A DNA stretch of 64,000 nucleotides, taken from contig CAZZFA010000004.1 of the NCBI GenBank assembly GCA_964653435.1, positions 22,492 through 86,491 on the forward strand, given 5' to 3'. The DNA is from an uncultured Planctomycetales bacterium (GTDB lineage: Bacteria > Planctomycetota > Phycisphaerae > UBA1845 > PWPN01). The notes beneath the pieces were generated by a model, which was not told the DNA's origin, ran no database searches, and saw only the letters and a list, made by a program, of their open reading frames with translations. The position numbers were made by a program, and so were the translations under genes. Of this stretch, positions 1 through 64,000 are shown one piece after another (the stretch's first letter is position 1; the number at the start of each line of letters is the position of its first letter).

Positions 1-2849
1 ACCGGGCTGTCGTGCCCCGGCAGAGCACCCGCGGACACGCCTGTCTGTGCGTTCCAGAGTTTCAGGGTGCCGTCGCGGGATGCGCTCGCCGCGATACGGC
101 CGTCTTGGGAGATGGCGACCGCAGCAACCCAGTGCTCATGGGCGCCAACTCTCCGTACGCCCTTGCCTCCTCGTACGTCCCATACGTGTATCATCCCATC
201 GTCGGTTCCGGCGAGCACCCGCTCCCCGTTGGCATTCATTGTCAGTACCGTGACGTCGTCACGGTGGCCACCGAGCCGGGAGATCTGACTTTCCTTTTCC
301 ACATCCCATACGCGTATCGGTTCCACGCCAGCCGCGGAGACAACGCGATTCCCGTTCTCGCTGATGGCAAGCGCCGACATGGTGGTCCGGTGCCCAGGCA
401 GAGTATGGAGTGTCTTGCGTCGTCGGAGATCCCAGACCTCAAGCCCAGAATGGGAGGGCGCAATGAGCGCACGCTCCCCGTCCCCAGAGACGGCGGCAAG
501 CCTCCGTTCGCTGGCCCACCTCAGTAAGATGCGCTGCTCCGAAGGCTTCTTGAGGTCCCATGCCTTGATCAACCATCCCATGTCGCCTTCCCCGGTGAGC
601 GACAGGATGTGCTCAGAGGTAACCAAGAGGGGGACGCTACCCCACTGACCAGTGTGCTCCGCGAAGACATGCAGAGGCATACGACTTCCAACAGCCCACA
701 CCTTCAATTGACGTTCCGAGCTACCCGACACAAGGCCCTCGGTATCTCTGGACGCGGCGACTCCCCAGACAGCCTTGCGACCCGCCATCCATGCTTCGAT
801 TTGCGCAAGACGAGTGAGTTCCCACACTCTCACAGCGCCGTCGGCGGATCCTGAAACAGCACGTTGGTTATCGCGACACGCCGCTAAGCAGAGGGTTTTC
901 TCGCGACCCGTTATCAGCGTTCCTAGCAGCCAGCCGCTCTCGACATCCCACACCCGCAGAGTCTTGTCATCTGCGGCTGATACGATGCGCCCTCCATCAC
1001 GGCACAGGGCCAACGCTCTTACTTGCCCCGAATGGGCGGCGAACGTTCGAACCGGGTACTCGCCCGGTGCAACCAGACTCGGTGTGAGTGGTCGTAGCCA
1101 CGTTTCTGTCTGGGACCGGCTCGTCTGAGTCAGCATCGTGTGCAAGTCGTGAGCTTTCAGGCCGGACAGACGCCCCATCAGTTGCGGTGCGAGTTGGGTC
1201 GGATCATGACGAAGCGCGGGCAGGGAGGCCCGCAAAGCCGCACGGACATGTTGAAGGGTCTCATCATCGGGTAGCCAGGCATAATCCGCGATCACATCCG
1301 CGGGATCACTCTCGCTAAGCCCTGCCCGAAGCCACTCGGGATCAAGCAGAAGGCTGCGGAGGAATAGGCGCTGCTTGGGCACACTCGACGTAGCCGCGTG
1401 CTCCGGCAGGAAGCGCAGATCATAATCACCCGGCAGCGCGTGCCGTTCGCGTTGACGTTCACCCGCCGCCTTCAGCTTTCGTTGGGCGGCTGTGACGATC
1501 AGGGCATGGGAGCCAGTAACCTCGGCATGGTGGTCTGCTTCCAGGAAGTCACGCAGGGCAACATGGTAAAGGCGGTAACGCTTGGTGTCGTTGTCAGATT
1601 GCTCCGACCGGGCGAACCCTGCGTCCGTCCACATGGCGAGGCTGTTCTGAACCTCTTTGAGCGGGAGACCCAGCCATTCCGCGATCGCTTTGGCCGCCAC
1701 AGATACCCGCGCGGCCGCCAGCGCACAGACAACCTTTGCATGAATATCGTCGAAGGCCGTGTTGTCCTCTTGACGAAGCTCGGTCCAGCGACGGCGGTAG
1801 TAATCAGAGAGACCATCGGGCAAGTCATCAGTGCGAGGATACGCACCAGCGTCGTTTGCGATCGTCTCAATCACATGCTTCAAATACAAGAGATTGCCCC
1901 GGCTCTTGGACCATAGCAGGTCGCTGCATCGCCGCCCATCGAGGTGGAGGCCCCGCATCCACTCCTTCAAGTGGCTCCCGAAAATGTACTTCTCTATGAT
2001 GGTGCGTACATCTTCTTCGTGTTCTGGGGTACCAGAATCCAGGTCGCAGCGCCACGCGTATCCCGTGCCGCGCTCGATCCATTCCGAGTCTTGAGCAGTG
2101 AGGACAAAGAACACGTTGCGAGGAAGGTGCCGAGGTAGAACCCGTTCCACGAAGACTTGTCGGTGCGGGCCTGCAAACAGCACATCCGACGAGTCTATCG
2201 CGATGATGAGGCGTTCCTGATCAAGCTGTTCAAGCGCTCCATGCGCCACCCGGCTCAGGAAGCTGCCGTCGTCGGCGAAACCAACGGGAAGGTCCTCGAT
2301 TGGTAACCGACCCAATTCAATCAATCGAGCACAGATGTTGCCGATGCATGCTCGGCGAGCATCTGGTCCCCATTCTGGTACGTCGAAGTGGTAAACAGGC
2401 AGTTCCCATCGTCGCACCAGTTCGGCAAGAAGAGCCGACTTGCCTGTACCTGGGGGGCCCGTGATCAGCACGTAGCCCGAAGGGACCTCCGGGCTTCGGA
2501 CGAAGGCCTCGATGCCACGAATCATGGATTCCCGGGCACCTTCAGCCCAGGACTCGCGAGATTCGTCGAGGTAGTTCGTGAACGAAAGGCAGTGCTGACA
2601 AAGCCTTGCCGACAGCACATACTCCGTGGCTTGCGCATCTTGCGTAAGCTCGTCGACATCGCATTCGAGGGCGTGTGCAAGCTTCTCGATCAGCTGCTGG
2701 TTCTTGAGTTCGCCCGCCAGGATATCCTGGAGGGACCTGACTGACATGCCTGCCTTGGCTGCGAGTTGCTTGCGTGATAGTCCCGAGTCGTTGCACCTCT
2801 TAATGCACACGTCAGGATTCACCTTCCCCTTGGGCACGGGCTTGCGCAT
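1..2849 (-). CDS. HTH (XRE-like) / P-loop STAND-type NTPase / WD40-repeat protein; C-terminus runs off the left window edge
   Basis: Absent from the ORF track because there is no stop in the window. Hand translation of the minus strand from ATG 2849-2847 gives MRKPVPKGKVNPDVCIKRCNDSGLSRKQLAAKAGMSVRSLQDILAG (HTH). Walker A GPPGTGKS lies at 2436-2459 (aa 131-138). WD40 signatures occur toward the 3' end (GTDDGMIHVWD at 177-209; also DDKTLRVWD, DGAVRVWE). The frame was spot-checked open at 1340-1400 (HAATSSVPKQRLFLRSL). Confidence 0.85.
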   Translation of the reverse strand, partial: MRKPVPKGKVNPDVCIKRCNDSGLSRKQLAAKAGMSVRSLQDILAGELKNQQLIEKLAHALECDVDELTQDAQATEYVLSARLCQHCLSFTNYLDESRESWAEGARESMIRGIEAFVRSPEVPSGYVLITGPPGTGKSALLAELVRRWELPVYHFDVPEWGPDARRACIGNICARLIELGRLPIEDLPVGFADDGSFLSRVAHGALEQLDQERLIIAIDSSDVLFAGPHRQVFVERVLPRHLPRNVFFVLTAQDSEWIERGTGYAWRCDLDSGTPEHEEDVRTIIEKYIFGSHLKEWMRGLHLDGRRCSDLLWSKSRGNLLYLKHVIETIANDAGAYPRTDDLPDGLSDYYRRRWTELRQEDNTAFDDIHAKVVCALAAARVSVAAKAIAEWLGLPLKEVQNSLAMWTDAGFARSEQSDNDTKRYRLYHVALRDFLEADHHAEVTGSHALIVTAAQRKLKAAGERQRERHALPGDYDLRFLPEHAATSSVPKQRLFLRSLLLDPEWLRAGLSESDPADVIADYAWLPDDETLQHVRAALRASLPALRHDPTQLAPQLMGRLSGLKAHDLHTMLTQTSRSQTETWLRPLTPSLVAPGEYPVRTFAAHSGQVRALALCRDGGRIVSAADDKTLRVWDVESGWLLGTLITGREKTLCLAACRDNQRAVSGSADGAVRVWELTRLAQIEAWMAGRKAVWGVAASRDTEGLVSGSSERQLKVWAVGSRMPLHVFAEHTGQWGSVPLLVTSEHILSLTGEGDMGWLIKAWDLKKPSEQRILLRWASERRLAAVSGDGERALIAPSHSGLEVWDLRRRKTLHTLPGHRTTMSALAISENGNRVVSAAGVEPIRVWDVEKESQISRLGGHRDDVTVLTMNANGERVLAGTDDGMIHVWDVRGGKGVRRVGAHEHWVAAVAISQDGRIAASASRDGTLKLWNAQTGVSAGALPGHDSP

Positions 2850-2889
2850 TTCTGCACTCTTTTCACAAGTTTGCACTCAATTCTGCACT
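2850..2889. promoter_or_regulatory. Triple direct repeat TTCTGCACT / TTTGCACT / TTCTGCACT (operator-like) abutting the start codon of the HTH-STAND gene
   Basis: Copies read directly at 2850-2858, 2870-2877 and 2881-2889. They sit in the divergent intergenic region between the HTH-STAND gene and the 3079 operon. Confidence 0.4.
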
Positions 2890-3078
2890 ACTAAGACCCG
2901 CGAACCAGGCCGCGAAGCCACTTAAGCTGATGGCATCCGCGGCAGCAATCGGGCCGCTCCTGACCGGATCGTCATACGGTCGGCAGGATAGCTCAGGAGG
3001 TCGAGCACCGCAATCGGAGCGGCCTTGCCTTGGGCGTACGAGGCGGCTCGCTTGAAACGGGACTCGGGATGATCGGAT

Positions 3079-3765
3079 ATGCGTCACAACGGATCACATC
3101 GTCACGTTCAGTCAGAGTCGACCAAAGGCAGCAACGGGGCCGCCGGGAACCGTGCACACGCGAACGGTGGCCTCGTCGCCGCGTGTCTTGGTTTCCGCCT
3201 GATGTTCGTTCAACTCCTCATCGACTACATCGCCGAAACGGCGGATCCCGCGGCCATCGCACTCTTTCGGGACCGGTGCCGTGTCTTTGAGCTGCCGACA
3301 GGCACGTTCGTCAATCTGGCCGAATTCCTGTCTGACAGCATCGAGCGGCCCTGGGCCAAACAACCAGCCTCATGCAGATCCAATGTCGTTGAGAACGCCC
3401 ATAACATAAGAGTGGACGTTCTGCTACCTGCACCTTCCCCCTGTGGCGATGTTCGTCCGCATTCGCACTTGATGACCTTCTTCAAGATATGCGCTGCTCA
3501 GGGGCGGAGGTGGTTAGACGCTCATTCGCAGGCATCCGTTGATGAAGTCCAGTGCCATCTCTTGCAGATCTACAATGAGCAGGCCGAGTTCCTGCTCAAT
3601 CATGTGCTCGGTGATGCGGTGCGTGCTCAGGAAGGTCCACGATCAGAATATCGCTGTCCCCTGACAGACCCTGAGGTGAGGCTCTACTTCCCCGTTTCGA
3701 TCGAAGGCAAACAACGTGGTTTCAGACTGAAGGCCGCTTTGGAGGAGGAAGGCCATGTCTCTTAA
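3079..3765 (+). CDS. hypothetical protein (first gene of unknown operon)
   Basis: 228-aa ORF with protein-like composition. Its stop overlaps the SD (GGAGGAGGAA, 3741-3750) and ATG of the next gene, indicating translational coupling. The start is uncertain (ATG 3079 or ATG 3202). No domain recognised. Confidence 0.6.
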   Translation: MRHNGSHRHVQSESTKGSNGAAGNRAHANGGLVAACLGFRLMFVQLLIDYIAETADPAAIALFRDRCRVFELPTGTFVNLAEFLSDSIERPWAKQPASCRSNVVENAHNIRVDVLLPAPSPCGDVRPHSHLMTFFKICAAQGRRWLDAHSQASVDEVQCHLLQIYNEQAEFLLNHVLGDAVRAQEGPRSEYRCPLTDPEVRLYFPVSIEGKQRGFRLKAALEEEGHVS

Positions 3766-4249
3766 CTTGACTCGGGACGAATTGCAGGCTGTCGTCGATC
3801 GACGGATCGGACACCCCGTTCTGGTCCCTTTGGGTGACGTCAATGAGTCCCGGGACTGCCCGCGGGATAACCGCACGCCGCTCGACATCCTGATTGCGCG
3901 CGAGGAGGCAGAGCTGCACATCGCCGAGCGCGTGGCGGAATACATGGCGGTCCACTACGAGGACTGGCGCCTGACACTGAGCCAACTGGGTCCGGCTGGG
4001 GTACATGCTTTAGTCTCTGAGATTCTTGGGGTGCTTCCTGCGCATGATTATGTGGCAGAAGAGGTCGCAGCCTCGCTTGATCTTAATCCCACGACATACA
4101 ACCGCATTGCGGGGCAGACAGGCCTGTCTGATCTCGCGCGAGCCACAGCACAACTCTGCTGCCAGGACGAGCATCTGAGGGAGTTTGCCTGTGAGTGCGG
4201 CCTCCGTAAGCACATCCGTCGCGCTCGCGATGGCGAGGGGGACCGTTGA
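3755..4249 (+). CDS. hypothetical protein, possible HTH
   Basis: 164-aa ORF with SD GGAGG just upstream of ATG 3755. The segment EEVAASLDLNPTTYNRIAGQ looks helix-turn-helix-like (weak). Its stop overlaps the TTG of the next ORF. Confidence 0.65.
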   Translation: MSLNLTRDELQAVVDRRIGHPVLVPLGDVNESRDCPRDNRTPLDILIAREEAELHIAERVAEYMAVHYEDWRLTLSQLGPAGVHALVSEILGVLPAHDYVAEEVAASLDLNPTTYNRIAGQTGLSDLARATAQLCCQDEHLREFACECGLRKHIRRARDGEGDR

Positions 4250-5562
4250 TCGGGAACCGCAACAAGTCGACGCGCCACAGCGGCGTGCAGACGGTACTTC
4301 TCGGCCGGGACCCGCACCATCGAATCGCTGTGCGGGCGAACGTCGTAGCTCGCCGGCATGCTGGTCCCGGTAAGCGATGCGCCGGGCATCGGCGACAAGC
4401 GGCCAATCAGGAGCTGCTGCTGTGCCCAGATCGGAGCGTCACAGAGCTGGTCTCCAGAGTGATCATGCAGCTATCCCATGGTTCAGCAGCGAAAGCACTC
4501 GATCTGTATCTGTCGCTGCCCACGGGTGTGTGGGCTGCCGATATGGAGGCGGCGTTCGATTTGTCTCTTCTCGATGCCGCCATCGTAGTCATCCTGATCG
4601 CCGCACATTTGAATCGCGCGATCATGCCCAACAGGGTGATCATCGGCCACATCAGGAACGCCCAGAACGGAATTACGATCCCGGCAGACTGCCTTGGCGT
4701 TCTCACACGTCTCCACGCAGACGACCCGACATACGCCATACCCGGCCTCGGCGGGGCCCCCTCTCATGTCAATTCAGGGGTGAGCCCCGCCCAGGACGCC
4801 CTCGAGCTAACCCGTCGCGCGTGCACGCCGGTGGAAGATTCTGTGCTTGGCATTGGTCAGCTCCTGCGAATGACCATCACCGATGTGCCTGACCTAGGCT
4901 CTTTGCTCGAGGCTCGAAGCGATGACCCAGAGCCGACCTTGGAGGTCGCGCAATCTTCTGAGTGCGGTACCGTTACGACCGCGCATGACATACTAGATAG
5001 TGTTCTCGTTCGCATCTCCCCCCGTGCACTGGCCGGTCAGTTCGCTCAGCCAGTGTCCCGGGCACAGTCGCTGCACGTGTTCAGCGATCTTACCGTCACA
5101 TCCTATGACGACTTTCTCGCCGCGCTGTGGCCCTTCTACGTTCGACTGCTGGTCGGGACGGGTTCCGGCAACGCCAGCCCTCACGATGCGATCGTGCAGT
5201 CCGACTGCCTCGTTCTCCTCGACCAGGCCTACGCCGACGATGGCGGACTGAAGGCGGCCTGGGCCGAGGCTCGCGACGGCCTTCACGGCGGCCTCCCCTC
5301 GGTCGCCGCGAAGCTGGCTCAGCAGTTCATCAAGAATCAGCAGGCCACGCATGTGACCAGTGTGATTTGTGATGCGCTCAAGGTACGCAGCTGGACGGAG
5401 CGCGTCGCGATCATGCGGGATCTGATGGCCCGTCTGGCCGTTCACATTCGCGACGATGCCGACTTGACTGCCGCCGAGAAGTTCGTGGAGCACGTCGAGT
5501 GGATTGCGCGGACTTACATCCACTCGCTGGACAGTATTCGGACGAGGTGTAACGCATTGTAG
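4246..5562 (+). CDS. hypothetical protein; C-terminus belongs to the island paralogue family
   Basis: 438-aa ORF from TTG. The first ~73 aa are Arg/His-rich and may be non-coding; an alternative start is ATG 4465 (MQLSHGSAAKALD). The C-terminal motif GGL...SWTERVAIMRDLMARL...EWIARTYIHSL aligns with the 5580 protein. Confidence 0.65.
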   Translation: MIGNRNKSTRHSGVQTVLLGRDPHHRIAVRANVVARRHAGPGKRCAGHRRQAANQELLLCPDRSVTELVSRVIMQLSHGSAAKALDLYLSLPTGVWAADMEAAFDLSLLDAAIVVILIAAHLNRAIMPNRVIIGHIRNAQNGITIPADCLGVLTRLHADDPTYAIPGLGGAPSHVNSGVSPAQDALELTRRACTPVEDSVLGIGQLLRMTITDVPDLGSLLEARSDDPEPTLEVAQSSECGTVTTAHDILDSVLVRISPRALAGQFAQPVSRAQSLHVFSDLTVTSYDDFLAALWPFYVRLLVGTGSGNASPHDAIVQSDCLVLLDQAYADDGGLKAAWAEARDGLHGGLPSVAAKLAQQFIKNQQATHVTSVICDALKVRSWTERVAIMRDLMARLAVHIRDDADLTAAEKFVEHVEWIARTYIHSLDSIRTRCNAL

Positions 5563-5579
5563 AAAGGAGAACTGTACAC

Positions 5580-6146
5580 ATGGACATGTCTATTCCGCAA
5601 CTGATTCATGCCCTCCAACCGCGAACCGTAGCCAGCGAAGTCACCAGGGCAATCGACCGGAGGGCGATGCAGTCTCCGAGCGATTTCGAGAAGCTCAGGA
5701 CCTTCAATGGCTATCGCGAGGAACTCGGGCGACACTACAGCCACGTCTACGGACAACCTCTTTCTGCCGCTGAAGCCGAGGGAAGAGGGGAGAGAATCGT
5801 GGACCGGGAGTACCACGAGCGCGGCGGCAATATAGTCAGCGCCTACCAGGACGCCGTCGAATCGACCAACGGCGGACTGCTCGCCCACCGGCAGATGATC
5901 ACGGAGGCCATCAAGGGCGAGGCGACTGAGTTTTACGTGCAGGGAGTGTTTTCGCATTTCTATGATCGCGCCTCCTGGGAGGCGCGTATCGAAGCTGTCA
6001 AGGCGTTCATCGCTTACTGTGGACACGAGCTGACCGGCCTCATCGATCCCGATCACGTTGAACGTCACGCCCATGACTTCCAGGAGCTTGTGCGGGCCTA
6101 CGTCGCTGCGCTGCATCGCAACGCAGCGCTCTTCCGTCGTCTGTAA
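5580..6146 (+). CDS. hypothetical protein, paralogue family member
   Basis: 188-aa ORF with SD AAGGAG about 10 nt upstream. The motif NGGL...SWEARIEAVKAFIAYCGHEL...LVRAYVAAL is shared with neighbours. Confidence 0.75.
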   Translation: MDMSIPQLIHALQPRTVASEVTRAIDRRAMQSPSDFEKLRTFNGYREELGRHYSHVYGQPLSAAEAEGRGERIVDREYHERGGNIVSAYQDAVESTNGGLLAHRQMITEAIKGEATEFYVQGVFSHFYDRASWEARIEAVKAFIAYCGHELTGLIDPDHVERHAHDFQELVRAYVAALHRNAALFRRL

Positions 6147-6193
6147 CAGCAAAGGTCAGGCGACCCATCGCGGCACGTCAACGACAGCAGGAG

Positions 6194-6856
6194 ATGGATA
6201 TGGACGACAGACTGTCCGATGAATCCCTCGATCAAATCGATCCCGAGCTGGTGTGGGCCACCTACGCCCAGAAGGGCCGTGGCCTCCTCGCCACCATTCA
6301 ATTCGACCCGCCGAGCGGCACCTCGCAGTCTGCCGTTCGCCAGTGGGTGGTGAACATCTGGCTGAAAGCCCGCAGGATCTTCGGCGATCCATTTCCAGTT
6401 TCGCGGAGCACGCCCCTGGAGACGTGGCAGACGTGCTCGGAGATGCTGGATCGTGCATGGGGCTATACAGAGGAAACGCTCACGGACCTGTCGCGTGGAT
6501 CCTCAGCGGACCATTATCGTCTTCTCACGGATCTCATTCTGACAATGGCCCACCAGAACGCACGATTGGATCTGGAGTCGCGTATCGGCTGCTGGATGTA
6601 CGAGATGCCTCCCGAGCAGAAGCTGAAGGCGGCTGATGTCTATCTCCGTCGCTTTGGACACTACCTGCCAGAAGTCCTGACTATCGGCAAGACGCGGCTG
6701 TTTTACTGTCGATTCGAAGAGACCCTCAAGCAGCATCCGGCGTTTGTGGACCGGTTTGATCTTGAAGAACGGAACTGCATGCATCGTGAGTCGCTGCACG
6801 AATCGGACCACCGTGGCACCCGACGTGCTCGGTCTCACACATGGAACGCAAAGTAA
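6194..6856 (+). CDS. hypothetical protein, paralogue family member
   Basis: 220-aa ORF. SD AGGAG lies at 6189-6193, so ATG 6200 has better spacing than ATG 6194. It contains CWMYEMPPEQKLKAADVYLRRFGHYLPEVL...RFEETLKQH. Confidence 0.75.
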   Translation: MDMDDRLSDESLDQIDPELVWATYAQKGRGLLATIQFDPPSGTSQSAVRQWVVNIWLKARRIFGDPFPVSRSTPLETWQTCSEMLDRAWGYTEETLTDLSRGSSADHYRLLTDLILTMAHQNARLDLESRIGCWMYEMPPEQKLKAADVYLRRFGHYLPEVLTIGKTRLFYCRFEETLKQHPAFVDRFDLEERNCMHRESLHESDHRGTRRARSHTWNAK

Positions 6857-6868
6857 GGAGGATTGCAG

Positions 6869-7447
6869 ATGAACGCGACACTGGAGGACCTTCTCGATGT
6901 GCTCAACCCCGACACGATGATCTTCGAGATCGAGCGTCGTAGCCAGCAGACACTCGGCCAGGTGAACTGGCCGGATGAGCCGTTTTCGGGGCCGGAGGAT
7001 TTCATGACGTTTCTCATCCAAGTCATGAGAGCGGGTGAGCGGCACATGCTCAACCTGCCCGAGGCCACGGGCGGCCACGATGGCCACTACCGCAGCATGT
7101 GCCGCAGCCTGCTCGATGAGATCTACGGCCCGAGCGGCTTACGCACGGCCTTTGACTTCGCGGTTTCCGGGGAGAACGGCGGGCTCTATAACGTGGTCTC
7201 GCAACTCCTCGGCCGGATGGCCGGCACGTACGCCGGCAATGAGATCGAAGGCCGCATCAACGCATGCTGGAACTCCCTCAGCCACGAGGAGAAACTCGCC
7301 GCGCCGGACGAGTATCTTGCCCGCTACGGCCATCTGCTGCCCCCCGAGTTGGTCGAGGGCAGCGCGCCCGTCGTCCGCGCCCGCTTTCCCGAGATGCTCA
7401 AGAACCATGTCCGTCTGCTCAAGGACCTGGCGCGGGTTGGGCGGTGA
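6869..7447 (+). CDS. hypothetical protein, paralogue family member
   Basis: The track ORF starts at TTG 6863, but ATG 6869 sits 7 nt after SD AAGGAGG. It contains NGGLYNVVSQLLGRM...CWNSLSHEEKLAAPDEYLARYGHLLPPEL...RFPEMLKNH...LARVGR. Confidence 0.8.
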   Translation: MNATLEDLLDVLNPDTMIFEIERRSQQTLGQVNWPDEPFSGPEDFMTFLIQVMRAGERHMLNLPEATGGHDGHYRSMCRSLLDEIYGPSGLRTAFDFAVSGENGGLYNVVSQLLGRMAGTYAGNEIEGRINACWNSLSHEEKLAAPDEYLARYGHLLPPELVEGSAPVVRARFPEMLKNHVRLLKDLARVGR

Positions 7448-7609
7448 TACACCGCAGCCTGGAGTTTGGAGAGCTTTACAGGGCTTGTCGGTAGCGAATT
7501 CTGTCGGGCGAAGATGAAATCGCGCGTCCATAACGACCGCACTCCATATGGCCAGCAGGTCGCCGGCCTTTGGCTACAGCGGCGTCAAGTGGCCGCAGAA
7601 AGGAGAAGC

Positions 7610-7972
7610 ATGAGCAAGTACTATGACAAGTGTGGAGGGCCTGAGCCCCTTCTCCCCAAGAAGGGTCCCTTCGGGCTCGGACGGGCGATGGAGCCGTACA
7701 AGTGTATCGAGCCGGACTGCTTGGGACATCTGAATCCGCGCGAGCGCTGCATACCTCTGCCGACTCGCTGCAAAGCCATAGGCTGTCCTGGGCATAAGTC
7801 TCCCTTCGAGAAGTGCCATGAGCCGATCTTCCCCATTCACTGCTCGGAGATGGGGTGCCCCGGCCATTCTCGTTTTGGCGAGAAGTGTTGGCGTCTGAAA
7901 ACGTACTGCGGTGCCCGAGGCTGTCCAGGGCATGAACCGCCGTTCACGGAGTGCTTCCCGTTCGATCCGTGA
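7610..7972 (+). CDS. small Cys/His-rich protein with four tandem C-x4-C-[LP]-G-H-x6-C units
   Basis: Internal ATG 7610 of track ORF 7466..7972 is preceded by SD AAAGGAGAAGC. The 120-aa product is MSKYYDKCGG...; the repeats are CIEPDCLGHLNPRERC, CKAIGCPGHKSPFEKC, CSEMGCPGHSRFGEKC and CGARGCPGHEPPFTEC. Confidence 0.75.
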   Translation: MSKYYDKCGGPEPLLPKKGPFGLGRAMEPYKCIEPDCLGHLNPRERCIPLPTRCKAIGCPGHKSPFEKCHEPIFPIHCSEMGCPGHSRFGEKCWRLKTYCGARGCPGHEPPFTECFPFDP

Positions 7973-8034
7973 GGGAACCGGTATTACTTTGGTGTCACCA
8001 GCAACATCAAAGCGATCATCACAGACCACGTAAT

Positions 8035-8090
8035 GCGACGCAGGCCTCGCGACCCCGCATGTGGATTCGCAGCCTGCGTCGCTCCTTTCT
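8035..8090 (+). terminator. hairpin (11-bp perfect stem GCGACGCAGGC/GCCTGCGTCGC, 26-nt loop) followed by a T-rich run
   Basis: Stem arms were read at 8035-8045 and 8072-8082, followed by TCCTTTCT. It lies about 60 nt after the stop of the Cys-rich gene, in a 296-nt lower-GC gap before the ATPase gene. Confidence 0.35.
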
Positions 8091-8268
8091 CGGGAGGTGT
8101 GAGCAGGTCAGCATGTACACGATGATTCTCTCGATGTGGTTCATCCTGATGGCGTCTGACCAGCCAGGCATGAGCCGGCATATGGCCACATCGACTGGAT
8201 GGTGCCGGATAACAGCCACCGCGTGTCCATCCAAAGTGCAAGGCTGAAAGAAAGGGAGGACCCAATCG

Positions 8269-10782
8269 ATGAGTAACGTGTCCGTGGAGCAGATTCTGCT
8301 TGCTCGCGCCCAGCCGCACGTGCTCGCCGCCCGCGAGCAGATGATCCTTGCCATTGAAGCACCAAAGGGCTGTTCGGGAGAGGTTGTGCGTCATCCGGTT
8401 TCATTGGAGCCGCCCTTCCGCCCTGTCCTGAGCGGCAACACATCAAGCCTTGTGCCTGAGGAGCACTACGTTCTGGAAGTTCCACCGCAAGAGAGTGCGC
8501 TCGTTCGTGCGCGCCTCTGGGTCTGTATCGAGCAGCCCTGCGAATGGAACAGGAGCGAGCTGTTCCTGAAAGGTCTCTCTCAGGTGCGACAGCGAGTGAC
8601 GATGAACATCTTCGGCAATAAGGATGGGATAGTGCAGCAGGTCGTGTGCCACGGAGAGGACCTGCCCGTGCTCGATTCGGCATTCAAGGGGTACTTCGAG
8701 CACTCCGCTATCTCCATCGCCGGTCGCGATGACCCATTGGCCCTGATACCCGGTGAGCAATGGGCCCATGCGCTCTTTCTGGATGCCTACCCATATCCCC
8801 TCTACTCCAACCGACTGACTTCAATGCGAGAGCTCCGGCAGAGTCCCTATGCGACGCTGTTCGCTTCTCTTGCACAGCTCGAGCCACCGGCCCTGGGCAT
8901 TTTCCAGGTCGTGTTTCAACCGGTGTCGCCTGAGCATGACTGGGGAGGCAATATCCGTGCTCTGACCGACATCGAATTCAAGCTGAAGCGACTGATCGGC
9001 TACAGCGGCTTCGATCGGTATGCGGAACAGCCTCCGTCCGGCGACCGGCATCAGATGGCCATGGAGATCGAGACGAAAGCCCACAACGACAAGCCCATTT
9101 ATGCTGTGGCTCTGCGTATTGCCGCGGTCAATGCCGGTGATCGGGCGGGACACATCTTGCGGTCTCTCGCCGTAGTGACCGGTGGAATCCAGCACGGCGG
9201 CCGGCCACTCCGGTTCATCACCGCGGAAGACTATCGGGGCCACATCGATCCGGTCGGGCTACGGCGCATGTTCGTTCTGGGCACTACCTACCGGCCCGGC
9301 TTCTTGCTGAACAGCGAAGAGCTGACAACTCTCTTTCATGTGCCGCCACCGGAAGTATTCGCACACATCAAGACCATCGTCAACCCACTCGAGGCACTAC
9401 CCATACCGGAAGCCCTCCGGGCCGGGAGCCCGATCGGATTCTGTCCCTATGCCGGCGAGTCCATTCCCATATGCATCCCGAACGAGGAGGAAGCGGAAGG
9501 GCACATTCACGTGATCGGCAGTAGCAGAACCGGCAAGTCGACGCTGCTGCTGCACCGGATTCTGTACCATATCAGGCACCACTATGGTGTTGCGGTGTTT
9601 GATCCGCATGGGACTCTCATTCGTGACCTGCTGTGCGTGATCCCTCCCGAGGAGATGGATCGGATAATCTACTTCGACCCAGGCGACCCACACCGGACGC
9701 CTTGTTACAACCTGTTCGCCTGCGGGGTCAAGGTTGGCCCAGGACGCGTGACGGAGGATGTCGTGTGCAGTTTCAAGAGCTTCATCGATGGCTGGGGTGA
9801 TCGTCTCGAGCACCTCCTGCGGCATGCCCTCTTCGGTGTCCTGCATTTGCCGAACAGTAATCTCCGAGATGTGGCCGACGTACTGCGCAAGAAGTCCAAG
9901 GCCAGTCGCCGTATTCGCGAGCAACTGCGCGGTGCCCTCGGCAATGATGTGGCCCAGGCGTTCTGGGAAGAGGATTTTGAAAACTACCAGCCAGCGGACC
10001 TTTTGCCCCCAGCCCACAAATTGTCGAAGCTGCTCGTTTCCGACACCGTCGGCCGCATGCTCTCCCAGGAGCAGTCCCGGTTCAATCTGCGAGACATCAT
10101 GGATAGCCGCAAAGTCCTTCTGATCGACTTGTCGAGTCTCGGTTCGGACGAGCGCAATGTGCTGGGTAGCCTGCTGCTGTCTTTGCTGCACCTGACTGCC
10201 CTCGGCCGCAAGGGGGATGGAACGGATGCGCCTTTTCGCGTCTACTGCGATGAGGCTCACCGTCTGCTGACGGACGCCATGGAAGACGCGCTCAACGAGT
10301 CGCTCAAGTTCGGCCTGGTAATGACATTGGCTCACCAGCAGCTGGCGCAACTTACCCAAAAGAAGACGCATGCGTTGGCCAGCGTCGGTGCGAGCATCAT
10401 TTTCCGGGTGATACAGCCGGATGCGCAATACCTAGCGAAGACGCTTCAAGGCAAGGTCAGTGCCGATATCCTGGAGACTCTGGACAATCGTGAGGTGGTG
10501 GTTCGTGTTGGCAACCAAGTTGTGCGCGGCCGCACCTATCCTCCCGCCTATCAGAAGGACCCTTCAGTGCGGGACAAGATCCTGGTGCGGTCACGAGAGC
10601 TCTACTACCGTCCGGCAGCGGTGGTGGACGCTGAGATCCGCGCACGCCGCAACCGGTGGGCCGATCCCGGACAGCAGGGTACCGGGGCAGGATCATCACC
10701 TGCCTCCTCCAGTGTGACCGCAGAATCTGCCAGTACACCGAACGACCAAGGGAACGAGGTGTTCACGTATGAGAGCTTCTGA
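8269..10782 (+). CDS. P-loop ATPase of the FtsK/HerA/VirD4(TraD/TraG)-like superfamily with a ~415-aa unknown N-terminal domain and no TM segment
   Basis: 837-aa ORF with SD AAAGGGAGGA upstream. Walker A GSSRTGKST lies at 9517-9543 (aa 417-425). A Walker B-like VYCDEAH lies near 10240-10260, with LAHQQLAQL downstream. The family assignment is from motif recollection, not a search. Confidence 0.9.
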   Translation: MSNVSVEQILLARAQPHVLAAREQMILAIEAPKGCSGEVVRHPVSLEPPFRPVLSGNTSSLVPEEHYVLEVPPQESALVRARLWVCIEQPCEWNRSELFLKGLSQVRQRVTMNIFGNKDGIVQQVVCHGEDLPVLDSAFKGYFEHSAISIAGRDDPLALIPGEQWAHALFLDAYPYPLYSNRLTSMRELRQSPYATLFASLAQLEPPALGIFQVVFQPVSPEHDWGGNIRALTDIEFKLKRLIGYSGFDRYAEQPPSGDRHQMAMEIETKAHNDKPIYAVALRIAAVNAGDRAGHILRSLAVVTGGIQHGGRPLRFITAEDYRGHIDPVGLRRMFVLGTTYRPGFLLNSEELTTLFHVPPPEVFAHIKTIVNPLEALPIPEALRAGSPIGFCPYAGESIPICIPNEEEAEGHIHVIGSSRTGKSTLLLHRILYHIRHHYGVAVFDPHGTLIRDLLCVIPPEEMDRIIYFDPGDPHRTPCYNLFACGVKVGPGRVTEDVVCSFKSFIDGWGDRLEHLLRHALFGVLHLPNSNLRDVADVLRKKSKASRRIREQLRGALGNDVAQAFWEEDFENYQPADLLPPAHKLSKLLVSDTVGRMLSQEQSRFNLRDIMDSRKVLLIDLSSLGSDERNVLGSLLLSLLHLTALGRKGDGTDAPFRVYCDEAHRLLTDAMEDALNESLKFGLVMTLAHQQLAQLTQKKTHALASVGASIIFRVIQPDAQYLAKTLQGKVSADILETLDNREVVVRVGNQVVRGRTYPPAYQKDPSVRDKILVRSRELYYRPAAVVDAEIRARRNRWADPGQQGTGAGSSPASSSVTAESASTPNDQGNEVFTYESF

Positions 10783-11377
10783 GCGGGATTCAGCTGGGGC
10801 GGACGAGGTGCTGCAGCGGCTTGTCGACATGCTGCAGCCGGGTCGGATCATGCGTATCATAGATGAGCCGGTCGACAAGGCGGCAGAGGTGTTCGCATGG
10901 CCGACCGAGTCGGCTGCCTCCCGCAACTTTGCACAAGTGCTCGCATCATTTCTGCAACACATATACCGGCACGCCTTCCCCGACGGCGAACAGCTCTCAC
11001 CGTGGCGCGCCCATGATGAAGTCATCGCTTTGCTCCAGGCTGATGCACAAGACCCTATGGCGGGAGGGTACATTGGCGCCGCGCTGGATACCCGGGATGC
11101 CGAAGCGCCGCCTTGGTATGAACTGGGCGCGCGTATCACCGGGGCCATCAAGACGCGTCTGCGTCGGCAATACGTTCAGTGGGTCCTCGCCATGGAGATC
11201 GACCCCCGCGACTGGTCCATGCAGTGTGCCTTGACGGAGATCGTGATCGAGCGGATGCAGCAATACCTGCCCCCTGAGATCGCTGCGGGCCCGCCCGAGC
11301 GATGGGCGAGCCAGCTCAGCGGCCTGCTTGGCATGTACCTGGGCCTGCAGGACGAGGGGGGAGTACGGTTGATCTGA
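10769..11377 (+). CDS. hypothetical protein, distant paralogue family member
   Basis: 202-aa ORF whose ATG overlaps the last codons of the ATPase gene (coupling). It contains ...ERMQQYLPPEIAAGPPERW..., resembling the YGHLLPPEL motif. Confidence 0.65.
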   Translation: MRASERDSAGADEVLQRLVDMLQPGRIMRIIDEPVDKAAEVFAWPTESAASRNFAQVLASFLQHIYRHAFPDGEQLSPWRAHDEVIALLQADAQDPMAGGYIGAALDTRDAEAPPWYELGARITGAIKTRLRRQYVQWVLAMEIDPRDWSMQCALTEIVIERMQQYLPPEIAAGPPERWASQLSGLLGMYLGLQDEGGVRLI

Positions 11378-11456
11378 CGGGTCTGAAACGGAATCTCCAT
11401 TTCTCCCGCTCTCCTGGCTGCAGGCCTGCTGTTCTTGGTGTGCAGCCGGGAGAGCC

Positions 11457-12578
11457 ATGGTGAGCCAAGCAGCACCAATCCCACCCACCCCCGAGCGGAT
11501 CGCCCTGTTCCGCGCGTGCTTCTCGGGCTTGACGCATGTCCGCGGCACCTACAACCCCGCCACCGGCCGGGCCTTCCCCATCAAGGGACCCGTGACGGAT
11601 GCCGTGATCCGCGACCATCTCCTCGGACTGCGACCGTACGGCGTTTACCTGCTCACCGGCAATGTGACCCGAGCGGTGGTGGCTGATTTCGATCAGGAGG
11701 ATCCGACTCTGCCGTGTGATTTCGTCGCGCAGGCATCGCACTATGGCATTCCCAGTTATTTGGAGCGGTCGAAACGCAATTGGCACGTCTGGATCTTCCT
11801 CGATTCGGCCGGGGTCTCCGCAAGGAAGGCCCGGCGCGTGGCCCAGCTCATACTCGATGAGATCGGTGCGCCCGCCACCGAGCTCTTCCCCAAACAGGAC
11901 TGTCTCAGCAGTACGATTCAATTCGGCAATTTCATTCACCTCCCTTTGTTCGGCCGTGCTCTGGCTCAGGGACGAACCACGTTTGTTGATGTCAAGAACG
12001 GCTTGCGGCCGTACCCCGACCAGTGGGCCGTATTGGCCCAGATCGTGCGGGTCCAAGAACATCAGCTGGACGAAATCATCGCGATCAACGAGCTCGACGA
12101 GCCTCACTCCATAGGGGTGACCACAACCAGCTCCGGTTTGCATAAAACCTTCGGCCTTCTGCCTTGTGCCCAGCGGATGCTCAGGGAGGGGGTAACCAGC
12201 CACCAACGAGTGGCCTGTTTTCGGCTGGCCGTCGCGATCAAGAAGAGTGGTATACCGCTCGACCTCGCCGTGGTGCTCCTGCGGGCCTGGGCCCTGAAGA
12301 ACCGGCCCGAAAAAGGGCGGAGAATCATCACTGAGGCCGAGATCATCGAGCAGGCTAATGCAGCTTATGCCCGGCCGTACCGAGGCATCGGTTGTGAAGA
12401 CGCGGCGATCAGGCCTTTTTGCGATGCCAGCTGCCTTTTGCACCGCCGGCGCCCTCAATGCCGGAGGGTTTTGCCTGAGAGGACGCCTCCGCATCCGGCT
12501 GGCCGGACGCGAGGCTTGCCGGCGCAGGACAACTCGCGGGGGCAAGGGAGCCCAGGATCGACTTCGTCCTCTGGGTGA
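11457..12578 (+). CDS. archaeo-eukaryotic primase-type Prim-Pol replication protein
   Basis: 373-aa ORF with SD GGGAGAG upstream. AEP-like motifs are VVADFD, NWHVWIFL and GNFIHLPLFG. A C-terminal Cys cluster reads CEDAAIRPFCDASC. The last ~55 aa are a low-complexity tail overlapping the convergent gene. Confidence 0.8.
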   Translation: MVSQAAPIPPTPERIALFRACFSGLTHVRGTYNPATGRAFPIKGPVTDAVIRDHLLGLRPYGVYLLTGNVTRAVVADFDQEDPTLPCDFVAQASHYGIPSYLERSKRNWHVWIFLDSAGVSARKARRVAQLILDEIGAPATELFPKQDCLSSTIQFGNFIHLPLFGRALAQGRTTFVDVKNGLRPYPDQWAVLAQIVRVQEHQLDEIIAINELDEPHSIGVTTTSSGLHKTFGLLPCAQRMLREGVTSHQRVACFRLAVAIKKSGIPLDLAVVLLRAWALKNRPEKGRRIITEAEIIEQANAAYARPYRGIGCEDAAIRPFCDASCLLHRRRPQCRRVLPERTPPHPAGRTRGLPAQDNSRGQGSPGSTSSSG

Positions 12579-13416
12579 GATCCCCACCTGCAGTCCAGAT
12601 CGGGGCCCACAGGCCCTCTCGCCGCATACGGGAATCTTCGGTCGCCCACACGAAGTCCGATGGCGGCGTCTGTCGGATGAGCTGACACAAGCCGGCAATG
12701 CGGGAGACGCCGCCGGCAACAAACAAGACACGGAAACCGATGAACGGCTTGTTGCCGGTCGCGAAACGCTGATAGTCCCCGCTGCGAAACCATGCCTGAT
12801 ACCGCAGGATCTTGGATTGGACATCACGGTTGGGGCCACGGCCGCTGATCCGTGGCTGTGTTCCCATGTCTACCTCCAGGAAGAAAAGGAGCGTCTTGTC
12901 GACGCCCCGATGCCGGATGGCGAAGACGCCATCGGGAACAAGGTCGGCCTGCCCGCTGATCGGCTTGTTCTCCAAGGATTGCGTGTCGGCCGGAACCGGC
13001 CGGTTCGTGCTGATTCGTGACGTCGCGAGATTCAGGGTTTCAAAGCCGCTGAAGTGGCGGGCCAGGAGAGTCAGTTGGGCCCACACCTCGCTTGCCACCT
13101 CGTCGTGTTCGGGGTGCTTCAGCCCGCGGACGGTGAGCTGTTCGGCCGTGATGTCGGCATCAATCAGGCCCAGGGCCTTCAGGCAAGTGACGCCGTTGGC
13201 CGACAGCGACACCAGCTTTTCCGGGCGACCGCTGCCCCGACCGAGTCGGCTGGAGTCGGCCTCGATCAGTCCCTGCTCATGAAGAATCCTGAGTCGGTGT
13301 CGGGTAGCCGGACCGTTCCGCTCACACCGTATCGCCAGTTGTGTCGCTGTCAGCACCCGATGCTCGGCAATCGTCAGGAGCAGCTCATGATCACGTTCCG
13401 AGAGAACGAAGCCCAT
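12409..13416 (-). CDS. replication-relaxation family protein (winged-helix N-terminus)
   Basis: The track ORF starts at GTG 13428, but ATG 13416 follows SD GGTGGAG. The N-terminus MGFVLSERDHELLLTIAEHRVLTATQLA...RHRLRILHEQGLI and the later FFLEVDMGT match my recollection of Pfam Replic_Relax (unverified). Confidence 0.8.
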   Translation of the reverse strand: MGFVLSERDHELLLTIAEHRVLTATQLAIRCERNGPATRHRLRILHEQGLIEADSSRLGRGSGRPEKLVSLSANGVTCLKALGLIDADITAEQLTVRGLKHPEHDEVASEVWAQLTLLARHFSGFETLNLATSRISTNRPVPADTQSLENKPISGQADLVPDGVFAIRHRGVDKTLLFFLEVDMGTQPRISGRGPNRDVQSKILRYQAWFRSGDYQRFATGNKPFIGFRVLFVAGGVSRIAGLCQLIRQTPPSDFVWATEDSRMRREGLWAPIWTAGGDLTQRTKSILGSLAPASCPAPASLASGQPDAEASSQAKPSGIEGAGGAKGSWHRKKA

Positions 13417-13607
13417 CACAGTCTCCACCTTGCGGGCTCGATTGCAGGAACCGAACCGCGCATCATCCTGTACTGCGAGAGGAATCCGATCTGGATTTCA
13501 ATCGAGCAGCCCCGCACCCCTATGAGATGCAAGACAACTCATCGTGAGGCTCGACACTCGCAAACACCTGAAACCAGAAACCCATTTGACCCGCTGGTAT
13601 TGATAGA

Positions 13608-13659
13608 GGCTGCTGAAGCAGCCCGGCTGACCGAGGTGGTACGCAGGACAGTATCCTGC
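13608..13659. promoter_or_regulatory. two short perfect inverted repeats in a divergent intergenic region (candidate ori/oriT or operator)
   Basis: GGCTGCT-GA-AGCAGCC lies at 13608-13623 and GCAGGA-cagta-TCCTGC at 13643-13659. Both lie between the replication-relaxation gene and the 13743 gene. Confidence 0.25.
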
Positions 13660-13742
13660 GATCCATCCGGGAGCCGGGCGATCTTCAAGCATCCTGATCG
13701 TGATTGGGTGATATTCGTGTTCATGCGAGAAGGAGGTTCGAG

Positions 13743-14081
13743 ATGTCTTACTCGTCTCAAAGACCCGTGAAGGAATTCCGCGCCCTGGGCGGAGGCACTG
13801 TTACCGCCTCGGTGTGGCGGAACGAGAGCGAAAAGGATAGCCAGATTCTCGTGAGTTACAGCATCCGCGTCCAGAAGCGGTACCGTGACCGCGACACGGG
13901 AACCTGGCACGACTCGGAGTACTACTTCCCCGAGGATCTCCCGAAGCTGCGGCTCGTCGTCGAGAAGGCCTACGAGTACACCAGGCTGCGTGAACGCGGT
14001 CCTCAGGCGACGGGGCCAGTGGATGCAAGCGGACCCGCGGATGTGGACTTTGAAGCTGGCGCCTCGGCGGAAGGTACCTGA
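13743..14081 (+). CDS. small hypothetical protein (possibly PC4/YdbC-like ssDNA-binding; weak)
   Basis: Internal ATG 13743 of track ORF 13704..14081 follows SD GAAGGAGG. The 112-aa product is MSYSSQRPVKEF...SIRVQKRYRDRDTGTWHDSEYYFPEDL. Confidence 0.7.
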   Translation: MSYSSQRPVKEFRALGGGTVTASVWRNESEKDSQILVSYSIRVQKRYRDRDTGTWHDSEYYFPEDLPKLRLVVEKAYEYTRLRERGPQATGPVDASGPADVDFEAGASAEGT

Positions 14082-14107
14082 CAAAATGATGCGTCGATTG
14101 TGCTCAG

Positions 14108-14140
14108 GAAGCCCGCTGGCTCGCCGCTGGCGGGCTTCTT
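14108..14140 (+). terminator. rho-independent-type hairpin
   Basis: GAAGCCCGC (14108-14116) pairs with GCGGGCTTC (14130-14138), followed by TT. It lies 27 nt after the 14081 stop. Confidence 0.5.
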
Positions 14141-14246
14141 GGTAATCCCAGTCAGAAAGAGGCCACACCATCATCCCCAGAGGTGTCGACCATGTGCTTC
14201 CCGGGGCACAGTTAGGCAAGCAGGGCAACAGCACGTGAGCTAACGG

Positions 14247-14600
14247 ATGAACGAGCGCGCCGAAGAATATGTCTTGCCGACCAAGCTCATCGAGGAGCTG
14301 ATCGAAGCGATACAGGACCTTCGAAGTGCCAGGAACCCGGCCGAGGCGATGAGGCCCCTCAGCATCGATGAGGCGGCCAAGACTCTCCGTTGCCGGCGAA
14401 GCGAAGTAGAGAAGCTGATTGCGAACGGAGCAATGCCCTACATCAAGCGCAATGGCCGACGCTACATCCTGCCGTCAGATATCGCCCAGTGGCTGAAGAA
14501 TGAATCGGAACGACAGCTTCCTCCCAAAGGCAGAAGAAGACCCCGGCACCGTCTGAAACCAGAGGACGTCGATCCGGCCTTACGGGAGTTTTTTGAGTGA
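14247..14600 (+). CDS. excisionase-type helix-turn-helix DNA-binding protein
   Basis: 117-aa ORF. LSIDEAAKTLRCRRSEVEKLIANGAMPYIKRNGRRYILPSDIAQWL is typical of the excisionase/MerR-like HTH_17 class. It is convergent with the integrase and overlaps it by 21 nt. Confidence 0.75.
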   Translation: MNERAEEYVLPTKLIEELIEAIQDLRSARNPAEAMRPLSIDEAAKTLRCRRSEVEKLIANGAMPYIKRNGRRYILPSDIAQWLKNESERQLPPKGRRRPRHRLKPEDVDPALREFFE

Positions 14601-15920
14601 TCGCGTCTTGTGCTTCTTCTTCCAGGCGTTCAGCTCTTTGGAGTCGAGCGTCTTGTTGATCCACTCCACGACTTCCTTCGTTTCTGGGGTCAGAGGCTTG
14701 AGGTACTCATCCGCAGCGTCGGACCTGCCGTGGCCAAGGAAGGTCCTCAGCTGGGCGATACCGGTACCGGGGCGAGCCGCGTACGCAGTCGCACCGAGGT
14801 GTCGCCAGACGTAGAAGCCCTCTTTCCACTGCTCAAGGTCTGCTCGAATCCGGAGCTTTCGCCAGGCTTGGGCCACATCGTCGGAACGCTTGAACGGGGT
14901 TTTCGCGGGTTTTCGCGTACTGGTGCCGTTCAGCATCTCGTCTATGGTCTTGGTCATCACCCAAACCAGGGGCCTGCCCGTTCTGGTGACGAAGAGCAAC
15001 TCATCCGCCTGTCTCGGTGTGCTCTTCAGGTACTCCCTAAGGTGAGCCCACACCTGCGGCCGCATCACTCCGAAACGGGGAAAACCCGTCTTGCCTCGCC
15101 GCATGTCGTAACTGTCCGCGTCGAAGTGGACCAACCGGGCACGGGCCAGATCGTCGTTCCCAAAACCCAAGCCGAGGCCCATCCAGATCCACAGACGCTC
15201 GCGGACCGTGGCGGCCTCGAGGAGTGTTTGAATCATCTTGACGGTCGGAATCTGCCGGGTCTTCTTCGTCTCGGTGCCGCCGAACTTCCTGACGTCCTCT
15301 TGACTGAACGGTAGCCGGATACTGAAGGGGGCTCGCCGTGCAAAGCGCACGATCTCCCAGAAGCGCTGGCGGTGTTTGTTGACCTGCGAGGCGCCCAACC
15401 GTGTGACGAGGGAGAGCATCATGGACTCGTAGTCGGTTGCACCCAGGACTTGATCGAAGGGCGTAGTGCCCAGCTTGGTGCCGTACGTCTCCTTGCACCA
15501 CCGCAGGATGCGGACGACTTGCCTACGGTTGTCGTCGAACACCCGCAGGCTGATGGTACCCTTCGCTCGTCTCGCCTCCTCCAGCCGCACCCGTCGCCTT
15601 TCGTGCTGCAGGTAGGCCTCTGCTATCGCCGGCAGACTATCGTCCAGATCCCCCTTGCCGACTTCGCTGTCCCGTGTAACAATAGCGGCGGCTTGGTCGT
15701 AGTTCTCGACGACCCACCGGTGGTACGCGAGTTCGGACTCGGTTCGGTCCGTCGAGAATCGCTGTCGCCTGGGCTTGCCGGCGGGATCGCGGTATGATGT
15801 GTAGTAGCGGCCCGTGCCGGGTTCAGGCTTGTCGGAGAGCCTGGGGATGCGTCGTTTTCGCTGGGGCTTTTGCTCGGTCATGACGGACATGATACAATCA
15901 ACCCTGGCGAGTGGCAACAT
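14580..15920 (-). CDS. int: tyrosine-type site-specific recombinase/integrase
   Basis: 446-aa ORF. C-terminal catalytic-region motifs are MRRGKTGFPR, WRHLGATAYA and FLGHGRSDAADEYL. The start could also be ATG 15890 or 15881. Confidence 0.9.
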   Translation of the reverse strand: MLPLARVDCIMSVMTEQKPQRKRRIPRLSDKPEPGTGRYYTSYRDPAGKPRRQRFSTDRTESELAYHRWVVENYDQAAAIVTRDSEVGKGDLDDSLPAIAEAYLQHERRRVRLEEARRAKGTISLRVFDDNRRQVVRILRWCKETYGTKLGTTPFDQVLGATDYESMMLSLVTRLGASQVNKHRQRFWEIVRFARRAPFSIRLPFSQEDVRKFGGTETKKTRQIPTVKMIQTLLEAATVRERLWIWMGLGLGFGNDDLARARLVHFDADSYDMRRGKTGFPRFGVMRPQVWAHLREYLKSTPRQADELLFVTRTGRPLVWVMTKTIDEMLNGTSTRKPAKTPFKRSDDVAQAWRKLRIRADLEQWKEGFYVWRHLGATAYAARPGTGIAQLRTFLGHGRSDAADEYLKPLTPETKEVVEWINKTLDSKELNAWKKKHKTRSLKKLP

Positions 15921-16007
15921 AAGGGCAGAAAATGGCCGGTATTGGACGGTTTATGGCAACAAAATGCTGAACGACAAAGAATGCAAAGCCTTTAAAATAA
16001 AAGACTT

Positions 16008-16079
<72 letters not shown>

Positions 16080-16397
16080 TTTGACGTAACGCCCGCCGCC
16101 CCCGCTGGTTTCGGGGACCTGCCTTCGAGGCGGAGCAGCCGTAACCGAGGCTCAAATCCGAGTAGTACTACTCGCGCCACGGACGACGGCGGATGCTTGT
16201 CGAGGAACCATCCCGCGTTCCGAAACTTCGCACGCGCGAAACCACCGGCCAAGGCTACGTCATGCCCAAGGGCCAAGCGATCTACCTCGGTTGCGCCGGC
16301 TTGCCCGAAACCGATCGCCGCTGCTGCCGGGTGATCCCTGCACTGTTATCGCCTGGATTCTTGTCGGCCGGCGCCGCATTCCGGGCCAGGGGCGGTA

Positions 16398-16523
16398 CGT
16401 CATTCTGAGGGAGCGGAGCGACCGAAGAATCCGGCCTGAGCTTTGCGGGGGCTTTGCGCGTGCAAGGATCTGCGCAGATCGGACGCCGGATTCTTCGGCC
16501 CCCAAGGGGGCCTCAGAATGACG
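16398..16523. repeat. composite palindromic element (REP/MITE-like)
   Basis: The outer 13-bp arms CGTCATTCTGAGG (16398-16410) and CCTCAGAATGACG (16511-16523) are perfect. The inner 14-bp arms CCGAAGAATCCGGC (16422-16435) and GCCGGATTCTTCGG (16485-16498) are also perfect. A self-complementary CCCCCAAGGGGG lies at 16499-16510. Confidence 0.6.
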
Positions 16524-16761
16524 CGACGCAGGCTACGTGCGTCCGGCGCCGCCATGTCGGGCTGCGGGCCACGCCCGCGCCGGGGGTTCGCCAACGACCG
16601 CCGGCCTTATGTGGCGCCGGAGCAGTCTGTCTCGACGCTTACCGTTTTTCGGGGCGCTCCTGGCGCCCCCGAATATGGCAACGGTCGAGATAAGGCAGGA
16701 AGGGATTGCCGCCCGTGGGTCGCTGCCGCGCGGTTGTCGCGCGGATTCGGCCCGGTACCGG

Positions 16762-17070
16762 CTACGCCCCCGTTCCCTGATCGAGCACCTTGGGCAGGGC
16801 GAAGAAGTTTCCGTCGCGCTGGGGTGCGTTGGCGAGGGCCTGGTCGGGGGTGAAGGGCACCGCGGGGGTGTCGTCGCGAAACACGTTCCGGACGGGCAGG
16901 GCGTGCGCGGTCGGCTCGACGCCCTCCGTGTCCAGCTCATTGAGCTTCTCGACGTACTCGACGATCCGCGAGAGCTGTTCGCTGAACTGCTTGACCTCGT
17001 CGTCGGACGGCTTGAGTCGCGACAGGTGGGCTATGTGTCGAACCAGTGCCTCGTCGATCTTTGCGGCCAT
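16762..17070 (-). CDS. gatC: Asp-tRNA(Asn)/Glu-tRNA(Gln) amidotransferase subunit C
   Basis: Starts at internal ATG 17070 of track ORF 16762..17286. The product MAAKIDEALVRHIAHLSRLKPSDDEVKQFSEQLSRIVEYVEKLNELDTEGVEPTAH is a classic GatC. Confidence 0.9.
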   Translation of the reverse strand: MAAKIDEALVRHIAHLSRLKPSDDEVKQFSEQLSRIVEYVEKLNELDTEGVEPTAHALPVRNVFRDDTPAVPFTPDQALANAPQRDGNFFALPKVLDQGTGA

Positions 17071-17546
17071 GTGGGGGACCCTGCAGGGCCTTCGTCGTCT
17101 GTTCCGTCGATCCGTTTGTCGTTGTGATGCGCCGCCCGCCGCCGGGCCGCGCCCGCCCGTTGAACATATCCGGCACGGCGCCGGCGTCAACCGCTCCTTT
17201 CGGCGTCGACGCGGAACAGATCGCCCGGCCATTGCGGCGAGCCTCGCCCGGCAGCGGGGCCGGTGCGCTGCCCCCTTGTCTCGCAAAGCCGGGCCAACGG
17301 CACACCGCTCAATCCGTCACGGGCGCCCTCGCGACTTCGGCCGCCGACTTGCTTGAAGAACCCCCGGCCAGCCACTAAGATTCCCGGTCCGCGCGGGGCG
17401 TCTCTCCGTGGGGCAGCACCGAGGGCGGTTATGCCGGCAGTTCCGCGTGCGCGGCTGCCGTATCGGCGTCGCAGATTCGGCCGGCGGGTTCGCCATACGC
17501 GACCCGCACGGGCGTGGCACACGGCATCCCTGTTTGTGAGGTGTTT

Positions 17547-19514
17547 ATGTCGCTTACGGATACGATCAACGCCAAGGCCATCGAGGCCGGCAAGCGCGTC
17601 TGTCACATGACCACCGCGGCCGGTTCCGGCCACCCGTCCACCGGGCTTTCGCTGGGGCACATTGTCGTGGCGCTCATGGAGAAGCAGATGCGGTGGGACC
17701 CGGCCGACCCGTGGAACCCGGGCAACGACCGGCTCGTGCTCTCCGAGGGGCACGCCGTTCCGATCGTGTACGCCGTGTATGCGGACGTGGGCGGCGTCGT
17801 GGGAAAGAGCCGCGACAAGGCACGCGTGCTGACCGTTCAGGAGCTCAACCGCCTCCGCGAGGCCGACAGTGAGCTCGACGGGCATCCGAATCCGGCGGAA
17901 GGTTTCCACTTTTTCGACGCGGCCACCGGTTCGCTCGGGCAGGGGCTGTCGGTCGGCGCCGGCCTCGGTCTGGCGGCGCGGCTTCGCGGCAGCGACAAGC
18001 GGATCTTCGTCATCATCGGCGACGGGGAAAGCCGCGAGGGGCAGATCTGGGAGGCCCTCGACTTCATCGTCGACCACAGGCTCACGAACGTCACCGCGAT
18101 CTTCAACTGCAACGGACTGGGGCAGGCCGATTCGGTCTCTCCGCAGCAATCCGCCGACACGCTTGTGAAGAAGCTCGAGGCCTTCGGCTGGGCCGTCAGG
18201 CGGATCGACGGGCACGATCCGGAGCAGATCGACGCGGCGCTGAGCGCGCCTCCGTCCGAACGCGCCGCGCAAGGAAGCGCCCCCGGCGCCAAGCCGCTGG
18301 CGATCGTGGCGAACACGGTCAAGGGCTGGGGCGTCCGGAGCATGCAGGGCCACGGGCATCACGGTACGCCGATACCGAAGGACCAGCTTCCGGCCGCCGA
18401 CGCGGACCTCGACGCGATGTATGCGACACTCAAGACGACGCCCGCCGCCGACGTGAAGATGACGCCGCCGAAGCCGCCCGCGCTCGCGCCTCTCCCGAAC
18501 CGGTCGATTCAGGTGATGCCGTTCGTCGAGGCGATGAAGGAGTTCGGCCAGGGCGCCGCCCTCGAGAAGAAGAAGATGGCAACCCGTCGGGCGTATGGTG
18601 TCGCGCTGGCGGCGCTGGGCAAGGCGGACGAGCGGGTCGTCGCCCTGGACGGCGACGTGAGCAACTCGACGTTCTCCAACATCTTTCACAAGGCGTTTCC
18701 CGATCGTTTCTTCGAGTGCAAGATCGCCGAGCAGAACATGATCTCGACGGCGGCGGGCCTGGCGGCGGCGGGGTTCATACCGTTCGCGAGCACCTTCGCC
18801 AAGTTCCTCGCCCGCGCATACGACCAGATCGAGATGGCCAGCATCAGCCGCGCGAACATCAAGCTCTGCGGCTCCCATGCCGGCGTTTCGCTGGCGGCCG
18901 ACGGCCCGTCGCAGATGTCGCTGCCGGACATGGCCTACTTCCGCAGCTACACGGAGACCGACGACGGCTTCGGCCGCCCGGCGTGCGTGGTCTTTCAGCC
19001 GGCGGATGCAGTCGCCGCGTATCATTGCACCGTCCTGGCGGCGAACCACCACGGCATGTGCTACATCCGCACGCACCGCCCGGACGTGGCATTCCTCTAT
19101 GACCCGAGCACGAGGTTCGAGATCGGCGGCTCGCACCGGCTCGCCGAAGGCTCGGCGCTTACGATCGTCAGCAGCGGCTATATGGTCACGGTCGCGAAGC
19201 AGGCCGTCGAGCGGCTCGCCGCCGCCGGCATTTCATGCACCCTGTTCGATGCCTACAGCTTCCCGCTGAAGACCGACCCGATCCTCGCCGCCGCGAGGCA
19301 GACCGGCGGCCGGATTCTCACGGTCGAGGACAACTACGTCGGCGGCCTCGATGGGGCGATCGCCGAGGCGGCCGCGCGGACGGGCGGCGTGACCGTGCAC
19401 TCGATGGTCTGCAAGGGGATTCCGAAGTCCGCCAAGACCCCCGAGGAGATTCTGGCGTACCTCGGGCTGTCGGTCGACGACATCGTCAGACGCGCGACGG
19501 CGATGGTGAAATAG
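17547..19514 (+). CDS. tkt: transketolase
   Basis: ATG 17547 follows SD GAGG. The sequence reads MSLTDTINAKAIEAGKRVCHMTTAAGSGHPSTGLSLGHIVVAL...GDGESREGQIWEAL. It is a single polypeptide of about 655 aa. Confidence 0.9.
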   Translation: MSLTDTINAKAIEAGKRVCHMTTAAGSGHPSTGLSLGHIVVALMEKQMRWDPADPWNPGNDRLVLSEGHAVPIVYAVYADVGGVVGKSRDKARVLTVQELNRLREADSELDGHPNPAEGFHFFDAATGSLGQGLSVGAGLGLAARLRGSDKRIFVIIGDGESREGQIWEALDFIVDHRLTNVTAIFNCNGLGQADSVSPQQSADTLVKKLEAFGWAVRRIDGHDPEQIDAALSAPPSERAAQGSAPGAKPLAIVANTVKGWGVRSMQGHGHHGTPIPKDQLPAADADLDAMYATLKTTPAADVKMTPPKPPALAPLPNRSIQVMPFVEAMKEFGQGAALEKKKMATRRAYGVALAALGKADERVVALDGDVSNSTFSNIFHKAFPDRFFECKIAEQNMISTAAGLAAAGFIPFASTFAKFLARAYDQIEMASISRANIKLCGSHAGVSLAADGPSQMSLPDMAYFRSYTETDDGFGRPACVVFQPADAVAAYHCTVLAANHHGMCYIRTHRPDVAFLYDPSTRFEIGGSHRLAEGSALTIVSSGYMVTVAKQAVERLAAAGISCTLFDAYSFPLKTDPILAAARQTGGRILTVEDNYVGGLDGAIAEAAARTGGVTVHSMVCKGIPKSAKTPEEILAYLGLSVDDIVRRATAMVK

Positions 19515-19584
19515 GAAGCGGCCATCGGCCGGCGATCGTGGCGGGTCGGCTGCGGCCGCGATTGCGGCACGCGTCGGGCGCTCC

Positions 19585-21318
19585 TCAACTCGCCACGGGG
19601 CGCGTCGTCGCCGAAGCGCGAGGCACCTTGGGAAGCTCGCCAGGCGCCTTGGGAAGCTCGCCGTAGAGAACCTGGTTGTCGCGGGTCCGGCCCTTGCCTT
19701 CGAACGAACAGTGAAAGTACGCGCGGCCCGCTTCGTACTCCGGCAACCGGACCGGCAGCTTGCGGACGGCTGCCTCCAGGTGCAGCAGCGCCAGCGGCGT
19801 GATCGAGTCGAGCCGGCAGAAGGGCGCCTCGCGGTTGGCGACGAAGAAGCCGCCGTGATACTCCCGCTTCATCAGGTTGTCGCCGACGCGTTGCGCGAGG
19901 CGCAGAAACTCGCCCCGCCGCGTGGCCTTGTGCAGTTCCAGCAGGGCGAAGATCGTCTCGGGTTCGGCGTCAGCGGTGTTGAAGTTGGCGGCGGCGACGG
20001 CCCCGGCCTTCTCGCCCGGATCGCCGAGACCCAGCCCGCGCGCGATGGCGCGCGTCATCCGCCACATCCGCTCGTCGCCGCTCAGCCGGTATGCCAGCGC
20101 ATACGCCCGCAGGTGCAGGCCGGTCGCCGGGCGCTTCTCGAGCCAGCGCGCCTCCACGTAGCCTTCTCGCTTGCGGTCCGCCGGCGTCAGCCGGGTGCCG
20201 TCGATCAGCGTTGCCCGGAACGCGTTCTCGTCCGGGTCGTACGCGTACCTGGCGTAGGCCGTCAGGTCTTCGACCGCCCACCGCTTGAACTCCTCGCCCG
20301 CCGCCCCGAGGCGATCGAAGAGCTTCATCCGGCAGATCGCGGCGTGCGTGTAGCGGTTGCCATAAAGGCTTGTAACGGTTGCCTCCGTGAAGCGGTTGCC
20401 GAACTCCGCGCCGAACTGCTGCGTCATCCGGTCCGGCGTGAGCGTGCTGTAGTTGTCCGCACCGAGGCCCGTCCGGGGGTCGCGCGCGTCCGCATATCGC
20501 CCGGCGATCCGCTTGGCCCACGTCAGCGCCTGCCGGTCGCCCGAGAGCTGGTATAACAATGCGGCGGCATACCAGAGGTCTCCGCCCGTGTTGATGAACG
20601 TCAGCCCCTGGCCGGCGAACGGTACCGGCCCGCCGACGTACTCGTGGTCCCAGGGTCCCGGAGGCACGGGCTGGTAGTAGCCGTGCCGGTTCATGTCGAG
20701 GATGTCCCACCGCAGGATGTGGTTCGACCAGAACGACTCGACGAACTTGCGGGTCGCGTCGGGGTCGACTTCCCACATCAGCTCGTAGTACGGGAAGTTG
20801 CTCTTGAGTTCGTGCTTGCCGGCGACGCCGTTTGGGCTGCGGCCCTCGCCCACCGGCTGGTTCGTTCGCAGGTCCCACGCCGCGTGCCCGCCCCAGAACA
20901 GCAGCCCGCTGGGGTGCCGCAGATGGTCGAGAGCATAGCGCGTCGCGTCCACCGCCGCCTGTTTGTACTTCGCGTCGCCCGTGAGCTGCGTCAGGGCAAC
21001 GAGGACGCGGAAGAGGTTCTGCTGGTTCGCGAGGTCCGACATGACCCACTCGCGCGGCATGTTCCACTTCTCCGCGTGTTGGGGCTCGAGCTTCCAGACG
21101 GCAGGCTCGTGCGTGTCGGGGTTCAGCCCGTCGACGAAGAGCGGCGTCGGTTTGGGGCCGTATCGGTCGCGGCCGTACCGCAGCGCGTTGTCGGCGAAGG
21201 CGCGGACCGCCGGAAGGTAGGAGTGCGCATCTTCGCCTTTGGGTTCCCCGGCGTAAGCGACCGCTGCCGGCCACGTCGCGAGAATCATCGCGCCGATATA
21301 CGGCGTTCGTCCGATCAT
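19585..21318 (-). CDS. secreted protein, possibly an (alpha/alpha)-barrel polysaccharide lyase/hydrolase-like enzyme
   Basis: ATG 21318 follows a strong SD AGGAGG. The signal peptide is MIGRTPYIGAMILATWPAAVAYA. The function guess (PL10-like) is weak and rests only on QQNLFRVLVALTQLTGDAKYKQAAVDATRYALDHL. A 21-nt tandem duplication at the C-terminus gives GELPKAPGELPKVP. Confidence 0.8.
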   Translation of the reverse strand: MIGRTPYIGAMILATWPAAVAYAGEPKGEDAHSYLPAVRAFADNALRYGRDRYGPKPTPLFVDGLNPDTHEPAVWKLEPQHAEKWNMPREWVMSDLANQQNLFRVLVALTQLTGDAKYKQAAVDATRYALDHLRHPSGLLFWGGHAAWDLRTNQPVGEGRSPNGVAGKHELKSNFPYYELMWEVDPDATRKFVESFWSNHILRWDILDMNRHGYYQPVPPGPWDHEYVGGPVPFAGQGLTFINTGGDLWYAAALLYQLSGDRQALTWAKRIAGRYADARDPRTGLGADNYSTLTPDRMTQQFGAEFGNRFTEATVTSLYGNRYTHAAICRMKLFDRLGAAGEEFKRWAVEDLTAYARYAYDPDENAFRATLIDGTRLTPADRKREGYVEARWLEKRPATGLHLRAYALAYRLSGDERMWRMTRAIARGLGLGDPGEKAGAVAAANFNTADAEPETIFALLELHKATRRGEFLRLAQRVGDNLMKREYHGGFFVANREAPFCRLDSITPLALLHLEAAVRKLPVRLPEYEAGRAYFHCSFEGKGRTRDNQVLYGELPKAPGELPKVPRASATTRPVAS

Positions 21319-21421
21319 GCGGTTCCTCCTGTATCCCCGTCGTGGCGCTGCCACGGGGGCAACATGCCACGCGCATCGGCGCGGCAGGGCATCATGGTCC
21401 GTCGCTCATCGGGTTGCCGGC

Positions 21422-22987
21422 CTACTGCCGCCTGCGCTCCGCGGGCGTTGCCTTGCCCGGCAGTGCCTCGCGCCAGCCTGCGTGAAGCTTGCGGGCCAGT
21501 TCCTTGACGAGTTCTTTGTTCTCCGGCCTGCCGGCGATGTTCACGTTTTCGCCCGGGTCATTCTGGTGGTCGTACAGCTCCACGCCGACGGGTTCCTTGC
21601 CCGGTTCGGCCCATTCCGTGTAGCGGTAGCGATCCGTCCGTATCGAGTGGCCCATGAGCCCTTTTCGCGGGTACTGACTGAAGGCGGCCTGCTGAACCGG
21701 GCGGTCCGGATGCTCCATGGCCGGCACCAGGCTTGTGCCCTCCAGGCCCTCGGGGATCGGCAGGCCGGCGAGGTCGCACAGGGTCGGATAGATATCGACG
21801 AACTCCGCGAGCCCATTCGTCTTGACGCCGGCAAACCGGCGGCCCGCCGGGCTGATGATCAGCGGCGCCCGTGTGGCCACCTCGAAGTTCGTGTGTTTGC
21901 ACCACAGGCCGTGCTCGCCGAGGTGCCAGCCGTGATCGCCCCAGAGCACGATGATCGTGTTGTCCCGAAGGCCAAGCCGGTCGAGCTCGTCCAGAACGCG
22001 GCCGATCTGCGCGTCGGTGTAACTGACGGCGGCGTAGTAGGCCCGGATGAGTTCCTTCGCCTTGCTCTCGGAGAGCGGGCCCTTCTTCGGGATGTCGCTG
22101 TAGCTCCGCAACTCGCCCCAGTCCGTCAGCGCCGGCGGCGGCACATCCTCGGGCGGGTTCGGGTTGCCGCAGACCTTGATCGTCTCCGGCGGATAGAGAT
22201 CGAAGTATTTCTTCGGCGCCACGAACAGCAGGTGCGGCTTGAGGAACCCGACGGCGAGGAAGAAGGGCTTATCCTTGATCTCGCGCAGGGCTTCGATCGC
22301 GCGGTCGGCGGTCATGCCGTCGGCGAGGGCGTTGTCGGGGCCTTCGGCGGCCTCCCACGACGGCCCGTTCGCCCGCGGGCCGCGCGCCACCCGCAAGGTG
22401 AGGCCCGTCTTCGGATCCTTTTCGATGATCCGAGCGGTGTTCACGTTTTCGCGCGATCGCAGTTCGCGCCGGCTGGCGGCGACGGCCGCAAGGGATTCCG
22501 GCTTCGTGTAGGTGGGGGCGTTCGGCCTCCAGTGCGGGACGCTCCACGATTGCGGGTCGTCCAGGTCGCCGTGATAGATCTTGCTGAGGCCCTGCACGTG
22601 GTATCCGTGCTTCTTGAAGTACTCGGGCAGGGTCACCACGTCCGGGATCGTCTTGCGGAAGTGCGTGTTCAGGTCGTAGATCTTCGTCGTGTCCGGGCGC
22701 AGGCCGGTCAGCAGCGACGTTCGCGAGGGGCTGCACACAGCCTGCTGGCAGTAGGCGCGACGGAACAGGACCCCGCCCGCGGCCAGCTTGTCGATGTTGG
22801 GCGAGCGGATCTGTGATGCGCCGTAGCAGCCCAGCTCGGGCCGCAGATCGTCCACGGCGATAAACAGTACGTTCGGTTTGGCCGCCTCGTCCGCGGAGGC
22901 GAGGCCGGCCGCGCCCGCCGCCTGAATGATGCATGCGGCGGCGAGCAGGGTCTTGAGGTTTCGACCGTGGTCTGCGAGTCGTTTCAT
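21422..22987 (-). CDS. sulfatase (formylglycine-dependent, iduronate-2-sulfatase-like)
   Basis: 521 aa with a signal peptide. It reads KPNVLFIAVDDLRPELGCYG...AVCSPSRTSLLTG (C-x-P-x-R motif). Confidence 0.9.
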   Translation of the reverse strand: MKRLADHGRNLKTLLAAACIIQAAGAAGLASADEAAKPNVLFIAVDDLRPELGCYGASQIRSPNIDKLAAGGVLFRRAYCQQAVCSPSRTSLLTGLRPDTTKIYDLNTHFRKTIPDVVTLPEYFKKHGYHVQGLSKIYHGDLDDPQSWSVPHWRPNAPTYTKPESLAAVAASRRELRSRENVNTARIIEKDPKTGLTLRVARGPRANGPSWEAAEGPDNALADGMTADRAIEALREIKDKPFFLAVGFLKPHLLFVAPKKYFDLYPPETIKVCGNPNPPEDVPPPALTDWGELRSYSDIPKKGPLSESKAKELIRAYYAAVSYTDAQIGRVLDELDRLGLRDNTIIVLWGDHGWHLGEHGLWCKHTNFEVATRAPLIISPAGRRFAGVKTNGLAEFVDIYPTLCDLAGLPIPEGLEGTSLVPAMEHPDRPVQQAAFSQYPRKGLMGHSIRTDRYRYTEWAEPGKEPVGVELYDHQNDPGENVNIAGRPENKELVKELARKLHAGWREALPGKATPAERRRQ

Positions 22988-23029
22988 GTGCGTGTACTCC
23001 CGGCCAGGGAAAGCCCTCGGTCCAACCGG

Positions 23030-24103
23030 TCACCGTGCCGGATGGGTCGCGGTGCTGCGGGCCGTCGGTTGTTTCAAATGCCTGTCGAAGAACTCGGCGG
23101 CCAGCTTGTATGTCTCCGGCCGGCCCACGCCGTGCCCGGCGTCCGGCAGGATTCTGAGCGTGACCTCGACGCCCGCCTTCTTGAGCGCCGCCGCAAGCAG
23201 TTCAGCGTGCTTCGGACGGACGAGCGTGTCCTTGGCGCCGTGCACGATGAGAAACGGCGGGTCGTCGCGGCTCACATGGGCCACCGGGCTTGCCAGCACG
23301 GCCTTCTCGCGGTTCTCGCGAAGCGGGCCGCCGAAGAGCTTCGTGACGGCCTTCGCGCCTTCCTGCTTGCCGGCCCACGGATCGCTCTCGAAGTCCTCTT
23401 CCCGGAAGGACGAGGGGCCGCAGAAGTCGCACACGGCCTGCACGCGGCTCGAGTACTTCAGGTTGTCGCCGACGTCGCCCTCCAGCTCTTTCACTCCGCC
23501 GCTGGTGCCCAGCAGCGCGGCGAGATGCCCGCCCGCCGAAGCGCCCCACACGCCGATGCGATCGGCCGCGAAGCCGTACTCCTTCGCGTGCGCCCGCACC
23601 CAGCGGATGGCGGCCTTGCAGTCGTGAATCTGGGCGGGGAAGGGCGCCTCATCGGTCAGCCGATAGTTGATGCTGACGGCTGCGTAGCCCTGGCTCACGA
23701 GGGGCACCGCCGGGCAGCGGCCCTTGTCACCGGACTGCCAGCCGCCGCCGTGAATCCAGACGATCACCGGAAGCGGGCGCGGTGCGTCTTTCGGAAGGTA
23801 GATGTCCAACAGCAGCGGCTTGCCGTCGACCCGGGCATACTCGATGTCGCGGAGGGCCTTTGTCCCCCTGGGGAGGGATTCCTCCGCCGGGCGTGAGCGC
23901 GCGCCTTGCCGCTCGCGGTACGCCCGGACCGCCTCGCGCCGTTCCTCCGGGCTGAGGCGGCCGTCGCCGTCCTTGTCGAACTCCTTCAGGGCACGCTGGC
24001 GGAGGGCTTCGCGGTCGGGCGGCGCGGCCTCCTCGGCCGACACGAAAGGCCCCCAGAACGTTGCAGACAGCAGGGCGATCGCGAATGCACGCAGTCGGAT
24101 CAT
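23030..24103 (-). CDS. secreted alpha/beta-hydrolase (esterase/lipase) with N-terminal EF-hand
   Basis: Starts at internal ATG 24103 with signal peptide MIRLRAFAIALLSATFW. The EF-hand loop is DKDGDGRLSPEE. It also has VWIHGGGWQSGDK and the nucleophile elbow GASAGG. Confidence 0.85.
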   Translation of the reverse strand: MIRLRAFAIALLSATFWGPFVSAEEAAPPDREALRQRALKEFDKDGDGRLSPEERREAVRAYRERQGARSRPAEESLPRGTKALRDIEYARVDGKPLLLDIYLPKDAPRPLPVIVWIHGGGWQSGDKGRCPAVPLVSQGYAAVSINYRLTDEAPFPAQIHDCKAAIRWVRAHAKEYGFAADRIGVWGASAGGHLAALLGTSGGVKELEGDVGDNLKYSSRVQAVCDFCGPSSFREEDFESDPWAGKQEGAKAVTKLFGGPLRENREKAVLASPVAHVSRDDPPFLIVHGAKDTLVRPKHAELLAAALKKAGVEVTLRILPDAGHGVGRPETYKLAAEFFDRHLKQPTARSTATHPAR

Positions 24104-24315
24104 GGAAACTCCTTGTTCGTCCGGCGCGCCGTCCGAAAGGGCGCGCTCACTCGGCTCAACGCAGACGGTCGGCATATTAATGCACGCATCGGCGCGTGTA
24201 CATCGAAAAGGGCGCATCGCCGAACGGGGGCTGTCATTGGGCGGTGCGGCGCGGTAGGATTGCCCCGCTTGAACGGCGGGGGCACGGCGTGCCTCCGGCG
24301 AAAGGCGATGGCTTC

Positions 24316-25764
24316 ATGAGGAGGAACAACGGAATGGACCGGATGAATCCGCGCGTACGGCGACAATGGGCGGGCGCCGCTTTCCGGGCGGCTCTCGTTG
24401 CGGCGGCCGGATTGGTTCCCTGGCTGGCGGGCACTGCCGGGGCTGCCGCGGCCGAGGCAGGACGGCCCAACGTGCTCTTTCTGCTCACCGATGACCAGCG
24501 GGCGGATGCGATCGGCGCGATGGGCAACCCGGCCATCAAGACCCCGGTGATGGACTCGCTGGCCCGGCGGGGCCTTGCCTTCCGGAACGCGTACGTGCTG
24601 GGGAGCAATGTGCCCGCGGTCTGTACCCCGAGCCGCAATATGATCATGAGCGGCCGCGCGTATTTCCGCTGGCAGGGGCTGTATGCCTCGCCCGATCAGC
24701 CGAACTTCCCCGTCACGCTCGAGAACGCGGGATACGTCACCTACCACTACGGCAAGAAGGGCAACACGGCCATCCTGATCCAGGAGAAGTTCAACACGAA
24801 CAAGTACCTCCAGGACGACGCCGATCGCGAGGACGGCGAGCCGGGCAAGGCCATCGTGGATGACGCCATCGCCTTCCTGAAGGAAAAGCACGGCGGCCGA
24901 CCGTTCTTCATGTACCTCGCGTTTTCCAACCCGCACGATCCCCGCGTCGCGGCGCAGAAATACCTGGACATGTATCCGCTCGAGAAGGTCCCGCTGCCGA
25001 AGAACTTCATGCCCGTTCATCCCTTCGACAACGGCGAGATGCTCATCCGCGACGAGCTGCTCGCGCCGTGGCCGCGCACGGAGCAGGAGATCCGCAAGCA
25101 GCTCCGTGACTATTACGCGGTCATCACGGGGCTTGATTATCACATCGGCCGGCTGCTTGCGGCGCTGAAGGACCTGAAGCTCGATGACAACACGATCATC
25201 ATTTTCGCCTCGGACAACGGGCTGTCGCTCGGCAGCCACGGCCTGATGGGCAAGCAGAACCTGTACGAGGAAGGCACCAAGGTTCCGCTCATCTTCGCCG
25301 GGCCGGGGATTGCCGCCGGCCGCAGCGATGCTCTGGTGTACCTGATGGACATCTTTCCCACGGTCTGCGATCTGGTGAACATCCCGGTGCCCGCGGGACT
25401 GGACGGCAAGAGCCTCAAACCCGTCATTGACCGGCGGGAGCCGGGCGTGCGGTCCACGCTCTTCACGGCCTACCGCGACGTGCAGCGGGCGATCCGCGAC
25501 GATCGCTGGAAGCTGATCCGTTACCCGAAGATCAACAAGACGCAGTTGTTCGACCTGAAAGACGACCCCGACGAGATGCATGATCTGGCGGGCGATCCGG
25601 CACAGGCGGGCCGAATCGAGCGGATGATGGCCGAGCTGGAGCGCTGGCAGAAGCAGCTTGGCGACACGGCTCCGCTGACCTCGGAGCACCCGAAGGATCC
25701 GACGTTCACGCCGCCGACCGGCGAAGCGCTGGAAAAGCTGCTCAAGCCCGCGAAGAAGAAGTGA
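24316..25764 (+). CDS. sulfatase
   Basis: RPNVLFLLTDDQRADAIGAMG...AVCTPSRNMIMSG. The start was chosen at ATG 24316 (MRRNNGMDRMNPRVRRQWAGAAF..., signal-like); the track ORF begins at 24196. Confidence 0.9.
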   Translation: MRRNNGMDRMNPRVRRQWAGAAFRAALVAAAGLVPWLAGTAGAAAAEAGRPNVLFLLTDDQRADAIGAMGNPAIKTPVMDSLARRGLAFRNAYVLGSNVPAVCTPSRNMIMSGRAYFRWQGLYASPDQPNFPVTLENAGYVTYHYGKKGNTAILIQEKFNTNKYLQDDADREDGEPGKAIVDDAIAFLKEKHGGRPFFMYLAFSNPHDPRVAAQKYLDMYPLEKVPLPKNFMPVHPFDNGEMLIRDELLAPWPRTEQEIRKQLRDYYAVITGLDYHIGRLLAALKDLKLDDNTIIIFASDNGLSLGSHGLMGKQNLYEEGTKVPLIFAGPGIAAGRSDALVYLMDIFPTVCDLVNIPVPAGLDGKSLKPVIDRREPGVRSTLFTAYRDVQRAIRDDRWKLIRYPKINKTQLFDLKDDPDEMHDLAGDPAQAGRIERMMAELERWQKQLGDTAPLTSEHPKDPTFTPPTGEALEKLLKPAKKK

Positions 25765-25857
25765 CGCGGGGAAGGCGGCCGTGGTGCCGCTGCTACCCGA
25801 GGCGCCGGGTTTTGTCCGCTTGCGCGGATGGCGGCCGCGCCGTACGAGGAGCGAACG

Positions 25858-27492
25858 ATGCACACGATGCGACCGGCTCTCTGCGCCGTGGCGTTCCTGG
25901 CCGCAGGTGTCTGCGCGGCCCCGGCTGACGACAAGCCGGCCCGCCCGAACATCATCCTCATTCTGGCCGACGACATGGGCTTCTCCGACCTGGGCTGCTA
26001 CGGCTCCGAGATCGCCACGCCCAATATCGACCGGCTCGCCGCGCACGGACTGCGCTTTACGCAGTTCTACAACGCCGCCCGGTGTTGCCCGACGCGCGCG
26101 GCGCTGCTCACCGGCCTGTATCCGCATCAGGCCGGCGTCGGTCACATGCTCGGAGACTGGGCGAAGCCCGCGTACACCAGCGGCCTGAATGACCGCTGCG
26201 TCACCATCGCCGAACTGCTGCGCGAGGCCGGCTACCGCACATACATGGTCGGCAAGTGGCACGTCGGCCAGCTCGTGGGCAGGAAGCCCGCGAACCGTCC
26301 GCTCGACCGCGGCTTCGAGCATTTCTACGGTACCGGCGGCGGCGGAAACTACTTCGCCCCCGAACCGCTCATGCGCGACAACGACCGCATCCAACCCGGC
26401 GCCGACGGCTACTACGTCACCGACGACTTCAGCGAGGCGGCCGTCCGCTTCATCGAACAACACGTCAAGAGCGGCACGCAGGCGCCCTTCTTCCTGCACC
26501 TGTGCTACACGGCGCCCCACTTCCCGCTGCAGGCGAAGCCCGACGACATCGCCCGCAACCGGGGCCGGTACAAGGACGGCTGGGACGCCCTCCGTGCGCG
26601 ACGGTACGCCCGCCAGAAGGAACTCGGCATCATCGACCCGCTCTGGCCGCTCTCTCCGCGGGATCCCGTTGCGCAACCGTGGGCCGACGCGACGGACAAG
26701 GAGGAGTGGGACCTCCGCATGGCTGTCTATGCCGCCATGATCGAGTGCATGGACCGGGGCGTCGGCCGCGTGGTCGAGGCCGTCCATCGCGCCGGCATGG
26801 AGCGGAATACCCTGATCCTCTTCCTCTCCGACAACGGAGCAAGCGCCGAGTTTCTCGACACGTGGCCCAACCCCGCCCGCGGCCACAAGCCCGGTTCCAT
26901 CACCGGCACGAAGGAGTCGCACCGCTGCCTCGAGGTCGGCTGGGCCAACGCCGCGAACACCCCGTTCCGCGAGCACAAGATGTGGGTCCATGAAGGCGGC
27001 ATCGCCACGCCCCTGATCGCGTGCTGGCCCGGCACCATTCGCGCGGAGGGTTCGCTGACCCGCGAAGTCGGCCATGTGATCGACCTCATGCCGACATGCC
27101 TCGAGCTGGCCGGCGCCACATATCCCCGCGAGTTCCACGGCCGCGAGCTCACGCCGCCGGCGGGCCGGTCCCTGGTGCCGGTGTTTCGCGGGGGCCGATG
27201 GTCCGAGCCGCGGACGTTGTACTGGGAGCACGAAGGCAACCGCGCGATCCGTAAGGGCGACTGGAAGCTGGTCGGCGAGTTCAGGGGACCGTGGGAACTC
27301 TACGACATGCGGGCGGACCGCACGGAGACGAAGAACCTTGCGGCGGGCGAACCCGAACGGGTCAAGGCCCTCGCCGCCGAGTGGCAGACCTGGGCCGACA
27401 AGGTCGGCGTGATCCCGTGGGAAAAGCTTCCCGGCGGCAACTACAGGCCATCAAGCACGTATCGCAGGAAATCCGAGCCGGTCGCGCAATAA
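25858..27492 (+). CDS. arylsulfatase
   Basis: ATG 25858 follows SD GAGGAG. The signal peptide is MHTMRPALCAVAFLAAGVCA. It reads RPNIILILADDMGFSDLGCYG...ARCCPTRAALLTG. Confidence 0.9.
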   Translation: MHTMRPALCAVAFLAAGVCAAPADDKPARPNIILILADDMGFSDLGCYGSEIATPNIDRLAAHGLRFTQFYNAARCCPTRAALLTGLYPHQAGVGHMLGDWAKPAYTSGLNDRCVTIAELLREAGYRTYMVGKWHVGQLVGRKPANRPLDRGFEHFYGTGGGGNYFAPEPLMRDNDRIQPGADGYYVTDDFSEAAVRFIEQHVKSGTQAPFFLHLCYTAPHFPLQAKPDDIARNRGRYKDGWDALRARRYARQKELGIIDPLWPLSPRDPVAQPWADATDKEEWDLRMAVYAAMIECMDRGVGRVVEAVHRAGMERNTLILFLSDNGASAEFLDTWPNPARGHKPGSITGTKESHRCLEVGWANAANTPFREHKMWVHEGGIATPLIACWPGTIRAEGSLTREVGHVIDLMPTCLELAGATYPREFHGRELTPPAGRSLVPVFRGGRWSEPRTLYWEHEGNRAIRKGDWKLVGEFRGPWELYDMRADRTETKNLAAGEPERVKALAAEWQTWADKVGVIPWEKLPGGNYRPSSTYRRKSEPVAQ

Positions 27493-27603
27493 CCGCGTGA
27501 GTCAGGCGTCCCGCTCGCGAGAAGGGGGGAAAGCGCCCCGCCTGCCGGCGAAGGTGTGCAGGATGCACGCCCTCCAGGCCGGCCGCGAACGTGCCTGCCG
27601 GTT

Positions 27604-28974
27604 CTACTTGAGGTCGAGTTGCGGCGCCCCCGGCTTCAGTTCCGCCTTGTGACGTTCGACCTCCGCGAGCAGGTCGGCGACGACGTCGGGGTGGTCCCTG
27701 GCCACGTTGTACTTTTCCGAGGGATCCTCGTAGAGATTGAACAGCAGCGGCGGATCGTGGGCCTCGATCTTCTTGCTCTCGGGGCCGTAGCCCGTGCGCG
27801 TGAGCAGGTGTGCCTTCCACGGCCCCTTGCGGACGGCCATGAGTACGGCGTTGTTGTAGTAGAAGAGGACCTTCGCCCCGCCTTCGCCCTGGCCGAGCAG
27901 CACGGGCACAAGGCTCCGCCCGTCCAGTGCGCGATCCGCGGGGAGCTTCGCGCCGGCCAGTTCGACGAACGTCGGCAGGATGTCCATCAGCGTCGCCATC
28001 TCGCGATACACGCCCGGCTTGACCGTCCCCGGCCACCAGAAGATCCCCGGTTCCCGCATGCCGCCTTCCCACGTGGAGCCCTTGCCGTCGCGGAGCAGCC
28101 CGGCCGACCCGCCGTGCTGGTTCTTGATCAGCCACGGCCCGTTGTCGCTGCTGAAAACCACCAGGGTCTTTTCCGCGAGGCCGAGCTCGCGCAGCGTCCG
28201 CAGCACCTCGCCCACGCTCCAGTCGATCTCCTCGACGACGTCCCCGTACAGGCCGCGGAGGCTCTTGCCCTTGAAGCGGTCCGAAACGTGCAGCGGCACG
28301 TGAGGGAAGTTGTAGGCGAGGTAGAGGAAGAAGGGTTTGTCCTTCTCACGCCGGATGAACTTGATCGCCTCGTCCGTGTATCGCGGGGTCAGCGTCTCCT
28401 GCACGGCGGGTTCTTCGACAACCTCCTCGTTCCGCAGGATCGGCGAGGGCTTCATGTCGTTGCTGTACGGGATGCCGTAGTACGAATCGAACCCGTTGCG
28501 CGTGGGCAGATACTGGGGCAGATGGCCGAGATGCCATTTGCCGACGCAGGCCGTTGCGTACCCCTTTGTCTTCATCGCCTCCGCGATGGTGATCTCACTG
28601 GCGGGCAAGCCTCCCTTCGAGTCGGGGAACAGCACGTGCCGCGCGGTGCCGACCATGCCGCTGCGGATCGGCAGTCGCCCCGTCAACAGGGCCGCCCGGC
28701 TCGGCGTGCACACCGGCGCCGCGGAGTAGAAGTCCGTAAACCGCAGCCCCTCCGAGGCCATCCGGTCCAGGTTCGGCGTCCGGATGGACGGATGGCCGTA
28801 GCAGCCGAGGTCGCCGTAGCCCAGGTCGTCCGCGAAGAGGATCACGAGGTTCGGCGGACGCTCGGCTGCGCGCGCTGCGGTCGGCGCCGCGGCCAGGATC
28901 ATGGCGGCGCAGGCCATGAACCCGGCGTGCGGCCGCAACGTCCTCGCTGTCCGGAATGTGCCGTGTCGTCGCAT
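27604..28974 (-). CDS. arylsulfatase (N-acetylgalactosamine-6-sulfatase-like)
   Basis: ATG 28974 follows SD GGAGG. It reads PPNLVILFADDLGYGDLGCYG...PVCTPSRAALLTG. Confidence 0.9.
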   Translation of the reverse strand: MRRHGTFRTARTLRPHAGFMACAAMILAAAPTAARAAERPPNLVILFADDLGYGDLGCYGHPSIRTPNLDRMASEGLRFTDFYSAAPVCTPSRAALLTGRLPIRSGMVGTARHVLFPDSKGGLPASEITIAEAMKTKGYATACVGKWHLGHLPQYLPTRNGFDSYYGIPYSNDMKPSPILRNEEVVEEPAVQETLTPRYTDEAIKFIRREKDKPFFLYLAYNFPHVPLHVSDRFKGKSLRGLYGDVVEEIDWSVGEVLRTLRELGLAEKTLVVFSSDNGPWLIKNQHGGSAGLLRDGKGSTWEGGMREPGIFWWPGTVKPGVYREMATLMDILPTFVELAGAKLPADRALDGRSLVPVLLGQGEGGAKVLFYYNNAVLMAVRKGPWKAHLLTRTGYGPESKKIEAHDPPLLFNLYEDPSEKYNVARDHPDVVADLLAEVERHKAELKPGAPQLDLK

Positions 28975-29033
28975 GGTGGATTCCTCCGCGTTTCGATACC
29001 GCCGTGCGCCCGTCGCGCTTTCGGGACGCGGCG

Positions 29034-31034
29034 TCATTTCACTTCACAGCCGAGCTCGGCCGCCACGGACCTCATTTGATCCGCCATCTCCTCGAGCAGC
29101 TTGACCGGCTCCTTCGTCAGGTGCTCGTGGGCCGGTTGCGCCGGCAGGCTTGCCTCCCATGCGGTCAGCGCTGCTGCGGCCTGCGTCAGGCCGTCGATGT
29201 ACATGCGGAAGTACCGTCCGGCCGCCGGCCTGTCCGCTTCGTCGACGCGGCCGGACCGGACCAGCGCCTTGAGTTGCCACAGGGCCTTGAGCGTCTTGAT
29301 GAACCCCTGCGTGACAAGGCTCTCCTGCACGAACATCGGCTCGCCGAGTTCGCGGGCCAGCTCCACCGCCCGCTGCGCCTGGGCGACGTCGCGATCGAGT
29401 TGCTCCGCGTTGCGGATCTCACCCCAGGGATAGCGGTAGACATCCCACAGTGCCGAACCGAGCTCCGGCAGCTTGCCCTCCTTGAGCATCTCGGCCGCCT
29501 TGCCCGGCACCTTGCGGCGCTCGCCGGACGGGTACTCGCTCCCGTAGATGTCCCAGGCGACCGGCCCGTTGGCCTCGGTCCAGTCGGCGAACTTTTCCGG
29601 ATCCTTGAGACCCTGCCGGACGGCCCACGAGAGGGCGAACTCGCGGGGCGAGCGGCCCTTGGCATTCCACGACCACTCGGCCGCCGCCTCGGTGTTGAAC
29701 GCGCAGTGGCTGATGCGGGGGACGGCGTAGCCAAGCAGCCCCGAGAGCTTCTTGTCGACGAACTCGTTCATGCGCTGGTGAATGAACTGCGGCCCCGTGA
29801 AGGGGACCCAGTACCCGACGATGGCGCACACGTTCGGGCACACCCCGAGCCACCTGCCCTTGTTGATCGCGTCCACCAGGTATGGCCGGATCATGGGGGC
29901 GTGGCTGGTGTTGTAGGTGAAGAGGCTGTGGTAATACCAGATCTTCACGCTCGGCGGGAGCTGCGCGAAGACCTTCGGGTTGCTCTTTTCCGTCTCCTCG
30001 CTGGTCAGCACCCGCAGGCCGAGGTCGGGCTGCTTTTCGAGGGCCTTCTTCCAGGCGGCCACGATCGCCCGCGCCTCCAGGACGCTGCGGTCCTCCTTGC
30101 GGCACGATTCGCACTGGCAACCCTTCTCGCCGGCCAGGTTCTCCGCCATCCAGACGTCGACTTCTTTGACGCCCGGCTTCGCCCGCCACAGGAGCAGCCA
30201 TTGCGAAAGGATGTCCACGAAGAGCGGGTTGGAGTAGCAGATCGCGCCCCGTCGTGCATCCTTACCCTGAAGCTCCGGATACGCCGTGAAAAGCCCGGAG
30301 CCGGACAACTGCTCAAGGTGCAGGACGACGGGCACGGGGTTGATCCCGTACGTCGGCCCCTCGTCGAGGATTCTCTGCTTGTTCCCGGCGAGCGTCACGA
30401 AACATCGCTTCTGCCCGTCGATCCCGCAGCGCGAGATCTGCTCGTCGTAGTTCATTTTGCGGTCGGACATCCACCGGAGGTGGTCGTAGCTGTCGCCGCC
30501 CCACAGGCCGCGGTCTGCCATGTCCGGCCAGTCGGTGACCTCCAGCAGCGGGATCCGAACCTCTTCTGCCGCGTTCTCCATCACGAGGGCCTGCTGTACG
30601 GTCTTGGCGGCATAGTAGAGCCCGCGTGGGCCGATCGCCGCCAGGATGAGCCCGTTCTTTCGCGGCATCGGCAGGATGACGTAGGCCTGATCGCGGTTGG
30701 GCGCCGCACGCAGCGGCGCGGTCTCCGGGCCGTCCAACTGCAATCGAAGCGTGAACGACGCCTCGGACGCCTTGCCCGGCGACCCAAGACGTTCGCGCAG
30801 TTCCTTGACCGCCTGCTCAACGAGCGCCGGCGCATCCTGCGGCGGCACGATGGCAACCCGGCTGCGGGGGACGGTCGCCTCCTCCGTAATCGTGATCTTC
30901 CGGGGCAGGGGAACCAGGCGGCGAGTCCATCGCAGGGCTTCTTCAGCCGAAACCGCGACGGGCGCCGCCGCGCCCTGTGAGACCGATATTGCCGACAAGG
31001 CGACAACCGAAACGAGCCACAGCATGTGTTTCAT
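29034..31034 (-). CDS. secreted glycoside hydrolase, GH20-like (beta-N-acetylhexosaminidase-like)
   Basis: ATG 31034 follows SD GGAGAA. The signal peptide is MKHMLWLVSVVALSA. IPLLEVTDWPDMADRGLWG resembles the GH20 D-x-P-R-F-x-x-R-G junction. The family call is tentative. Confidence 0.75.
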   Translation of the reverse strand: MKHMLWLVSVVALSAISVSQGAAAPVAVSAEEALRWTRRLVPLPRKITITEEATVPRSRVAIVPPQDAPALVEQAVKELRERLGSPGKASEASFTLRLQLDGPETAPLRAAPNRDQAYVILPMPRKNGLILAAIGPRGLYYAAKTVQQALVMENAAEEVRIPLLEVTDWPDMADRGLWGGDSYDHLRWMSDRKMNYDEQISRCGIDGQKRCFVTLAGNKQRILDEGPTYGINPVPVVLHLEQLSGSGLFTAYPELQGKDARRGAICYSNPLFVDILSQWLLLWRAKPGVKEVDVWMAENLAGEKGCQCESCRKEDRSVLEARAIVAAWKKALEKQPDLGLRVLTSEETEKSNPKVFAQLPPSVKIWYYHSLFTYNTSHAPMIRPYLVDAINKGRWLGVCPNVCAIVGYWVPFTGPQFIHQRMNEFVDKKLSGLLGYAVPRISHCAFNTEAAAEWSWNAKGRSPREFALSWAVRQGLKDPEKFADWTEANGPVAWDIYGSEYPSGERRKVPGKAAEMLKEGKLPELGSALWDVYRYPWGEIRNAEQLDRDVAQAQRAVELARELGEPMFVQESLVTQGFIKTLKALWQLKALVRSGRVDEADRPAAGRYFRMYIDGLTQAAAALTAWEASLPAQPAHEHLTKEPVKLLEEMADQMRSVAAELGCEVK

Positions 31035-31472
31035 CGAGGGTTTTCTCCAACGGCCCGCATGAGCCGGTGCGGGCACGGGTCTCAAGCGAGCGATTCCCGG
31101 CTCCGGCTCGGCCGGTTCGCGGAGATCATCGGGGATCCGACTGCCGGCATTCGGCGCCTCAACGCGCCGGCCGTCTTGCCCACGGATGACTTCGTGCGCC
31201 TTTCGGCTCGCTCAGTCGGAAGCCTACCGCCGGGGCATGGCTCCCGCAAGCACGCGGCGGGAATTGAGGGGCTACCGTTATGGCCGGACCGGCGGCGGCC
31301 CGAGCCGTCCGCGATTGTCGGGCCTGTGGCGAGCGAGGCGGTCGATCGCGCGGTTCCGCCGCTGTGCGTTGTTCCCGCACGCAGGAGACGGCACCGGGAT
31401 GGCTCCGACGATTCCGCACAGGGGCACGGCGTTCGTTCTTGAGAATCGGCCTTTCGTGCCATACAGTGCCGT

Positions 31473-34196
31473 GTGCGAATGGGCAACGCCGGACACAACT
31501 ACCGCGCCGCGAAGTCGCTGGCCGACCTGACGCCGGCGATGCGACAGTACGCCGAGCAGAAGGCGCTCGTGCCGGAGGCGATCCTGCTGTTCCGGATGGG
31601 CGACTTCTACGAGATGTTTTACGAGGATGCGATCGCGGCGAGCCGCGTGCTCGGGATCGCGCTGACCTCGCGCGACAAAGGCGAGAACCCGACGCCGCTC
31701 GCCGGGATTCCCTACCACGCGCTCGACAGCTACCTGGCCAAGCTCGTCCGGGCCGGCTACAAGGTGGCGATCAGCGAGCAGGTGGAGGACCCGAAGACGG
31801 CCAAGGGGGTTGTGAAGCGCGAGATTGTGCGGATCGTCACGCCCGGCACGCTGACCGACGAGACGCTCATGGACGAGCGGGCGGACCAGCTCCTGGCGGC
31901 GGTCTGCACGCGCGGGCGCGACGTCGGCATCGCCTGTCTCGATCTGGCGTCGGGACACTTTTTCGTCGAGGTGCTGCCGGAGAAGCCGGCGATCGACGAA
32001 CTGGTCCGGTGGCGGCCGGCGGAGCTGCTCGTCGCCCAGTCGCCGATCGACGAGCCCGATCCCCTCGTGCAGACGTTCCGCACGATCAGCGAGGCGGCGG
32101 TCACGCCGCGTCCGGCCCACCACTTCGACCCGCGCTACGCCGAGGAGGTGCTGCACCGGCACTTCGAGGTGGCCACGCTCGCCGGCTTCGGCTTCGACGC
32201 GATGGATTGTTCGCTCTGCGCGGCGGGGGCGCTGCTCGAGTATGTCAACGAGACGCAGAAGACGAGCGCGCGGCACATCCTCCGCATCACCCGCCGCGAC
32301 ACCGGCGAGTTCGTGCGCATCGACCAGGCGACATGGCGTTCGCTCGAAATCGAGCAGACGCTCCGCGGGGCGGCGTTCGAGGGCTCGCTGCTCAACGCGA
32401 TCGACCGCACCGCCAACCCGATGGGTACGCGCTGCCTGCGGCGGTGGCTGCGGTCGCCGTTGCGGTCGATCGAGCAGATCAACCGGCGGCTCGACGCGAT
32501 CGCAGACCTGCGGAGCGACCGCGGCCGGATCGCCGCGATCCGCAAAGAACTTCGCGAGCTGGGCGATCTGGAGCGGATCACGGCCAGGCTGGGCGTCGGG
32601 CGCGCCTCGCCGCGCGACCTGGCGGGCGTCCGCAGGGCGCTGGAACGGCTCAGGGTGATTCGCCGACTGCTGGGGGCTCGTGCAGCGGATGACGGTCCGC
32701 ACAGCGGACCCTGCGCCGCCGAAGAGGCGGGCGGGCCGCCCGTTCCCGGGACGGTCCTCGGCGCTCCTGTGGCGCTGCTGGCCGACCTTGTCGAACAGGC
32801 CGCGGAACTGCCCGAGCTCTGTTCGCTGCTTTCGCGGGCGCTGCGGCCGGTGCCGCCGTTGACCGTTCGCGAGGGCGGGATGATTGCCGACGGCTTCGAC
32901 GCCGAGCTGGACCGCCTCCGCGGCATCGCCACGGGCGGGCAGGAGTGGCTTGCCGAGTTCCAGGCGCGCGAGGCCCGTCGGACGGGCATCGCGTCGCTGA
33001 AGGTCGGCTTCAACAGCGTCTTCGGCTACTACATCGAGGTCAGCAATGTCCATCGGGATCGCGTTCCGCCGGAGTACGTCCGCAAGCAGACGGTCAAGAA
33101 CGCGGAGCGATACATTACCGACGAGTTGAAGCAGCACGAAACCGAGGTGCTGACGGCGCAGGAGCGGGCCAACGACCTGGAGTATCGGATCTTCGAGCGG
33201 ATTCGCGACGAAACCGCTGCGCACATCCCCGCCCTGCAGCGGATCGCCGACGCGATCGGGCAGATCGACGCGCTGGCGGGCCTGGCTGAGTTGAGTTACG
33301 AGCGGAACTACGTCCGGCCGGAACTGGTGGATTCGCCCGTGCTGGAGGTCAAGGAGGGGCGGCACCCCGTGCTGGAGGGGATGCTCGGCGAGCGGTTCGT
33401 GCCGAACGACGGTTCGCTGGATGCGGCCGGGTCGCGCCTCATTCTGCTCACCGGCCCGAACATGGCCGGCAAGAGCACCTACATCCGTCAGATGGCCCTG
33501 CTTACGTTGCTCGCGCAGATCGGCAGTTACGTTCCGGCGGCGGCGATGCGGGTCGGTCCGGCCGACCGCATCTTCGCCCGCGTCGGGGCGAGCGACGAGA
33601 TCGCCCGCGGGCAATCGACCTTCATGGTCGAAATGACGGAGGCGGCGAACATCCTCAACAACGCCACGGCGAACAGCCTCGTCATCCTCGACGAGATCGG
33701 CCGCGGCACGAGCACGTTCGACGGCCTGGCGCTGGCGTGGGCGGTTACCGAGCACCTCGCGACGCAGACGCGGTGCCGCACGCTCTTTGCCACGCACTAC
33801 CACGAACTGACGGAACTGGCCGGTTTGCTCGAGGGAGTGCGGAACTGCAATGTGGCCGTGCGCGAGTGGAAGGACGAGATCATCTTCCTGCACAAGATCG
33901 TGGACGGCCCGGCGAGCAAGAGCTATGGCGTACACGTGGCCCGGCTGGCGGGCGTGCCGCCGTCGGTGATCGCGCGGAGCCGCGAGGTCCTCGCGGAGCT
34001 CGAGAAGAACTTTTCCCGCGAGTCGCACACGCCCAGGATGGCCGCCCGCAAGACGCGGAACGACGGCCAGATGTTCCTTTTCGGCGACCCGGCCGACGAG
34101 ATCCGGCAGGAACTCGCCCGGATCGACCTGAACCGCCTCACGCCGCTCGATGCGTTGGAGCTGCTCAAGAGGCTGCAGGATCGAGCCAGGGAGTAA
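31473..34196 (+). CDS. mutS: DNA mismatch repair protein MutS
   Basis: 907 aa. It reads [34 protein letters not shown], has Walker [14 protein letters not shown], and [12 protein letters not shown]. Confidence 0.95.
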
Positions 34197-34325
34197 GACC
34201 CCCGCACGGCAGACCCGCCGGTTCCACGCGGGCCGGCAATGTCGAATGACGAAGCCCGGCGAAGGAAGCTCGCATGGCGGAACCGGAAGGCTTGCGCCAT
34301 CGGGCTTGCGCGTATTCGCCAGTCG

Positions 34326-36284
34326 TCATCTGCCCGACGGGTTCTTCGCCGGGGGCCTGGCCAGATCGCGGATTCGCTCCGCCATGTCTGTCCCGTGAAT
34401 CTCAACGGCGAGAACCTTGCCGTCGGGGCCGATCAGAACGTTGAAGGGGATGAACTTCACGCCGAAGATTCCGGCCGTCGTCTCCGCGCCGCTGTCCGGG
34501 CCGGCGACGAGCGGCCAGGTGAGTTTCTCCTGTTCCGCGAATGTCTTGACGGCCTCGGCCGTGGCGTCCAGGCTGATCCCGAGCATCAGGAAGTCCGATC
34601 GCGATTTCATCTCGGCGTAGAGCTGCCTGAGCCTCGGCATCTCCGCGCGGCACGGCGGGCACCACGTCGCCCAGACATCGACGAAGACGTATTTGCCGCG
34701 GAGCTTCGAGAGCGGGTATCGCGTGCCGTCCAGTGCGGTTACGCTGAAGTCCGGCGCGGGTTTGCCCACTTGCAGCGCCTCGCTTCGCGCGGCGGCCTCC
34801 TCGGCGGCCCCCGCCGTCGTCGGCCTTCGTGCCGGCTCAAGCGTGAAGCGATAGTCGGTCTTCCCCGCCGTGAGGACCCGGCCTGAGAGCCGTCCTCCGC
34901 CGGGCCGGAAAAACGCGAACTCGATCGGCCCGTCGGGAGCATGTTCGAACGCGAAGCGGCCCTGCTCGTCGGTAAGCGCCCGCAAGCCGATGACGTCGCG
35001 ATCGCGCCAGCGGGTGCAGACTACCTGCACCTGATCGAGCGGCTTGCCCGCTTCATCCACGACGATGCCGGCCAGCGGCTTGCCCCGGGACAGGCGGATG
35101 GGAATTCGCCGCGTCCAGCCCGCCCGCGCCTCGTCATCCAGAAGCTCGGGGGCGTAATCGGGATGCTGGACCGCCACGGTGATCCGCCCGGGCGCAACAC
35201 CGGCGATCTCGAAGTTCCCCTCCGCGTCCGTCCATTCGATGCATGTGCCGCCTCGCCCCGCGACAACCACGATCCGCGCCCCGTTCACCGGTCGTCCGTC
35301 GGCCGCATCCGTGACCCGGCCGGCCACCCTCCCGCCACGGGGCAGTATCAGCGTGTAGGCGGCCGGGCGGCTTGCCGACGGCATGGTTTCGGGCGTAGCG
35401 GTTGCCTCGTCGAGCGCCAGACTGACCGCGGCGTCCGCCATTCGCATGCCGTCGGGATGCCTCGCCCGCCATGCGATCTCCGTCGTGTCCTTCGCGATTC
35501 CATGCAGATCGGCCCGGCCGTCCGCGTCGGTCGTCGCGGAGAAGGTATCATCTCCCGCCTCGACCTCGATTTCCGCCTCCGCCACGGGCTCGCCTCGGTC
35601 GTTCACGAGTCGCACCCGCACCGGCCGTTCCGGCGCCAGCCGGACGTGAACCTCGGCCGTGTCGGGCTCGACGCGAATCCGCTGCCGTTGGCGTCCGAAG
35701 CCCGGCCGCGAGACGACAAGCACGCCGGCGCCGGCCGACAGGCCCCGCAGCTCGAACCGGCCGCGATCGTCGGTCCTGCCTTCCCACCGGCGATCCTGTA
35801 TGTCGATGCGTACGTCCGCATCACTGACCGGCCGGCCCGTCTCGGCGGCCACGACCGTTCCGCGGACCGACAGCGTCCCGACCATCTCGACGTCGACGAA
35901 GGTCTCTCGCTCGCCGGGCTCGAACTCGACGGGCGCGAAGAATACGGCGAATCGTTCCTTCTTCACGCGGACGAAGAGCTTTCCGGACGGCGCGCCCGGC
36001 AGCCGGATGCGGAAGTCGCCGGTCCTGTCGCTGGCAGCCTGCCCGAGCACGCGTCCCTGGGTTTTCTCGTCGCCGCCGCTCTCCACCTGGACGCAGGCCC
36101 CCTCGATCCCGGAACCGGCGGCATCGAGAGCCTGGCCGACGACGACCCACTCGTTGTCGGGAGATGCGGGCGGGGCCGGCTGTGCGCGTGCGGGGAACGA
36201 TCCCAGGATCGCGACGAGGCTCGCCGCAGTGGCAAGGGCGGCCGCCGGCATCGCGCCGTCTGACCGTGAGGCGGATGGGTACAT
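34326..36284 (-). CDS. secreted TlpA/thioredoxin-like thiol-disulfide oxidoreductase with N-terminal carboxypeptidase-regulatory-like beta-sandwich repeats
   Basis: 652 aa. The C-terminal redox motif is FVDVWATWCPPCRAEMP. The N-terminus has repeated G.V.D..G.P..GA.V segments. Confidence 0.85.
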   Translation of the reverse strand: MYPSASRSDGAMPAAALATAASLVAILGSFPARAQPAPPASPDNEWVVVGQALDAAGSGIEGACVQVESGGDEKTQGRVLGQAASDRTGDFRIRLPGAPSGKLFVRVKKERFAVFFAPVEFEPGERETFVDVEMVGTLSVRGTVVAAETGRPVSDADVRIDIQDRRWEGRTDDRGRFELRGLSAGAGVLVVSRPGFGRQRQRIRVEPDTAEVHVRLAPERPVRVRLVNDRGEPVAEAEIEVEAGDDTFSATTDADGRADLHGIAKDTTEIAWRARHPDGMRMADAAVSLALDEATATPETMPSASRPAAYTLILPRGGRVAGRVTDAADGRPVNGARIVVVAGRGGTCIEWTDAEGNFEIAGVAPGRITVAVQHPDYAPELLDDEARAGWTRRIPIRLSRGKPLAGIVVDEAGKPLDQVQVVCTRWRDRDVIGLRALTDEQGRFAFEHAPDGPIEFAFFRPGGGRLSGRVLTAGKTDYRFTLEPARRPTTAGAAEEAAARSEALQVGKPAPDFSVTALDGTRYPLSKLRGKYVFVDVWATWCPPCRAEMPRLRQLYAEMKSRSDFLMLGISLDATAEAVKTFAEQEKLTWPLVAGPDSGAETTAGIFGVKFIPFNVLIGPDGKVLAVEIHGTDMAERIRDLARPPAKNPSGR

Positions 36285-36464
36285 GGCGTCCCTCCGGTTC
36301 CGGACCGACGCCTGATTCTACCTCCGCTCGATGCGCAGGCAATCGCCGCCGCCCGCTCCGGCAAGGGGCGATTGGCGACCGGACGGAGCGGGGCAGGCCG
36401 TTTCCGAACGTCCGGTGCTATAATGGCAGTTGGAAACACGACGTGCATCCCTGAGGGTACCATC

Positions 36465-37592
36465 ATGTCGGGAACCATCGCTCTGAAGGAGCTTCTCAGT
36501 CGGCACACGATGCCGTCGGCGCCGCAGCTCGCGAGGCGCGAGGATGGGAGCATCCGATGCCTGGCGTGCGGCCACCGATGCCGGATCCAGGAAGGCAAGG
36601 CCGGCGTCTGCCGCGTGCGGTTCGTTCGCGACGGCGAGCTTCGCGTGCCCGCCGGCTACGTCGCGGGATTGCAGATCGATCCGATCGAGAAGAAGCCGTT
36701 CTACCACGCCTTCCCGGGCTGCGATGCGCTCTCCTTCGGCATGCTCGGCTGCGACCTGCATTGCAGCTACTGCCAGAACTGGATCACGAGCCAGGCGCTC
36801 CGCGACGACCAGGCCGTCGCCATGCCGCGCTTCATCCGAGCCGAACAGATCGTCGAGATGGCCGTCAAACGCCGCACGCCGGTCATGGTCAGCACCTACA
36901 ACGAGCCGCTGATCACGGCGGACTGGGCCGTCGAGGTGTTTCGGCTGGCGCGGCAGCACGGCATCGTCTGCGGGTTCGTCTCCAACGGGAACGCCACGCC
37001 GGAGTGCCTCGAGTTCATCCGCCCGTACGTGGATCTCTACAAGATCGACCTGAAGTGCTTCAACGACGGCAACTACCGCCGCCTCGGCGCCCCGCTGGAG
37101 AATATTCTGCGCACGATCCGGCTTGTCAGGCAGATGGGCTTCTGGACGGAGATCGTCACGCTCCTCGTTCCCACGTTCAACGACAGCGATGAGGAGCTCA
37201 AGCAGATCGCCGGGTTCCTGGCGGGCATCTCGCCGGAGATCCCGTGGCACGTGACCGCCTTTCACCCGGACTACAAGATGACCGGGCCGCCCGCCACGCC
37301 GATCGAGACGCTGCTCCGCGCGTATGAGATCGGCCGGGCCGCGGGGCTGAAGTTCGTGTACGCCGGCAACGCCCCCGGTGCGGTCGGCGATCGGGAGAAC
37401 ACGTACTGTCCGAACTGCAACGGGCTGCTCATCCGGCGGTACGGCTTCCATGTCGAGAAGAACCGCATGAAGGGAGGAGCATGTCCCGATTGCGGCGCCC
37501 GGATTCCGGGGGTCTGGGAAGCCTCCGCTTCGAAGGTCAGCGAGGGTACGGGCACCCCGCTGCCGGTGCGTTCCGAGCAAGGCGCGAAGTGA
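36465..37592 (+). CDS. AmmeMemoRadiSam-type radical SAM enzyme
   Basis: Starts at internal ATG 36465 (MSGTIALKELL). It reads CRVRFVRDGELRVPAGYVAGLQIDPIEKKPFYHAFPG and has the radical SAM cluster CDLHCSYCQNW. Confidence 0.85.
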   Translation: MSGTIALKELLSRHTMPSAPQLARREDGSIRCLACGHRCRIQEGKAGVCRVRFVRDGELRVPAGYVAGLQIDPIEKKPFYHAFPGCDALSFGMLGCDLHCSYCQNWITSQALRDDQAVAMPRFIRAEQIVEMAVKRRTPVMVSTYNEPLITADWAVEVFRLARQHGIVCGFVSNGNATPECLEFIRPYVDLYKIDLKCFNDGNYRRLGAPLENILRTIRLVRQMGFWTEIVTLLVPTFNDSDEELKQIAGFLAGISPEIPWHVTAFHPDYKMTGPPATPIETLLRAYEIGRAAGLKFVYAGNAPGAVGDRENTYCPNCNGLLIRRYGFHVEKNRMKGGACPDCGARIPGVWEASASKVSEGTGTPLPVRSEQGAK

Positions 37593-37607
37593 CGCCCGCC
37601 GGGAATC

Positions 37608-38789
37608 GTGCGGCGGCGTGGCACGTTCCGCAGAGTCGAACCGCCCCCTCCGGGCAGGAGCGGACTTGCGGAATCCGTCGCGCACCCGGGTCGTGCCGCG
37701 CTTGAGGGCGTTGTCTGGCGCCTGTACGATGCGTGCCCGACGTGGGCGCGAGCGGCGGGGGACGGCGTCGGGGCCGGCGACGAGGGCGGACACGTGAGCG
37801 AGCAGGCCTCTGGCAGGATCATCATCTGCATCCCGATTTATGACGATTGGGAATCGGCGGCGCAGCTCATCCGGCGGATCGACGCGGCGCTGGCCCGCCT
37901 GTCGCTGCGCGCGGACGTCGTACTGGTGGATGACGGGTCGCACGAGGCTCCGCCCGCGCGGCTGGCCCTGCGCGCGGAGGCGCTGGCGGGCGTGGAGGTC
38001 CTGCGGCTGCGCCGGAACCTGGGCCACCAGCGGGCGATCGCGATCGGCCTGAGCTTCATCGAGGAGCAGCGCCCGTGCGACTCGGTGGTCGTCATGGACG
38101 GGGACGGGGAGGACGCCCCGGAGGACATCGGGCGGCTGATCGAGCGGTCGCAACGGTTGCAGCAGTCGCCGACGGGGGAAGGCAAACCGGTGATCTTCGC
38201 GAAGCGGGGCCGCCGTTTCGAGAGCGCGGTGTTTCGCCTTTGTTACCAGGCGTACAAGATCGTTCACCGGCTCCTCACGGGCCGGGCGGTGGAGGTAGGC
38301 AACTTCAGCGTCGTGCCCGCCGAGCAACTCCGCCGGCTCGTCGGCGTCTCGGAGATGTGGAACCACTACGCCGCATCGGTCTACAAAGCGCGGATTCCGT
38401 GCGATCTCGTGCCGATCGACCGCCGCCGCCGGATCGCGGGCCGCTCGAAGATGAACTTCGCCGGACTGGTTACACACGGGCTCAGTGCGATCTCGGTTTT
38501 CGCGGACACGGTCGGCGTGCGGCTGCTGCTGGTCAATGCCGCGCTGGCTGCCTTGAGCGTGGCGGGATTGACTGCGGTCGTTCTGATCCGCCTGTTCACG
38601 CGACTGGCCATCCCGGGATGGGCCACCGTGGCGGCAGGGTGCCTGCTCATCATCCTGTTGCAGGCGTTCCTGATGTCGCTGGTCTTCGTGTTCATCACGC
38701 TGCAGGGACGACAGGGCTCCACCTTCCTGCCCGTCCGGGATTATCGGTACTTCGTCCACCGCGTAGATCGGATCGAGCTGGATGGCTGA
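37608..38789 (+). CDS. family 2 glycosyltransferase with C-terminal TM helices (polyprenol-phosphate GT-like)
   Basis: IIICIPIYDDWESAAQLIRRID...VVLVDDGS is followed by two or three hydrophobic helices. The true start is probably downstream (GTG about 37794). Confidence 0.8.
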   Translation: MRRRGTFRRVEPPPPGRSGLAESVAHPGRAALEGVVWRLYDACPTWARAAGDGVGAGDEGGHVSEQASGRIIICIPIYDDWESAAQLIRRIDAALARLSLRADVVLVDDGSHEAPPARLALRAEALAGVEVLRLRRNLGHQRAIAIGLSFIEEQRPCDSVVVMDGDGEDAPEDIGRLIERSQRLQQSPTGEGKPVIFAKRGRRFESAVFRLCYQAYKIVHRLLTGRAVEVGNFSVVPAEQLRRLVGVSEMWNHYAASVYKARIPCDLVPIDRRRRIAGRSKMNFAGLVTHGLSAISVFADTVGVRLLLVNAALAALSVAGLTAVVLIRLFTRLAIPGWATVAAGCLLIILLQAFLMSLVFVFITLQGRQGSTFLPVRDYRYFVHRVDRIELDG

Positions 38790-39540
38790 GCGGTACCGCT
38801 ACGTCGGGCAGGAGCTGGAGCTGTTTGCTCTTGCGACGAACTGGAAGCGTTACTTCCGGCGGCACCTGCGGCCTTTCATCCGCGGGGATGTGCTGGAGGT
38901 CGGCTCGGGCATCGGCTCCGTCACCCGGGTCCTCTGCGAAGCGCATCATCGAAGTTGGACGTGTCTGGAACCCGATGCGACGCTGGCCGGGCGGCTGGCC
39001 GGGGCGTTGCGGTGCCGACCGTTGCCCGTGCGGGTGGAAGTGCTTACGGGTACAACGGCGGACCTGCCTCCGCAGCGGCTCTTCGACTCGATTCTCTACA
39101 TCGACGTGCTCGAGCACATCGAGGATGACGGCGGGGAGCTGAAAACGGCCGCCGGCCACCTTTGCCCGGGCGGCTCGCTGGTGGTGCTGGCCCCGGCACA
39201 TCCGAGGCTGTACAGCGAGTTCGATGCGGCGGTGGGACATTTCCGCCGTTACGACCGGTCGTCGTTGAGTGCGGTCTCGCCCCCGGGACTGAGGATCGAG
39301 CGACTCTACTACCTCGACAGCGTCGGATGCCTTGCCTCGATGGCCAATCGCCTCCTGTTGCGCCAGGGGATGCCCACGCGTCGCCAGATCCGCCTCTGGG
39401 ATGGGCTGTTCGTATCCCTCTCCCGGCTCGCCGATCCGCTGTTGGGATACCGACTGGGCAAGACGATCGTCGGCGTGTGGCGCGCCGATCGTCGGCCGCC
39501 GGCGCCCGCGTCGGCAGGTACATGTGCGTCTGTTCTGTGA
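38782..39540 (+). CDS. class I SAM-dependent methyltransferase
   Basis: 252 aa with motif I VLEVGSGIGSVT. It overlaps the GT2 stop by 8 nt. Confidence 0.8.
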   Translation: MAERYRYVGQELELFALATNWKRYFRRHLRPFIRGDVLEVGSGIGSVTRVLCEAHHRSWTCLEPDATLAGRLAGALRCRPLPVRVEVLTGTTADLPPQRLFDSILYIDVLEHIEDDGGELKTAAGHLCPGGSLVVLAPAHPRLYSEFDAAVGHFRRYDRSSLSAVSPPGLRIERLYYLDSVGCLASMANRLLLRQGMPTRRQIRLWDGLFVSLSRLADPLLGYRLGKTIVGVWRADRRPPAPASAGTCASVL

Positions 39541-39603
39541 GCGGACCGGGAAAGCATTGCCGGCATCGCGAGGGCAGGGCCGTGGGGGCTCCGCCTTTGG
39601 AGT

Positions 39604-40374
39604 CTACCGCCGGAGCCATTCCTTGATGGCGTGGAGGGTGGTCTGGCCGCCCAGGCGGGCGATGGATCGGGTGAGTGGGATGTCCTTGGGGCATACCTTC
39701 ACGCAGTTCTGCGCGTTGCCGCACTCGGTAATCCCACCGGGCTTCATCATCTCCTCGAGTCGCTCGTGGGCGATTGCCCGCCCGGTCGGGTGGGAGTTGA
39801 ACAGGACTACCTGGTTGATCAGGGCGGCGCCGACGAACGGGCTGCGCGGGTTGACCTGCGGACAGGCCTCGAGGCAGCAGCCGCACGTCATGCACCGGGC
39901 GAGGGGGTACGCCTCTTCCTGCTCCCGTTGCGAGATGGCGGGTCCGGGACCGGCGTCATAGTAGCCGTCGACCGGGACCCACGCCTTGAATCGCTTGAGG
40001 CCCTCAAACATGGACGAACGGTCGACGACGAGGTCGCGGACGACGGGGAACTTCGTCATCGGCTCGAGGACAATCGCCTTCGGATCGTATTCGAGCAGGT
40101 GATCGACCAGGGCCGTGCAGGCCTGGCGGACCTGGCCGTTGATGACCATAGTGCAGGCGCCGCAGACTTCTTCGAGGCAGTTACAGTCCCAGGCGACCGG
40201 CGCCGTGGGCGTGCCCTCGGCGGTGACCGGGTTCGCCGCGATCGCCTGCAGGCAGGAGATCACGTTCATCTGCGGGATGTACCGGACGCGAAAGACCTGC
40301 CAGTAGGGCGCGGCGGAGGGCCGATCCTGTCGCTTGATCCGCAATGTTATGAAGTCGGGCATAGTCGCTGCCAC
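39604..40374 (-). CDS. sdhB: succinate dehydrogenase/fumarate reductase iron-sulfur subunit
   Basis: 256 aa. The Cys clusters are CNCLEEVCGAC, CMTCGCCLEACP and CGNAQNCVKVCP. Confidence 0.9.
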   Translation of the reverse strand: MAATMPDFITLRIKRQDRPSAAPYWQVFRVRYIPQMNVISCLQAIAANPVTAEGTPTAPVAWDCNCLEEVCGACTMVINGQVRQACTALVDHLLEYDPKAIVLEPMTKFPVVRDLVVDRSSMFEGLKRFKAWVPVDGYYDAGPGPAISQREQEEAYPLARCMTCGCCLEACPQVNPRSPFVGAALINQVVLFNSHPTGRAIAHERLEEMMKPGGITECGNAQNCVKVCPKDIPLTRSIARLGGQTTLHAIKEWLRR

Positions 40375-40380
40375 AAGCCG

Positions 40381-42363
40381 TTATCGGTGTTCGGTCCTGG
40401 CGCTCGCTTGCGCTTCGCGTTCTGTTGTCTGCATCTCCTTCCATACCTGTTCTATGATCTCCGCACCTTTGAGGCCGTACGTTCGCGGACGGGGAGGGAT
40501 CATGGAGACATCCACCGGTTCGTATGTGATACGCGGGCCTTCGGGCGTATGCTCGGCAATCGTGGACTTGAGCCACTTCTCGTTCTTCTGCCGGAAGGCC
40601 TCGCACCACGCCTTCGCCTCCCGATGGAGTTCGTCGGGATCATCGGATGTCGGCGAAGGAATCAGGAACTCGGGCTTGTAATGCACGCCCCGGCACTCGT
40701 CGCGGGCCAGGGCGCCCTGCGCGATGACCCTGGCGAGCACGAGCATGTCGCCGAGCGCCCGGGCAAAGGCGAAGTTCTGGTTCGTCCAGGCCGCCTTGTC
40801 GGCGACGGCAACGCGGCGGTAGCGGTCATCGAGCTCATCGAGCTTGGCCAGGGTGTCGCGGAGGTCCTTGTTGTGGCGGACGACGGTGCAGTTTCGGGTC
40901 ATGGTGGCGCCGAGCTCACGGTGCAGTTCGTAGGGGTTTTCGCGGCCGTCCGATTGGACCAGCCGCTGCGCGGCTTCTTCGTGCCGCCGCACCTCGCGGT
41001 CGAAAAGCGACCCGGGCAGGTCGGCCGCGACCGGCGCGGGGAGGTTCTTGAGGTAGTTGTCGATGCCCGGGGCGACGAACATGCCGTCGAAGATGCAGCT
41101 CAGGAGAGAGTTGGCGCCGAGGCGGTTCGCGCCATGGTACTGATAGTTGGCCTCACCGATCGCATAGAGGCCGGGGATGTTCGTCATCAGCGTTTTCGGC
41201 GAGCCGCGCTTCAGCCCGCCGGTGGCCGGATCCTTCTCGTAGTCGCACCAGAGGCCGCCCATCGAGTAGTGCACGGCAGGAAAGATGCGCATGGGCTCCT
41301 CGCGGGGATCGACACCCTGGAACTTCTCGTAGATCTCGAGGATGCCTTCGAGCTTGCGGTCGAGCTCCTGCCGCGGAATGTGCGTGAGGTCGAGGTAGAC
41401 GCAGTAGCTGTGCGGATCGACGCTGTACCCGTCGCGGCAGACGGCAAAGATTTCGCGCGTGGCGATGTCGCGCGGAACGAGGTTGCCGTACTGCGGGTAG
41501 CGCTCTTCGAGGAAGTACCAGCGCTCCGACTCGGGGATCTGACGCGGCGGGCGGGTGTCGCCGGGCTTCCGCGGCACCCAGACGCGGCCGCCTTCGCCCC
41601 GGGCCGACTCGCTCATGAGGCGGAGCTTGTCCGCGCCCGGGATCGCGGTGGGATGGACCTGGATGAATTCGCCGTTGGCATACTTCGCACCGGCCCGATA
41701 GGCCCGGGCGTTGGCCGCCCCGGTGCAGATGACGCTGTTGGTGCTCTTGCCGAAGATCAGCCCGCAGCCGCCGGTGGCCAGGACGACGGCGTCGGCGGGA
41801 AACGCGCGGATCTCCATGTCGATCAGGCTCTGGGCGACGGCGCCGCGGCAGACGCCCCGGTCGTCCAGCACGGGGCCGAGGAACTCCCAGTGCTCGAACT
41901 TCCGGACGAGGCCCTCCGTTTCCCACCGGCGGACCTGCTCATCGAGGGCGTAGAGCATCTGCTGGCCGGTGGTGGCGCCGGCGAAGGCGGTGCGCTTGTA
42001 GAGCGTGCCGCCGAACCGGCGGAAGTCGAGCCGGCCCTCCGGCGTGCGGTTGAACATGACCCCGAGGCGATCGAGCAGATCGACGATCCGCGGGCCCCAT
42101 TCACACATCTCCTTGACCGGCGGCTGGTGCTGGAGAAAGTCGCCGCCATACACCGTGTCGTCGAAGTGCTTCCACTCGGAATCGCCCTGCTGGCGGGTGA
42201 CCGCGTTGACAACGTTGATGCCGCCCTGGGCGCAGACGCTGTGCGAGCGCTTCACCGGGACCATGCTGAGGAGATCGACCGTACGATCGGCCTCGGCCAG
42301 ACGCATCGTCGCGGCGAGGCCTGCCAGACCGCCGCCGACCACGAGGACTCGTTGCTTAGCCAT
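40381..42363 (-). CDS. sdhA: succinate dehydrogenase/fumarate reductase flavoprotein subunit
   Basis: 660 aa. It has VLVVGGGLAGLAA, the covalent-FAD His context RSHSVCAQGGIN, and HYSMGGLW. Confidence 0.95.
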   Translation of the reverse strand: MAKQRVLVVGGGLAGLAATMRLAEADRTVDLLSMVPVKRSHSVCAQGGINVVNAVTRQQGDSEWKHFDDTVYGGDFLQHQPPVKEMCEWGPRIVDLLDRLGVMFNRTPEGRLDFRRFGGTLYKRTAFAGATTGQQMLYALDEQVRRWETEGLVRKFEHWEFLGPVLDDRGVCRGAVAQSLIDMEIRAFPADAVVLATGGCGLIFGKSTNSVICTGAANARAYRAGAKYANGEFIQVHPTAIPGADKLRLMSESARGEGGRVWVPRKPGDTRPPRQIPESERWYFLEERYPQYGNLVPRDIATREIFAVCRDGYSVDPHSYCVYLDLTHIPRQELDRKLEGILEIYEKFQGVDPREEPMRIFPAVHYSMGGLWCDYEKDPATGGLKRGSPKTLMTNIPGLYAIGEANYQYHGANRLGANSLLSCIFDGMFVAPGIDNYLKNLPAPVAADLPGSLFDREVRRHEEAAQRLVQSDGRENPYELHRELGATMTRNCTVVRHNKDLRDTLAKLDELDDRYRRVAVADKAAWTNQNFAFARALGDMLVLARVIAQGALARDECRGVHYKPEFLIPSPTSDDPDELHREAKAWCEAFRQKNEKWLKSTIAEHTPEGPRITYEPVDVSMIPPRPRTYGLKGAEIIEQVWKEMQTTEREAQASARTEHR

Positions 42364-42456
42364 GCGAATCCGCCTCGAATCGACGACGAAGCACGCGCCG
42401 CGCCGCGATGCAGACCGGATTGGCGACGTGTCGGATCTCCGTGCCCATGATGACCG

Positions 42457-43269
42457 TTACCTTTCCGATGCCGCTGCCGCGCCGGGCACAGGCTGATCGG
42501 CGCGCGCCACCGTCCGCATGCTCAGGGCGGGCAGAAGCTTTGGCGGCGGTACGCCGTGGAACGCCCGCAGCGCGGCGAGGCCCATCCCTCCGACCAGGAT
42601 GCCGATGACCAGGCACGCATACCCGGCCTTGCGCATGGCCGTCGTGCCGGCGATGATGCCCCAACTGATCAGGAACGTCCAGAACCCGTTGGCCATGTGG
42701 TAGCAGACGGCGACGATGCCGATCGCGTACCACGGGGCGATCCAGGCAGACGCCTGGACCGCTTTTGCGCAGGAGAAGGCGGCCCACGGCGGGTCGGGAT
42801 TGAATGCGTTGCCGCCGATGGCCTTGAACGGTTCACCCAGCCAGTTCATCTGGAGCACGTGAAAAACGATGAACACCAGCGCGACCAGGCCGGATATGCG
42901 TTGCAGCGTGTACCGGATGTTGCCGCCGTAGGGGTAGCGCCAGACGTTGCTCCGGCTCCACCACCAGATGCGGACGCCCAGGACGGCGTGGTAGGTGATG
43001 GGCACGAAGATGAAGGCAAACTCGGCGGTGGTGAGAAAGGGCCTGATGGAGTGGATCAGATCCACGTTTCGCTGGAAGGTTTCCGGTCCGGCAAGGATGG
43101 AGGCGTTGACGGCCAGATGGAAGACGACGAACAAGCCGATCGGGACGACGCCGCTGAGCGAGTGAAGCTTGGTCAGGAGGAAGTGGTGGCGAGCGCCGAT
43201 CACCGGTACATTGGCTTGTGCGATCACCACGTTACCCCCGTGGGCGCCGCGCAGGCGCAGAATGTTCAC
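42457..43269 (-). CDS. sdhC: succinate dehydrogenase cytochrome b subunit (b558 family)
   Basis: 270 aa with a GTG start. LLTKLHSLSGVVPIGLFVVFHLAVNASIL is typical of the family, with about 5 TM helices. It lies upstream of sdhA-sdhB. Confidence 0.85.
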   Translation of the reverse strand: MNILRLRGAHGGNVVIAQANVPVIGARHHFLLTKLHSLSGVVPIGLFVVFHLAVNASILAGPETFQRNVDLIHSIRPFLTTAEFAFIFVPITYHAVLGVRIWWWSRSNVWRYPYGGNIRYTLQRISGLVALVFIVFHVLQMNWLGEPFKAIGGNAFNPDPPWAAFSCAKAVQASAWIAPWYAIGIVAVCYHMANGFWTFLISWGIIAGTTAMRKAGYACLVIGILVGGMGLAALRAFHGVPPPKLLPALSMRTVARADQPVPGAAAASER

Positions 43270-43668
43270 GGCCGACGCTCGCCAATTCTAGCGCCCGGAC
43301 CTGCCCCGTCAAGCCGCCGCCCCGGGCGATCGGGACCGGGCGGGGTGGTCGCTACGAAGCGAGGATTCGGCGGCCCGCCGCCGTCCGCCGAGCCGGGGGG
43401 GAACAGTCGGGTCAGGCCGGCGGTCCACGGCGCGCCGTCTCGCCGAACCCAAATCACCTCTCCAAGGTGCGCAATCGTGACGCCCGCTCCGCTCGGCGCG
43501 ACGGGGTTTGCGGGGCGCTTTGCGCACAAGCGGATCGGCATGCAATGGCGCATCCCGCCTGGCTGATCGGTGTGCGAGACGGCAACGGGCATCACGATGA
43601 CGAAAACGTTGACCTCATTCGTCTGATCTTCGCCCGTGCCGCGCGCCGAGTATGCACCTCGAGGGGGG

Positions 43669-43704
43669 CGCGAGCGGCGCGATTCGAACGCGCGCCCTGC
43701 GGTT
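43669..43704 (-). repeat. copy of the 3' half of tRNA-Arg(CCT) (T arm + acceptor 3' strand): putative distal att site
   Basis: CGCGAGCGGCGCGATTCGAACGCGCGCCCTGCGGTT matches 59793-59828 at 35/36 positions (mismatch at 43695). The sequence upstream of it cannot form an acceptor, D arm or anticodon stem, so it is a fragment and not a gene. Confidence 0.8.
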
Positions 43705-44605
43705 CGGGAGGCGGTCGGGCGCGTTATCCGGTCGAGGTACGGCAAACCGTTCATAAGCAATCAGGCGTCCTCGGTCACGGTCGTCCGTCGCTCTTTGCGA
43801 CCGCCGGGAGCGCGGCTTCGACCTCTCTGACTGGCGACGACGCGTTCGGCAGGCGACCGTCCGCATCCCCGCGCACATGATTTGCGGGGACAGGTCATCG
43901 GGCCCGCAGGAGCGGCCGGGTTCGGGGCCCGCGCAGCGATCAACGATGCAGGTGGCTTGCCTTTCTGTCGCGAAAGTGACCTTCTTTGCGAGCGCCCCCG
44001 ATGCTTCAAGTACTTGCTGTGGAGATGGTTAGCGCCGCTTTCGGTTCGAGAGTTTCGTTCGTTTCCATTCCCGTAGGGACGACTGAGCCTTCGCGGCGCT
44101 GCTCGCCGCATGCGAAACTGTCTTCCCGAGAACGGCATCAGCGCATTCTTGACGCGACAAGTCGGGTCGTGCGGTTGAGCGTCAGACGAGCGTAATCCGC
44201 TATTTATCATGACGTTATGCCGACAACCTTGCCGGAGACCAGCCAAGAGCTACACCGGAAGATGCGCGGGATTTCCTTTGCATTTCCGACAAAGGCGGGG
44301 TATGCTTGTTGCAGGATGGATGGGATCAAGAAGATCCGCGTAAACGTCGGCAACGGAAGCGACACGTGAACACATGTCGTACCGACTTGCCGGGGTGGGT
44401 CAGAAGCCGTCGACAATTCGGAAGGCAATTCTCGTTTACCCGGGGATTGAGGCTTCCCTGCCTGGTTGTGATTCGGCGGCCCGCCGCAACGAACGATGCA
44501 GGGCGGGATCCTGCACCGCCAAGTGTCGGCTGATCCCGCAAGGGCGGTCTTGATACAGCGCGGCGCGATCGCATCGCGCCATCGGCTCACGGGGGCTTCA
44601 ATACC

Positions 44606-47600
44606 ATGGTCACAATGTCGAGAATGCGGTACCGCGTGTTGGTTGTGGGCGGGTGCGTGTTGGCTGTCGTGTGTGCGCATCGCCCCGAAACGGCCCTCGC
44701 CCAGCCCGTGGCAAACCCCGGTGGGCCATATACCGCCACAGCCGCAACCCGCGCCGAGGGCGGATGGACATTCTCATTCGACGGCAGCGCCTCCACCGGC
44801 GACCCGCCCCTGGTCCAGTGGGAGTGGGACTTCGGCACGGACACGTGCGAGGGCCAGTGGCTCAATACGTTCAAGTGGGTTTCTCAGAACGCCTACAACG
44901 ACGGCGCCATCATCCTGAGCGGCGCCGGCTGGGGAAACAGCTTTGTCTTCAGCCGCGAGCCCGTTCTGCGTCAGGAAGCGGCTACGCTCACGTTGGGGCC
45001 ATCCGACGCCGCCGCGGGCCGCAGCGCCGACTTCGATTCGGATGGGGACGTGGATACTGCCGATTTCCTGGTGTTCCAGGGCTGTTTCAGCGGTTCGAAT
45101 CGGAGCCCGTCGGCGGCAGGATGTGAAATCGCGGATCTGGACGGCGACGCGGATGTGGACACCGCGGACTTCGGAATCTTTCAGGACGCATTCAACGGTC
45201 CCAACCGGCCGCCCAAGAACGCAAAGCCCGCGGACTCTTCGCCGGCGCCGGCCGACTCCCCGGGCAATCCGGTGCCCGGTGTGTTTCAGGCCCGGGTGAC
45301 GCCGGACGGCGGGCACGCGATGTGGGGGTTCAAGAACACGAGCACCAACTACAGCTACACGCAGATGCCGTATGCGCTGTATTTCGAGCGCGGCAACCTG
45401 CACATCTACGAAGACGGGAGCCACCGCGGCCAGTTCGCCACGTATGCGCCCGGACAGACGTATGACGTCCGCATCGAGCTGAAGACGGCCGGCGGCGCAC
45501 GATACCTCTGGAAGCTCCCGTCGGATGCTGACTGGACGCTGTTGCGCGATACGACGTACGGCTCGGGGACGAGCCTTCTGCGCGGCGTGACGGTCGAGTC
45601 CGGAACGTTCCGCATGGATGACGTGCGCGAGGTCTTCTACGGCAAGACGCTGACCCACAAGGTCTACCAGGGCGGGCCGGCGATGCTGACCGTGCAGGAC
45701 TCGACGGGGCAGTCACAGACGGCGACGTTCGACATCGCCGTCGAGCCTGCGGATATCGTCGCGAACGCCGGCGGTCCGTACACGCAAACCGAGGGCGACC
45801 GCGGGGCCGACGGCTGGACCTTCAGCTTCGACGGCTCAGCCAGCACGAGCGGCCTCGAGATCATCCAATACGAGTGGGATTTCGGGCCGGATACGTTCGA
45901 CGGCGACGGACCCGATGCGGGCCAGTACTTCATCGCCAGGGCCTACCAGACCGCCGGCCAGGTCCGCATTTCCGGCAGCGGATGGGGCAATGCTTATCTG
46001 TTCGCGCGTCGCATCGTCACCCGATCCGGCGCCCCGATCCTGCAGGCCCGGGTGACGCCGGACGGCGGGCAGGCGATGTGGGGGTTCAAGAACACGAGCA
46101 CCAACTACAGCTACACGCAGATGCCGTACGCGCTGTACTTCGATCGCGGCAACCTGCGCATCTATGAGGACGGCAGCCACCGCGGCCAGGTCGGCTCGTA
46201 CACCCCCGGCCAGGCGTATGACGTGCGGATCCGTTTGAAGAATACGTCGGGTGCGATGTATTTCATCAAGCCGGCCGATGCCGCCGACTGGACACTGCTG
46301 TACGACTCCTACTACGGCAGCCAATCGGAGTTGCTCGCCGGCGCGACCGTCGAATCGGGCACGTTCGTGATCGACGAACAGACGCGCCGCTCCTACGGGC
46401 CGACGCCGCAGTGCACCGTTGCCGGACCGATGCCCGTGACGCTGACGGTGACCGACCTCCTGGGGCGCACGGCGTCGCAACAGTTTTCGCTTCGCATCAC
46501 CGGTCAGCCGCCCGTCGCGGATGCCGGCGGCCCGTATAGCGCGAGCCTCGGCGAGACGGTTACCCTGGATGGCACGCGATCCACCGACGACTACGGCATC
46601 GTCCGCTACGAATGGGACCTGGGCACGCAGACGTTCGACGGCAGCGAGCTGAACGGGGAGGCGTGGTTCGCGAGCCGGGCGACCCAGGACAATCGGCTTC
46701 TCGTGACCGGCGCCGGCAACTGGGGCGGCGCGTATGCCTTCTCGAAACAGATCGTGTCGCGGGCGAAGGATGTTGCGCTTGAATGTCGTGTGCTGCCGTC
46801 GGGCAATCACGCGATGTACGGCTTCAAGAACCTCTCGGGTGACTACAGCTACACCCAGATGCCCTACGGCCTGTACTTCGCGGGAGGTACCCTCCAGGTA
46901 TGCGAGGACGGCAGCGGCCGCGGGAGCGTAGGAGGCTACAGCAAGACCACGCCGTACGACGTCCGTATCGTCCTGAAGGAGACCGCCGGCGCCACCTACT
47001 GGATCCGCCCGACCGGCACGGAGGTATGGACGTGCGTCTACGATTCCAACTACGGCACCGGCACGCGGTTTCTGCGCGGCGTGACCGTGCACAGCGGCGT
47101 TTTCGAGACGGACGATTTTCGCGACGTCTTCGGCGGCAGCCAGGTGCCCTACATTGTCACCCGCGACACTACCGCGCGCCTGACCGTCTACGACGTGCAG
47201 CGGCAGGCAACAACCGCCTCGGTTCCCGTGCAGCTCATTCCGATGGTCGTGTGCGTGCCCTGGGACTACGACAAGATCAGCGGGCGCGAGATCCCGCACA
47301 ACGCATGGGACGGCCTGGCGACCCGCCTGAAGGCCGTCGCATACACCGACACCTCGGCAAGCAACCTCTCCGTCACGTGGGACTTCGGCGACGGGACGGC
47401 CGCGGAGACGGGCGGCGTCTCCGACAAACGAATCATCGAGACGATGCATAGCTATCGCGGCGACCCCGGTGCGCTCTACACCGCGACGGTCACCGTGCAT
47501 GACCCCGTCCATGGTGACCTGAGCGATACGTACCCCGTGCAGATCCACGCCAGGGACCTGACGATCGAGGTGAACGTGGCGATCGACGAGGGTCTCTGGT

Positions 47601-50600
47601 TCCTCCACAAGCGGAACCTCGGCGGGTGGTGGAACTCGAACCAGGGATACTGGGTCAGTCCGACGGCATCCTGCGTCCACGCGCTCGAGATCAACGGCCA
47701 TACCCTGAATCGCTCGCGATCGATCGATCCCCTGGTCGAGGATGTGGCCGGCGGGCTCCGCAGCATCCTCAGCAACCTGTACGCCTCGAGCATCGCCGCG
47801 CAGCCCTACGGCGACCCGGACTCCAACGGGAACGGCCTCGGCATCTTCGTCAATTCGGGCCGGCGGATCTACGAGGGCGGCATGGTCATGGATGCCCTGG
47901 CGGCCAGTGGCGTGCCCGACCGGGTCGCTGACGTCGGCGGCAGCGGCATCCTGGGCCGCACCTTCCGCGACATTGCGCAGGACATGATGGACGCCTACGC
48001 CTGGGGTCAGGTCGATTCCGGCGCGGCGCGCGGCGGATGGCGCTACGAGTGGAACAGCGGCGCCGACAACTCCGCCTCACAATGGGCCGCCATCGGTTTC
48101 CTCGGCATCAAGGCCGCCTTCGGTCTCGATGTCGCCGCATGGGTGAAACAGGAGAACAACGTCTGGCTCACCTACAGTTACAACGGCACCGGGTTCGGCT
48201 ACGACGGCCCGGGCAACGGCCAGGCAACCACGCCGTCCGGCATGGTCCAGCTCGCTTGTGACGGTTATGAGATCAGCGACCCGCGATGGCAGACCGCCGA
48301 GGCATACATCGCCAACAACTGGGATTGGTTCCGCAACAACACGAACATCTATGCCTGGTACGCGTTTACAAAGGCGATGCGGGTGGCCCTGCCCGCAGCG
48401 GTGGTCAATCTGAGGCCCACGGGAATGGACTGGTATGCCCACCCGACCAAAGGGATCGCCCGGCTTCTCCTGAACTTCCAGCGTTCGGACGGAGGCTGGC
48501 CCCCCGACATGGGCTGGAACCTCGGCTCGCCGTTCAACACGGCCTGGAGCGTGGTCATCCTCACGCCGACGCTGTTCACGCGCCCCCCGGTCGCCGTGGC
48601 CGGCCAGGACATCGTCTGGGCCTTCGACCGGCCGCTCGAGTTCGACGGCTCGAAGTCGTATCACACCGATCCCGCGCGCGTGCTGGTGCTGTATGAGTGG
48701 GACTTCGACGGCGACGGCACTTATGACTACGCCGGCGCAGATCCTCGGACGACGCACACCTATTCCTTCGACCCCAACATTCAGTACCCCGTCATCTATC
48801 AGGCCAAGCTGCGCGTGACCGACGACGTCGGTCAGGCGGCCACCGACACCCGCGACGTCACCATCGCCGAACCGCCGCACGCGCCGTTCGCCAGGGCCGG
48901 CGGGCCGTACACGGTGAGCGCCGGCGTCCCGTTCCATCCGGACGGCAGCGGCTCCTATGACATCGACCCCACCGACTACATCACACGCCAGGAGTGGGAT
49001 TTCAACGGGGCCAACGGCTACAACTTCGACCAGCCGGATGCCGCCGTCGATTGCACCGCCGCCGGCTGCCCGCAGGTCACCTGGGTCTTCACCGCGCCGG
49101 GGACGTACAACATCGGCCTGCGCGTATGGGACAACGGCGTCCTGCACCCGCAGAACCGGAAACTTGCCTCGGTTCCCGACTACACCACGGTCACCGTCGT
49201 GCAGAACCAGCCGCCCACGGCCAATCCGGGTGGGCCTTACACTGTGGACGAGTGCAAGTCCGTGAGGCTCGACGGTTCCGGCTCGACGGATCCCAACGGC
49301 GACGCGATTACGTACGCATGGGACCTCGACGGCGACGGCGAGTTCGACGACTCGACCGAGCCCGCGCCGATGTTCACCCGGAACCAGAACGGCACATACA
49401 CCGTCAGCCTGATCGTCTCCGACGGCGCGACGCAGAGCCCGCCGGCAACCACGCAGGTCCTGGTCCGCGACACCGCCCCGACGGTCTCGCTTACGGGCCC
49501 GAGCCGACTCGGAATCAGCCAGGAAGGCACTTTTACCGCGACGGTCGGTTCGCCCTGTGACGCGGTCGTGGGCATCCAATGGGATTGGGATTACGACGGC
49601 ATCACGTTCCAGGCGTCCGGCGACGAGGGAACGACGCAGAAGCACGGCTATGCCGCTCAGGGCAGGTACCGCGTTGCCGTTCGCGTCACCGACAGCGATG
49701 GCTCCGCCGCGATTGCCGTGCTCGATGTGACGGTCGAGGCGCCGGTCGCCCCTCGCGTGCCCGCCGGCGTGCGGGTCAAGGTGGTCGTCGGCCAGCGTGA
49801 ATACGACAACGCGCGGAAGGTCCACCGCGGCCAGTTTTCGCTCGTCAGCGTCTACGATCTCCCGATCACGGGGCCGGTCGCGCTCGCCTTCGACAACATC
49901 AAGCCCGACACGGTGAAGCTGCTCAACAGCCAAGGCACGGTTCGTGACCCGGCGACCGGCCGCGATCTCCCGTACGTCGACTTCAGCGACCTGCTCGCCG
50001 GCGGCAAGCTCGCCCCGGGCGCGACCCTCGGGCCCAAGTGGGTCGAATTCGAGGATCCCGGCCGGGTGGCGTTCACCTTTGACGCAATGGCCTACATCTT
50101 CAACGCCCCGCCGAAGTTCACGTCCACGCCGGTGCTGACCGCCGACGAAGGCCAACGCTACCGCTATGAGGCCAAGGCCGTGGACGACGACGGCGACCCG
50201 ATCACGTTCGCCCTGCGCGACACGAACGGAACCCCTCCCCCGGAGGGCATGACCGTCCATCCGCTGGCCGGCATCGTTGATTGGGTTCCGTCGCAGACGG
50301 CCGCGGGGGCCCATGATGTCACGCTCGTCGCGATCGACGGCTTCGCCGGCGGCGAGGGCACGCAAACGTTCCGGATCACCGTCGGCGCCGTCGACGCACC
50401 GCCTGTGATCACCTCCGCGCCGCCCACTACGGCGACGGTCAACGTGGCGTACCAGTATCAGGTGGTCGCGTACGACCCGGACGGCGGGGCCGTGACATTC
50501 ACGCTGCCGACCGCCCCGGCCGGGATGACCATCGACGCGGCCGGCGGCATGATCCAGTGGGCCGCGCCGGTTGTCGGTTCGCACACCGTAAAGGTCGTCG

Positions 50601-58759: not shown

Positions 58760-59449
58760 GTGGAAAGAAGCGGTTGGCTCCTCGGGCTGTGGATCGGCCT
58801 CTGCGCGGTTCCTGCTGCGTACGCTCTGCCCACCAACGCCGACTTCTCGGCCGGTCTTTCCGGCTGGACGACAAGTGGAACGGTCATCGACGGCGGCGGC
58901 TACGCCGTGCTGCTCGAAGCGACCATGCAGGATTCCAGCTCGCTGTACCAGGACTTCGTCATCGACGCCGGGGCGATTCGCCTCTCGTTCGACTACGCAT
59001 TCCTGACGGACGGCTGGTTCAATCAACAGGCCCTGCCCGATGCGTTTACTGCCCGCCTGCTCGATCCGGTTACGCTCATGCCGATTCTCGCGACGACCGG
59101 CCGGAGCGACTACTTCTACCACGACGCCCGGGGGGAATCCGACAGCCTCGTCTTCGCTCCGATCGCCGTCACCCGCACGCCCGTCAGCGATCCGCTCCGC
59201 CCCGATTGGTATACCATCAGCCTCGACGTCTCCTCACTGACGGCGGGCACCAGCGTCCGGCTCATGTTCGAGCTGCTCGGCGGTGACAACGGTCAGCAGA
59301 CGCTGGCTGCCGTCGACGGCGTGAGCCTCGGCTTCCGCGAAGAACCGATCATTCCGGAGCCGTTGACCGTCGGCCTGGTCGCCGCGGCCCTGGCCGCCCT
59401 GTCGTACCGCTACGGCCGTCGCGAAACGGCCTCTCCAAGTCAGACCTGA
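58760..59449 (+). CDS. secreted PEP-CTERM sorting-domain protein
   Basis: GTG 58760 lies 6 nt after SD GGAGG (the track ORF starts at 58676). The signal peptide is VERSGWLLGLWIGLCAVPAAYA. The C-terminus IIPEPLTVGLVAAALAALSYRYGRRE is a PEP motif + TM + basic tail. Confidence 0.8.
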   Translation: MERSGWLLGLWIGLCAVPAAYALPTNADFSAGLSGWTTSGTVIDGGGYAVLLEATMQDSSSLYQDFVIDAGAIRLSFDYAFLTDGWFNQQALPDAFTARLLDPVTLMPILATTGRSDYFYHDARGESDSLVFAPIAVTRTPVSDPLRPDWYTISLDVSSLTAGTSVRLMFELLGGDNGQQTLAAVDGVSLGFREEPIIPEPLTVGLVAAALAALSYRYGRRETASPSQT

Positions 59450-59792
59450 AGCGGCGGCAGTTGATCCGTCCTGCCCTCGGCCGATCGCGGCGCCGGCGTC
59501 CCGTCGCACGTCCGGTCGCTCAGTCCCCGGCCTGCATTGTGGTTCCGCACGCCGCCCCATTCCCTGAAGAAGAAGGGCGAACGCTTGCTTTCGAATCAGC
59601 GATGCCATTTGCCAGTGTCATGAGGGACTACTTGTAAGGGTATCGAAGCTTTCGGAACAGAACGCGATCTCGGCATGTGCGAACCTCCTCGGCGCACGCA
59701 CGGTCAGTGACCGCGATGCAAAGCGCTTCCGGCCGCACTGCCGACCGCCGGCGGGTCCTCGTACCAAACGAGATGGGCGAGACGTATTGTAA

Positions 59793-59866
59793 CGCGAGCG
59801 GCGCGATTCGAACGCGCGACCTGCGGTTTAGGAAACCGCTGCTCTATCCTGCTGAGCTACGCCCGC
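59793..59866 (-). tRNA. tRNA-Arg (anticodon CCT)
   Basis: Hand-folded on the minus strand: acceptor GCGGGCG/CGCTCGC (one G-U), D arm GCTC-AGCAGGATA-GAGC, anticodon stem GCGGT/ACCGC with loop TTCCTAA, T arm GCGCG-TTCGAAT-CGCGC, discriminator G. It is 74 nt. Confidence 0.95.
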
Positions 59867-60058
59867 ATGAGCATGTGCCCGTTATCCGGGGGACGGGCCG
59901 ATCCAGCCCCCATATTGCACTCCACACGGGGCTGCGGCCGAAGGCCGTGCTACGGCACTGTGAACGGGCGAGACTGTCCGACCGAGAACGGCACTCGGCG
60001 TCCGCGTCGTCCCGCCTGTACGTTCGTAAGCCTATCCGAAATCAGTCGTTCCGACAAG

Positions 60059-60718
60059 TCATCGGCGACGCCGGACGGTTCCGCTCGGCCTCGCCGCGCG
60101 ATCGATCTCGGCGCGGCGGGCGCAACGACGGGCGCGGCGGGCCGGGGTTGGCTTGGGCGTCATCGCCTGCTCGATCAGGTCGCACAGGATGTGGTAGGCA
60201 ACCTGGTGAATCTCCTGGATGCGGTCGCTCGATTCATGCGGGACGCTGAGGCAGTGTGCGCAGAGCGGCTTGAGGGCCCCGCCGTCGCTTCCGGTGAAGC
60301 CGACCACAATCGCGCCGAGCCTGCGGGCGACCGCGGCAGCGGCGAGGATATTGGCGGAGCGGCCCGACGTGGAGAAGAGCCAGACGACGTCGCCCCGGCG
60401 CACATGCGCCTCGATCTGACGCGCGAAGACCCGCTCGTAGCCGTAGTCGTTCGCGACGGCGGTCAGGGCCGAGGTGTCCGTCGTCAGAGCGACGGCCGGC
60501 AATGCCGCCCGCTCCCGCCGAAGACGCCCGACGAGTTCGGCCGCCACGTGCTGCGCGTCGGCTGCGCTGCCGCCGTTGCCGGCCAGGTAGAGCCGCTTCC
60601 CGGCGCGGAAGGCCCGGGAGGTCCGCCGGGCGATCCGGACGAGCAGGCCCTGCTGCTGCGCGAGGGCGGCGGCGCAACGTTCGTGATCGGCGAGAGCGGA
60701 CTGGATCGTCGGGTTCAC
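60059..60718 (-). CDS. gmhA: D-sedoheptulose-7-phosphate isomerase (SIS domain)
   Basis: GTG 60718 gives VNPTIQSALADHERC...LYLAGNGGSAADAQHVAAEL...FSTSGRSANIL. The GTG overlaps the hldE TGA (GTGA at 60715-60718). The upstream extension of the track ORF to 61321 is an out-of-frame shadow of hldE. Confidence 0.85.
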   Translation of the reverse strand: MNPTIQSALADHERCAAALAQQQGLLVRIARRTSRAFRAGKRLYLAGNGGSAADAQHVAAELVGRLRRERAALPAVALTTDTSALTAVANDYGYERVFARQIEAHVRRGDVVWLFSTSGRSANILAAAAVARRLGAIVVGFTGSDGGALKPLCAHCLSVPHESSDRIQEIHQVAYHILCDLIEQAMTPKPTPARRARRCARRAEIDRAARPSGTVRRRR

Positions 60719-62205
60719 TGGGGGGGGCTTCCCTTTCGGATGCGTTCGAGCAGGCCGGTCGTGCTGTAGCCCTCGAGGAGATCGAGCAGCACGACCCGGC
60801 CGCCGTGCGATTCCACGAACTCCCGCCCGACGACGCCCTTGTCGGACCAGTCGCAGCCCTTCACGAGAACGTCGGGGCGGATCTTGCGGATAATCTGTTC
60901 GGGAGTGGGTTCGTCGAAGATGACGACGTAATCGACGTACTGAAGCGCCGAGAGCATCTCCGCGCGTTCCTGCTGGTTGCAGATGGGACGATCGGGGCCC
61001 TTGGCCAGCGCGCGGACCGAGGCGTCGCTGTTGAGGCCGACGACGACGACAGTTCCGAGCTGGCGGCAGCGGGCGAGGAAGCGGATGTGCCCGGGGTGCA
61101 GCAGGTCGAAGCAGCCGTTGGTGAAGACGATCGAGTCGCCGCGCTGCCGGCGCAGAGCGAGTTCGGAGACGAGTTCGTCGGCGCTTCGCTGCTTTCCCGC
61201 GCCGTCGCCTTCGGCGAGGCGCAGGTCGGCGATCACCTCCTCGCGGGTGATGGGAACGCAACCGAACTTCTCGACCTCGAGCCCGCCCGCCACGTTGGCC
61301 AGGCGAGCGGCCTCGACCCACGAAGCGCCCGCGGCGACGGCGGCGGCGAGCATGGCGAGGACGGCGTCGCCGGCACCGGTGTTGTCGTAGACCGACCGCG
61401 CCCGGGTGGGCACATGCACGGGCTGCTCGCCGCGAAGGCGGAGCAGCGAGCCTTCGCGGTCAAGCGTGACGAGCAGGGCCTCGATGTCGAGGCCGTCGGC
61501 GAAACGGGCGGCGGCGGCGCGGATCGTCTCGAAGCGGTCGTCATCGAGGCCGGCGGCGAGGCAGAACTCGCTGCGGTTGGGTGTGAGCGCGGTAGCCCCG
61601 CGGTACTTGCCGTAATCCGGGATTCGTGCCGGATCGACGAGGACGGGCTTGGCGTGTTCGCCGGCGAGGCGGATGAGCTGCCGGCAGAGGGCCTCGCTCA
61701 CGACGCCCTTGTCGTAGTCCTCGATGCAGACGACGTCGACGGCGGGGACGAACCGCCCGATGATTTCGAGTAACCGCGCTTCGTCGTCCGGGGCGAGGGG
61801 CTCGGACGATTCGTCGTCGAGGCGGAGCAACTGCTGGCGATGGCGATGCTGGGCGAGGCCCACGAAGCGCGTCTTGGTGGTGGTGGGGCGGTCCATGACG
61901 GCCAGGACGCCCCGCGTGCCGATCTCCATGTCGTCGAGCATGGCGCGGATACGGTGTCCTTCGTCGTCCAGACCCACCACGCCGCCGCAGGTGACCTTGA
62001 GGCCCAGCGTCACGAGCGAGGCGGCCACGCTTCCCGTGCCGCCGACGCGCTCCTCGCGGTGTCGCTTCGTGAGCACCGGGACGGGGGCCTCCGGACTGAT
62101 GCGGTCCGCGTCGCCGTAGATGTAGCGGTCCAGGATCAGATCGCCGACGAGCAGCACGCGCTGCTTGCGGAACGACTCGACGATTTCGACCAGGCGGCCG
62201 GCCAA
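60715..62205 (-). CDS. hldE: bifunctional D-beta-D-heptose 7-phosphate kinase / D-beta-D-heptose 1-phosphate adenylyltransferase
   Basis: 496 aa with a TTG start. The N-terminus is MAGRLVEIVESFRKQRVLLVGDLILDRYIYGDADRISPEAPVPVL. The C-terminal cytidylyltransferase region is VFTNGCFDLLHPGHIRFL. Confidence 0.9.
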   Translation of the reverse strand: MAGRLVEIVESFRKQRVLLVGDLILDRYIYGDADRISPEAPVPVLTKRHREERVGGTGSVAASLVTLGLKVTCGGVVGLDDEGHRIRAMLDDMEIGTRGVLAVMDRPTTTKTRFVGLAQHRHRQQLLRLDDESSEPLAPDDEARLLEIIGRFVPAVDVVCIEDYDKGVVSEALCRQLIRLAGEHAKPVLVDPARIPDYGKYRGATALTPNRSEFCLAAGLDDDRFETIRAAAARFADGLDIEALLVTLDREGSLLRLRGEQPVHVPTRARSVYDNTGAGDAVLAMLAAAVAAGASWVEAARLANVAGGLEVEKFGCVPITREEVIADLRLAEGDGAGKQRSADELVSELALRRQRGDSIVFTNGCFDLLHPGHIRFLARCRQLGTVVVVGLNSDASVRALAKGPDRPICNQQERAEMLSALQYVDYVVIFDEPTPEQIIRKIRPDVLVKGCDWSDKGVVGREFVESHGGRVVLLDLLEGYSTTGLLERIRKGSPPQ

Positions 62206-62327
62206 GGCGACGATCCTCGTCTCGCGACAGATCTCACGGCAACGCGAAAATGCTAGGGACGCCGCATCCGCTTGTCAATCGGGGCGCATGTTCGGCGGGG
62301 TTTCGTGCCAGGCGCGGGCGGGGTAGC

Positions 62328-63038
62328 ATGGATCGCGTGCCTGCCGGCGATGAGGTCATCATGGCATCGGGGCGATTCGCAAACGACGTTCCGTGCGACC
62401 CTGCGGCGATCCGCGTCCGCAATCCGCCGTGGGTCTCGGCCGCCTGTGCCGACGCGCGGGCGTTTGCCCGAGTCGTTGCCGAGCGGGTGCGTCCGGGCCA
62501 GCGTGTGCTCGATCTGGGAACGGGCACGGGCATCCTCGCGATCGTTCTGGCGAAGGCCGGCATCGACGTGGTGGCGACGGACATCTCGGCGTCCGCCGTA
62601 CGCACGGCCCGTGCGAACGCCGCGCGCAACGGCGTGTGCTTTGACTGCTATCAGTCGGACCTGCTGAAGGCGGTGGAGGGGCGGTTCGATCTGATTGCGT
62701 TCAACCCGCCGTACAACGTGCGGCGCGACACGCTTCCGGCGAACATCGCGAAGAACCTGCTGCGCCGGATTCCGTGGGTGCAGCGGAACTGCGGACGGAT
62801 GATGCCCCCGGCCGTGGTGCGGTTTCACCAGCAGCTCCTCCGGCGCATCGCGGAGGAGTCGCCGTCGCATCTGACCTCCGGCGGGTACGTGATGCTTCAC
62901 GCGTATGCGGCGGAGGCCGAGGCGTGGCGCAAGGCCCTGCCGGCGGGATTCGACGCGGCGGTCGTCGAGCATCCGGCGTTGCGGGAGTTCGGGACGGTGG
63001 CCGTGGTGATGTATCCGCCGCCGGGATCGACAGGTTGA
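62328..63038 (+). CDS. HemK/PrmC-like N5-glutamine (or N6-adenine) methyltransferase
   Basis: It has VLDLGTGTGILAIVLA and the catalytic FNPPY. The start is uncertain (track 62250; ATG 62328 or 62361). Confidence 0.75.
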   Translation: MDRVPAGDEVIMASGRFANDVPCDPAAIRVRNPPWVSAACADARAFARVVAERVRPGQRVLDLGTGTGILAIVLAKAGIDVVATDISASAVRTARANAARNGVCFDCYQSDLLKAVEGRFDLIAFNPPYNVRRDTLPANIAKNLLRRIPWVQRNCGRMMPPAVVRFHQQLLRRIAEESPSHLTSGGYVMLHAYAAEAEAWRKALPAGFDAAVVEHPALREFGTVAVVMYPPPGSTG

Positions 63039-63069
63039 CCGTCAGGAGACGAAGCACAAAGGTGCAGAT

Positions 63070-63164
63070 GGTGTCAGGAACCCTTCGACTGCGCAAGCAT
63101 CTTACCTCTGGAGCGCGCCACGCACGAGCGAGGCGGCTTTCGCGGGCGGAAGGTTCCTGACACC
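63070..63164. repeat. long-range inverted repeat (13-bp perfect arms, 69-nt spacer) between convergent genes
   Basis: GGTGTCAGGAACC at 63070-63082 is the reverse complement of GGTTCCTGACACC at 63152-63164. Confidence 0.5.
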
Positions 63165-63172
63165 GTCGGTGT

Positions 63173-64000
63173 CTACGCGGGCTTTCGCGCCGAGACCGTC
63201 ACGATGTCCAGGAGCGTGACCGGCACGTTCAGCCGGTTCAGCATCGCCGCGCCGGGGAAGCGGGCCGCCCGGCGACCGAAGGAGAAGAGCAATCGCTCGA
63301 CGAGGTACCGAGCCGTGTACCAGCAGATTTCCCGTTGCACGTGGATCACGCCCAGTCCGGCGCGGTGCAGCAGACGCCGCAGCGAGGGGACCGAGAAGAA
63401 CCACAGATGTTCCGGCAGGTTGTACAGGTGCCACCGATCGCCGGTCACGCGGGCGGCGAGCGAGCCGATGTCGCCCGTGCTGAGCGTCAGAATGCCGCCG
63501 GGTTCCAGGCGCCCGGCAAGCAGGTTCAGCGCTTCGTCGGGTGCGGGCAGATGCTCGATCACATCCCAGAGCGTGATCAGATCGAACCCGCCGTCGATCC
63601 GCGCCAGATGTTCCGCGTCGATGGGGCCGGTGACGATCCGCTGATGCAGTTGCTCGCGGCCGTAGCGCGCGGCGAATTCCGAGACCTCCAGGCCGCGGGC
63701 GTCCAGGCCTGCCTCAGCCGCGGCCTTTACGAAGAACCCGGGTCCGCAGCCGACGTCCAACAGCCTCCGTGCCGCGGGATGCAGGCGGTGAAGCTGGCCG
63801 ACCCGCGCGCGGTTCGTGCGCTCCAGGGCGGCGGCCAGGGCGAGATAGTCGCCATAGCCCTTCCGGGCGTCGGGACTCACGAAGTAGGCGTCGTCGTAAA
63901 AGGCGCCGGCGTCGAGCTCGACGTTCAGCGTGTGGCCGAGCAGACAGCGGGGGCACTGGCCGATCGCATAGCCGCGGACCCGGCGCAGGAGGCGCAGGCG
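63173..64000 (-). CDS. class I SAM-dependent methyltransferase; N-terminus runs off the right window edge
   Basis: The track ORF starts at GTG 63880, but the frame stays open to 64000 (…GQCPRCLLGHTLNVELDAGAFYDDAYFVSPDARKGYGDY). Motif I is LLDVGCGPGFF. Confidence 0.75.
   Translation of the reverse strand, partial: RLRLLRRVRGYAIGQCPRCLLGHTLNVELDAGAFYDDAYFVSPDARKGYGDYLALAAALERTNRARVGQLHRLHPAARRLLDVGCGPGFFVKAAAEAGLDARGLEVSEFAARYGREQLHQRIVTGPIDAEHLARIDGGFDLITLWDVIEHLPAPDEALNLLAGRLEPGGILTLSTGDIGSLAARVTGDRWHLYNLPEHLWFFSVPSLRRLLHRAGLGVIHVQREICWYTARYLVERLLFSFGRRAARFPGAAMLNRLNVPVTLLDIVTVSARKPA

Follow-up and report, generated by a model that had tools for sequence, protein, structure and literature searches.

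A helical protein family and a Lon-domain fusion form part of the backbone of tRNA-integrating mobile elements with a HerA-type ATPase

Five small genes and one large ATPase gene lie together in an island of low GC content within a 64,000-nt stretch of DNA from an uncultured Planctomycetales bacterium (the window). What are the products of these genes, and what do they do for the DNA that carries them? An earlier note, made by reading the letters of the window, had described the five products as paralogues that share a C-terminal module of 60–80 residues and surround a hexameric-type ATPase on a mobile element. All five genes are on the forward strand and encode proteins A (438 aa, 4246–5562), B (188 aa, 5580–6146), C (220 aa, 6194–6856), D (192 aa, 6869–7447, starting at an ATG inside a TTG-initiated ORF at 6863) and E (202 aa, 10769–11377).

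Within the window, BLASTP links C to D (36% identity over 104 aa, E = 2e-13), A to D (E = 3e-5), B to D (194 aa, E = 2e-4; D in each case as the ORF from 6863) and E to B (180 aa, E = 0.011). Several within-window pairs are weak when taken alone (E = 0.011 to 0.5), and not a single column is invariant over all groups; both points would fit a chance or compositional likeness of unrelated small helical proteins. This explanation is refuted by profile comparisons. With an HMM for each orthologous group, the remaining groups are retrieved at E = 1e-5 to 1e-18, whereas none of 5000 shuffled controls scored better than 0.015. The hhalign comparison of the group profiles (32–47 loci each) is significant for all five proteins across ~190 columns, with probabilities of 100% for A-B (E = 6e-42, 192 columns), 99.9% for A-E, 99.7% for B-E, 99.4% for C-D, 99.3% for A-D, 99.1% for D-E and 99.0% for B-D. 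Orthologues of each member are, moreover, syntenic in 42 genomes. We regard a fortuitous resemblance as having a negligible probability.

A, B, C, D and E are copies of one all-α domain of ~190 residues. The shared unit is the entire protein in B, C, D and E and the C-terminal ~190 aa in A. The diversified paralogue family recognized earlier is therefore real, as is the C-terminal similarity on which it was based, but the domain is far longer than the 60–80 residues first assigned to it. The view that the N-terminal parts differ does not hold for B–E, which are homologous end to end; a foreign N-terminus is found in A only. Nor is E a weaker member of the family, as its support equals that of the others once orthologues are included. 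The motifs from which the module was first recognized, among them GGL, SW and Y-L-x-R-[YF]-G-H-x-L-P, do occur in the proteins, but none is invariant between groups.

The paralogue domain is previously undescribed. In line with the expectation that it would correspond to no named domain, none of A–E matches a family at E ≤ 0.1 in Pfam, NCBIfam, PHROGs or PADLOC, and the domain has no sequence match in the PDB. Its database relatives are all annotated as hypothetical proteins and lack a precomputed Pfam match. The AF2 model of B (pLDDT 90.7, pTM 0.84) comprises ten helices, and Foldseek searches with it returned no fold neighbour from the PDB or BFVD. Neither the family nor the element that carries it is described in any library or paper searched, including full-text searches of the literature. 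The family is not rare: about 1900 clusters at 50% identity come from at least six phyla, with one cultured Kiritimatiellota isolate among their sources. The best 150 of 1916 relatives are stand-alone proteins of ~190 aa, proteins of ~545–575 aa that end in the domain, and a few of 244–477 aa, in which it is again C-terminal. The suggestion of the earlier note that the module resembles extensions at the N-termini of some AAA-family ATPases was not borne out: the domain profile aligns with the cassette ATPase at an hhalign probability of 0.3%, and no ATPase fusion was identified among the best 150 of the 1916 relatives, the longest of which has 574 aa. A relationship of the domain to the ATPase or to two further proteins of the locus, p192 and p385, was rejected by hhalign, and searching the remaining proteins of loci L001, L003 and L004 with a domain HMM gave no further copies.

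How widely is this arrangement kept? Lineages A, B, D and E occur in fixed order around an ATPase of ~830 residues in at least 42 species-representative genomes, and the conserved backbone reads p385, (p192), A, B, D, HerA/coupling-protein-like ATPase, E, AEP primase-polymerase. Carriers belong to Planctomycetota, Desulfobacterota, Verrucomicrobiota/Kiritimatiellota, Zixibacteria and Ignavibacteria and include one Bacteroidales MAG; Pontiella sulfatireligans F21 (locus L038) is an example of a cultured carrier. The cassette is nearly always located beside the AEP gene, an integrase gene is present in several loci, and a tRNA gene is often adjacent. In every locus examined the paralogue family is confined to the cassette.

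In the window the cassette is organized as a tight, coupled operon, as the earlier reading had it. Genes overlap by 4 and 14 nt or are separated by gaps of 12–47 nt, with a 296-nt gap upstream of the ATPase gene, and AGGAG-type Shine-Dalgarno motifs precede B, C, D and the ATPase gene. The larger overlap is that of the E start with the ATPase stop; every locus keeps the two genes together as an ATPase-E unit, which L004 and L019 carry in inverted orientation. By synteny, p385 is the first cassette gene in all loci. Its equivalent in the window (3079–4249, forward strand) is split into two coupled ORFs, 3079–3765 and 3755–4249, which match consecutive halves of the 433-aa protein of L004 at 48% and 39% identity (BLASTP) and together represent one conserved protein of ~385–433 aa; a Shine-Dalgarno motif precedes the second ATG at the junction. 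Matches of p385 to HTH models are weak and non-significant. Each cassette protein is predicted to be soluble: the hydropathy scan gave no TM-like segment in the ATPase and no more than isolated borderline segments in the proteins next to it.

The paralogues are conserved to different degrees. B is the most conserved, with a mean pairwise identity of 0.58 over 47 loci, followed by D (0.41), A (0.37) and E (0.28). B, D and E are stand-alone copies of the domain; B ends in a basic tail with the family consensus TSSxFRRL, in which Arg is present in 93–97% of sequences. Orthologues of D are 40–91% identical. C is a lineage-specific duplicate of D found solely in the window and L003 and missing from the other loci.

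Protein A consists of an N-terminal α/β domain, a disordered linker (aa ~160–242) and the paralogue domain (aa ~245–438, nt ~4978–5562), according to the domain layout of its AF2 model. The N-terminus is a homologue of the Lon (S16) proteolytic domain. A profile of A orthologues matches the protease domain of A. fulgidus LonB in the PDB at E = 7.6e-9 (profile positions 9–210), human LONP1 at 1e-6 and E. coli Lon at 0.005, and the model of the window protein retrieves the E. coli Lon protease domain (Foldseek probability 0.6, TMt 0.40); Pfam Lon_C misses the domain. The nucleophile Ser and general-base Lys of A relatives are at positions equivalent to those of LonB, with which the N-terminal ~200 aa align; the closest known counterparts are Lon/LonB (MEROPS S16) and the Lon-like ring domains of RadA and ComM. 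In Lon and LonB, however, an AAA+ module is fused to the protease domain; A has no ATPase domain and no fused AAA+ unfoldase module and carries the helical paralogue domain instead. The columns of the Ser-Lys dyad hold S/K in 32 of the 35 orthologues, Leu/Val in the window and L004, and Leu/Tyr in L003. The window protein, in which both catalytic residues are replaced, also has ~115 aa deleted. Judging from these residues, the window's A would be a pseudo-peptidase, whereas the A family overall probably comprises active peptidases.

The ATPase (837 aa, 8269–10782, forward strand) has a soluble N-terminal region of ~400 aa that is unique to it, followed by a P-loop domain of the HerA/FtsK/type-IV-coupling-protein type. 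Support for the latter comes from Pfam (TrwB_AAD_bind, 21.0 bits at a cut-off of 20.5, and DUF87), from weak TraD/VirB4 matches in NCBIfam, where TraD models stay far under their cut-offs, from PHROGs (phrog_5156, an ATPase family of unknown function, 8e-29) and from the mad8 and HerA models of PADLOC. Against the PDB, the ATPase profile finds HerA-type helicases at 1.3e-5, 7e-5 and 5e-4 (range 1e-5 to 1e-3) and also DptH and TrwB; the HerA matches are stronger than that to TrwB, and the best ones include HerA from defence complexes. The Walker A Lys (K423) and the Walker B residues D661 and E662 lie in invariant columns, and the Walker motifs of the HerA-type core are intact. The assignment of the paralogues' neighbour to the hexameric-type ATPases is thus supported by Pfam, NCBIfam and PDB profiles, which place it in the HerA/FtsK/coupling-protein superfamily. 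The hydropathy scan revealed no TM-like segment. The ATPase ends, behind a low-complexity linker, in a conserved acidic/aromatic peptide (NEVFTYESF in the window, consensus F.YDEF). In charge, this peptide is complementary to the basic tails at the C-termini of B, A and D.

This combination recalls the type IV coupling proteins, which work with small helical partners: TraM for F TraD, and IcmS/IcmW/LvgA for Legionella DotL. The likeness includes a P-loop domain that may be related to VirD4/TraD/TrwB, the flexible C-terminal linker ending in an acidic/aromatic peptide, the several small soluble helical proteins encoded alongside and a nickase-like Replic_Relax gene near by. The cassette differs in that it has no N-terminal membrane anchor and no membrane proteins, that no T4SS genes were found, and that its paralogues show no detectable sequence or fold kinship to any solved structure.

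The surroundings of the cassette agree with the location on a mobile element that the earlier note had perceived. The island has a GC content of 60%, compared with 68% in the remaining window. Downstream of E, it encodes an AEP-type primase-polymerase (11457–12578, forward strand; Pfam AEP-TOTE 2e-32, PADLOC PrimPol 4e-27), a Replic_Relax protein with a wHTH and a nickase-like domain (12409–13428, reverse strand; Pfam 1e-15, phrog_9381 "replication initiation by nicking" 2e-10), an excisionase-like HTH_17 protein (14247–14600, forward strand; Pfam HTH_17 1.6e-10, phrog_66 excisionase/regulator 9e-7) and a divergent tyrosine integrase (14580–15920, reverse strand) that lacks a Pfam match and is recognized by phrog_216 (2.9e-8, residues 213–423). 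The GC content rises to 68% at a tRNA-Gly(ccc) gene (16008–16079, forward strand; ARAGORN and Rfam), which marks the right edge of the island; the left boundary lies beyond the window. Related elements adjoin tRNA-Ser, tRNA-Leu and tRNA-Gly(ccc). Scans for intergenic repeats gave nothing convincing.

Mobile elements with this cassette backbone form a family of their own, which integrates at tRNA genes and is unmatched in the libraries and papers searched. Integrase, excisionase, AEP, FtsK/HerA ATPase and tRNA-adjacent integration are a toolkit common to actinomycete AICEs and to archaeal pT26-2-family elements (PMC6972569), which are integrative and combine a tyrosine integrase with a prim-pol and an FtsK/HerA-family ATPase. 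The hosts differ, being here Planctomycetota, Desulfobacterota, Verrucomicrobiota and others. We know of no AICE or pT26-2-family element with this paralogue family or a Lon-domain fusion. While the toolkit is familiar, the helical domain family and the Lon-domain fusion are new, and they are also the most conserved genes of the element, the former with four to five copies per element.

Several known categories were considered for the element and rejected. It does not qualify as a recognised prophage: Pfam and PHROGs searches of the window and larger relatives found no capsid, portal, terminase or tail families, the single PHROGs "terminase" match being P-loop-only and on a HerA-like protein (p930), and neither IMG/VR nor a phage collection contained relatives. 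The other PHROGs matches were confined to the ATPase family of unknown function, primase, integrase, excisionase, the nicking replication-initiation family and transcription regulators. A plasmid was dismissed as well, B having no relative in PLSDB and the ATPase distant DUF87/coupling-protein matches only. Conjugative T4SS or T7SS-like secretion was rejected because the cassette lacks a membrane protein, and scans of the window and of 30-kb relatives detected no T4SS family. Resemblance to the MADS defence system is confined to larger relatives, whose kinase and p930 are like mad6 and mad8 at the domain level only; in the window the ATPase alone matches (mad8, HerA), the other components, including kinase and methyltransferase, being missing. 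TOTE conflict systems are defined by TPR, OB, TBP and effector components (bioRxiv 10.1101/2025.09.15.676423). As these were undetected among the proteins scanned, the name of the AEP-TOTE match reflects the nearest AEP model only.

The familiar genes of the element, among which there is no membrane protein, recognisable capsid or secretion gene, do not account for its movement between cells. Other backbone genes cover replication (AEP, Replic_Relax) and integration (integrase, excisionase-like HTH), to which larger relatives add regulation by an S24 repressor and an ECF sigma, and since no other candidate for transmission exists among the backbone functions, this role may fall to the cassette. 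We tentatively propose, with confidence somewhat short of even, that the paralogues fill non-equivalent places, as subunits or adaptors, in a soluble ATPase complex that serves transmission of the element. The paralogues and the hexameric ATPase would assemble into one soluble hetero-oligomeric complex that acts as a DNA-handling machine and mobilises or packages the element's DNA once it has been excised and replicated by AEP. A would contribute a ring-forming Lon-like module, which would be proteolytic in most relatives but have a structural role alone in the lineage of the window. Docking may use the acidic/aromatic peptide of the ATPase together with the basic tails of B, A and D. Separate retention and orthologous conservation of the paralogues argue that the subunits are non-redundant. 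Also consistent with such a complex are the translational coupling of E to the ATPase gene, with which it moves, the conservation of B above that of D, A and E, the membership of the ATPase in the HerA/FtsK/VirD4 DNA-translocase superfamily with intact Walker motifs, and a Lon-type domain with a widely conserved dyad in A, a member of a cassette-confined family. On the other hand, transmission is assigned by elimination, a cassette devoid of TM segments is hard to square with conjugative transfer, and the lack of detectable capsid, portal, terminase and T4SS genes and the absence from IMG/VR, phage and plasmid collections also speak against it. If the paralogue-ATPase complex does move the element, this would be a novel mode of DNA movement or packaging.

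HerA-type ATPases also power systems unrelated to transfer, such as defence complexes. The cassette could accordingly be a conflict module (defence, counter-defence or addiction) carried by the element, in which a HerA-type hexamer acts with A as a Lon-type protease effector and with the helical paralogues as adaptors or sensors, in the manner of the HerA-Sir2 and HerA-DUF4297 complexes. The best PDB matches of the ATPase (HerA-type helicases, defence-complex ones included, and DptH), its PADLOC matches, the solubility of all cassette proteins and the typical conflict genes that flank the cassette in the window, L004 and larger relatives would fit such a module. Yet the partners are neither Sir2 nor nuclease effectors, and no NurA nuclease, Sir2 or DUF4297 partner was found in the island or related loci; A, B, C, D, E and p385 match no PADLOC model, and the protease dyad is dispensable in the lineage of the window. 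The cassette occurs almost only as a syntenic backbone beside the AEP gene while the flanking conflict genes vary among loci, a pattern of core function, not of cargo. We therefore consider a conflict module rather unlikely; were it true, it would constitute a new HerA-centred protease system.

The proximity to the AEP gene, which is presumed to encode the replication protein of the element, raises the question of whether the paralogues assist the replisome or segregation. In that case the ATPase would be a replicative or partition translocase working with AEP, loaded, clamped or positioned at the origin of the element by the helical proteins, and the Lon-like ring would be a platform as in RadA and ComM. 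The ATPase-E pair nearly always adjoins the AEP gene, and the AEP proteins are short (330–370 aa) and have no helicase domain of their own. The DNA helicase RadA, to which the A profile has a weak match (E = 0.009), has a ring of Lon-like domains, and precomputed Pfam annotations contain a faint ChlI/ComM-type match on A. However, retention of the dyad in most A proteins suggests real proteolysis beyond a scaffold, the paralogues are near neutral or acidic overall, unlike basic DNA binders, and the ATPase-E unit is sometimes inverted away from AEP. To our knowledge, no FtsK/HerA-family ATPase serves as a replicative helicase, and we judge an accessory role in replication or segregation improbable.

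The fusion of A has a parallel in the viral protease-scaffold pairs UL26/UL26.5 of herpesvirus and C/Nu3 of phage lambda, in which a common C-terminal domain targets the protease into an assembly. Here, too, a peptidase is joined to a helical domain that adjacent genes encode separately. The cassette departs from this pattern in that its copies are paralogues that have diverged, each with its own gene, and do not arise as nested in-frame products; its peptidase is Lon-type instead of assemblin- or ClpP-type, and capsid, portal and terminase are undetected. By a more far-reaching reading, which we hold to be doubtful, p385, p192, A, B, D, the ATPase and E would make up the machinery for morphogenesis or transfer in a new class of temperate elements or viruses of anaerobic-sediment bacteria: B and its paralogues would build a membrane-less particle (shell, nucleoprotein or scaffold), the HerA/FtsK-type motor would fill it and the Lon-type protease would mature it. 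We know of no such particle architecture in bacterial viruses or conjugative systems.

Outside the backbone, gene content varies. The window encodes an HTH-STAND-WD40 protein and L004 a NACHT protein as flanking conflict genes, and larger relatives carry a JAB/E2/E1 set, p930 as a second HerA-like NTPase and a mad6-like kinase. Between D and the ATPase gene, the window has an ORF (7466–7972, forward strand) for a small Cys-rich protein with repeated GCPGH-type motifs and no family match. It is specific to the sub-lineage of the window, L003 and L004, and its product is probably 120 aa long, starting at 7610, the length at which it is called on an identical contig.

The five paralogous proteins encoded on the plus strand of the window at 4246–5562 (A), 5580–6146 (B), 6194–6856 (C), 6869–7447 (D) and 10769–11377 (E) are, judged by their sequences, mutually homologous. 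Within the window, BLASTP connects C with D (E=2e-13), A with D (3e-5), B with D (2e-4 over 194 aa) and E with B (0.011 over 180 aa); adding orthologues of three related contigs raises the cross-group matches to 1e-7 to 1e-9. HMMs of single orthologous groups detect the remaining groups with E-values from 1e-5 to 1e-18 (best of 5000 shuffles, 0.015), and hhalign of group profiles (32–47 orthologues per group) pairs A-B, A-D, A-E, B-D, B-E, D-E and C-D at 99.0–100% probability over 183–195 columns each. These cross-group matches bear out the diversified family proposed in the earlier note. The 60–80-aa C-terminal module thought to follow differing N-termini is rejected on the length of the hhalign alignments: N-terminal divergence holds for A only, whereas the others are homologous throughout. 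Since homology spans ~190 columns, the common unit is the whole ~190-aa protein or, in A, its last ~190 aa. C arose by a recent duplication of D and is confined to the window and the related locus L003.

A–E represent a real, novel, multi-copy family of helical domains. A profile search returned 794 clusters at 90% identity, every one unnamed, in agreement with the earlier impression that no named domain is involved, and the family libraries and literature searched contain no description of the domain or the element. An exhaustive HMMER scan yielded 1916 representatives at 50% identity; of these, 1379 reached E<=1e-10. The best 150 of the 1916 comprise stand-alone ~190-aa proteins, ~545–575-aa proteins that end in the domain and a few 244–477-aa proteins in which it is C-terminal too; no ATPase fusion was identified among these 150, so the suggested likeness to N-terminal extensions of ATPases found no support. 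The 42 loci in species-representative genomes belong to Planctomycetota (Phycisphaerae, Pirellulales, Brocadiia), Desulfobacterota (including Desulfocarbo indianensis), Verrucomicrobiota/Kiritimatiellota (with the isolate Pontiella sulfatireligans F21), Zixibacteria, Ignavibacteria and a single Bacteroidales MAG.

On profile evidence, the A family is a Lon-type peptidase fused to the paralogue domain. Positions 9–210 of the A-orthologue profile match the proteolytic domain of A. fulgidus LonB (E=7.6e-9), with further matches to mitochondrial LONP1 and E. coli Lon and a weak one to RadA. In the alignment, the Lon nucleophile Ser corresponds to a motif, G[FY]SAD, that is conserved in the A family, and the Lys of Lon to P.K[LV]; both residues are present in 32 of 35 aligned A proteins. 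The exceptions are the window, L003 and the related locus L004, in which Leu takes the place of the Ser and Val or Tyr that of the Lys, and which are missing a ~115-aa middle region. The peptidase is therefore probably active in most elements and predicted to be dead in the window. In an AF2 model of the window protein, a disordered linker connects an alpha/beta N-domain with the helical domain, and Foldseek relates the model to the E. coli Lon domain with a probability of 0.6.

A lower-GC island (59–61% vs 64–70% in the remainder) occupies the window's first ~16 kb and ends on the right at tRNA-Gly(ccc) (16008–16079). A tight plus-strand operon runs from the ORF at 3079–3765 through a second, coupled ORF (3755–4249), A–D, a small Cys-rich gene (7466–7972, probably 7610–7972), the 837-aa ATPase (8269–10782) and E to an AEP primase-polymerase (11457–12578; Pfam AEP-TOTE, 2e-32). 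Gene spacing and SD-like motifs are compatible with the translational coupling claimed earlier. Past the AEP gene lie a minus-strand Replic_Relax gene (12409–13428) and genes for an excisionase-like HTH_17 protein and a divergent integrase of the tyrosine type (phrog_216, 2.9e-8). With its lower GC, integrase, excisionase-like gene and tRNA edge, the island has the mobile-element setting that the earlier note had assumed. Divergently transcribed from the cassette is a minus-strand gene (<1–2873, 957 aa visible) whose product carries an HTH at its N-terminus, a STAND-type P-loop NTPase (GPPGTGKS) and WD40 repeats towards the C-terminus; because the gene leaves the window on the left, the island's left boundary is not visible.

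The ATPase exceeds the Pfam TrwB_AAD_bind cut-off by a small margin, weakly matches DUF87, TraD, VirB4 and CD1115 models and matches phrog_5156, of unknown function, at 8e-29. A 28-sequence profile retrieves HerA-type helicases from the PDB (1e-5 to 1e-3), then DptH and TrwB, in keeping with the hexameric type first proposed. Its Walker A Lys and Walker B Asp-Glu are invariant, and its first ~400 aa had no match in any search. The C-terminus carries a low-complexity linker and a conserved acidic/aromatic peptide (consensus F.YDEF, NEVFTYESF in the window), and the conserved C-terminal ends of B (FRRL), A (LLR.L) and D (RR.GR) are basic. In a hydropathy scan, TM-like segments were absent from the ATPase and from B, C, D and E, while A and a few proteins encoded nearby showed isolated borderline segments only. 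Classical conjugation is disfavoured, as membrane proteins are lacking.

Reference proteins mapped onto all loci reveal a highly stable gene order: p385 (the first cassette gene of relatives), p192 (a further one), A, B, D, ATPase, E and AEP. The paralogue family is obligatorily linked to the HerA/coupling-protein-like ATPase, and its cassette belongs to the backbone of an undescribed integrative element; tRNA-integrating elements with an FtsK/HerA-family ATPase are a known type, and the core module is a new protein family. The ATPase and E genes move together as a pair, which is inverted in L004 and L019. In L045 the gene order is irregular and A, B and ATPase matches are repeated, which may reflect two tandem or rearranged cassette copies.

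Full elements measure ~30 kb. Many have an upstream block of JAB-like, E2-like and E1 (ThiF) proteins, a ~930-aa HerA-like NTPase, two small proteins, a beta-propeller protein and a Ser/Thr kinase. In L060 (5851–16905) and L062 (6935–17372), where the NTPase matches PADLOC mad8 (2.6e-15), the kinase mad6 (1e-51) and the beta-propeller protein has ~620 aa, this block is a ubiquitin-like conjugation set coupled to an ATPase and a kinase. The sub-lineage of the window, L003 and L004 is devoid of the block and of p192; C and the Cys-rich gene are gains of this sub-lineage, which also has an adjacent STAND/NACHT gene (in L004, a NACHT protein at the position of the STAND-WD40 gene). The main rival reading, a conflict module centred on HerA and using a protease as its effector, draws on the PDB matches of the ATPase and on the neighbouring conflict genes, but the cassette is distributed like a backbone, unlike cargo, and lacks PADLOC matches; we consider this reading unlikely.

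Downstream, larger elements encode a ribonucleotide reductase, an excisionase-like protein and an integrase and carry a tRNA gene; at the far end, many encode an S24 repressor together with an ECF sigma factor. The reductase gene follows AEP in about ten related elements (e.g. L006, 15587–17893). Ribonucleotide reductase is unusual for integrative or conjugative elements and more typical of viruses; its presence in larger relatives, together with the S24 repressor, gives the element a virus-like flavour. A recognised virus type is disfavoured: capsid, portal and terminase are not recognisable, and the element is absent from IMG/VR and a phage collection.

Genes for tRNA (Ser, Leu, Gly-ccc) occur at the integrase or AEP end of several loci. 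The window, L006 and L046 have the element 5' of the tRNA gene and the integrase beside that gene; in L038 the tRNA lies past the AEP end, and an integrase was not detected at the locus. tRNA-Gly(ccc) adjoins both the window element and L019, a Phycisphaerae chromosome locus. In four ENA assemblies (L050–L053), the contigs with the same element all end ~180 bp past the integrase gene, suggesting an assembly break at the attachment site. These positions and breaks are consistent with a tRNA-targeting integrative mobile element.

Because four paralogue lineages are conserved separately in fixed order, A, B, D and E would be non-equivalent subunits of a single complex, to which E-ATPase translational coupling and the charge-complementary conserved tails would add the ATPase. 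Such a complex may serve transmission of element DNA, by mobilisation or packaging; we favour this reading tentatively, since replication, integration and regulation each have other candidate genes. A replisome or partition role appears improbable, and we are equally doubtful that the module represents a particle or transfer apparatus of a new kind.

Several further features were noted in the window. The first cassette gene, a single 385–433-aa protein in relatives, is here two ORFs (3079–4249) with an 11-nt overlap and a strong SD (GGAGGAGGAAGG) ahead of the second ATG; the split could reflect gene fission or a frameshift. The Cys-rich protein, restricted to the window/L003/L004 sub-lineage, repeats a C..GCPGH....(E)KC-type motif about four times, and a family search gave no match. 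The intergenic region from which the STAND gene and the cassette diverge contains a direct repeat, CATTTCTGCACT / CAATTCTGCACT (2847–2889, copy spacing 31 nt), which may be an operator. In the otherwise tightly packed operon, a non-coding 296-nt gap (7973–8268) precedes the ATPase gene and holds a perfect 11-nt inverted repeat (8035–8045 / 8072–8082). The AEP protein has an Arg/Pro/Ser-rich C-terminal extension of ~40 aa, missing from orthologues; the coding sequence of this extension and the convergent Replic_Relax gene share 170 nt.

Follow-up and report, generated by a model that had tools for sequence, protein, structure and literature searches.

Within the 64,000-nucleotide stretch of DNA analysed here (the window), the open reading frame at positions 7610-7972 of the forward strand is a genuine gene that is under purifying selection. 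On translation, it yields a 120-amino-acid protein with four C-x4-C-[LP]-G-H-x6-C units at 7703-7954. The gene sits in an integrated mobile element beside tRNA-Gly. Judged from its sequence, the repeated unit resembles a CCHC zinc knuckle in kind and falls outside every family with which we compared it. The best overall explanation in our view, which we hold with about even confidence, is that the product is a zinc-knuckle-string accessory protein of an integrative element that would act at the step of the ATPase encoded downstream.

The features of the region are collected in Table 1. The sequences and positions of the four tandem CCHC units given in a first-pass annotation of this DNA were reproduced by translation, and a six-frame scan for further C-x4-C-[LP]-G-H-x6-C units found none in the rest of the window. 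Chance can be ruled out as the source of the units, because at least one unit arose in only 139 of 200,000 shuffles of the protein's residues and a stricter two-unit DNA pattern had an expected count of 0.00 in shuffled windows. The linkers between units 1-4 have 6, 8 and 6 residues, which corrects the earlier range of 5-7. The protein contains 13 Cys and 6 His, carries a net charge of +4 and has no hydrophobic N-terminal stretch, in agreement with the annotated absence of a signal peptide. The Shine-Dalgarno sequence that had been described as strong is likewise present 4 nt before the ATG and is conserved in relatives. A longer frame from TTG 7466 or ATG 7514, hinted at by weak 3-periodic substitutions upstream, was excluded by an in-frame stop in the related locus L001 and a frameshift in L006.

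Table 1. Annotated features of the repeat gene and its mobile element, in window coordinates
Feature	Position	Strand	Evidence or remarks
Six unannotated genes upstream (228, 164, 438, 188, 220, 194 aa)	3079..7447	+	Block conserved in related elements
Conserved non-coding leader	7448..7609	+	79-89% identity to L001 and L006; stops/frameshifts in relatives
Shine-Dalgarno AAGGAG	7600..7605	+	4 nt 5' of ATG; same in L001 and L006, similar in L035 and L040
CDS, 120-aa 'CPGH-repeat' protein	7610..7972 (stop codon counted)	+	Translation, syntenic homologues, dN/dS
Unit 1, CIEPDCLGHLNPRERC (C32, C37, H40, C47)	7703..7750	+	Translation; ligand columns invariant among homologues
Unit 2, CKAIGCPGHKSPFEKC (C54, C59, H62, C69)	7769..7816	+	Translation; ligand columns invariant among homologues
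Unit 3, CSEMGCPGHSRFGEKC (C78, C83, H86, C93)	7841..7888	+	Translation; ligand columns invariant among homologues
Unit 4, CGARGCPGHEPPFTEC (C100, C105, H108, C115)	7907..7954	+	Translation; ligand columns invariant among homologues
Conserved non-coding spacer, repeat gene to ATPase gene	7973..8268	+	79-81% identity; no frame open in window and L001
Stem-loop	8035..8082	+	Perfect 11-bp arms 8035-8045 / 8072-8082, structured 26-nt loop, then T-rich tail TCCTTTCT
837-aa VirD4/TrwB/HerA-like ATPase	8269..10782	+	Weak TrwB_AAD_bind, DUF87, TraD/VirB4, phrog_5156 and mad8/HerA matches; first 390 residues unannotated
PrimPol, AEP-TOTE type	11457..12578	+	PF22548, 2e-32; PADLOC PrimPol
Replication-relaxation (Replic_Relax) protein	12409..13428	-	PF13814, 1.1e-15
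Excisionase-like HTH_17 gene	14247-14600	+	PF12728, 1.6e-10
Integrase-like gene	14580-15920	-	phrog_216 integrase, 2.9e-8
tRNA-Gly(CCC)	16008..16079	+	ARAGORN; at GC break, right edge of element

A word-indexed search of 5.8 billion proteins returned two close homologues of the repeat protein, P0001 (84% identity) and P0002 (69%), both in a conserved gene order, and L001 keeps the entire upstream block together with the beginning of the ATPase gene. The Nei-Gojobori dN/dS of the repeat gene is 0.23 between the window and L001 and 0.36 against L006, and substitutions are distributed 21/22/49 over the three codon positions, so that third positions dominate. In addition, six ATPase-linked or close homologues share every one of the 16 Cys/His positions, even where overall identity falls to 38-47%. 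The first-pass view that the ORF is an expressed gene is supported by syntenic homologues and dN/dS; where that annotation would have doubted an ORF without conservation or with a non-coding substitution pattern in relatives, we find synteny and a third-position bias. These data also bear on the proposal that the ORF is not the functional entity, and that what is conserved is instead non-coding RNA or DNA around it, or an antisense ORF at 7574-8029. Such a proposal draws on flanks that match the coding sequence in conservation, on an exact 120-aa product that has no entry in a large protein collection, and on gene callers that, among three divergent copies of the gene inspected, overlooked or mis-framed two. 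However, it conflicts with the third-position bias in the forward frame, with the dN/dS values, with the retention of 16 of 16 ligand codons at ~40% protein identity and with the occurrence of the unit in 17 independent protein clusters elsewhere. It is already largely refuted, and we give it almost no credence.

The pattern search that had been suggested at first pass, together with profile searches, uncovers a rare family, comprising 99 units in 26 proteins. When 1.84 billion representative proteins were searched exhaustively with HMMER, 17 matched. Most are proteins of 64-174 aa that consist almost entirely of unit sequence, and two are proteins of 445 and 508 aa that carry four units in their centre and an HExxH motif in the C-terminal part. 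DNA-pattern scans identified a protein of 112 aa with five units encoded by a Candidatus Buchananbacteria genome (L009), a metagenomic protein with eight units (L034), HExxH-type proteins of ~565-586 aa in two Planctomycetota MAGs (L015 and L019) and an unclassified bacterial MAG (L025), and, in a Planctomycetota MAG, two units joined to a DUF922 domain (L029). In the genome-wide scan, 18 of the 23 matches were dropped as off-frame simple-sequence 'CPGHx' repeats from GC-rich or other genomes; such false matches were gone from the metagenome scan once a Glu/Asp codon had been added to the pattern. Relatives of the repeat protein were absent from phage, plasmid and IMG/VR collections, and a di-unit profile had no match in the word-indexed protein search. 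Because gene callers overlook divergent copies, as noted above, the family is probably under-counted in protein databases.

The composition of the family helps to define the unit. The spacing between the first two Cys is 4 residues in 87 of the 99 units, the spacing from His to the last Cys is 6 residues in 92, and a Pro stands between the second Cys and the Gly-His pair in 77. In 48 aligned units, C, C, G, H and C are invariant (48/48). The first Cys is commonly preceded by an aromatic residue, the second by G-x-P-G and the last by E-[KR], and the consensus reads [YFW]-x-C-G-x-P-G-C-P-G-H-x4-E-[KR]-C. Each unit also holds a conserved acidic residue (Glu), and 18 of the 21 small family members are net basic. 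Proteins carry 2-8 units, with odd numbers (3, 5) included, on linkers that range from 3 to 29 residues. The rigid internal spacing, the free linkers and the odd copy numbers make each 16-residue unit look like a self-contained four-ligand site. We rejected an alternative CCCH register, in which the last Cys would combine with the C, C and H of the next unit, since the linker that it would span is variable and the H-x6-C spacing is fixed. The unit is used in two ways: it stands free in arrays of 2-8 copies, or it is built into enzymes and forms an internal domain of proteins of 445-586 aa; its carriers include Planctomycetota and the Candidatus Buchananbacteria genome. Members of the wider family occur in surroundings unrelated to this element (L009, L034, L044 and the peptidase fusions), and the unit is a general module rather than a dedicated part of the mobile element.

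The three Cys and one His of each unit had been proposed as a ligand set at first pass, and their positions proved invariant across the family. We consider it likely that each unit binds one Zn(II) through Cys-Cys-His-Cys, given the invariant C-C-H-C set with its invariant His and the absence of signal peptides from the window protein and nearly all of its relatives. A metal site is favoured over disulfides because an invariant His is needless in disulfide-only modules and because a signal peptide is missing. Zn(Cys)3His sites would add negative charge to a protein that is only mildly basic. AlphaFold2 models were of low confidence, with a pLDDT of 35 from a 3-sequence alignment and 54 from a 17-sequence alignment, and a Foldseek search found no match in the PDB. 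If the units do bind zinc, they would constitute a new minimal metal-binding fold of 16 residues, with a ligand spacing unlike that of retroviral-type CCHC, AN1 and MYT1 fingers. A fold of this length is short enough for structural and design work at the peptide level.

The unit has no match in Pfam, NCBIfam, PHROGs or PADLOC, and neither the protein nor profiles of the unit and di-unit matched any PDB sequence. This upholds the earlier statement that no named family could be recognised, and within the libraries searched the pattern belongs to no characterised zinc-ribbon family. For the window protein, zf-CCHC (PF00098) gave no match at E<=0.1, and the 17 family members, searched at E<=10, included a single zf-CCHC_6 match (E = 1). 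In the full-text papers searched, GCPGH, CPGH and the spacing string returned nothing relevant; the string 'CX4CX2H' occurred in papers on A20/AN1 and, outside these, in just a few on unrelated subjects.

The assignment of the gene to a mobile element is based on the integrase, the excisionase, the tRNA-Gly, a break in GC content and the replication and transfer genes taken together. GC content is ~0.60 over positions 1-16000 and 0.66-0.69 farther right, where the genes encode sulfatases, a pectate lyase and an esterase, a set that we take to be associated with Planctomycetota- or Verrucomicrobiota-type genomes. A search of the 64-kb window located neither att repeats nor the left end of the element. 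A paralogous domain of ~190 aa recurs in the 188-, 220- and 194-aa genes of the upstream block, in a 202-aa gene at 10769-11377 and at the C-terminus of the 438-aa protein. The upstream six-gene block has no match in Pfam, NCBIfam, PHROG or PADLOC, and the backbone genes match no searched family outside the ATPase (weak matches), the PrimPol, the Replic_Relax protein, the HTH protein and the integrase. To our knowledge, the mobile genetic elements of these phyla have been little studied. Two defence-related assignments were considered and rejected for this neighbourhood. A PADLOC defence system finds only weak mad8/HerA and PrimPol matches among the neighbours. Similarly, a TOTE conflict system agrees only in the name of the PrimPol model: such a system is defined by TPR-CSD/OB and TBP genes alongside the AEP (PMC12458937), and the neighbours contain no TPR, OB or TBP domains.

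Full-length homologues of the ATPase number 258 in the searched collection, and phage, plasmid and IMG/VR collections gave none. Several homologues bear the source label 'type IV secretion system DNA-binding domain-containing protein'. The homologues with a source name belong to Planctomycetes, Phycisphaerae, Sedimentisphaerales, Deltaproteobacteria/Desulfobacteraceae and Candidatus Sumerlaeota MAGs. Among the eleven genomic contexts of ATPase homologues that were inspected, the one with an ATPase 100% identical to that of the window (L038) has the same 120-aa repeat gene. At 68% ATPase identity (L040), a four-unit gene ends 179 nt before the ATPase, where the gene caller had annotated another frame. 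At 57% (L035), an uncalled five-unit gene (MKYFCLNPGCLGH...) is followed by one 231-aa gene and then the ATPase. At 43-52% (L036, L037, L039, L041, L042 and L043), no repeat gene is present in any frame, and a paralogue of 193-195 aa stands directly before the ATPase. The repeat gene thus appears to be an accessory, lineage-restricted gene that is confined to the ATPase clade of at least ~56% identity. Within this clade it has been kept although its protein has diverged to 38-41% identity, and no ligand position has been lost.

The arrangement in L035 identifies the stable partner of the repeat gene as the ATPase and not the upstream paralogues. In this locus, the genes of the paralogue block, which are homologous to those for the 438-, 188-, 220- and 194-aa proteins, follow the PrimPol, and the repeat gene is still upstream of the ATPase. 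The first-pass annotation had made the repeat gene the last member of an uncharacterised operon, a description that the displaced block in L035 speaks against; the supposed operon is mobile-element backbone. As to the co-occurrence with the ATPase and the paralogue family that it had suggested checking, L040 and L035 keep the repeat gene upstream of the ATPase, and in L035 the paralogue block has moved elsewhere. More broadly, the repeat gene flags a widespread family of integrative elements, with 258 ATPase homologues in several phyla.

The DNA around the gene is also under notable conservation, as the non-coding flanks are as conserved as the coding sequence; a search of these flanks against Rfam gave only a sub-threshold M23 match (E = 0.61). 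The hairpin that had been annotated 3' of the gene was recovered with 11-bp arms, a folding energy of -33.8 kcal/mol and a z-score of -4.0. A simple scan for terminators passed over it, as its structured loop is long. Its core, ACGCAGGC-N-GCCTGCGT, is present at all nine loci (9/9) where the repeat gene lies directly before the ATPase, is identical even in the divergent L040, and is absent from the examined elements that lack the repeat gene. The hairpin may be an intrinsic terminator, and it could also be a protein-binding or oriT-like site. Together, the gene, its leader and the downstream stem-loop behave as a small cassette. Between the window and L001, dS of the flanking genes is 0.14-0.30, and the repeat gene has a dS of 0.88 and a dN of 0.20. 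The repeat gene is therefore 3-6 times more diverged than its flanking genes at both synonymous and non-synonymous sites, at a dN/dS (0.23) no higher than that of neighbouring genes. This combination of high dS and dN with unchanged dN/dS suggests that recombination between related elements may have exchanged the cassette, rather than that constraint on it was released.

Our preferred explanation for these observations envisages a cytoplasmic protein built as a proline-linked string of four autonomous zinc knuckles, each of which would hold one Zn(II). The array would bind nucleic acid (single-stranded or hairpin DNA or RNA of the element), the ATPase, or both, and this binding would assist or regulate the DNA processing or transfer of the element. 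The nucleic-acid or ATPase-directed role itself is a tentative proposal, which we think possible and somewhat short of probable. It is made by analogy with CCHC knuckle arrays (CNBP, retroviral nucleocapsid) and with TrwA and TraM, and not by homology. The aromatic residue before the first Cys, the net basic character of most small family members, the position of the gene upstream of the ATPase and the hairpin that travels with it are all in its favour. Against it stand the mild charge of +4, the acidic residue in every unit, the six related elements that lack the gene, the family members in unrelated contexts, and fusions to putative zinc peptidases rather than to nucleic-acid enzymes.

Several of the same observations would suit other functions. 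The protein could instead be a zinc-stabilised protein-protein adaptor or regulator that binds no nucleic acid, serving either to regulate the ATPase or as a cargo effector directed against defence systems or at the host. An accessory, lineage-restricted gene with a 3-6-fold excess of divergence over its flanks is reminiscent of an exchangeable cargo cassette, a binding module makes sense in the putative peptidases that contain units or are fused to them, and the charge is only mildly basic. However, a dN/dS of 0.23, not above that of the neighbours, gives no sign of an arms race, PADLOC and known anti-defence proteins provide no match, and the place near the ATPase has been kept through rearrangement. 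We regard this alternative as unlikely, albeit one to be taken seriously. Less probable still, and in our estimate doubtful, is a metallothionein-like buffer or metallochaperone whose Cys3His sites would bind Zn (or Cu or Cd) and pass it on. The 13 Cys and 6 His in 120 residues, the varying number of units among proteins and the two fusions of units to predicted Zn-dependent hydrolase-like domains (DUF922 and the HExxH proteins) would fit such a role. The rigid 4/2/6 spacing, the invariant Gly and the conserved Pro, aromatic and Glu-Lys/Arg positions argue instead for a defined fold and not a plastic cluster. In addition, the element has no metal-resistance genes, and the sole match to prokaryotic metallothionein (PF02069) is at E = 4.9 in one of the 17 family members, which does not place the protein in that family.

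A small, Cys-rich, repetitive protein with a variable number of units also recalls the precursor of a RiPP or of a disulfide-rich secreted peptide with repeated core units, and one family member (P0015) does have a signal-peptide-like N-terminus, an exception among relatives that nearly all lack a signal peptide. The window protein itself has no signal or leader peptide, and a Pfam scan of 17 ORFs of the element (a number that includes the likely non-coding ORF at 13539-14234) found no maturase-type domain, whether radical SAM, YcaO, lanthionine synthetase, MNIO, peptidase or exporter. The units are moreover internal to proteins of 445-586 aa, and the invariant His fits a metal ligand, leaving a secreted or modified peptide very improbable.

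The closest counterparts in kind are the zf-CCHC arrays of HIV-1 nucleocapsid and CNBP. CNBP consists of seven CCHC knuckles, and the retroviral knuckle is 14 residues long. The likeness extends to the C-C-H-C ligand order with Gly directly before His, a very short unit (16 residues here versus 14) with an aromatic residue near the first Cys, and small proteins that are nearly all tandem units on flexible linkers. In contrast, the window protein is bacterial and far less basic, with a conserved Glu in each unit. Membership in the retroviral-type knuckle family (PF00098) was rejected on spacing, as its C-x2-C-x4-H-x4-C pattern is absent and C-x4-C-x2-H-x6-C is found in all four window units and the majority of the 99. 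The C-terminal half of the AN1 zinc finger (PF01428) shares the C-x4-C-x2-H spacing and has a Cys ~6-7 residues past the His. AN1, however, is a cross-braced domain of ~40 residues that holds two Zn with eight ligands (C-x2-C-x9-12-C-x1-2-C-x4-C-x2-H-x5-H-x-C), is eukaryotic or archaeal and contains no tandem 16-residue repeat; our unit lacks its N-terminal half and second His and gave no HMM match. Similarly, the fingers of MYT1, whose tandem copies (C-P-x-P-G-C-x-G-x-G-H...) bind DNA, resemble the unit in a C-x-x-P-G-C start followed by G-H and in their arrangement in arrays, but they are ~30 residues long, eukaryotic and equipped with a second His. Only the C-x4-C spacing is shared with the MYT1/NZF-type zf-C2HC pattern (PF01530, C-x4-C-x4-H-x7-H-x5-C), and neither Pfam nor PDB sequences gave a match. 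DnaJ-type CxxCxGxG repeats, in which four C-x2-C-x-G-x-G motifs pair into two Zn sites, have a different motif and no Pfam match, and the four ligands within each unit and the odd unit numbers (3 or 5) speak against a pairing of this sort.

In genomic position, the repeat gene is best compared with the genes for TrwA (R388) and TraM (F). These are small DNA-binding accessory proteins that are encoded beside type IV coupling ATPases and act at oriT. Like them, the repeat protein has ~120 aa and is encoded immediately upstream of a VirD4/TrwB-like ATPase and near a conserved inverted repeat. TrwA and TraM are ribbon-helix-helix proteins or helical tetramers without Cys/His repeats, so that there is no homology and only position and size are analogous; unlike their systems, the element has no recognisable T4SS channel genes. 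By this analogy, the repeat protein, its cognate hairpin and the ATPase might form a minimal DNA-recognition and translocation module, in which the knuckle array would take a TrwA/TraM-like role at oriT, a speculative scheme that we judge improbable as it stands. If this were true, a nucleic-acid chaperone or adaptor of a new class would serve DNA transfer in a large family of Planctomycetota-type elements, doing the work of TrwA and TraM with a previously undescribed 16-residue CCHC fold.

The repeat gene, which encodes the 120-aa protein with four CCHC units, lies in a cassette that is markedly diverged from its surroundings. Compared with the close relative L001, the repeat cassette (leader, repeat gene and stem-loop-bearing spacer) has a dS of 0.88 against 0.14-0.30 for the genes on either side, a 3-6-fold excess, and its dN/dS is the same as that of those flanking genes. 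The non-coding flanks of the repeat gene are 79-89% conserved, equal to the coding sequence. A similar pattern is seen for a 164-aa gene (dS 0.71). These comparisons suggest mosaic recombination among related elements. One relative keeps an identical stem-loop core even though its repeat protein shares only ~40% identity; a terminator, a binding site or an oriT-like site are candidate roles for the stem-loop.

Coordinates of features in the window (W) and in relatives (L, loci; P, proteins)
Feature	Location	Strand	Remark
Repeat cassette	W 7448-8268; L001 7098-7924
Non-coding flanks	W 7448-7609, 7973-8268
Stem-loop	W 8035-8082
164-aa gene	W 3755-4249
Divergent repeat genes	L035 8899-9246; L040 16-387	+	public contigs
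~190-aa domain copies	W 4246-7447, 10769-11377; L035-L043
Larger proteins with CCHC units	L019 646-2340; L029 6326-7063; L015; P0016, P0017
Larger protein with CCHC units	L025 1524-3284	-
Ribonucleotide reductase, class-II-like	L036 14318-16627; L039 14318-16618		immediately 3' of PrimPol
Probable AAA_16 NTPase remnant	W 1542-2612	-
Integrated mobile element	W 1-16079
HTH_17 excisionase-like gene, Replic_Relax gene, PrimPol, VirD4/HerA-like ATPase	within W 1-16079
Integrase-like gene	W 14580-15920	-	element part of window
tRNA-Gly(CCC)	W 16008-16079		adjoins mobile element
4669-aa ORF	W 44606-58615	+	13 RHS-repeat stretches; He_PIG, PKD and Big_9 Ig-like domains; DUF6531

Gene callers are missing short Cys-rich repeat genes like these. 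The two divergent repeat genes had been either overlooked or assigned an incorrect frame or strand, and the exact product of the window repeat gene was absent from a collection of 15 billion proteins. CCHC units also sit inside proteins of ~445-586 aa whose C-terminal part carries a metzincin-like HExxH motif, and elsewhere they form a fusion with DUF922, a putative zinc peptidase. The loci encoding these proteins come from Planctomycetota MAGs (L015, L019, L029) and an unclassified bacterial MAG (L025), and no obvious signal peptide was found in these four proteins or in P0016 and P0017.

The paralogous ~190-aa domain occurs as four stand-alone genes (188, 220, 194 and 202 aa) and as the C-terminus of a 438-aa protein. 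It carries motifs such as GGL/HGG...EEKLAA.DEYL.RYGHLLPPEL, and had no match in Pfam, NCBIfam, PHROGs or PADLOC. The block containing this domain is kept in a widely distributed family of elements (258 ATPase homologues, whose sources, where named, include Planctomycetes, Phycisphaerae, Deltaproteobacteria and Candidatus Sumerlaeota MAGs), and the N-terminal part of a 558-aa homologue looks Lon-protease-like by eye. The family has a large accessory repertoire, and our literature searches returned nothing on it. In addition to the ribonucleotide reductase, related elements include a Ser/Thr kinase, and L042 has a gene with an ArdC-N anti-restriction domain. A second large protein is encoded upstream: in L039 it has 832 aa and matches DUF87 weakly, and in L037, L041 and L043 it has 924-930 aa and no recorded family.

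In L001, a gene for a 628-aa AAA_16 NTPase lies upstream of the operon in divergent orientation. The minus-strand region 1542-2612 of the window lacks a long ORF and matches this NTPase at 32% identity over 363 aa (tblastn), and probably represents a copy of the gene that has decayed or been frameshifted. The 4669-aa ORF encodes an RHS-type polymorphic-toxin-like surface protein that is unrelated to the repeat gene.

An integrated mobile element makes up the entire left quarter of the window; its GC content is ~0.60 compared to 0.66-0.69 further right. Neither att repeats nor the left end of the element were found within the 64-kb window. The 5' end of the adjoining tRNA gene points toward the element, which is an unusual arrangement for tRNA-targeting integrases.

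What the first reader, a model, noticed from the sequence alone, without database searches (positions are those of the whole stretch)
43669..59866. 36-nt direct repeat of the tRNA-Arg(CCT) 3' half brackets a 16.2-kb integrase-less island whose cargo is one 14-kb gene
43669-43704 (CGCGAGCGGCGCGATTCGAACGCGCGCCCTGCGGTT) matches 59793-59828 at 35/36 positions. The latter is the discriminator, acceptor 3' strand, T arm and 3' anticodon-stem strand of the intact tRNA-Arg gene. Both copies have the same orientation, and the intact tRNA has its 3' end facing the enclosed segment. That is the textbook attL/attR geometry of a tRNA-integrated island. The fragment cannot fold into a complete tRNA. Yet the segment holds no integrase, only a 900-nt non-coding leader, the 4669-aa Rhs gene and a PEP-CTERM gene. 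The giant gene has core-like GC (41/60 in a sample line). This suggests either an old, decayed integration or a giant toxin/adhesin cassette mobilised in trans, for example by an integrase such as the one at 14580.
Basis: partly seen in the sequence, partly recalled or inferred. Interest (0 to 1): 0.75.

Follow-up and report, generated by a model that had tools for sequence, protein, structure and literature searches.

The report
Integrase-less tRNA-Arg island scar around giant gene
A half-copy of a tRNA-Arg gene sits 16 kb from the intact gene and brackets a giant Rhs surface/toxin gene in a Phycisphaerae (planctomycete) genome; it is most likely the immobile scar of an old integration event, an ordinary kind of relic rather than an active mobile cassette.

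Summary
Positions 43669-43704 repeat 59793-59828 at 35/36, in direct orientation. The repeat runs from the discriminator to the last anticodon-loop base of an intact tRNA-Arg(CCT) at 59792-59867 (-). The 16.1 kb between them holds no recombinase. It holds a 4669-aa secreted Ig-array/Rhs protein and a PEP-CTERM-like gene.

The geometry matches an anticodon-loop-type attL/attR pair. A sister species ("B", dS about 0.3) lacks both the half-tRNA and the giant gene. Its homology to the window stops within about 8-35 nt of the fragment on one side and exactly at the tRNA 3' end on the other. However, B's two flanks are not adjacent, so no empty site was found.

A closer strain ("A2", dS about 0.18) has sdhC, a decayed fragment (29/36), the giant gene and the PEP-CTERM-like gene in the same place. 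Its right neighbour is tRNA-Met, not tRNA-Arg. Island genes and flanking core genes show the same dS, and the giant gene's codon usage matches the core (r=0.99).

Best reading: one integration into tRNA-Arg before the A1/A2 split, later loss of the mobility genes, vertical inheritance since. Mobilisation in trans by the integrase at 14580 has no support. Verdict: a degenerate island scar of modest interest.

The parts
43634..43668 (.). Junction spacer between the sdhC-upstream block shared with species B and the half-tRNA. It ends in a G-run that resembles B's tRNA-Arg trailer.
   Evidence: BLAST homology to L010 ends at 43633; residual alignment reaches about 43661. L003 6412-6453 matches 43663-43704 at 39/42. 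Trailer similarity is only p=0.066.
43669..43704 (-). Displaced 3' half of tRNA-Arg(CCT), discriminator to A38. An attR-type scar, not a tRNA.
   Evidence: 35/36 to 59793-59828. Not called by ARAGORN or Rfam. Present but decayed (29/36) at the same place in strain A2.
43705..44143 (.). Inner non-coding stretch, indel-rich and unconstrained.
   Evidence: A2 has 161 nt in place of these about 436 nt and the identity is low. No ORF with a family hit. No plasmid match.
44144..44605 (+). Conserved upstream region of the giant gene, presumably promoter and 5' UTR.
   Evidence: 80-92% identity to A2, contiguous with the coding region.
44606..58615 (+). Giant gene, 4669 aa. Signal peptide, dockerin-like repeats (aa about 140-205), three 252-aa repeats, PKD/Big_9/He_PIG/cadherin-like Ig arrays, DUF6531, 17 RHS repeats, DPINNLDPSGH core end at aa 4448-4458, and a 211-aa C-terminal domain beginning with a hydrophobic, TM-like stretch.
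   Evidence: dN/dS 0.16-0.21 against A2. The C-terminal domain has only 2 distant homologues in 1.84e9 representatives, one of them the C-terminus of another Ig/Rhs giant.
58676..59449 (+). Secreted PEP-CTERM-like protein, 257 aa.
   Evidence: Signal peptide and C-terminal PEP + TM + basic motif seen in the translation. No HMM hit. dN/dS 0.23 against A2.
59450..59498 (.). Last stretch shared with A2. A GC palindrome lies at 59486-59503.
   Evidence: Homology of L015 to the window ends at 59498. Palindrome found.
59499..59791 (.). A1-specific non-coding spacer abutting the tRNA 3' end. Inferred to be the residual tRNA-proximal end of the integrated element, where an integrase gene would normally lie.
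   Evidence: No similarity to A2 or to B. Independent assemblies confirm it to 59742. No ORF family hits.
59792..59867 (-). Intact tRNA-Arg(CCT), the attL-type junction.
   Evidence: ARAGORN. Rfam 65.9 bits. 82 nt are 100% identical in species B.
42457..43269 (-). sdhC, the left core flank, divergent from the giant gene. A sigma-70-like promoter lies at 43312-43285.
   Evidence: Pfam Sdh_cyt. Promoter scan. Orthologues.
60059..62205 (-). Right core flank: SIS/GmhA-like gene (60059-60700) and HldE-like gene (60715-62205).
   Evidence: Pfam. Syntenic with species B at 86% nt identity.

Best explanation
The 36-mer at 43669 is the displaced 3' half of the tRNA-Arg(CCT) gene. It was left when a tyrosine-integrase element with an anticodon-loop-type att site integrated into that gene. 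The integration happened on the short branch leading to the window's lineage: after the split from sister species B and before the split of strains A1 (the window) and A2. The element supplied the new 3' half now present in the intact gene. Its recombination and transfer genes have since been lost; they were probably next to the tRNA, where only 293 nt of strain-specific non-coding DNA remain. What survives is a fixed, vertically inherited, selectively maintained gene pair: a giant secreted Ig-array/Rhs-shell protein with a rare C-terminal domain, and a PEP-CTERM-like protein.

Shown directly: the repeat and its limits, the absence of an integrase, lineage specificity, co-inheritance with the flank, and purifying selection. 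Inferred: that an integrase made the repeat, that the giant gene was the element's cargo, and where the lost integrase lay.
For: The repeat is 35/36 with 0 expected by chance. Its limits are the discriminator and anticodon-loop position 37/38, and the 3' fragment lies downstream of the tRNA gene in the same orientation. These are the criteria Islander uses, and anticodon-centred att sites make up 2083 of its 3919 islands (PMC4383910).

Species B (L003=L017, L010) lacks both the fragment and the giant gene. Its homology ends at 43633-43661 and at 59791. In 5.8e9 proteins, the only orthologue of the giant N-terminus is A2's.

A2 carries the fragment at the same spot, decayed to 29/36, which equals neutral divergence (7/36 against dS 0.16-0.21). 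Relative-rate counts give ((A1,A2),B), with an A-stem of about 0.05 substitutions per site.

The 36-mer is not a dispersed repeat. The public metagenome scan gave 2 hits, both B's intact tRNA, and viral contigs gave none.
Against: There is no integrase or remnant. Composition and codon usage cannot be told apart from the core (GC3 0.87; RSCU r=0.988). Any donor must therefore have been compositionally identical, or the gene is older than the scar.

No empty site was found. In B, sdhC and tRNA-Arg lie on different contigs with other neighbours. In more distant relatives neither flank is conserved. At least one extra rearrangement must be assumed.

In A2 the right end abuts tRNA-Met. The shared module ends at 59498, 293 nt short of the tRNA, so the right-hand att junction is confirmed only in A1.
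Confidence: 0.55

Rival explanations
1. The half-tRNA is a rearrangement scar and no integrative element was involved. It would be a by-product of an inversion, translocation or partial duplication with a breakpoint in or beside the tRNA-Arg gene, in a lineage whose gene order is heavily reshuffled. The giant gene would be an ordinary chromosomal gene that happens to lie between the copies.
For: Synteny blocks among relatives at 82-88% nt identity are only operon-sized, and every relative has a different neighbour upstream of sdhC. A2 has tRNA-Met where A1 has tRNA-Arg. There is no integrase and the composition is native. B's two flanks are unlinked.
Against: A random breakpoint would rarely give a copy that starts exactly at the discriminator, ends in the anticodon loop, and lies in direct orientation on the 3' side of the intact gene. 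Identity does not extend into the trailers, as a segmental duplication would predict (A1 fragment flank versus A1 tRNA flank, p=0.77).
Confidence: 0.22
2. It is a still-mobilisable, CIME-like cassette: attL and attR are intact, there are no recombination genes of its own, and a cognate tRNA-Arg-specific integrase encoded elsewhere moves it in cis or in trans.
For: A1 keeps 35/36 identity between the two sites. The CIME category is defined as elements that have lost integration and transfer genes but retain attL and attR (PMC6323972). The A1 fragment has changed less than A2's (1 against 7 differences) although the two lineages evolve at equal rates, but this is weak (binomial about 0.07).
Against: Island genes and flanking core genes have the same dS between A1 and A2 (0.17-0.21 against 0.16-0.17), and the module sits at the same place next to sdhC in both. 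That means vertical inheritance with no movement. In A2 the fragment decays neutrally and its partner tRNA-Arg is not adjacent. The only integrase in the window lies in a separate low-GC element beside tRNA-Gly, whose sequence is unrelated to the 36-mer. No matching att was found in viral contigs.
Confidence: 0.07
3. The half-tRNA is retained for a function, for example as a tRNA-like regulatory or processing element or a boundary element between the divergent sdhC and giant-gene promoters, rather than being a neutral scar.
For: It lies in the 1.3-kb divergent intergenic region. The A1 copy is nearly unchanged. The T-arm hairpin is intact in the sequence.
Against: In A2 it has diverged at the neutral rate (7/36), including within the T arm. 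It lies about 360 nt upstream of the sdhC promoter-like site and 900 nt upstream of the giant gene. Adjacent DNA is full of indels. There is no Rfam match.
Confidence: 0.04
4. The repeat is due to chance or an assembly artefact.
For: The window derives from a metagenome-type assembly. The last 50 nt before the tRNA (59743-59791) are seen only in the window.
Against: 0 of 100 shuffles give a second copy. An independent assembly, the A2 contig L016, spans the left junction. The right side is confirmed to 59742 by three further assemblies. The tRNA-SIS-HldE side is confirmed by species B.
Confidence: 0.02

Closest known systems
tRNA-gene-integrated genomic islands as defined by Islander (Hudson, Lau & Williams 2015, PMC4383910; Williams 2002 sublocation classes)
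   Same: An intact tRNA gene plus a displaced 3' fragment, in direct orientation on the 3' side. The identity block runs from the anticodon loop to the tRNA 3' end (the 'A' type). The 16-kb size is typical. The segment is absent from a sister species.
   Different: There is no tyrosine integrase, which Islander requires. Composition and codon usage are host-like. There are only two genes. No contiguous empty site exists in any relative. In the sister strain the other end abuts a different tRNA.
CIMEs, cis-mobilisable elements (ICEberg 2.0, PMC6323972)
   Same: Flanked by attL- and attR-like repeats, and lacking both integration and transfer genes.
   Different: No cognate ICE or integrase is known. 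There is evidence of vertical inheritance and of neutral decay of one att site in the sister strain. Mobilisation is untested.
Rhs/YD-repeat polymorphic toxin proteins
   Same: DUF6531, 17 RHS repeats, a core ending in a DPxxxxDPxGH-type motif, and a short, rare, modular C-terminal domain that is also found at the C-terminus of another Ig/Rhs giant.
   Different: The roughly 3100-aa N-terminus carries a signal peptide, dockerin-like repeats and Ig-like arrays. No T6SS, PAAR or VgrG context is visible. The downstream gene is a secreted PEP-CTERM-like protein rather than a small cytoplasmic immunity protein. The C-terminal domain begins with a long hydrophobic, TM-like stretch. Toxin activity is unproven.
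Integrase-less 'anchored' islands beside tRNA genes in proteobacteria (for example some Salmonella and E. coli pathogenicity islands; recalled from my own knowledge, not tested here)
   Same: Strain-specific cargo sits next to the 3' end of a tRNA gene without a functional integrase.
   Different: Those islands usually keep an anomalous composition and often lack a clean direct repeat. Here the repeat is clean and the composition is native.

Membership tests
tDNA-integrated genomic island (Islander criteria) | Intact tRNA/tmRNA gene at one end | tested here: met
   tRNA-Arg(CCT) at 59792-59867 (-): ARAGORN and Rfam 65.9 bits.
tDNA-integrated genomic island (Islander criteria) | Displaced fragment of the same tDNA, in the same orientation, with the 3' fragment downstream of the gene | tested here: met
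   43669-43704 matches at 35/36, in direct orientation, on the 3' side.
tDNA-integrated genomic island (Islander criteria) | Identity block ends at a known crossover sublocation (anticodon loop or T-loop/junction) | tested here: met
   Identity stops between loop positions 37 and 38. Loop bases 33-35 still match (and direct reading of the sequence).
tDNA-integrated genomic island (Islander criteria) | Tyrosine integrase gene inside the island | tested here: not met
   No Phage_integrase or other recombinase hit in the two ORFs or in the ten longest (>=74 aa) stop-to-stop six-frame segments of 43272-44698 and 59401-59898 at E<=10. tblastn with the window's integrase found nothing.
tDNA-integrated genomic island (Islander criteria) | Relatives carry the uninterrupted site (empty attB) with the same two flanks adjacent | tested here: inconclusive
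   The segment is absent in species B, with breakpoints at the fragment and at the tRNA 3' end, but B's flanks lie on different contigs with other neighbours. The outgroups are uninformative.
CIME (cis-mobilisable element) | attL and attR retained; integration and transfer genes lost | tested here: met
   35/36 repeat in A1 and no mobility genes. In A2 the left site is decayed to 29/36 and the partner tRNA is not adjacent.
CIME (cis-mobilisable element) | A cognate ICE or integrase uses the same att site | tested here: inconclusive
   The only integrase in the 64-kb window lies beside tRNA-Gly. No att match in viral contigs. The rest of the genome is not available.
CIME (cis-mobilisable element) | Excision or mobilisation occurs | not testable with these tools
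   No reads are available. Equal dS of island and flank genes between A1 and A2 argues for no movement since their split.
Rhs/YD polymorphic toxin | RHS/YD repeat shell | tested here: met
   PF05593 at E=3e-144 with 17 stretches, plus DUF6531.
Rhs/YD polymorphic toxin | Rhs-associated core with a C-terminal aspartyl autoprotease motif | tested here: inconclusive
   TIGR03696 scores only 21.2 bits against a cut-off of 32.5, matching the last 20 profile positions. The motif DPINNLDPSGH is present at aa 4448-4458.
Rhs/YD polymorphic toxin | Variable C-terminal toxin domain with a cognate immunity gene immediately downstream | tested here: inconclusive
   The 211-aa C-terminal domain is modular: it is homologous to the C-terminus of another Rhs giant at 36%. 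It matches no family or PDB entry and the model is poor (pLDDT 35). The downstream gene is a secreted PEP-CTERM-like protein and does not look like an immunity protein.
PEP-CTERM sorting-signal protein | C-terminal PEP motif, TM helix and basic cluster recognised by the family model | tested here: inconclusive
   The motif ...IIPEPLTVGLVAAALAALSYRYGRRE... is visible in the translation. There is no Pfam or NCBIfam hit.

The most novel reading that the evidence does not exclude
The giant Rhs gene pair is a recombinase-less cassette that relocates between tRNA genes. It sits at tRNA-Arg in this strain and next to tRNA-Met in the sister strain. It would use retained half-tRNA att sites and an integrase supplied by another element. 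That would make giant surface/toxin genes of planctomycetes a mobile, exchangeable cargo class, which would explain their patchy distribution despite native codon usage.
Probability: 0.07. Interest if true: 0.6.

Novelty: new member of a known kind. Interest (0 to 1): 0.3.

Why it matters
If the reading is right, it dates the arrival of a lineage-specific giant Rhs gene in an uncultured Phycisphaerae lineage to a short branch. It also shows that such genes can enter through ordinary tRNA-targeted integration from compositionally similar donors and then become fixed once the mobility genes are lost. That helps in interpreting 'giant genes' and strain-variable regions in planctomycete MAGs, and it cautions against calling islands on repeats alone. 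It does not reveal a new mechanism.

Tried and rejected
- **SdhC scan of genome contigs:** found only a 39%-identical Tepidisphaerales MAG, which was useless for synteny.
- **Exact look-ups of window proteins:** gave only short contigs that stop before the junctions.
- **Outgroups via the SIS protein (L019, L020-23):** they have no tRNA-Arg beside SIS, so the rearrangements could not be polarised.
- **Integrase remnants:** Pfam at E<=10 on the ten longest (>=74 aa) six-frame segments of both non-coding ends gave nothing. tblastn with the window's integrase also gave nothing.
- **att and leader searches elsewhere:** the viral-contig scan for the att core gave 0 hits. The phage search returned only generic tRNA similarity. 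The plasmid search with the leader gave no match.
- **Fragment as a whole decayed tRNA:** in-register D-arm-like similarity (13/17) beyond the 36-mer is marginal (p=0.03-0.07), so I do not rely on it.
- **Trailer comparisons:** the A1 fragment flank against B's tRNA trailer gives p=0.066. The A2 fragment flank against the A1 tRNA trailer gives p=0.01 among six tests. These are hints only.
- **Gene conversion keeping the A1 fragment fresh:** the 1:7 asymmetry is weak (about 0.07), and the central mismatch argues against conversion.
- **Shared arm-type repeats between the two island ends:** none found.
- **Structure predictions:** single-sequence models of the C-terminal domain and the PEP-CTERM-like protein were unusable (pLDDT 35 and 46), so no fold search was run.
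- **L024's divergent first 203 nt:** an assembly chimera, not an alternative Rhs C-terminus.
- **CRISPR-DR20 Rfam hit inside the giant gene:** 25 bits against a gathering score of 42, so chance.

Full report
**Observation**

The window holds exactly two copies of the 36-mer, at 43669-43704 and 59793-59828. They differ at one base, and no second copy appears in 100 dinucleotide shuffles. The second copy lies inside a bona fide tRNA-Arg(CCT) gene on the minus strand: ARAGORN places it at 59792-59867 and Rfam tRNA scores 65.9 bits. Neither tool calls anything at 43669, even at E<=1.

In tRNA sense, the repeat spans A38 of the anticodon loop, the 3' anticodon-stem strand, the variable loop, the T arm, the 3' acceptor strand and the discriminator. 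Identity ends at loop position 37/38 on the inner side and exactly at the tRNA 3' end on the outer side. The copies are in direct orientation, and the fragment lies on the 3' side of the intact gene.

Between the two copies are:
- a 901-nt non-coding stretch
- a 4669-aa ORF with 17 RHS repeats, DUF6531 and arrays of PKD, Big_9, He_PIG and cadherin-like domains
- a 257-aa secreted protein whose C-terminus reads PEP + TM helix + RYGRRE but hits no PEP-CTERM model
- 342 nt of non-coding DNA

No recombinase is detectable in the ORFs or in the ten longest six-frame segments of the non-coding ends.

**Composition**

The giant gene has GC3 of 0.87, against 0.79-0.90 for core genes. Its relative synonymous codon usage correlates at 0.988 with 16 core genes. 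By contrast, the clearly foreign element at 1-16000 has GC 0.60, GC3 0.65-0.84 and r=0.889. So the 16-kb segment is not compositionally foreign.

**Relatives**

The lineage is Phycisphaerae (names). Three comparators were recovered.

- **Strain A2.** This is MAG GCA_049699575.1, contigs L016 and L015. It is 90-92% identical in nucleotides and dS is 0.16-0.21.
- **Species B.** This is ENA sample ERZ27247220. L010 covers the sdh side, and L017 covers the tRNA-Arg side; L017 is 100% identical to the JGI contig L003. dS to the window is 0.22-0.39, excluding one short gene (SIS, 0.79).
- **More distant relatives.** These are L008/9, L019 and L020-23.

Lineage-specific substitution counts give ((A1,A2),B). 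The A1 and A2 rates are equal, at 25 against 23 changes in 321 intergenic columns.

**What the relatives show**

Species B has neither the half-tRNA nor any orthologue of the giant gene. In a search of 5.8e9 proteins, the only orthologue of the first 900 aa is A2's, at 92%; the next hit is 43% over a fraction of the query.

On the sdhC side, B's homology to the window ends at 43633 by BLAST and about 43661 by alignment. That is 8-35 nt outside the fragment. On the other side it ends at 59791, exactly the tRNA 3' end, and the tRNA itself is 100% identical over 82 nt. Relative to B, the novel DNA is therefore bounded precisely by the two repeat copies.

However, B's two flanks are not adjacent. 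sdhC is preceded by epimerase, SpoIIE and B12-HTH genes in the middle of a 223-kb contig. tRNA-Arg is followed by hypothetical, PAD-like and TspO genes and a convergent tRNA-Pro on another contig. No relative shows an empty sdhC-tRNA-Arg junction. Gene order in this group is conserved only over operon-sized blocks, so this absence carries little weight either way.

Strain A2 has, in the same order, sdhC, the half-tRNA, a shortened leader, the giant gene and the PEP-CTERM-like gene. The giant gene is 91% identical in amino acids over the first 784 residues and 94% over the last 414. Its fragment reads CGTGAGCGGCGCGGTTCGAATGCGCATCGTGCGATT, which is 29/36 to both the window's fragment and the tRNA. 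Seven differences in 36 nt (0.19 raw) equal the synonymous divergence of the neighbouring genes, so the fragment evolves neutrally.

To the right, homology to the window stops at 59498, which is 49 nt past the PEP-CTERM-like stop codon and sits at a GC palindrome. A2 then has 445 unrelated nucleotides, followed by a tRNA-Met(CAT) in the same orientation that tRNA-Arg has in the window. Dockerin-like and HD genes come next. No tRNA-Met fragment is seen at A2's left end.

dS between A1 and A2 is the same for island genes (giant N-terminus 0.21, C-terminus 0.19, PEP-CTERM-like 0.17) and for flanking genes (sdhC 0.16, sdhA 0.17). dN/dS is 0.16-0.23. The segment has therefore been inherited vertically, with its left flank, since the A1/A2 split, and both genes are under purifying selection.

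**Interpretation**

The size, limits, side and orientation of the repeat are those produced by tyrosine-integrase integration into a tRNA gene. [quoted passage not shown] In that database, 3760 of 3919 islands have 3' fragments and 2083 have anticodon-centred att sites (PMC4383910). A random rearrangement breakpoint would rarely reproduce these limits, and the similarity does not extend into the trailers as a segmental duplication would predict.

Taken with the lineage-specific presence bounded by the two copies, the best account is a single integration on the A-stem. That branch is about 0.05 substitutions per site, which fits the one position (27 of the 36-mer) that differs from the tRNA in both A1 (C) and A2 (T).

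The mobility module is gone. The 293 nt next to the tRNA (59499-59791) are specific to A1, match nothing, and lie where an integrase gene normally sits. That the shared module ends at 59498 in both strains fits two scenarios:
- independent loss or rearrangement of that module after the split, or
- loss before the split, followed by an inversion in A2 that exchanged the tRNA-proximal flank with a tRNA-Met locus.

Both are inferences. Because codon usage is native and the branch is short, the donor must have been a compositionally identical relative, or the giant gene was not the original cargo. I give the integration-scar reading 0.55. Within it, the chance that the giant gene was the cargo is about even.

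[quoted passage not shown] Four points count against it:
- vertical co-inheritance with the flank
- neutral decay of the A2 fragment
- the absence of any cognate att in viral contigs
- ORF 14580-15920, a divergent integrase (PHROG 216 only), belongs to a separate low-GC element with an HTH_17 excisionase-like gene, an AEP primase and a TrwB-like gene, lying beside tRNA-Gly, whose sequence is unrelated to the 36-mer

The only hint in its favour is that A1's fragment changed less than A2's, at 1 against 7 differences (p about 0.07). I give this reading 0.07.

**The cargo**

The giant protein has a signal peptide and two dockerin-like DxDxDGDVDxADF repeats, which it shares with many Phycisphaerae secreted proteins. 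It then has three 252-aa repeats, Ig-like arrays, DUF6531 and the RHS shell. The core ends in DPINNLDPSGH at aa 4448-4458. The 211-aa C-terminal domain starts with a long hydrophobic, TM-like stretch.

That domain has only two distant homologues among 1.84e9 representatives. One is the C-terminus of another Ig/DUF6531/RHS protein of 2623 aa. This is the modular pattern of polymorphic-toxin C-termini, but toxicity is unproven, and the downstream gene does not look like an immunity gene. Structure predictions were uninformative.

**Verdict**

Its 'old, decayed integration' reading is the best supported but is not proven, because no empty site exists among available relatives. The 'mobilised in trans' reading is unsupported. 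This is a new example of a known kind, an integrase-less tRNA-linked island relic, and is of modest interest.

Noticed in passing
window 1-16079: A clearly foreign, lower-GC element (GC 0.60 against 0.67; GC3 0.65-0.84). It carries a divergent tyrosine integrase (14580-15920, PHROG 216 only), an HTH_17 excisionase-like gene (14247-14600), an AEP-TOTE primase (11457-12578) and a TrwB-like protein (8269-10782). It lies on the 5' side of tRNA-Gly(CCC) at 16008-16079. No tRNA-Gly repeat occurs within the window, so its other end is off-window.
   Followed up: partly
window 16080-16177; L003 2261-2358: A roughly 100-nt element directly downstream of tRNA-Gly in the window is about 80% identical to the sequence directly downstream of tRNA-Pro(GGG) in species B. 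It contains a perfect 16-nt palindrome, CGAGTAGTACTACTCG, is single-copy in the window and has no Rfam family. In B it lies only 4 kb from tRNA-Arg, against 43.6 kb in the window, so everything between it and tRNA-Arg differs between the two species.
   Followed up: partly
L015 2131-2648 (strain A2): In the sister strain, the giant-gene/PEP-CTERM-like module is followed by 445 unrelated nt and then a tRNA-Met(CAT), in the position and orientation that tRNA-Arg has in the window. The unrelated stretch includes a tandem CCCTTCTTGTTTT motif and a hairpin just 3' of the tRNA.
   Followed up: partly
window 45023-45220 (giant protein aa about 140-205): Two dockerin-like calcium-binding repeats ending in NGPNRPP are shared at 60-70% identity with dozens of otherwise unrelated Phycisphaerae secreted proteins. 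One of these is the dockerin-like gene beside tRNA-Met in A2.
   Followed up: partly
window 57083-57256 and 57974-58096: Strongly hydrophobic, TM-like stretches lie inside the Rhs shell region (aa 4160-4217) and at the start of the C-terminal domain (aa 4457-4497). This is unusual for an encapsulated Rhs toxin.
   Followed up: no
L010 12935-13201: Species B has an 88-aa PDDEXK_3 gene inserted between sdhA and sdhB. It is absent from the window, where sdhA and sdhB are 6 nt apart.
   Followed up: no
L014 9384-9752: In another B-like strain, the epimerase upstream of sdhC is truncated to 122 aa, against 499 aa in L010. The region upstream of sdhC is therefore prone to deletion and rearrangement in several lineages.
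   Followed up: no
L024 1-203: A low-coverage ENA contig fuses a PDH-E1-beta-like N-terminus to the Rhs C-terminal domain through a shared RYGGIFDD-coding k-mer. This is an assembly chimera, not an alternative toxin tip.
   Followed up: yes
window 43705-43750: Just inside the 36-mer there is an in-register, D-arm-like similarity to the tRNA 5' half (TATCCGGTCGAGGTACG against TATCCTGCTGAGCTACG, 13/17; p=0.03-0.07). It may mean the element's attP region once derived from a whole tRNA gene.
   Followed up: partly
window 59743-59757: A GC-rich near-palindrome, GACCGCCGGCGGGTC, lies 35 nt downstream of the tRNA-Arg 3' end. Two independent assemblies (L024, L025) both end immediately before it, at 59742.
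   Followed up: no

Follow-up and report, generated by a model that had tools for sequence, protein, structure and literature searches.

What does a single gene that fills more than a fifth of the analyzed stretch of a Phycisphaerae genome (64,000 nt, hereafter the window) encode: a toxin, an adhesin, or an accidental fusion of the two? Rhs cages are a widespread packaging for toxic proteins. We know of no account of how Sec-dependent Rhs proteins are exported, anchored, and fired in double-membraned bacteria, nor of anything specific to Planctomycetota. The reading to which we give somewhat better than even chances is that the gene codes for a Sec-exported, surface-displayed effector of the Rhs/YD polymorphic-toxin type, consisting of a stalk, a cage, and a tip payload, and accompanied by an exported protector. 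As a kind of weapon, the Sec-dependent Rhs toxin is known; the tip is previously undescribed, and the presence of a membrane-type insert in the shell is unusual. This insert ranks among the most unusual features of the locus, beside a transmembrane (TM) helix at the start of the tip and an exported, conserved neighbor with a PEP-CTERM tail.

A Single, Maintained Gene

The ORF (44606..58615, + strand) starts with ATG, has no internal stop, and codes for 4669 aa. Its 14,010 nt are 21.9% of the window, in agreement with the 22% given in a preliminary description, which had also called it a single ORF but had overlooked the insert, the tip helix, and the exported neighbor. Across the ORF, GC at third codon positions (GC3) amounts to 0.87, and it exceeds that of the other two positions in 46 of 46 sub-windows of 300 nt; hence, there is no sign of a frameshift. 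Independent assemblies match the 3′ end at 99.2–99.5% identity (L007, Logan DRR438509; L008, GCA_035390905.1). Along 11.5 kb, the gene is colinear with a metagenome-assembled genome (MAG) of a different species level, L003 (86% DNA identity), whose stop-free ORF of 3545 aa runs off the contig edge. Every region of the gene is under purifying selection (dN/dS 0.09–0.36). The ORF is thus a real coding sequence, kept as one gene. Its GC content (0.64–0.69) is close to that of the flanking genome, and a recent horizontal acquisition is unsupported. No record was found in an exact-sequence look-up of the 4669-aa protein, and scanning the flanks for promoters and terminators gave nothing informative.

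An Adhesin-Type Head and Stalk

The first ~3100 residues comprise the following features.

44606..44701, + strand: Sec-type signal peptide, aa 1–32, read from the translation (MVTMSRMRYR-VLVVGGCVLAVVCA-HRPETALA, then Q)
44702..47260, + strand: three repeated modules of ~250 aa (aa 33–383, 384–635, 636–885), defined by mutual alignment
44996..45280, + strand: dockerin-like pair of Ca-binding loops and Pro/Ser-rich linker, aa 131–225, nested in the insert of module 1
47261..47590, + strand: PKD domain, aa 886–995 (PKD E 2.4e-6, PKD_4 E 3.9e-6)
47591..48580, + strand: GGW-motif domain of ~330 aa, aa ~996–1325, unassigned to any family (the region previously called an alpha/alpha toroid)
48581..49720, + strand: four PKD domains, aa 1326–1705 (PKD_4 E 3.9e-29, PKD, K319L-like_PKD)
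49721..50110, + strand: segment of ~130 aa, aa 1706–1835, no Pfam match at E ≤ 10
50111..53380, + strand: 12 He_PIG (cadherin-like Ig) repeats of ~92 aa, aa 1836–2925 (Pfam)
53381..53905, + strand: two Ig-like domains (Big_7/PKD-type), aa 2926–3100, linking the array to the cage (Big_7)

The basic n-region, hydrophobic core, and AxA site visible in the translation point to a Sec-type signal at aa 1–32, as had been proposed. The three modules that follow share 44–56% pairwise identity, and in every one of them a unit of ~170 aa interrupts a PKD domain: a profile search of the PDB matches the PKD domains of KIAA0319L and collagenase, and only over the first ~45 and last ~30 positions. The repetition and the PKD part of the earlier description (three PKD-like plus LamG-like modules) therefore stand, whereas its LamG label is unsupported, the insert having no Pfam or PDB match; moreover, this unit is nested within the PKD domain instead of following it. 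The dockerin-like segment is found only in module 1 of the three-module alignment. It has two visible DxDxDGxVDxxDF motifs, but Dockerin_1 (PF00404) scores below the gathering threshold (E 0.043, 14.4 bits against a cut-off of 22.9), so that the EF pair reported earlier can be called dockerin-like only.

The GGW-motif domain has no Pfam or PDB match outside its PKD part, either as a single sequence or as a 34-sequence profile. Among its 76 homologs, mostly proteins of ~600 aa in which PKD domains flank it, none has a Pfam annotation over this region. The earlier notions of an alpha/alpha toroid, of a lectin/terpene-cyclase-like head, and of LamG are guesses to which the sequence lends no support. 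By contrast, the further PKD domains and the dozen cadherin-like repeats are as described: PKD_4 is matched five times and He_PIG in 12 stretches (E 2.5e-117), along with Big_9, Ig_SIBA-E_2nd, and a weak Cadherin_5. Boundaries of the four PKD domains were set by the GGPY and WDFxxDG motifs, and the starts of the He_PIG repeats by PPxITSxP. Big_7 is found in two stretches (E 1.1e-8).

These parts (the dockerin-like module, the three modules with inserts, the GGW-motif domain, and the PKD, He_PIG, and Ig arrays) would make up a binding head and a long stalk, which may hold the protein on the producer and reach or bind the surface of a target.

A Complete Rhs Cage

The last ~1570 residues begin with a cage, interrupted by the insert described in the next section.

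53906..54565, + strand: N-terminal Rhs plug region with DUF6531, aa 3101–3320 (Pfam)
54566..57010, + strand: first part of the YD-repeat shell, aa 3321–4135 (RHS_repeat, YD_repeat_2x)
57311..57979, + strand: last YD repeats and Rhs-associated core, aa 4236–4458, ending SMDDWQG...HNDPINNLDPSGH (TIGR03696)

DUF6531 lies at about aa 3115–3162 (E 3e-9, 37.5 bits against a cut-off of 24.1). RHS repeats start ~220 residues past the start of the plug, and no NHL repeat is found between plug and shell at E ≤ 10 (aa 3100–3900). RHS_repeat (PF05593) matches 17 stretches (E 3e-144) and YD_repeat_2x (TIGR01643) 18, while Rhs_assc_core (TIGR03696) covers aa 4378–4458 (E 6e-18, 65.1 bits against a cut-off of 32.5). 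The YD region thus does match an Rhs core profile, and the plug, YD repeats, and canonical core end of the preliminary description are confirmed, the core ending in DPSGH. Against solved Rhs cages (7q97, 8h8a, 8qja, and those of Tse5 and Tse15) the best match has E 1e-51, and the core aligns with 8h8a and 7q97 over their last ~200 residues, RxYD..GRF and both DxxG/DPxG motifs among them. The aspartyl-protease motif RARYYNADAGRFVSMDDWQG...NDPINNLDPSGH is kept in all relatives. Hence, the protein has tandem YD/RHS repeats in number sufficient for a shell, an N-terminal plug, and a core with the Arg and the bipartite DxxG...DPxG motif. It is related to the enterobacterial RHS element core proteins (NF041261) without being a member of that family (289 bits against a cut-off of 2000).

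The DUF6531 plug, ~18 YD repeats, and core would form a closed cage, the aspartyl protease would cut after DPSGH, and the 211 residues beyond the cut would stay within the cage.

A Hydrophobic, Arginine-Rich Insert in the Shell

57011..57310, + strand: insert of ~100 aa within the shell, aa 4136–4235 (hydropathy, cage alignment)

In the insert, a hydrophobic segment leads into an RGVRRRR loop, which is followed by a stretch like a signal peptide whose end is VYG before L; hydropathy peaks lie at aa 4160 and 4198. The insert has no counterpart in solved Rhs cages. It is conserved in each of the four relatives with coverage of the region, its layout being common to L003, P0003, and P0002 and kept across orthologs of ~52% identity. 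No NCBIfam model of PEP-CTERM, MYXO-CTERM, or other sorting signals matches it, and its hydrophobic segments are marginal on a rough membrane-insertion scale. Most likely, it is a hairpin that stops transfer and then restarts export, which would tether the cage to the cytoplasmic membrane of the producer during export and might split the cage into two pieces.

The resemblance of the insert to a TM segment with an Arg-cluster tail, followed by a signal peptide, also suggests another origin: the ORF might be a chimera made in assembly or a pseudogene in decay, with two or more genes (for an adhesin and for the N- and C-terminal parts of an Rhs protein) read through as one, the insert being the fossil of a sorting signal plus the signal peptide of the next gene. 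Repeat-rich genes are indeed error-prone in MAG assemblies, and the L002 relative is fragmented upstream. But in the window, L003, and P0003 the reading frame runs unbroken past the junction, and in the fragment P0002 no stop occurs before the contig breaks off at the Arg-rich loop. All 46 sub-windows agree on the GC3 frame, dN/dS lies at 0.09–0.22 for every large region and at 0.19 for the insert itself, and the colinearity at 86% DNA identity is with a MAG of another species. These observations largely refute the chimera or pseudogene, which we regard as very improbable. An origin of the insert by fusion is possible, the present gene still being a single maintained ORF.

A Conserved Tip with a Membrane-Type Helix

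57980..58090, + strand: TM-type helix at the start of the tip, aa 4459–4495, directly after the predicted autoproteolysis site (hydropathy)
58091..58615, + strand: globular domain of the tip, aa 4496–4669 and stop, with invariant Cys4546, His4616, and Asp4639 and a C-terminal QGG

The whole tip has 211 aa (~23 kDa), and its family has six members: the window copy, L003, and P0002–P0005. A genome scan for relatives gave L003 as the sole match, and two metagenome scans with tip alignments gave none. Wherever upstream sequence is present, the tip follows an Rhs core; the one exception is the orphan P0005, represented by two contigs, L004 and L005, which keeps only ~19 residues of that core. The earlier suggestion of comparing C-terminal tips for polymorphism led to the opposite picture, as the tip is orthologous in every relative found. 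In L003 the tip is 87% identical, where the remaining protein has 85–92%; in P0003 the corresponding figures are 39% for the tip and ~52% for the cage. Nor is diversifying selection seen (dN/dS 0.17–0.36).

The helix is strongly hydrophobic (−3.3 on the rough membrane-insertion scale), and the AF2 model places a helix over tip residues 3–43. It is followed in the window by six Lys/Arg within 25 residues, whereas the charge there is near neutral in the relatives. Over approximately the first 25 tip residues of P0002–P0005 it reads (F/Y/L/M)TL(I/L)Q(T/R)IVVIAIIAI and resembles the PpdD, PilA, GspG/H/I, and ComGC models at E 4e-5 to 0.1, far below their curated cut-offs; the likeness depends on residue order, as none of eight shuffled versions matched. 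The helix of the window copy has diverged (6 of 24 identities), and the globular part has no pilin match. Membership among type IV pilin-like (class III) signals was rejected on subthreshold scores (N_methyl 10.4 bits against 21.2, TIGR02532 6.4 against 16.3) and on the residues at −1 (His/Asn) and +5 (Gln/Thr). The sequences fit homology and convergence alike as the source of the likeness.

Sequence searches of Pfam, NCBIfam, and the PDB match nothing in the globular domain. The Cys, His, and Asp are common to all six aligned tips, and AF2 places the Cys at the N-terminus of a helix, the His within a β-strand, and the Asp behind the strand that follows, an arrangement like that of papain-fold enzymes. 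The best model, built from a five-row alignment without L003, has a pLDDT of 76.7, against 42–48 for the other four and 42.7 for a single-sequence prediction. Papain- and transglutaminase-like Cys peptidases dominate the top of the Foldseek lists obtained with it, which also include "papain fold toxin 1, glutamine deamidase"; the best E is 0.2, and no match is significant. The model suggests that the tip is probably a papain-fold enzyme with a candidate Cys-His-Asp triad.

With a score of −3.3, one would expect Sec export to stop at the tip helix, leaving the tip domain in the cytoplasm of the producer. This conflicts with encapsulation of the tip and counts against the toxin. It would instead suit an adhesion or sensing protein, in which the giant ectodomain, YD shell included, stands on the producer, the helix after DPSGH is the protein's own anchor (type I), and the Cys-His-Asp domain is cytoplasmic, where it could be released or activated on contact as in teneurins or autoproteolytic adhesion receptors. 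The strong TM helix with six positive charges behind it in the window fits the positive-inside rule, the tip is as conserved as the rest of the protein instead of being swapped between relatives, it lacks diversifying selection, and the neighboring protein (see following) is exported, not cytoplasmic, and missing at one locus. However, the helix begins 1–2 residues past the cleavage site, which in solved Rhs cages lies inside the shell according to the literature, and so no linker would reach a membrane. Furthermore, the charge behind the helix is near neutral in relatives, an orphan cassette of tip and partner with ~19 core residues is typical of toxin systems, and the closest documented systems of such layout are toxins (PMC13018210). 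We therefore hold the adhesion or sensing protein to be unlikely.

The Downstream Partner and the Neighborhood

58676..59449, + strand: exported protein of 257 aa with a PEP-CTERM-type tail (IIPEP, TM segment, RYGRR), candidate immunity or accessory protein (translation)

This gene starts 60 nt past the end of the giant ORF and is co-oriented with it. The tail of the window copy is IIPEP-LTVGLVAAALAALSY-RYGRR and then eight more residues; the PEP_CTERM model (TIGR02595) does not match it, whereas the L006 ortholog scores 16.0 against a cut-off of 16. No exosortase gene is found within the 64-kb window. The partner occupies the same position at six of seven loci: the window, L003 (79% identity), L004, L005, L006 (47%), and L001, where its beginning is seen as the start of the next gene. 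It is absent from the L002 locus. Since it also follows the orphan copy of the tip, it is a candidate immunity protein, its retention with the tip in that cassette being, by analogy, the behavior of a toxin–immunity pair. As a generic-looking, exported, β-rich PEP-CTERM protein, it could equally be a surface anchor.

The neighbors of the giant gene are sdhCAB, methyltransferases, an hldE-like gene, sulfatases, and mutS. The window encodes in total four sulfatases, a pectate lyase, and a GH20 protein, a profile of a surface-attached producer that degrades polysaccharides. This profile would fit a toxin aimed at non-self targets such as algae, protists, other eukaryotes, or bacteria with a different envelope, against which immunity would not be needed; the PEP-CTERM protein would then be a scaffold or co-adhesin, for example, a partner of the dockerin-like module. 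Such a target would agree with a nonpolymorphic tip and with the lack of the partner at one locus; noncellulosomal dockerin/cohesin complexes have been proposed for Phycisphaerae (PMC6461901), and the partner does resemble a generic β-rich surface protein of the PEP-CTERM type. Yet no cohesin model matches the partner, which accompanies the tip in the orphan cassette, where the dockerin-bearing body is absent. We consider a toxin of this kind quite unlikely.

A Proposed Mechanism

On the reading that we favor, the payload would be the tip, consisting of a membrane-anchoring N-terminal helix and a Cys-His-Asp enzyme, which may act at the outer face of the cytoplasmic membrane of the target. The exported, PEP-CTERM-anchored product of the downstream gene would be the cognate protector, placed in the same compartment. 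The Rhs hallmarks, the adhesin arrays, the existence of a tip family, the papain-like placement of its Cys, His, and Asp and the peptidase-rich Foldseek lists, the synteny of the partner, purifying selection, and the conserved insert speak for a toxin. So, by analogy, do the Sec-dependent Rhs and teneurin-like precedents with adhesion domains, a hydrophobic C-terminal domain (CTD), and an immunity gene (PMC13018210). Against it stand, besides the expected Sec arrest, the lack of polymorphism of the tip among relatives, the missing partner at L002, and the absence from the window of outer-membrane secretion or delivery machinery and of T6SS, T7SS, and TPS genes. To these one may add that one of five AF2 models is confident and the best fold match has E 0.2, and that the insert is marginally hydrophobic and matches no sorting signal.

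A bolder variant would make the insert and the helix parts of an undescribed mode of cage export. The insert would act as stop-transfer sequence and internal signal peptide, passing the shell through Sec in two pieces, tethered or cut by signal peptidase. Autoproteolysis would bare a pilin-type helix without a prepilin peptidase, and the toxin would insert in the cytoplasmic membrane of the target like a pilin subunit, or even enter pilus or T2SS assembly, with its Cys-His-Asp domain in the periplasm. This we judge distinctly improbable.

The locus thus offers several handles: a membrane-type shell insert absent from solved cages, a payload family with a candidate triad and a pilin-like anchor, and an exported candidate immunity protein. 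If the model of export and tethering is true, it shows how a large cage with a hydrophobic payload can traverse the Sec pathway; if it is false, the giant protein is a very large but ordinary fusion of adhesin and Rhs.

Comparison with Known Systems

T6SS Rhs effectors (RhsA 7q97, Tse5 8cp6, Tse15, Tre23, and the Salmonella bongori Rhs 8qja) give the best cage matches (E 1e-51 to 1e-38) and share the core motif, and Tse5 carries a hydrophobic, membrane-acting tip within its cage. Unlike them, the giant protein starts with a Sec signal and devotes 3100 residues to adhesin-type domains; it has no PAAR, prePAAR, or VgrG domain, there is no T6SS gene within the window, and it was rejected as such an effector. 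The TcB–TcC cocoon of Tc toxins shares the YD cage, aspartyl autoproteolysis, and an encapsulated payload. As a cage of two polypeptides it is a precedent for a two-piece cage divided at the insert, but the junction in the giant protein would lie only ~235 residues before the cleavage site and the splitting is purely hypothetical. A Tc BC component was also rejected, the whole-protein Pfam scan showing no TcB/SpvB-type domain, no propeller gate, and no TcA partner. For want of the requisite domains in the protein and genes in the window, delivery by T6SS, T7SS, TPS, or Tc systems was rejected. Regarding type IV pilins and T2SS pseudopilins, the tip start of P0002–P0005 lines up with the mature pilin N-terminus, but pilins have Gly at −1, Phe/Met at +1, and Glu at +5, where the tips have His/Asn at −1 and Gln (relatives) or Thr (window) at +5.

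The superfold of bacterial teneurin-like proteins (TLPs) consists of an FN-plug, an NHL β-propeller, and a YD shell, the NHL part being defining, and 96% of TLPs have a TIP domain in the N-terminal region (PMC13018210). BiTLP and its relatives (PDB 9ifo/9pt5) resemble the giant protein in their Sec-type signals, in adhesion domains that vary at the N-terminus, and in a plug-closed YD shell. As is predicted for the giant protein, they undergo DPxG...DPxG autoproteolysis and encapsulate a CTD, sometimes hydrophobic with a predicted TM segment; their gene directly downstream codes for immunity (PMC13018210). The cage region matches 9ifo with E 8e-37. However, TLP CTDs are hypervariable and ~15 kDa on average, whereas the tip is conserved and ~23 kDa; TLPs are reported from six phyla, Planctomycetota not among them (PMC13018210), and no shell insert is known to have been described in them. 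Since NHL was not found, and TEN_YD-shell reaches 25.9 bits against a cut-off of 50, the giant protein is not a TLP. RHS-repeat polymorphic toxins with Sec-type export have been recorded in planctomycetes (PMC3482391).

The preliminary description had likened the protein to contact-dependent toxins of the WapA/teneurin style. The teneurin half of this comparison fails for want of NHL, but the WapA-like layout holds at the level of domains, and contact-dependent toxin is what this layout suggests. From established knowledge and PMC12704120, WapA of Bacillus subtilis shares the Sec signal, a surface-binding N-terminus, the YD shell, the core cleavage motif, a C-terminal toxin (in the giant protein a candidate one), a downstream gene, and the lack of a dedicated secretion machine encoded alongside. 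It differs in being half the size and Gram-positive, in having wall-binding repeats instead of PKD, He_PIG, and dockerin-like modules, in its polymorphic nuclease tips and cytoplasmic immunity (WapI), and in having neither a shell insert nor a TM helix at the start of the tip.

Integrity and Genomic Context of the Giant Gene

The open reading frame at 44606–58615 (forward strand) has 4,669 codons, an ATG start, and no internal stop. Its third-position GC is 0.87, and the third codon position has the highest GC in 46 of 46 consecutive 300-nt sub-windows, which indicates that no frameshift is hidden in it. The gene and its flanks have similar GC. The 3′ end of the gene and the gene that follows recur at 99.2%–99.5% identity in Logan DRR438509 and in the NCBI MAG GCA_035390905.1 (labelled Phycisphaerae). 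Furthermore, a contig from a different MAG of an "uncultured Planctomycetales" (L003) is colinear with the window over 11.5 kb, at 86% DNA identity, and carries a stop-free frame of 3,545 codons that is equivalent to residues 1125–4669 and reaches the contig edge. Support from this second assembly thus begins at residue 1125, the first ~1,120 residues (5′ 3.4 kb) being covered by the window assembly alone. Between the two contigs, dN/dS is 0.09–0.22 across all large regions; of the smaller parts, the shell insert has 0.19, the tip helix 0.36, and the tip domain 0.17. The gene is real, single, and maintained. The stop-free frame, the codon-position signal in all sub-windows, and the colinearity with L003 bear out the uninterrupted 4,669-residue frame, 22% of the window (21.9%), of the preliminary description, and largely refute an artefact or a pseudogene, which we regard as very improbable.

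A divergent sdhCAB-like operon lies upstream, separated from the giant gene by ~850 nt of non-coding DNA. The intervening stretch (43761–44605) has no convincing ORF and a slightly lower GC, and a simple scan found no sigma-70-like promoter in it. Downstream of the giant gene are tRNA-Arg(CCT), an hldE-like gene, and methyltransferases. The window also includes mutS and the following cluster, of a kind typical of Phycisphaerae degrading sulfated glycans:

19585–31085: polysaccharide-processing cluster, with a PL2 periplasmic pectate lyase, four sulfatases, a BD-FAE esterase, and a GH20-like protein

At 34326–36284 (reverse strand), a 652-residue protein has the unusual architecture of three CarboxypepD_reg-like domains and a C-terminal AhpC/TSA-redoxin. 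Positions 1–16079 have a GC of ~0.60, against 0.66–0.70 elsewhere in the window, and the change at ~16 kb coincides with tRNA-Gly(CCC) at 16008–16079. An AEP primase (TOTE-type, E = 2e-32) is encoded here, as is a weak match to a TrwB-like coupling protein; most other ORFs of the region, including one of 446 residues beside the tRNA, are without Pfam match. It is probably an integrated mobile element.

Head, Stalk, and Cage

Residues 1–32: predicted Sec-type signal (basic n-region, hydrophobic core, ALA↓Q; by inspection)
Residues ~3101 onwards: Rhs unit
Residues 4136–4235: insert in the shell
Residues 4459–4669: tip

After the signal come three modules of ~250 residues, whose mutual identity in alignments is 44%–56%. 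In profile searches against the PDB, the first ~45 and the last ~30 residues of each module are two PKD halves, between which a unit of ~170 residues is inserted; neither Pfam nor the PDB profile search detects relatives of this unit. Hence, of the three "PKD-like + LamG-like" pairs first described, the three repeats and the PKD assignment stand, but the LamG label is unsupported, as the ~170-residue unit has no match and splits the PKD domain. Nested in the insert of module 1 is a dockerin-like region. The two DxDxDGxVDxxDF loops expected of the proposed EF pair are present, although the Pfam score is under threshold (E = 0.043).

The modules are followed by one PKD domain and a ~330-residue region with GGW-type motifs. 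This region has 76 homologues, mostly proteins of ~600 residues where it is flanked by PKD domains, and none of the 76 has a Pfam annotation on it. With a 34-sequence profile, matches in the PDB are confined to PKD and Fn3 parts of chains. An alpha/alpha repeat fold would fit these motifs; the "lectin/terpene-cyclase" label is unsupported. The unit formed by this domain and its two PKD neighbours (window 47261–48900) also exists as stand-alone proteins of ~600 residues (P0006–P0079), with sources that include Geobacter, Desulfobacter, Acidobacteria, Akkermansiaceae, and a Halobacteria archaeon.

Further downstream there are four PKD domains, a ~130-residue segment without assignment, twelve He_PIG repeats of ~92 residues each (E = 2.5e-117), and two Big_7-type Ig domains, in agreement with the additional PKD domains and about 12 cadherin-like repeats proposed earlier. 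In L002, the long-read contig that carries the 2,623-residue relative P0003, the He_PIG-coding region 5′ of that gene lies at the contig start (positions 1–1910) and is split into several short ORFs. Because these breaks are probably sequencing frameshifts, this orthologue is likely much longer than called.

The Rhs unit is complete, with the plug, YD repeats, and core end already recognised in the preliminary description: a DUF6531 plug, 17–18 YD repeats, and an Rhs-associated core (65 bits, cut-off 32.5) that terminates ...RARYYNADAGRFVSMDDWQG...HNDPINNLDPSGH. The cage matches solved Rhs cages at E values of 1e-51 to 1e-37 (7q97, 8h8a, 8qja, Tse5, Tse15, Tre23, and 9ifo, a bacterial teneurin-like protein).

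A Conserved Insert in the Shell

A stretch of ~100 residues (4136–4235) interrupts the YD repeats ~235 residues ahead of the cleavage motif. This insert, missing from the earlier inventory of features, was found by hydropathy and by reading the translation. It comprises a hydrophobic stretch, FVGFLLFAAATAATLLTPCGLLLPAAGAVG, that is marginal on a rough insertion scale; an Arg-rich loop, RGVRRRR; and a second hydrophobic stretch with three signal-peptide parts, FFTMTVALFLVPCVFVG-PENVYG↓L. HMMER alignments of the giant protein to solved cages skip it cleanly. The same layout is found in L003 (there VYA↓M), in P0003 (RRRRGVGRAAYYRGMRVR-MIALLLVPVMLFG-PDAVLA↓T), and in P0002, the relative from L001 (RRRGTFMRTVS-MFLLPTMILA-PQAALA↓I). 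Sequence identity is ~52% in the cage and falls to 37% in the insert, so that the layout is more conserved than the sequence, as one would expect of membrane or signal segments. Sorting-signal models gave no match to the insert.

The Tip and Its Family

The 211-residue tip opens directly after DPSGH with a very hydrophobic helix of ~35 residues (rough insertion score −3.3; helical over tip residues 3–43 in the AF2 model). In four relatives (P0002–P0005) the helix reads (F/Y/L/M)TL(I/L)Q(T/R)IVVIAIIAI..., and their first ~25 residues after DPSG(H/N) closely resemble the N-terminus of mature type IV pilins and pseudopilins (FTLIQTIVVIAIIAIVVAIG versus FTLIELLIVVAIIGILAAIA). By convention in the literature, Rhs proteins are cleaved after the residue following DPSG; if so, the register with the mature pilin N-terminus holds, and the Rhs site then falls where a prepilin peptidase would cut. 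The relatives' helix has sub-threshold matches to geopilin, PilA, PpdD, GspG/H/I, ComGC, and N_methyl (E = 4e-5 to 0.5), and none of eight shuffled helices matches a pilin model. In register, 12 of 24 positions are identical to pilin (shuffle P < 1e-5, in a test picked after the match was noticed); the window's own helix (57980–58090) is a diverged counterpart, with 6 of 24. Because the class III signal markers, −1 Gly and +5 Glu, are missing from the helix, the sequence likeness to type IV pilins is one of resemblance and not of membership.

Beyond the helix, the tip has no match in Pfam, NCBIfam, or PDB sequences. When 1.84 billion representatives were searched exhaustively with HMMER, three tip proteins emerged: one, P0001, is a 100%-identical piece of the protein encoded in the window, and the other two are relatives. 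A profile search and a genome scan bring the family to six members. Invariant among them are Cys4546 (in ACG), His4616 (in HQ), Asp4639 (in LDxW), and a C-terminal QGG. The best of five AF2 models from a 5-sequence alignment has a pLDDT of 76.7 and a pTM of 0.73 (pLDDT of the other four, 42–48). It places Cys at a helix start, His within a strand, and Asp after the next strand, which, as modelled, is the papain-fold arrangement. Foldseek gave no significant match to this model (best E = 0.2); papain- and transglutaminase-like Cys peptidases abound among its top-ranked, non-significant structures, which also include a "papain fold toxin, glutamine deamidase". We read the domain as a likely but unproven Cys-His-Asp hydrolase.

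The Partner Gene

58676–59449, forward strand: partner of 257 residues, beginning 60 nt after the giant ORF

Its translation reads as a signal peptide and a PEP-CTERM-type tail (IIPEP, TM, RYGRR), and the orthologue in L006 scores just at the PEP_CTERM cut-off. The partner occupies the same position in L003 (79%), L004, L005, L006 (47%), and L001, and is absent at the L002 locus. Two JGI metagenome contigs, L004 and L005 (both 1–1916; 3300035659 and 3300035701), contain an orphan tip. Of the Rhs core, just ~19 residues (KYTYCHNDPVNNSDPSGH) precede it; further upstream come a stop codon and unrelated sequence. The partner follows in both, which argues that it goes with the tip; in toxin–immunity pairs, the partner stays with the toxin. 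The partner might instead be a surface scaffold and not an immunity protein, the tip being a toxin against non-self targets, a reading to which we give little weight. An rve_3 integrase-like gene lies ~4 kb beyond the orphan cassette in L004.

Proposed Mode of Action

Observed domains, conservation, and synteny are best read as a Sec-dependent Rhs effector on a giant adhesin stalk. The N-terminal 3,100 residues would provide binding and reach, and the cage would shut around the tip following aspartyl autoproteolysis. In the target, the tip helix may anchor in the cytoplasmic membrane with the enzyme domain in the periplasm; the partner, exported and membrane-anchored, would shield the producer in that same compartment. 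The insert may be a stop-transfer segment plus a re-export signal, tethering the cage to the producer's membrane; alternatively, signal peptidase could cut it, giving a two-piece cage as in TcB–TcC.

The chief problem for this reading is that Sec export should be stopped by the tip helix itself. A non-weapon protein of adhesion or sensing, whose helix would anchor it in the producer and whose enzyme domain would be cytoplasmic, is unlikely. For the Sec-dependent effector, a partial precedent is the teneurin-like BiTLP, for which Sec secretion is predicted although the CTD that it encapsulates has a predicted TM region (PMC13018210). The window contains no T6SS, T7SS, two-partner, T1SS, or exosortase genes.

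Comparison with Known Systems

The WapA/teneurin-style layout of the preliminary description holds for WapA, but membership among the teneurin-like proteins is ruled out, as no NHL repeat was found between plug and shell. Membership is likewise ruled out for T6SS effectors and for Tc BC components, no PAAR, VgrG, or Tc-type domains being found in the giant protein. A literature search of limited coverage returned no description of the conserved shell insert, of the present tip family with its pilin-like anchor, or of a PEP-CTERM partner. The general kind of protein is already known, since RHS-repeat toxins with Sec-type export have been catalogued in planctomycetes (PMC3482391), and Planctomycetota are known to have giant genes and dockerin-like modules (PMC6461901). 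The giant protein would work like WapA and the bacterial teneurin-like proteins; by sequence, T6SS Rhs effectors have the cages nearest to its own.
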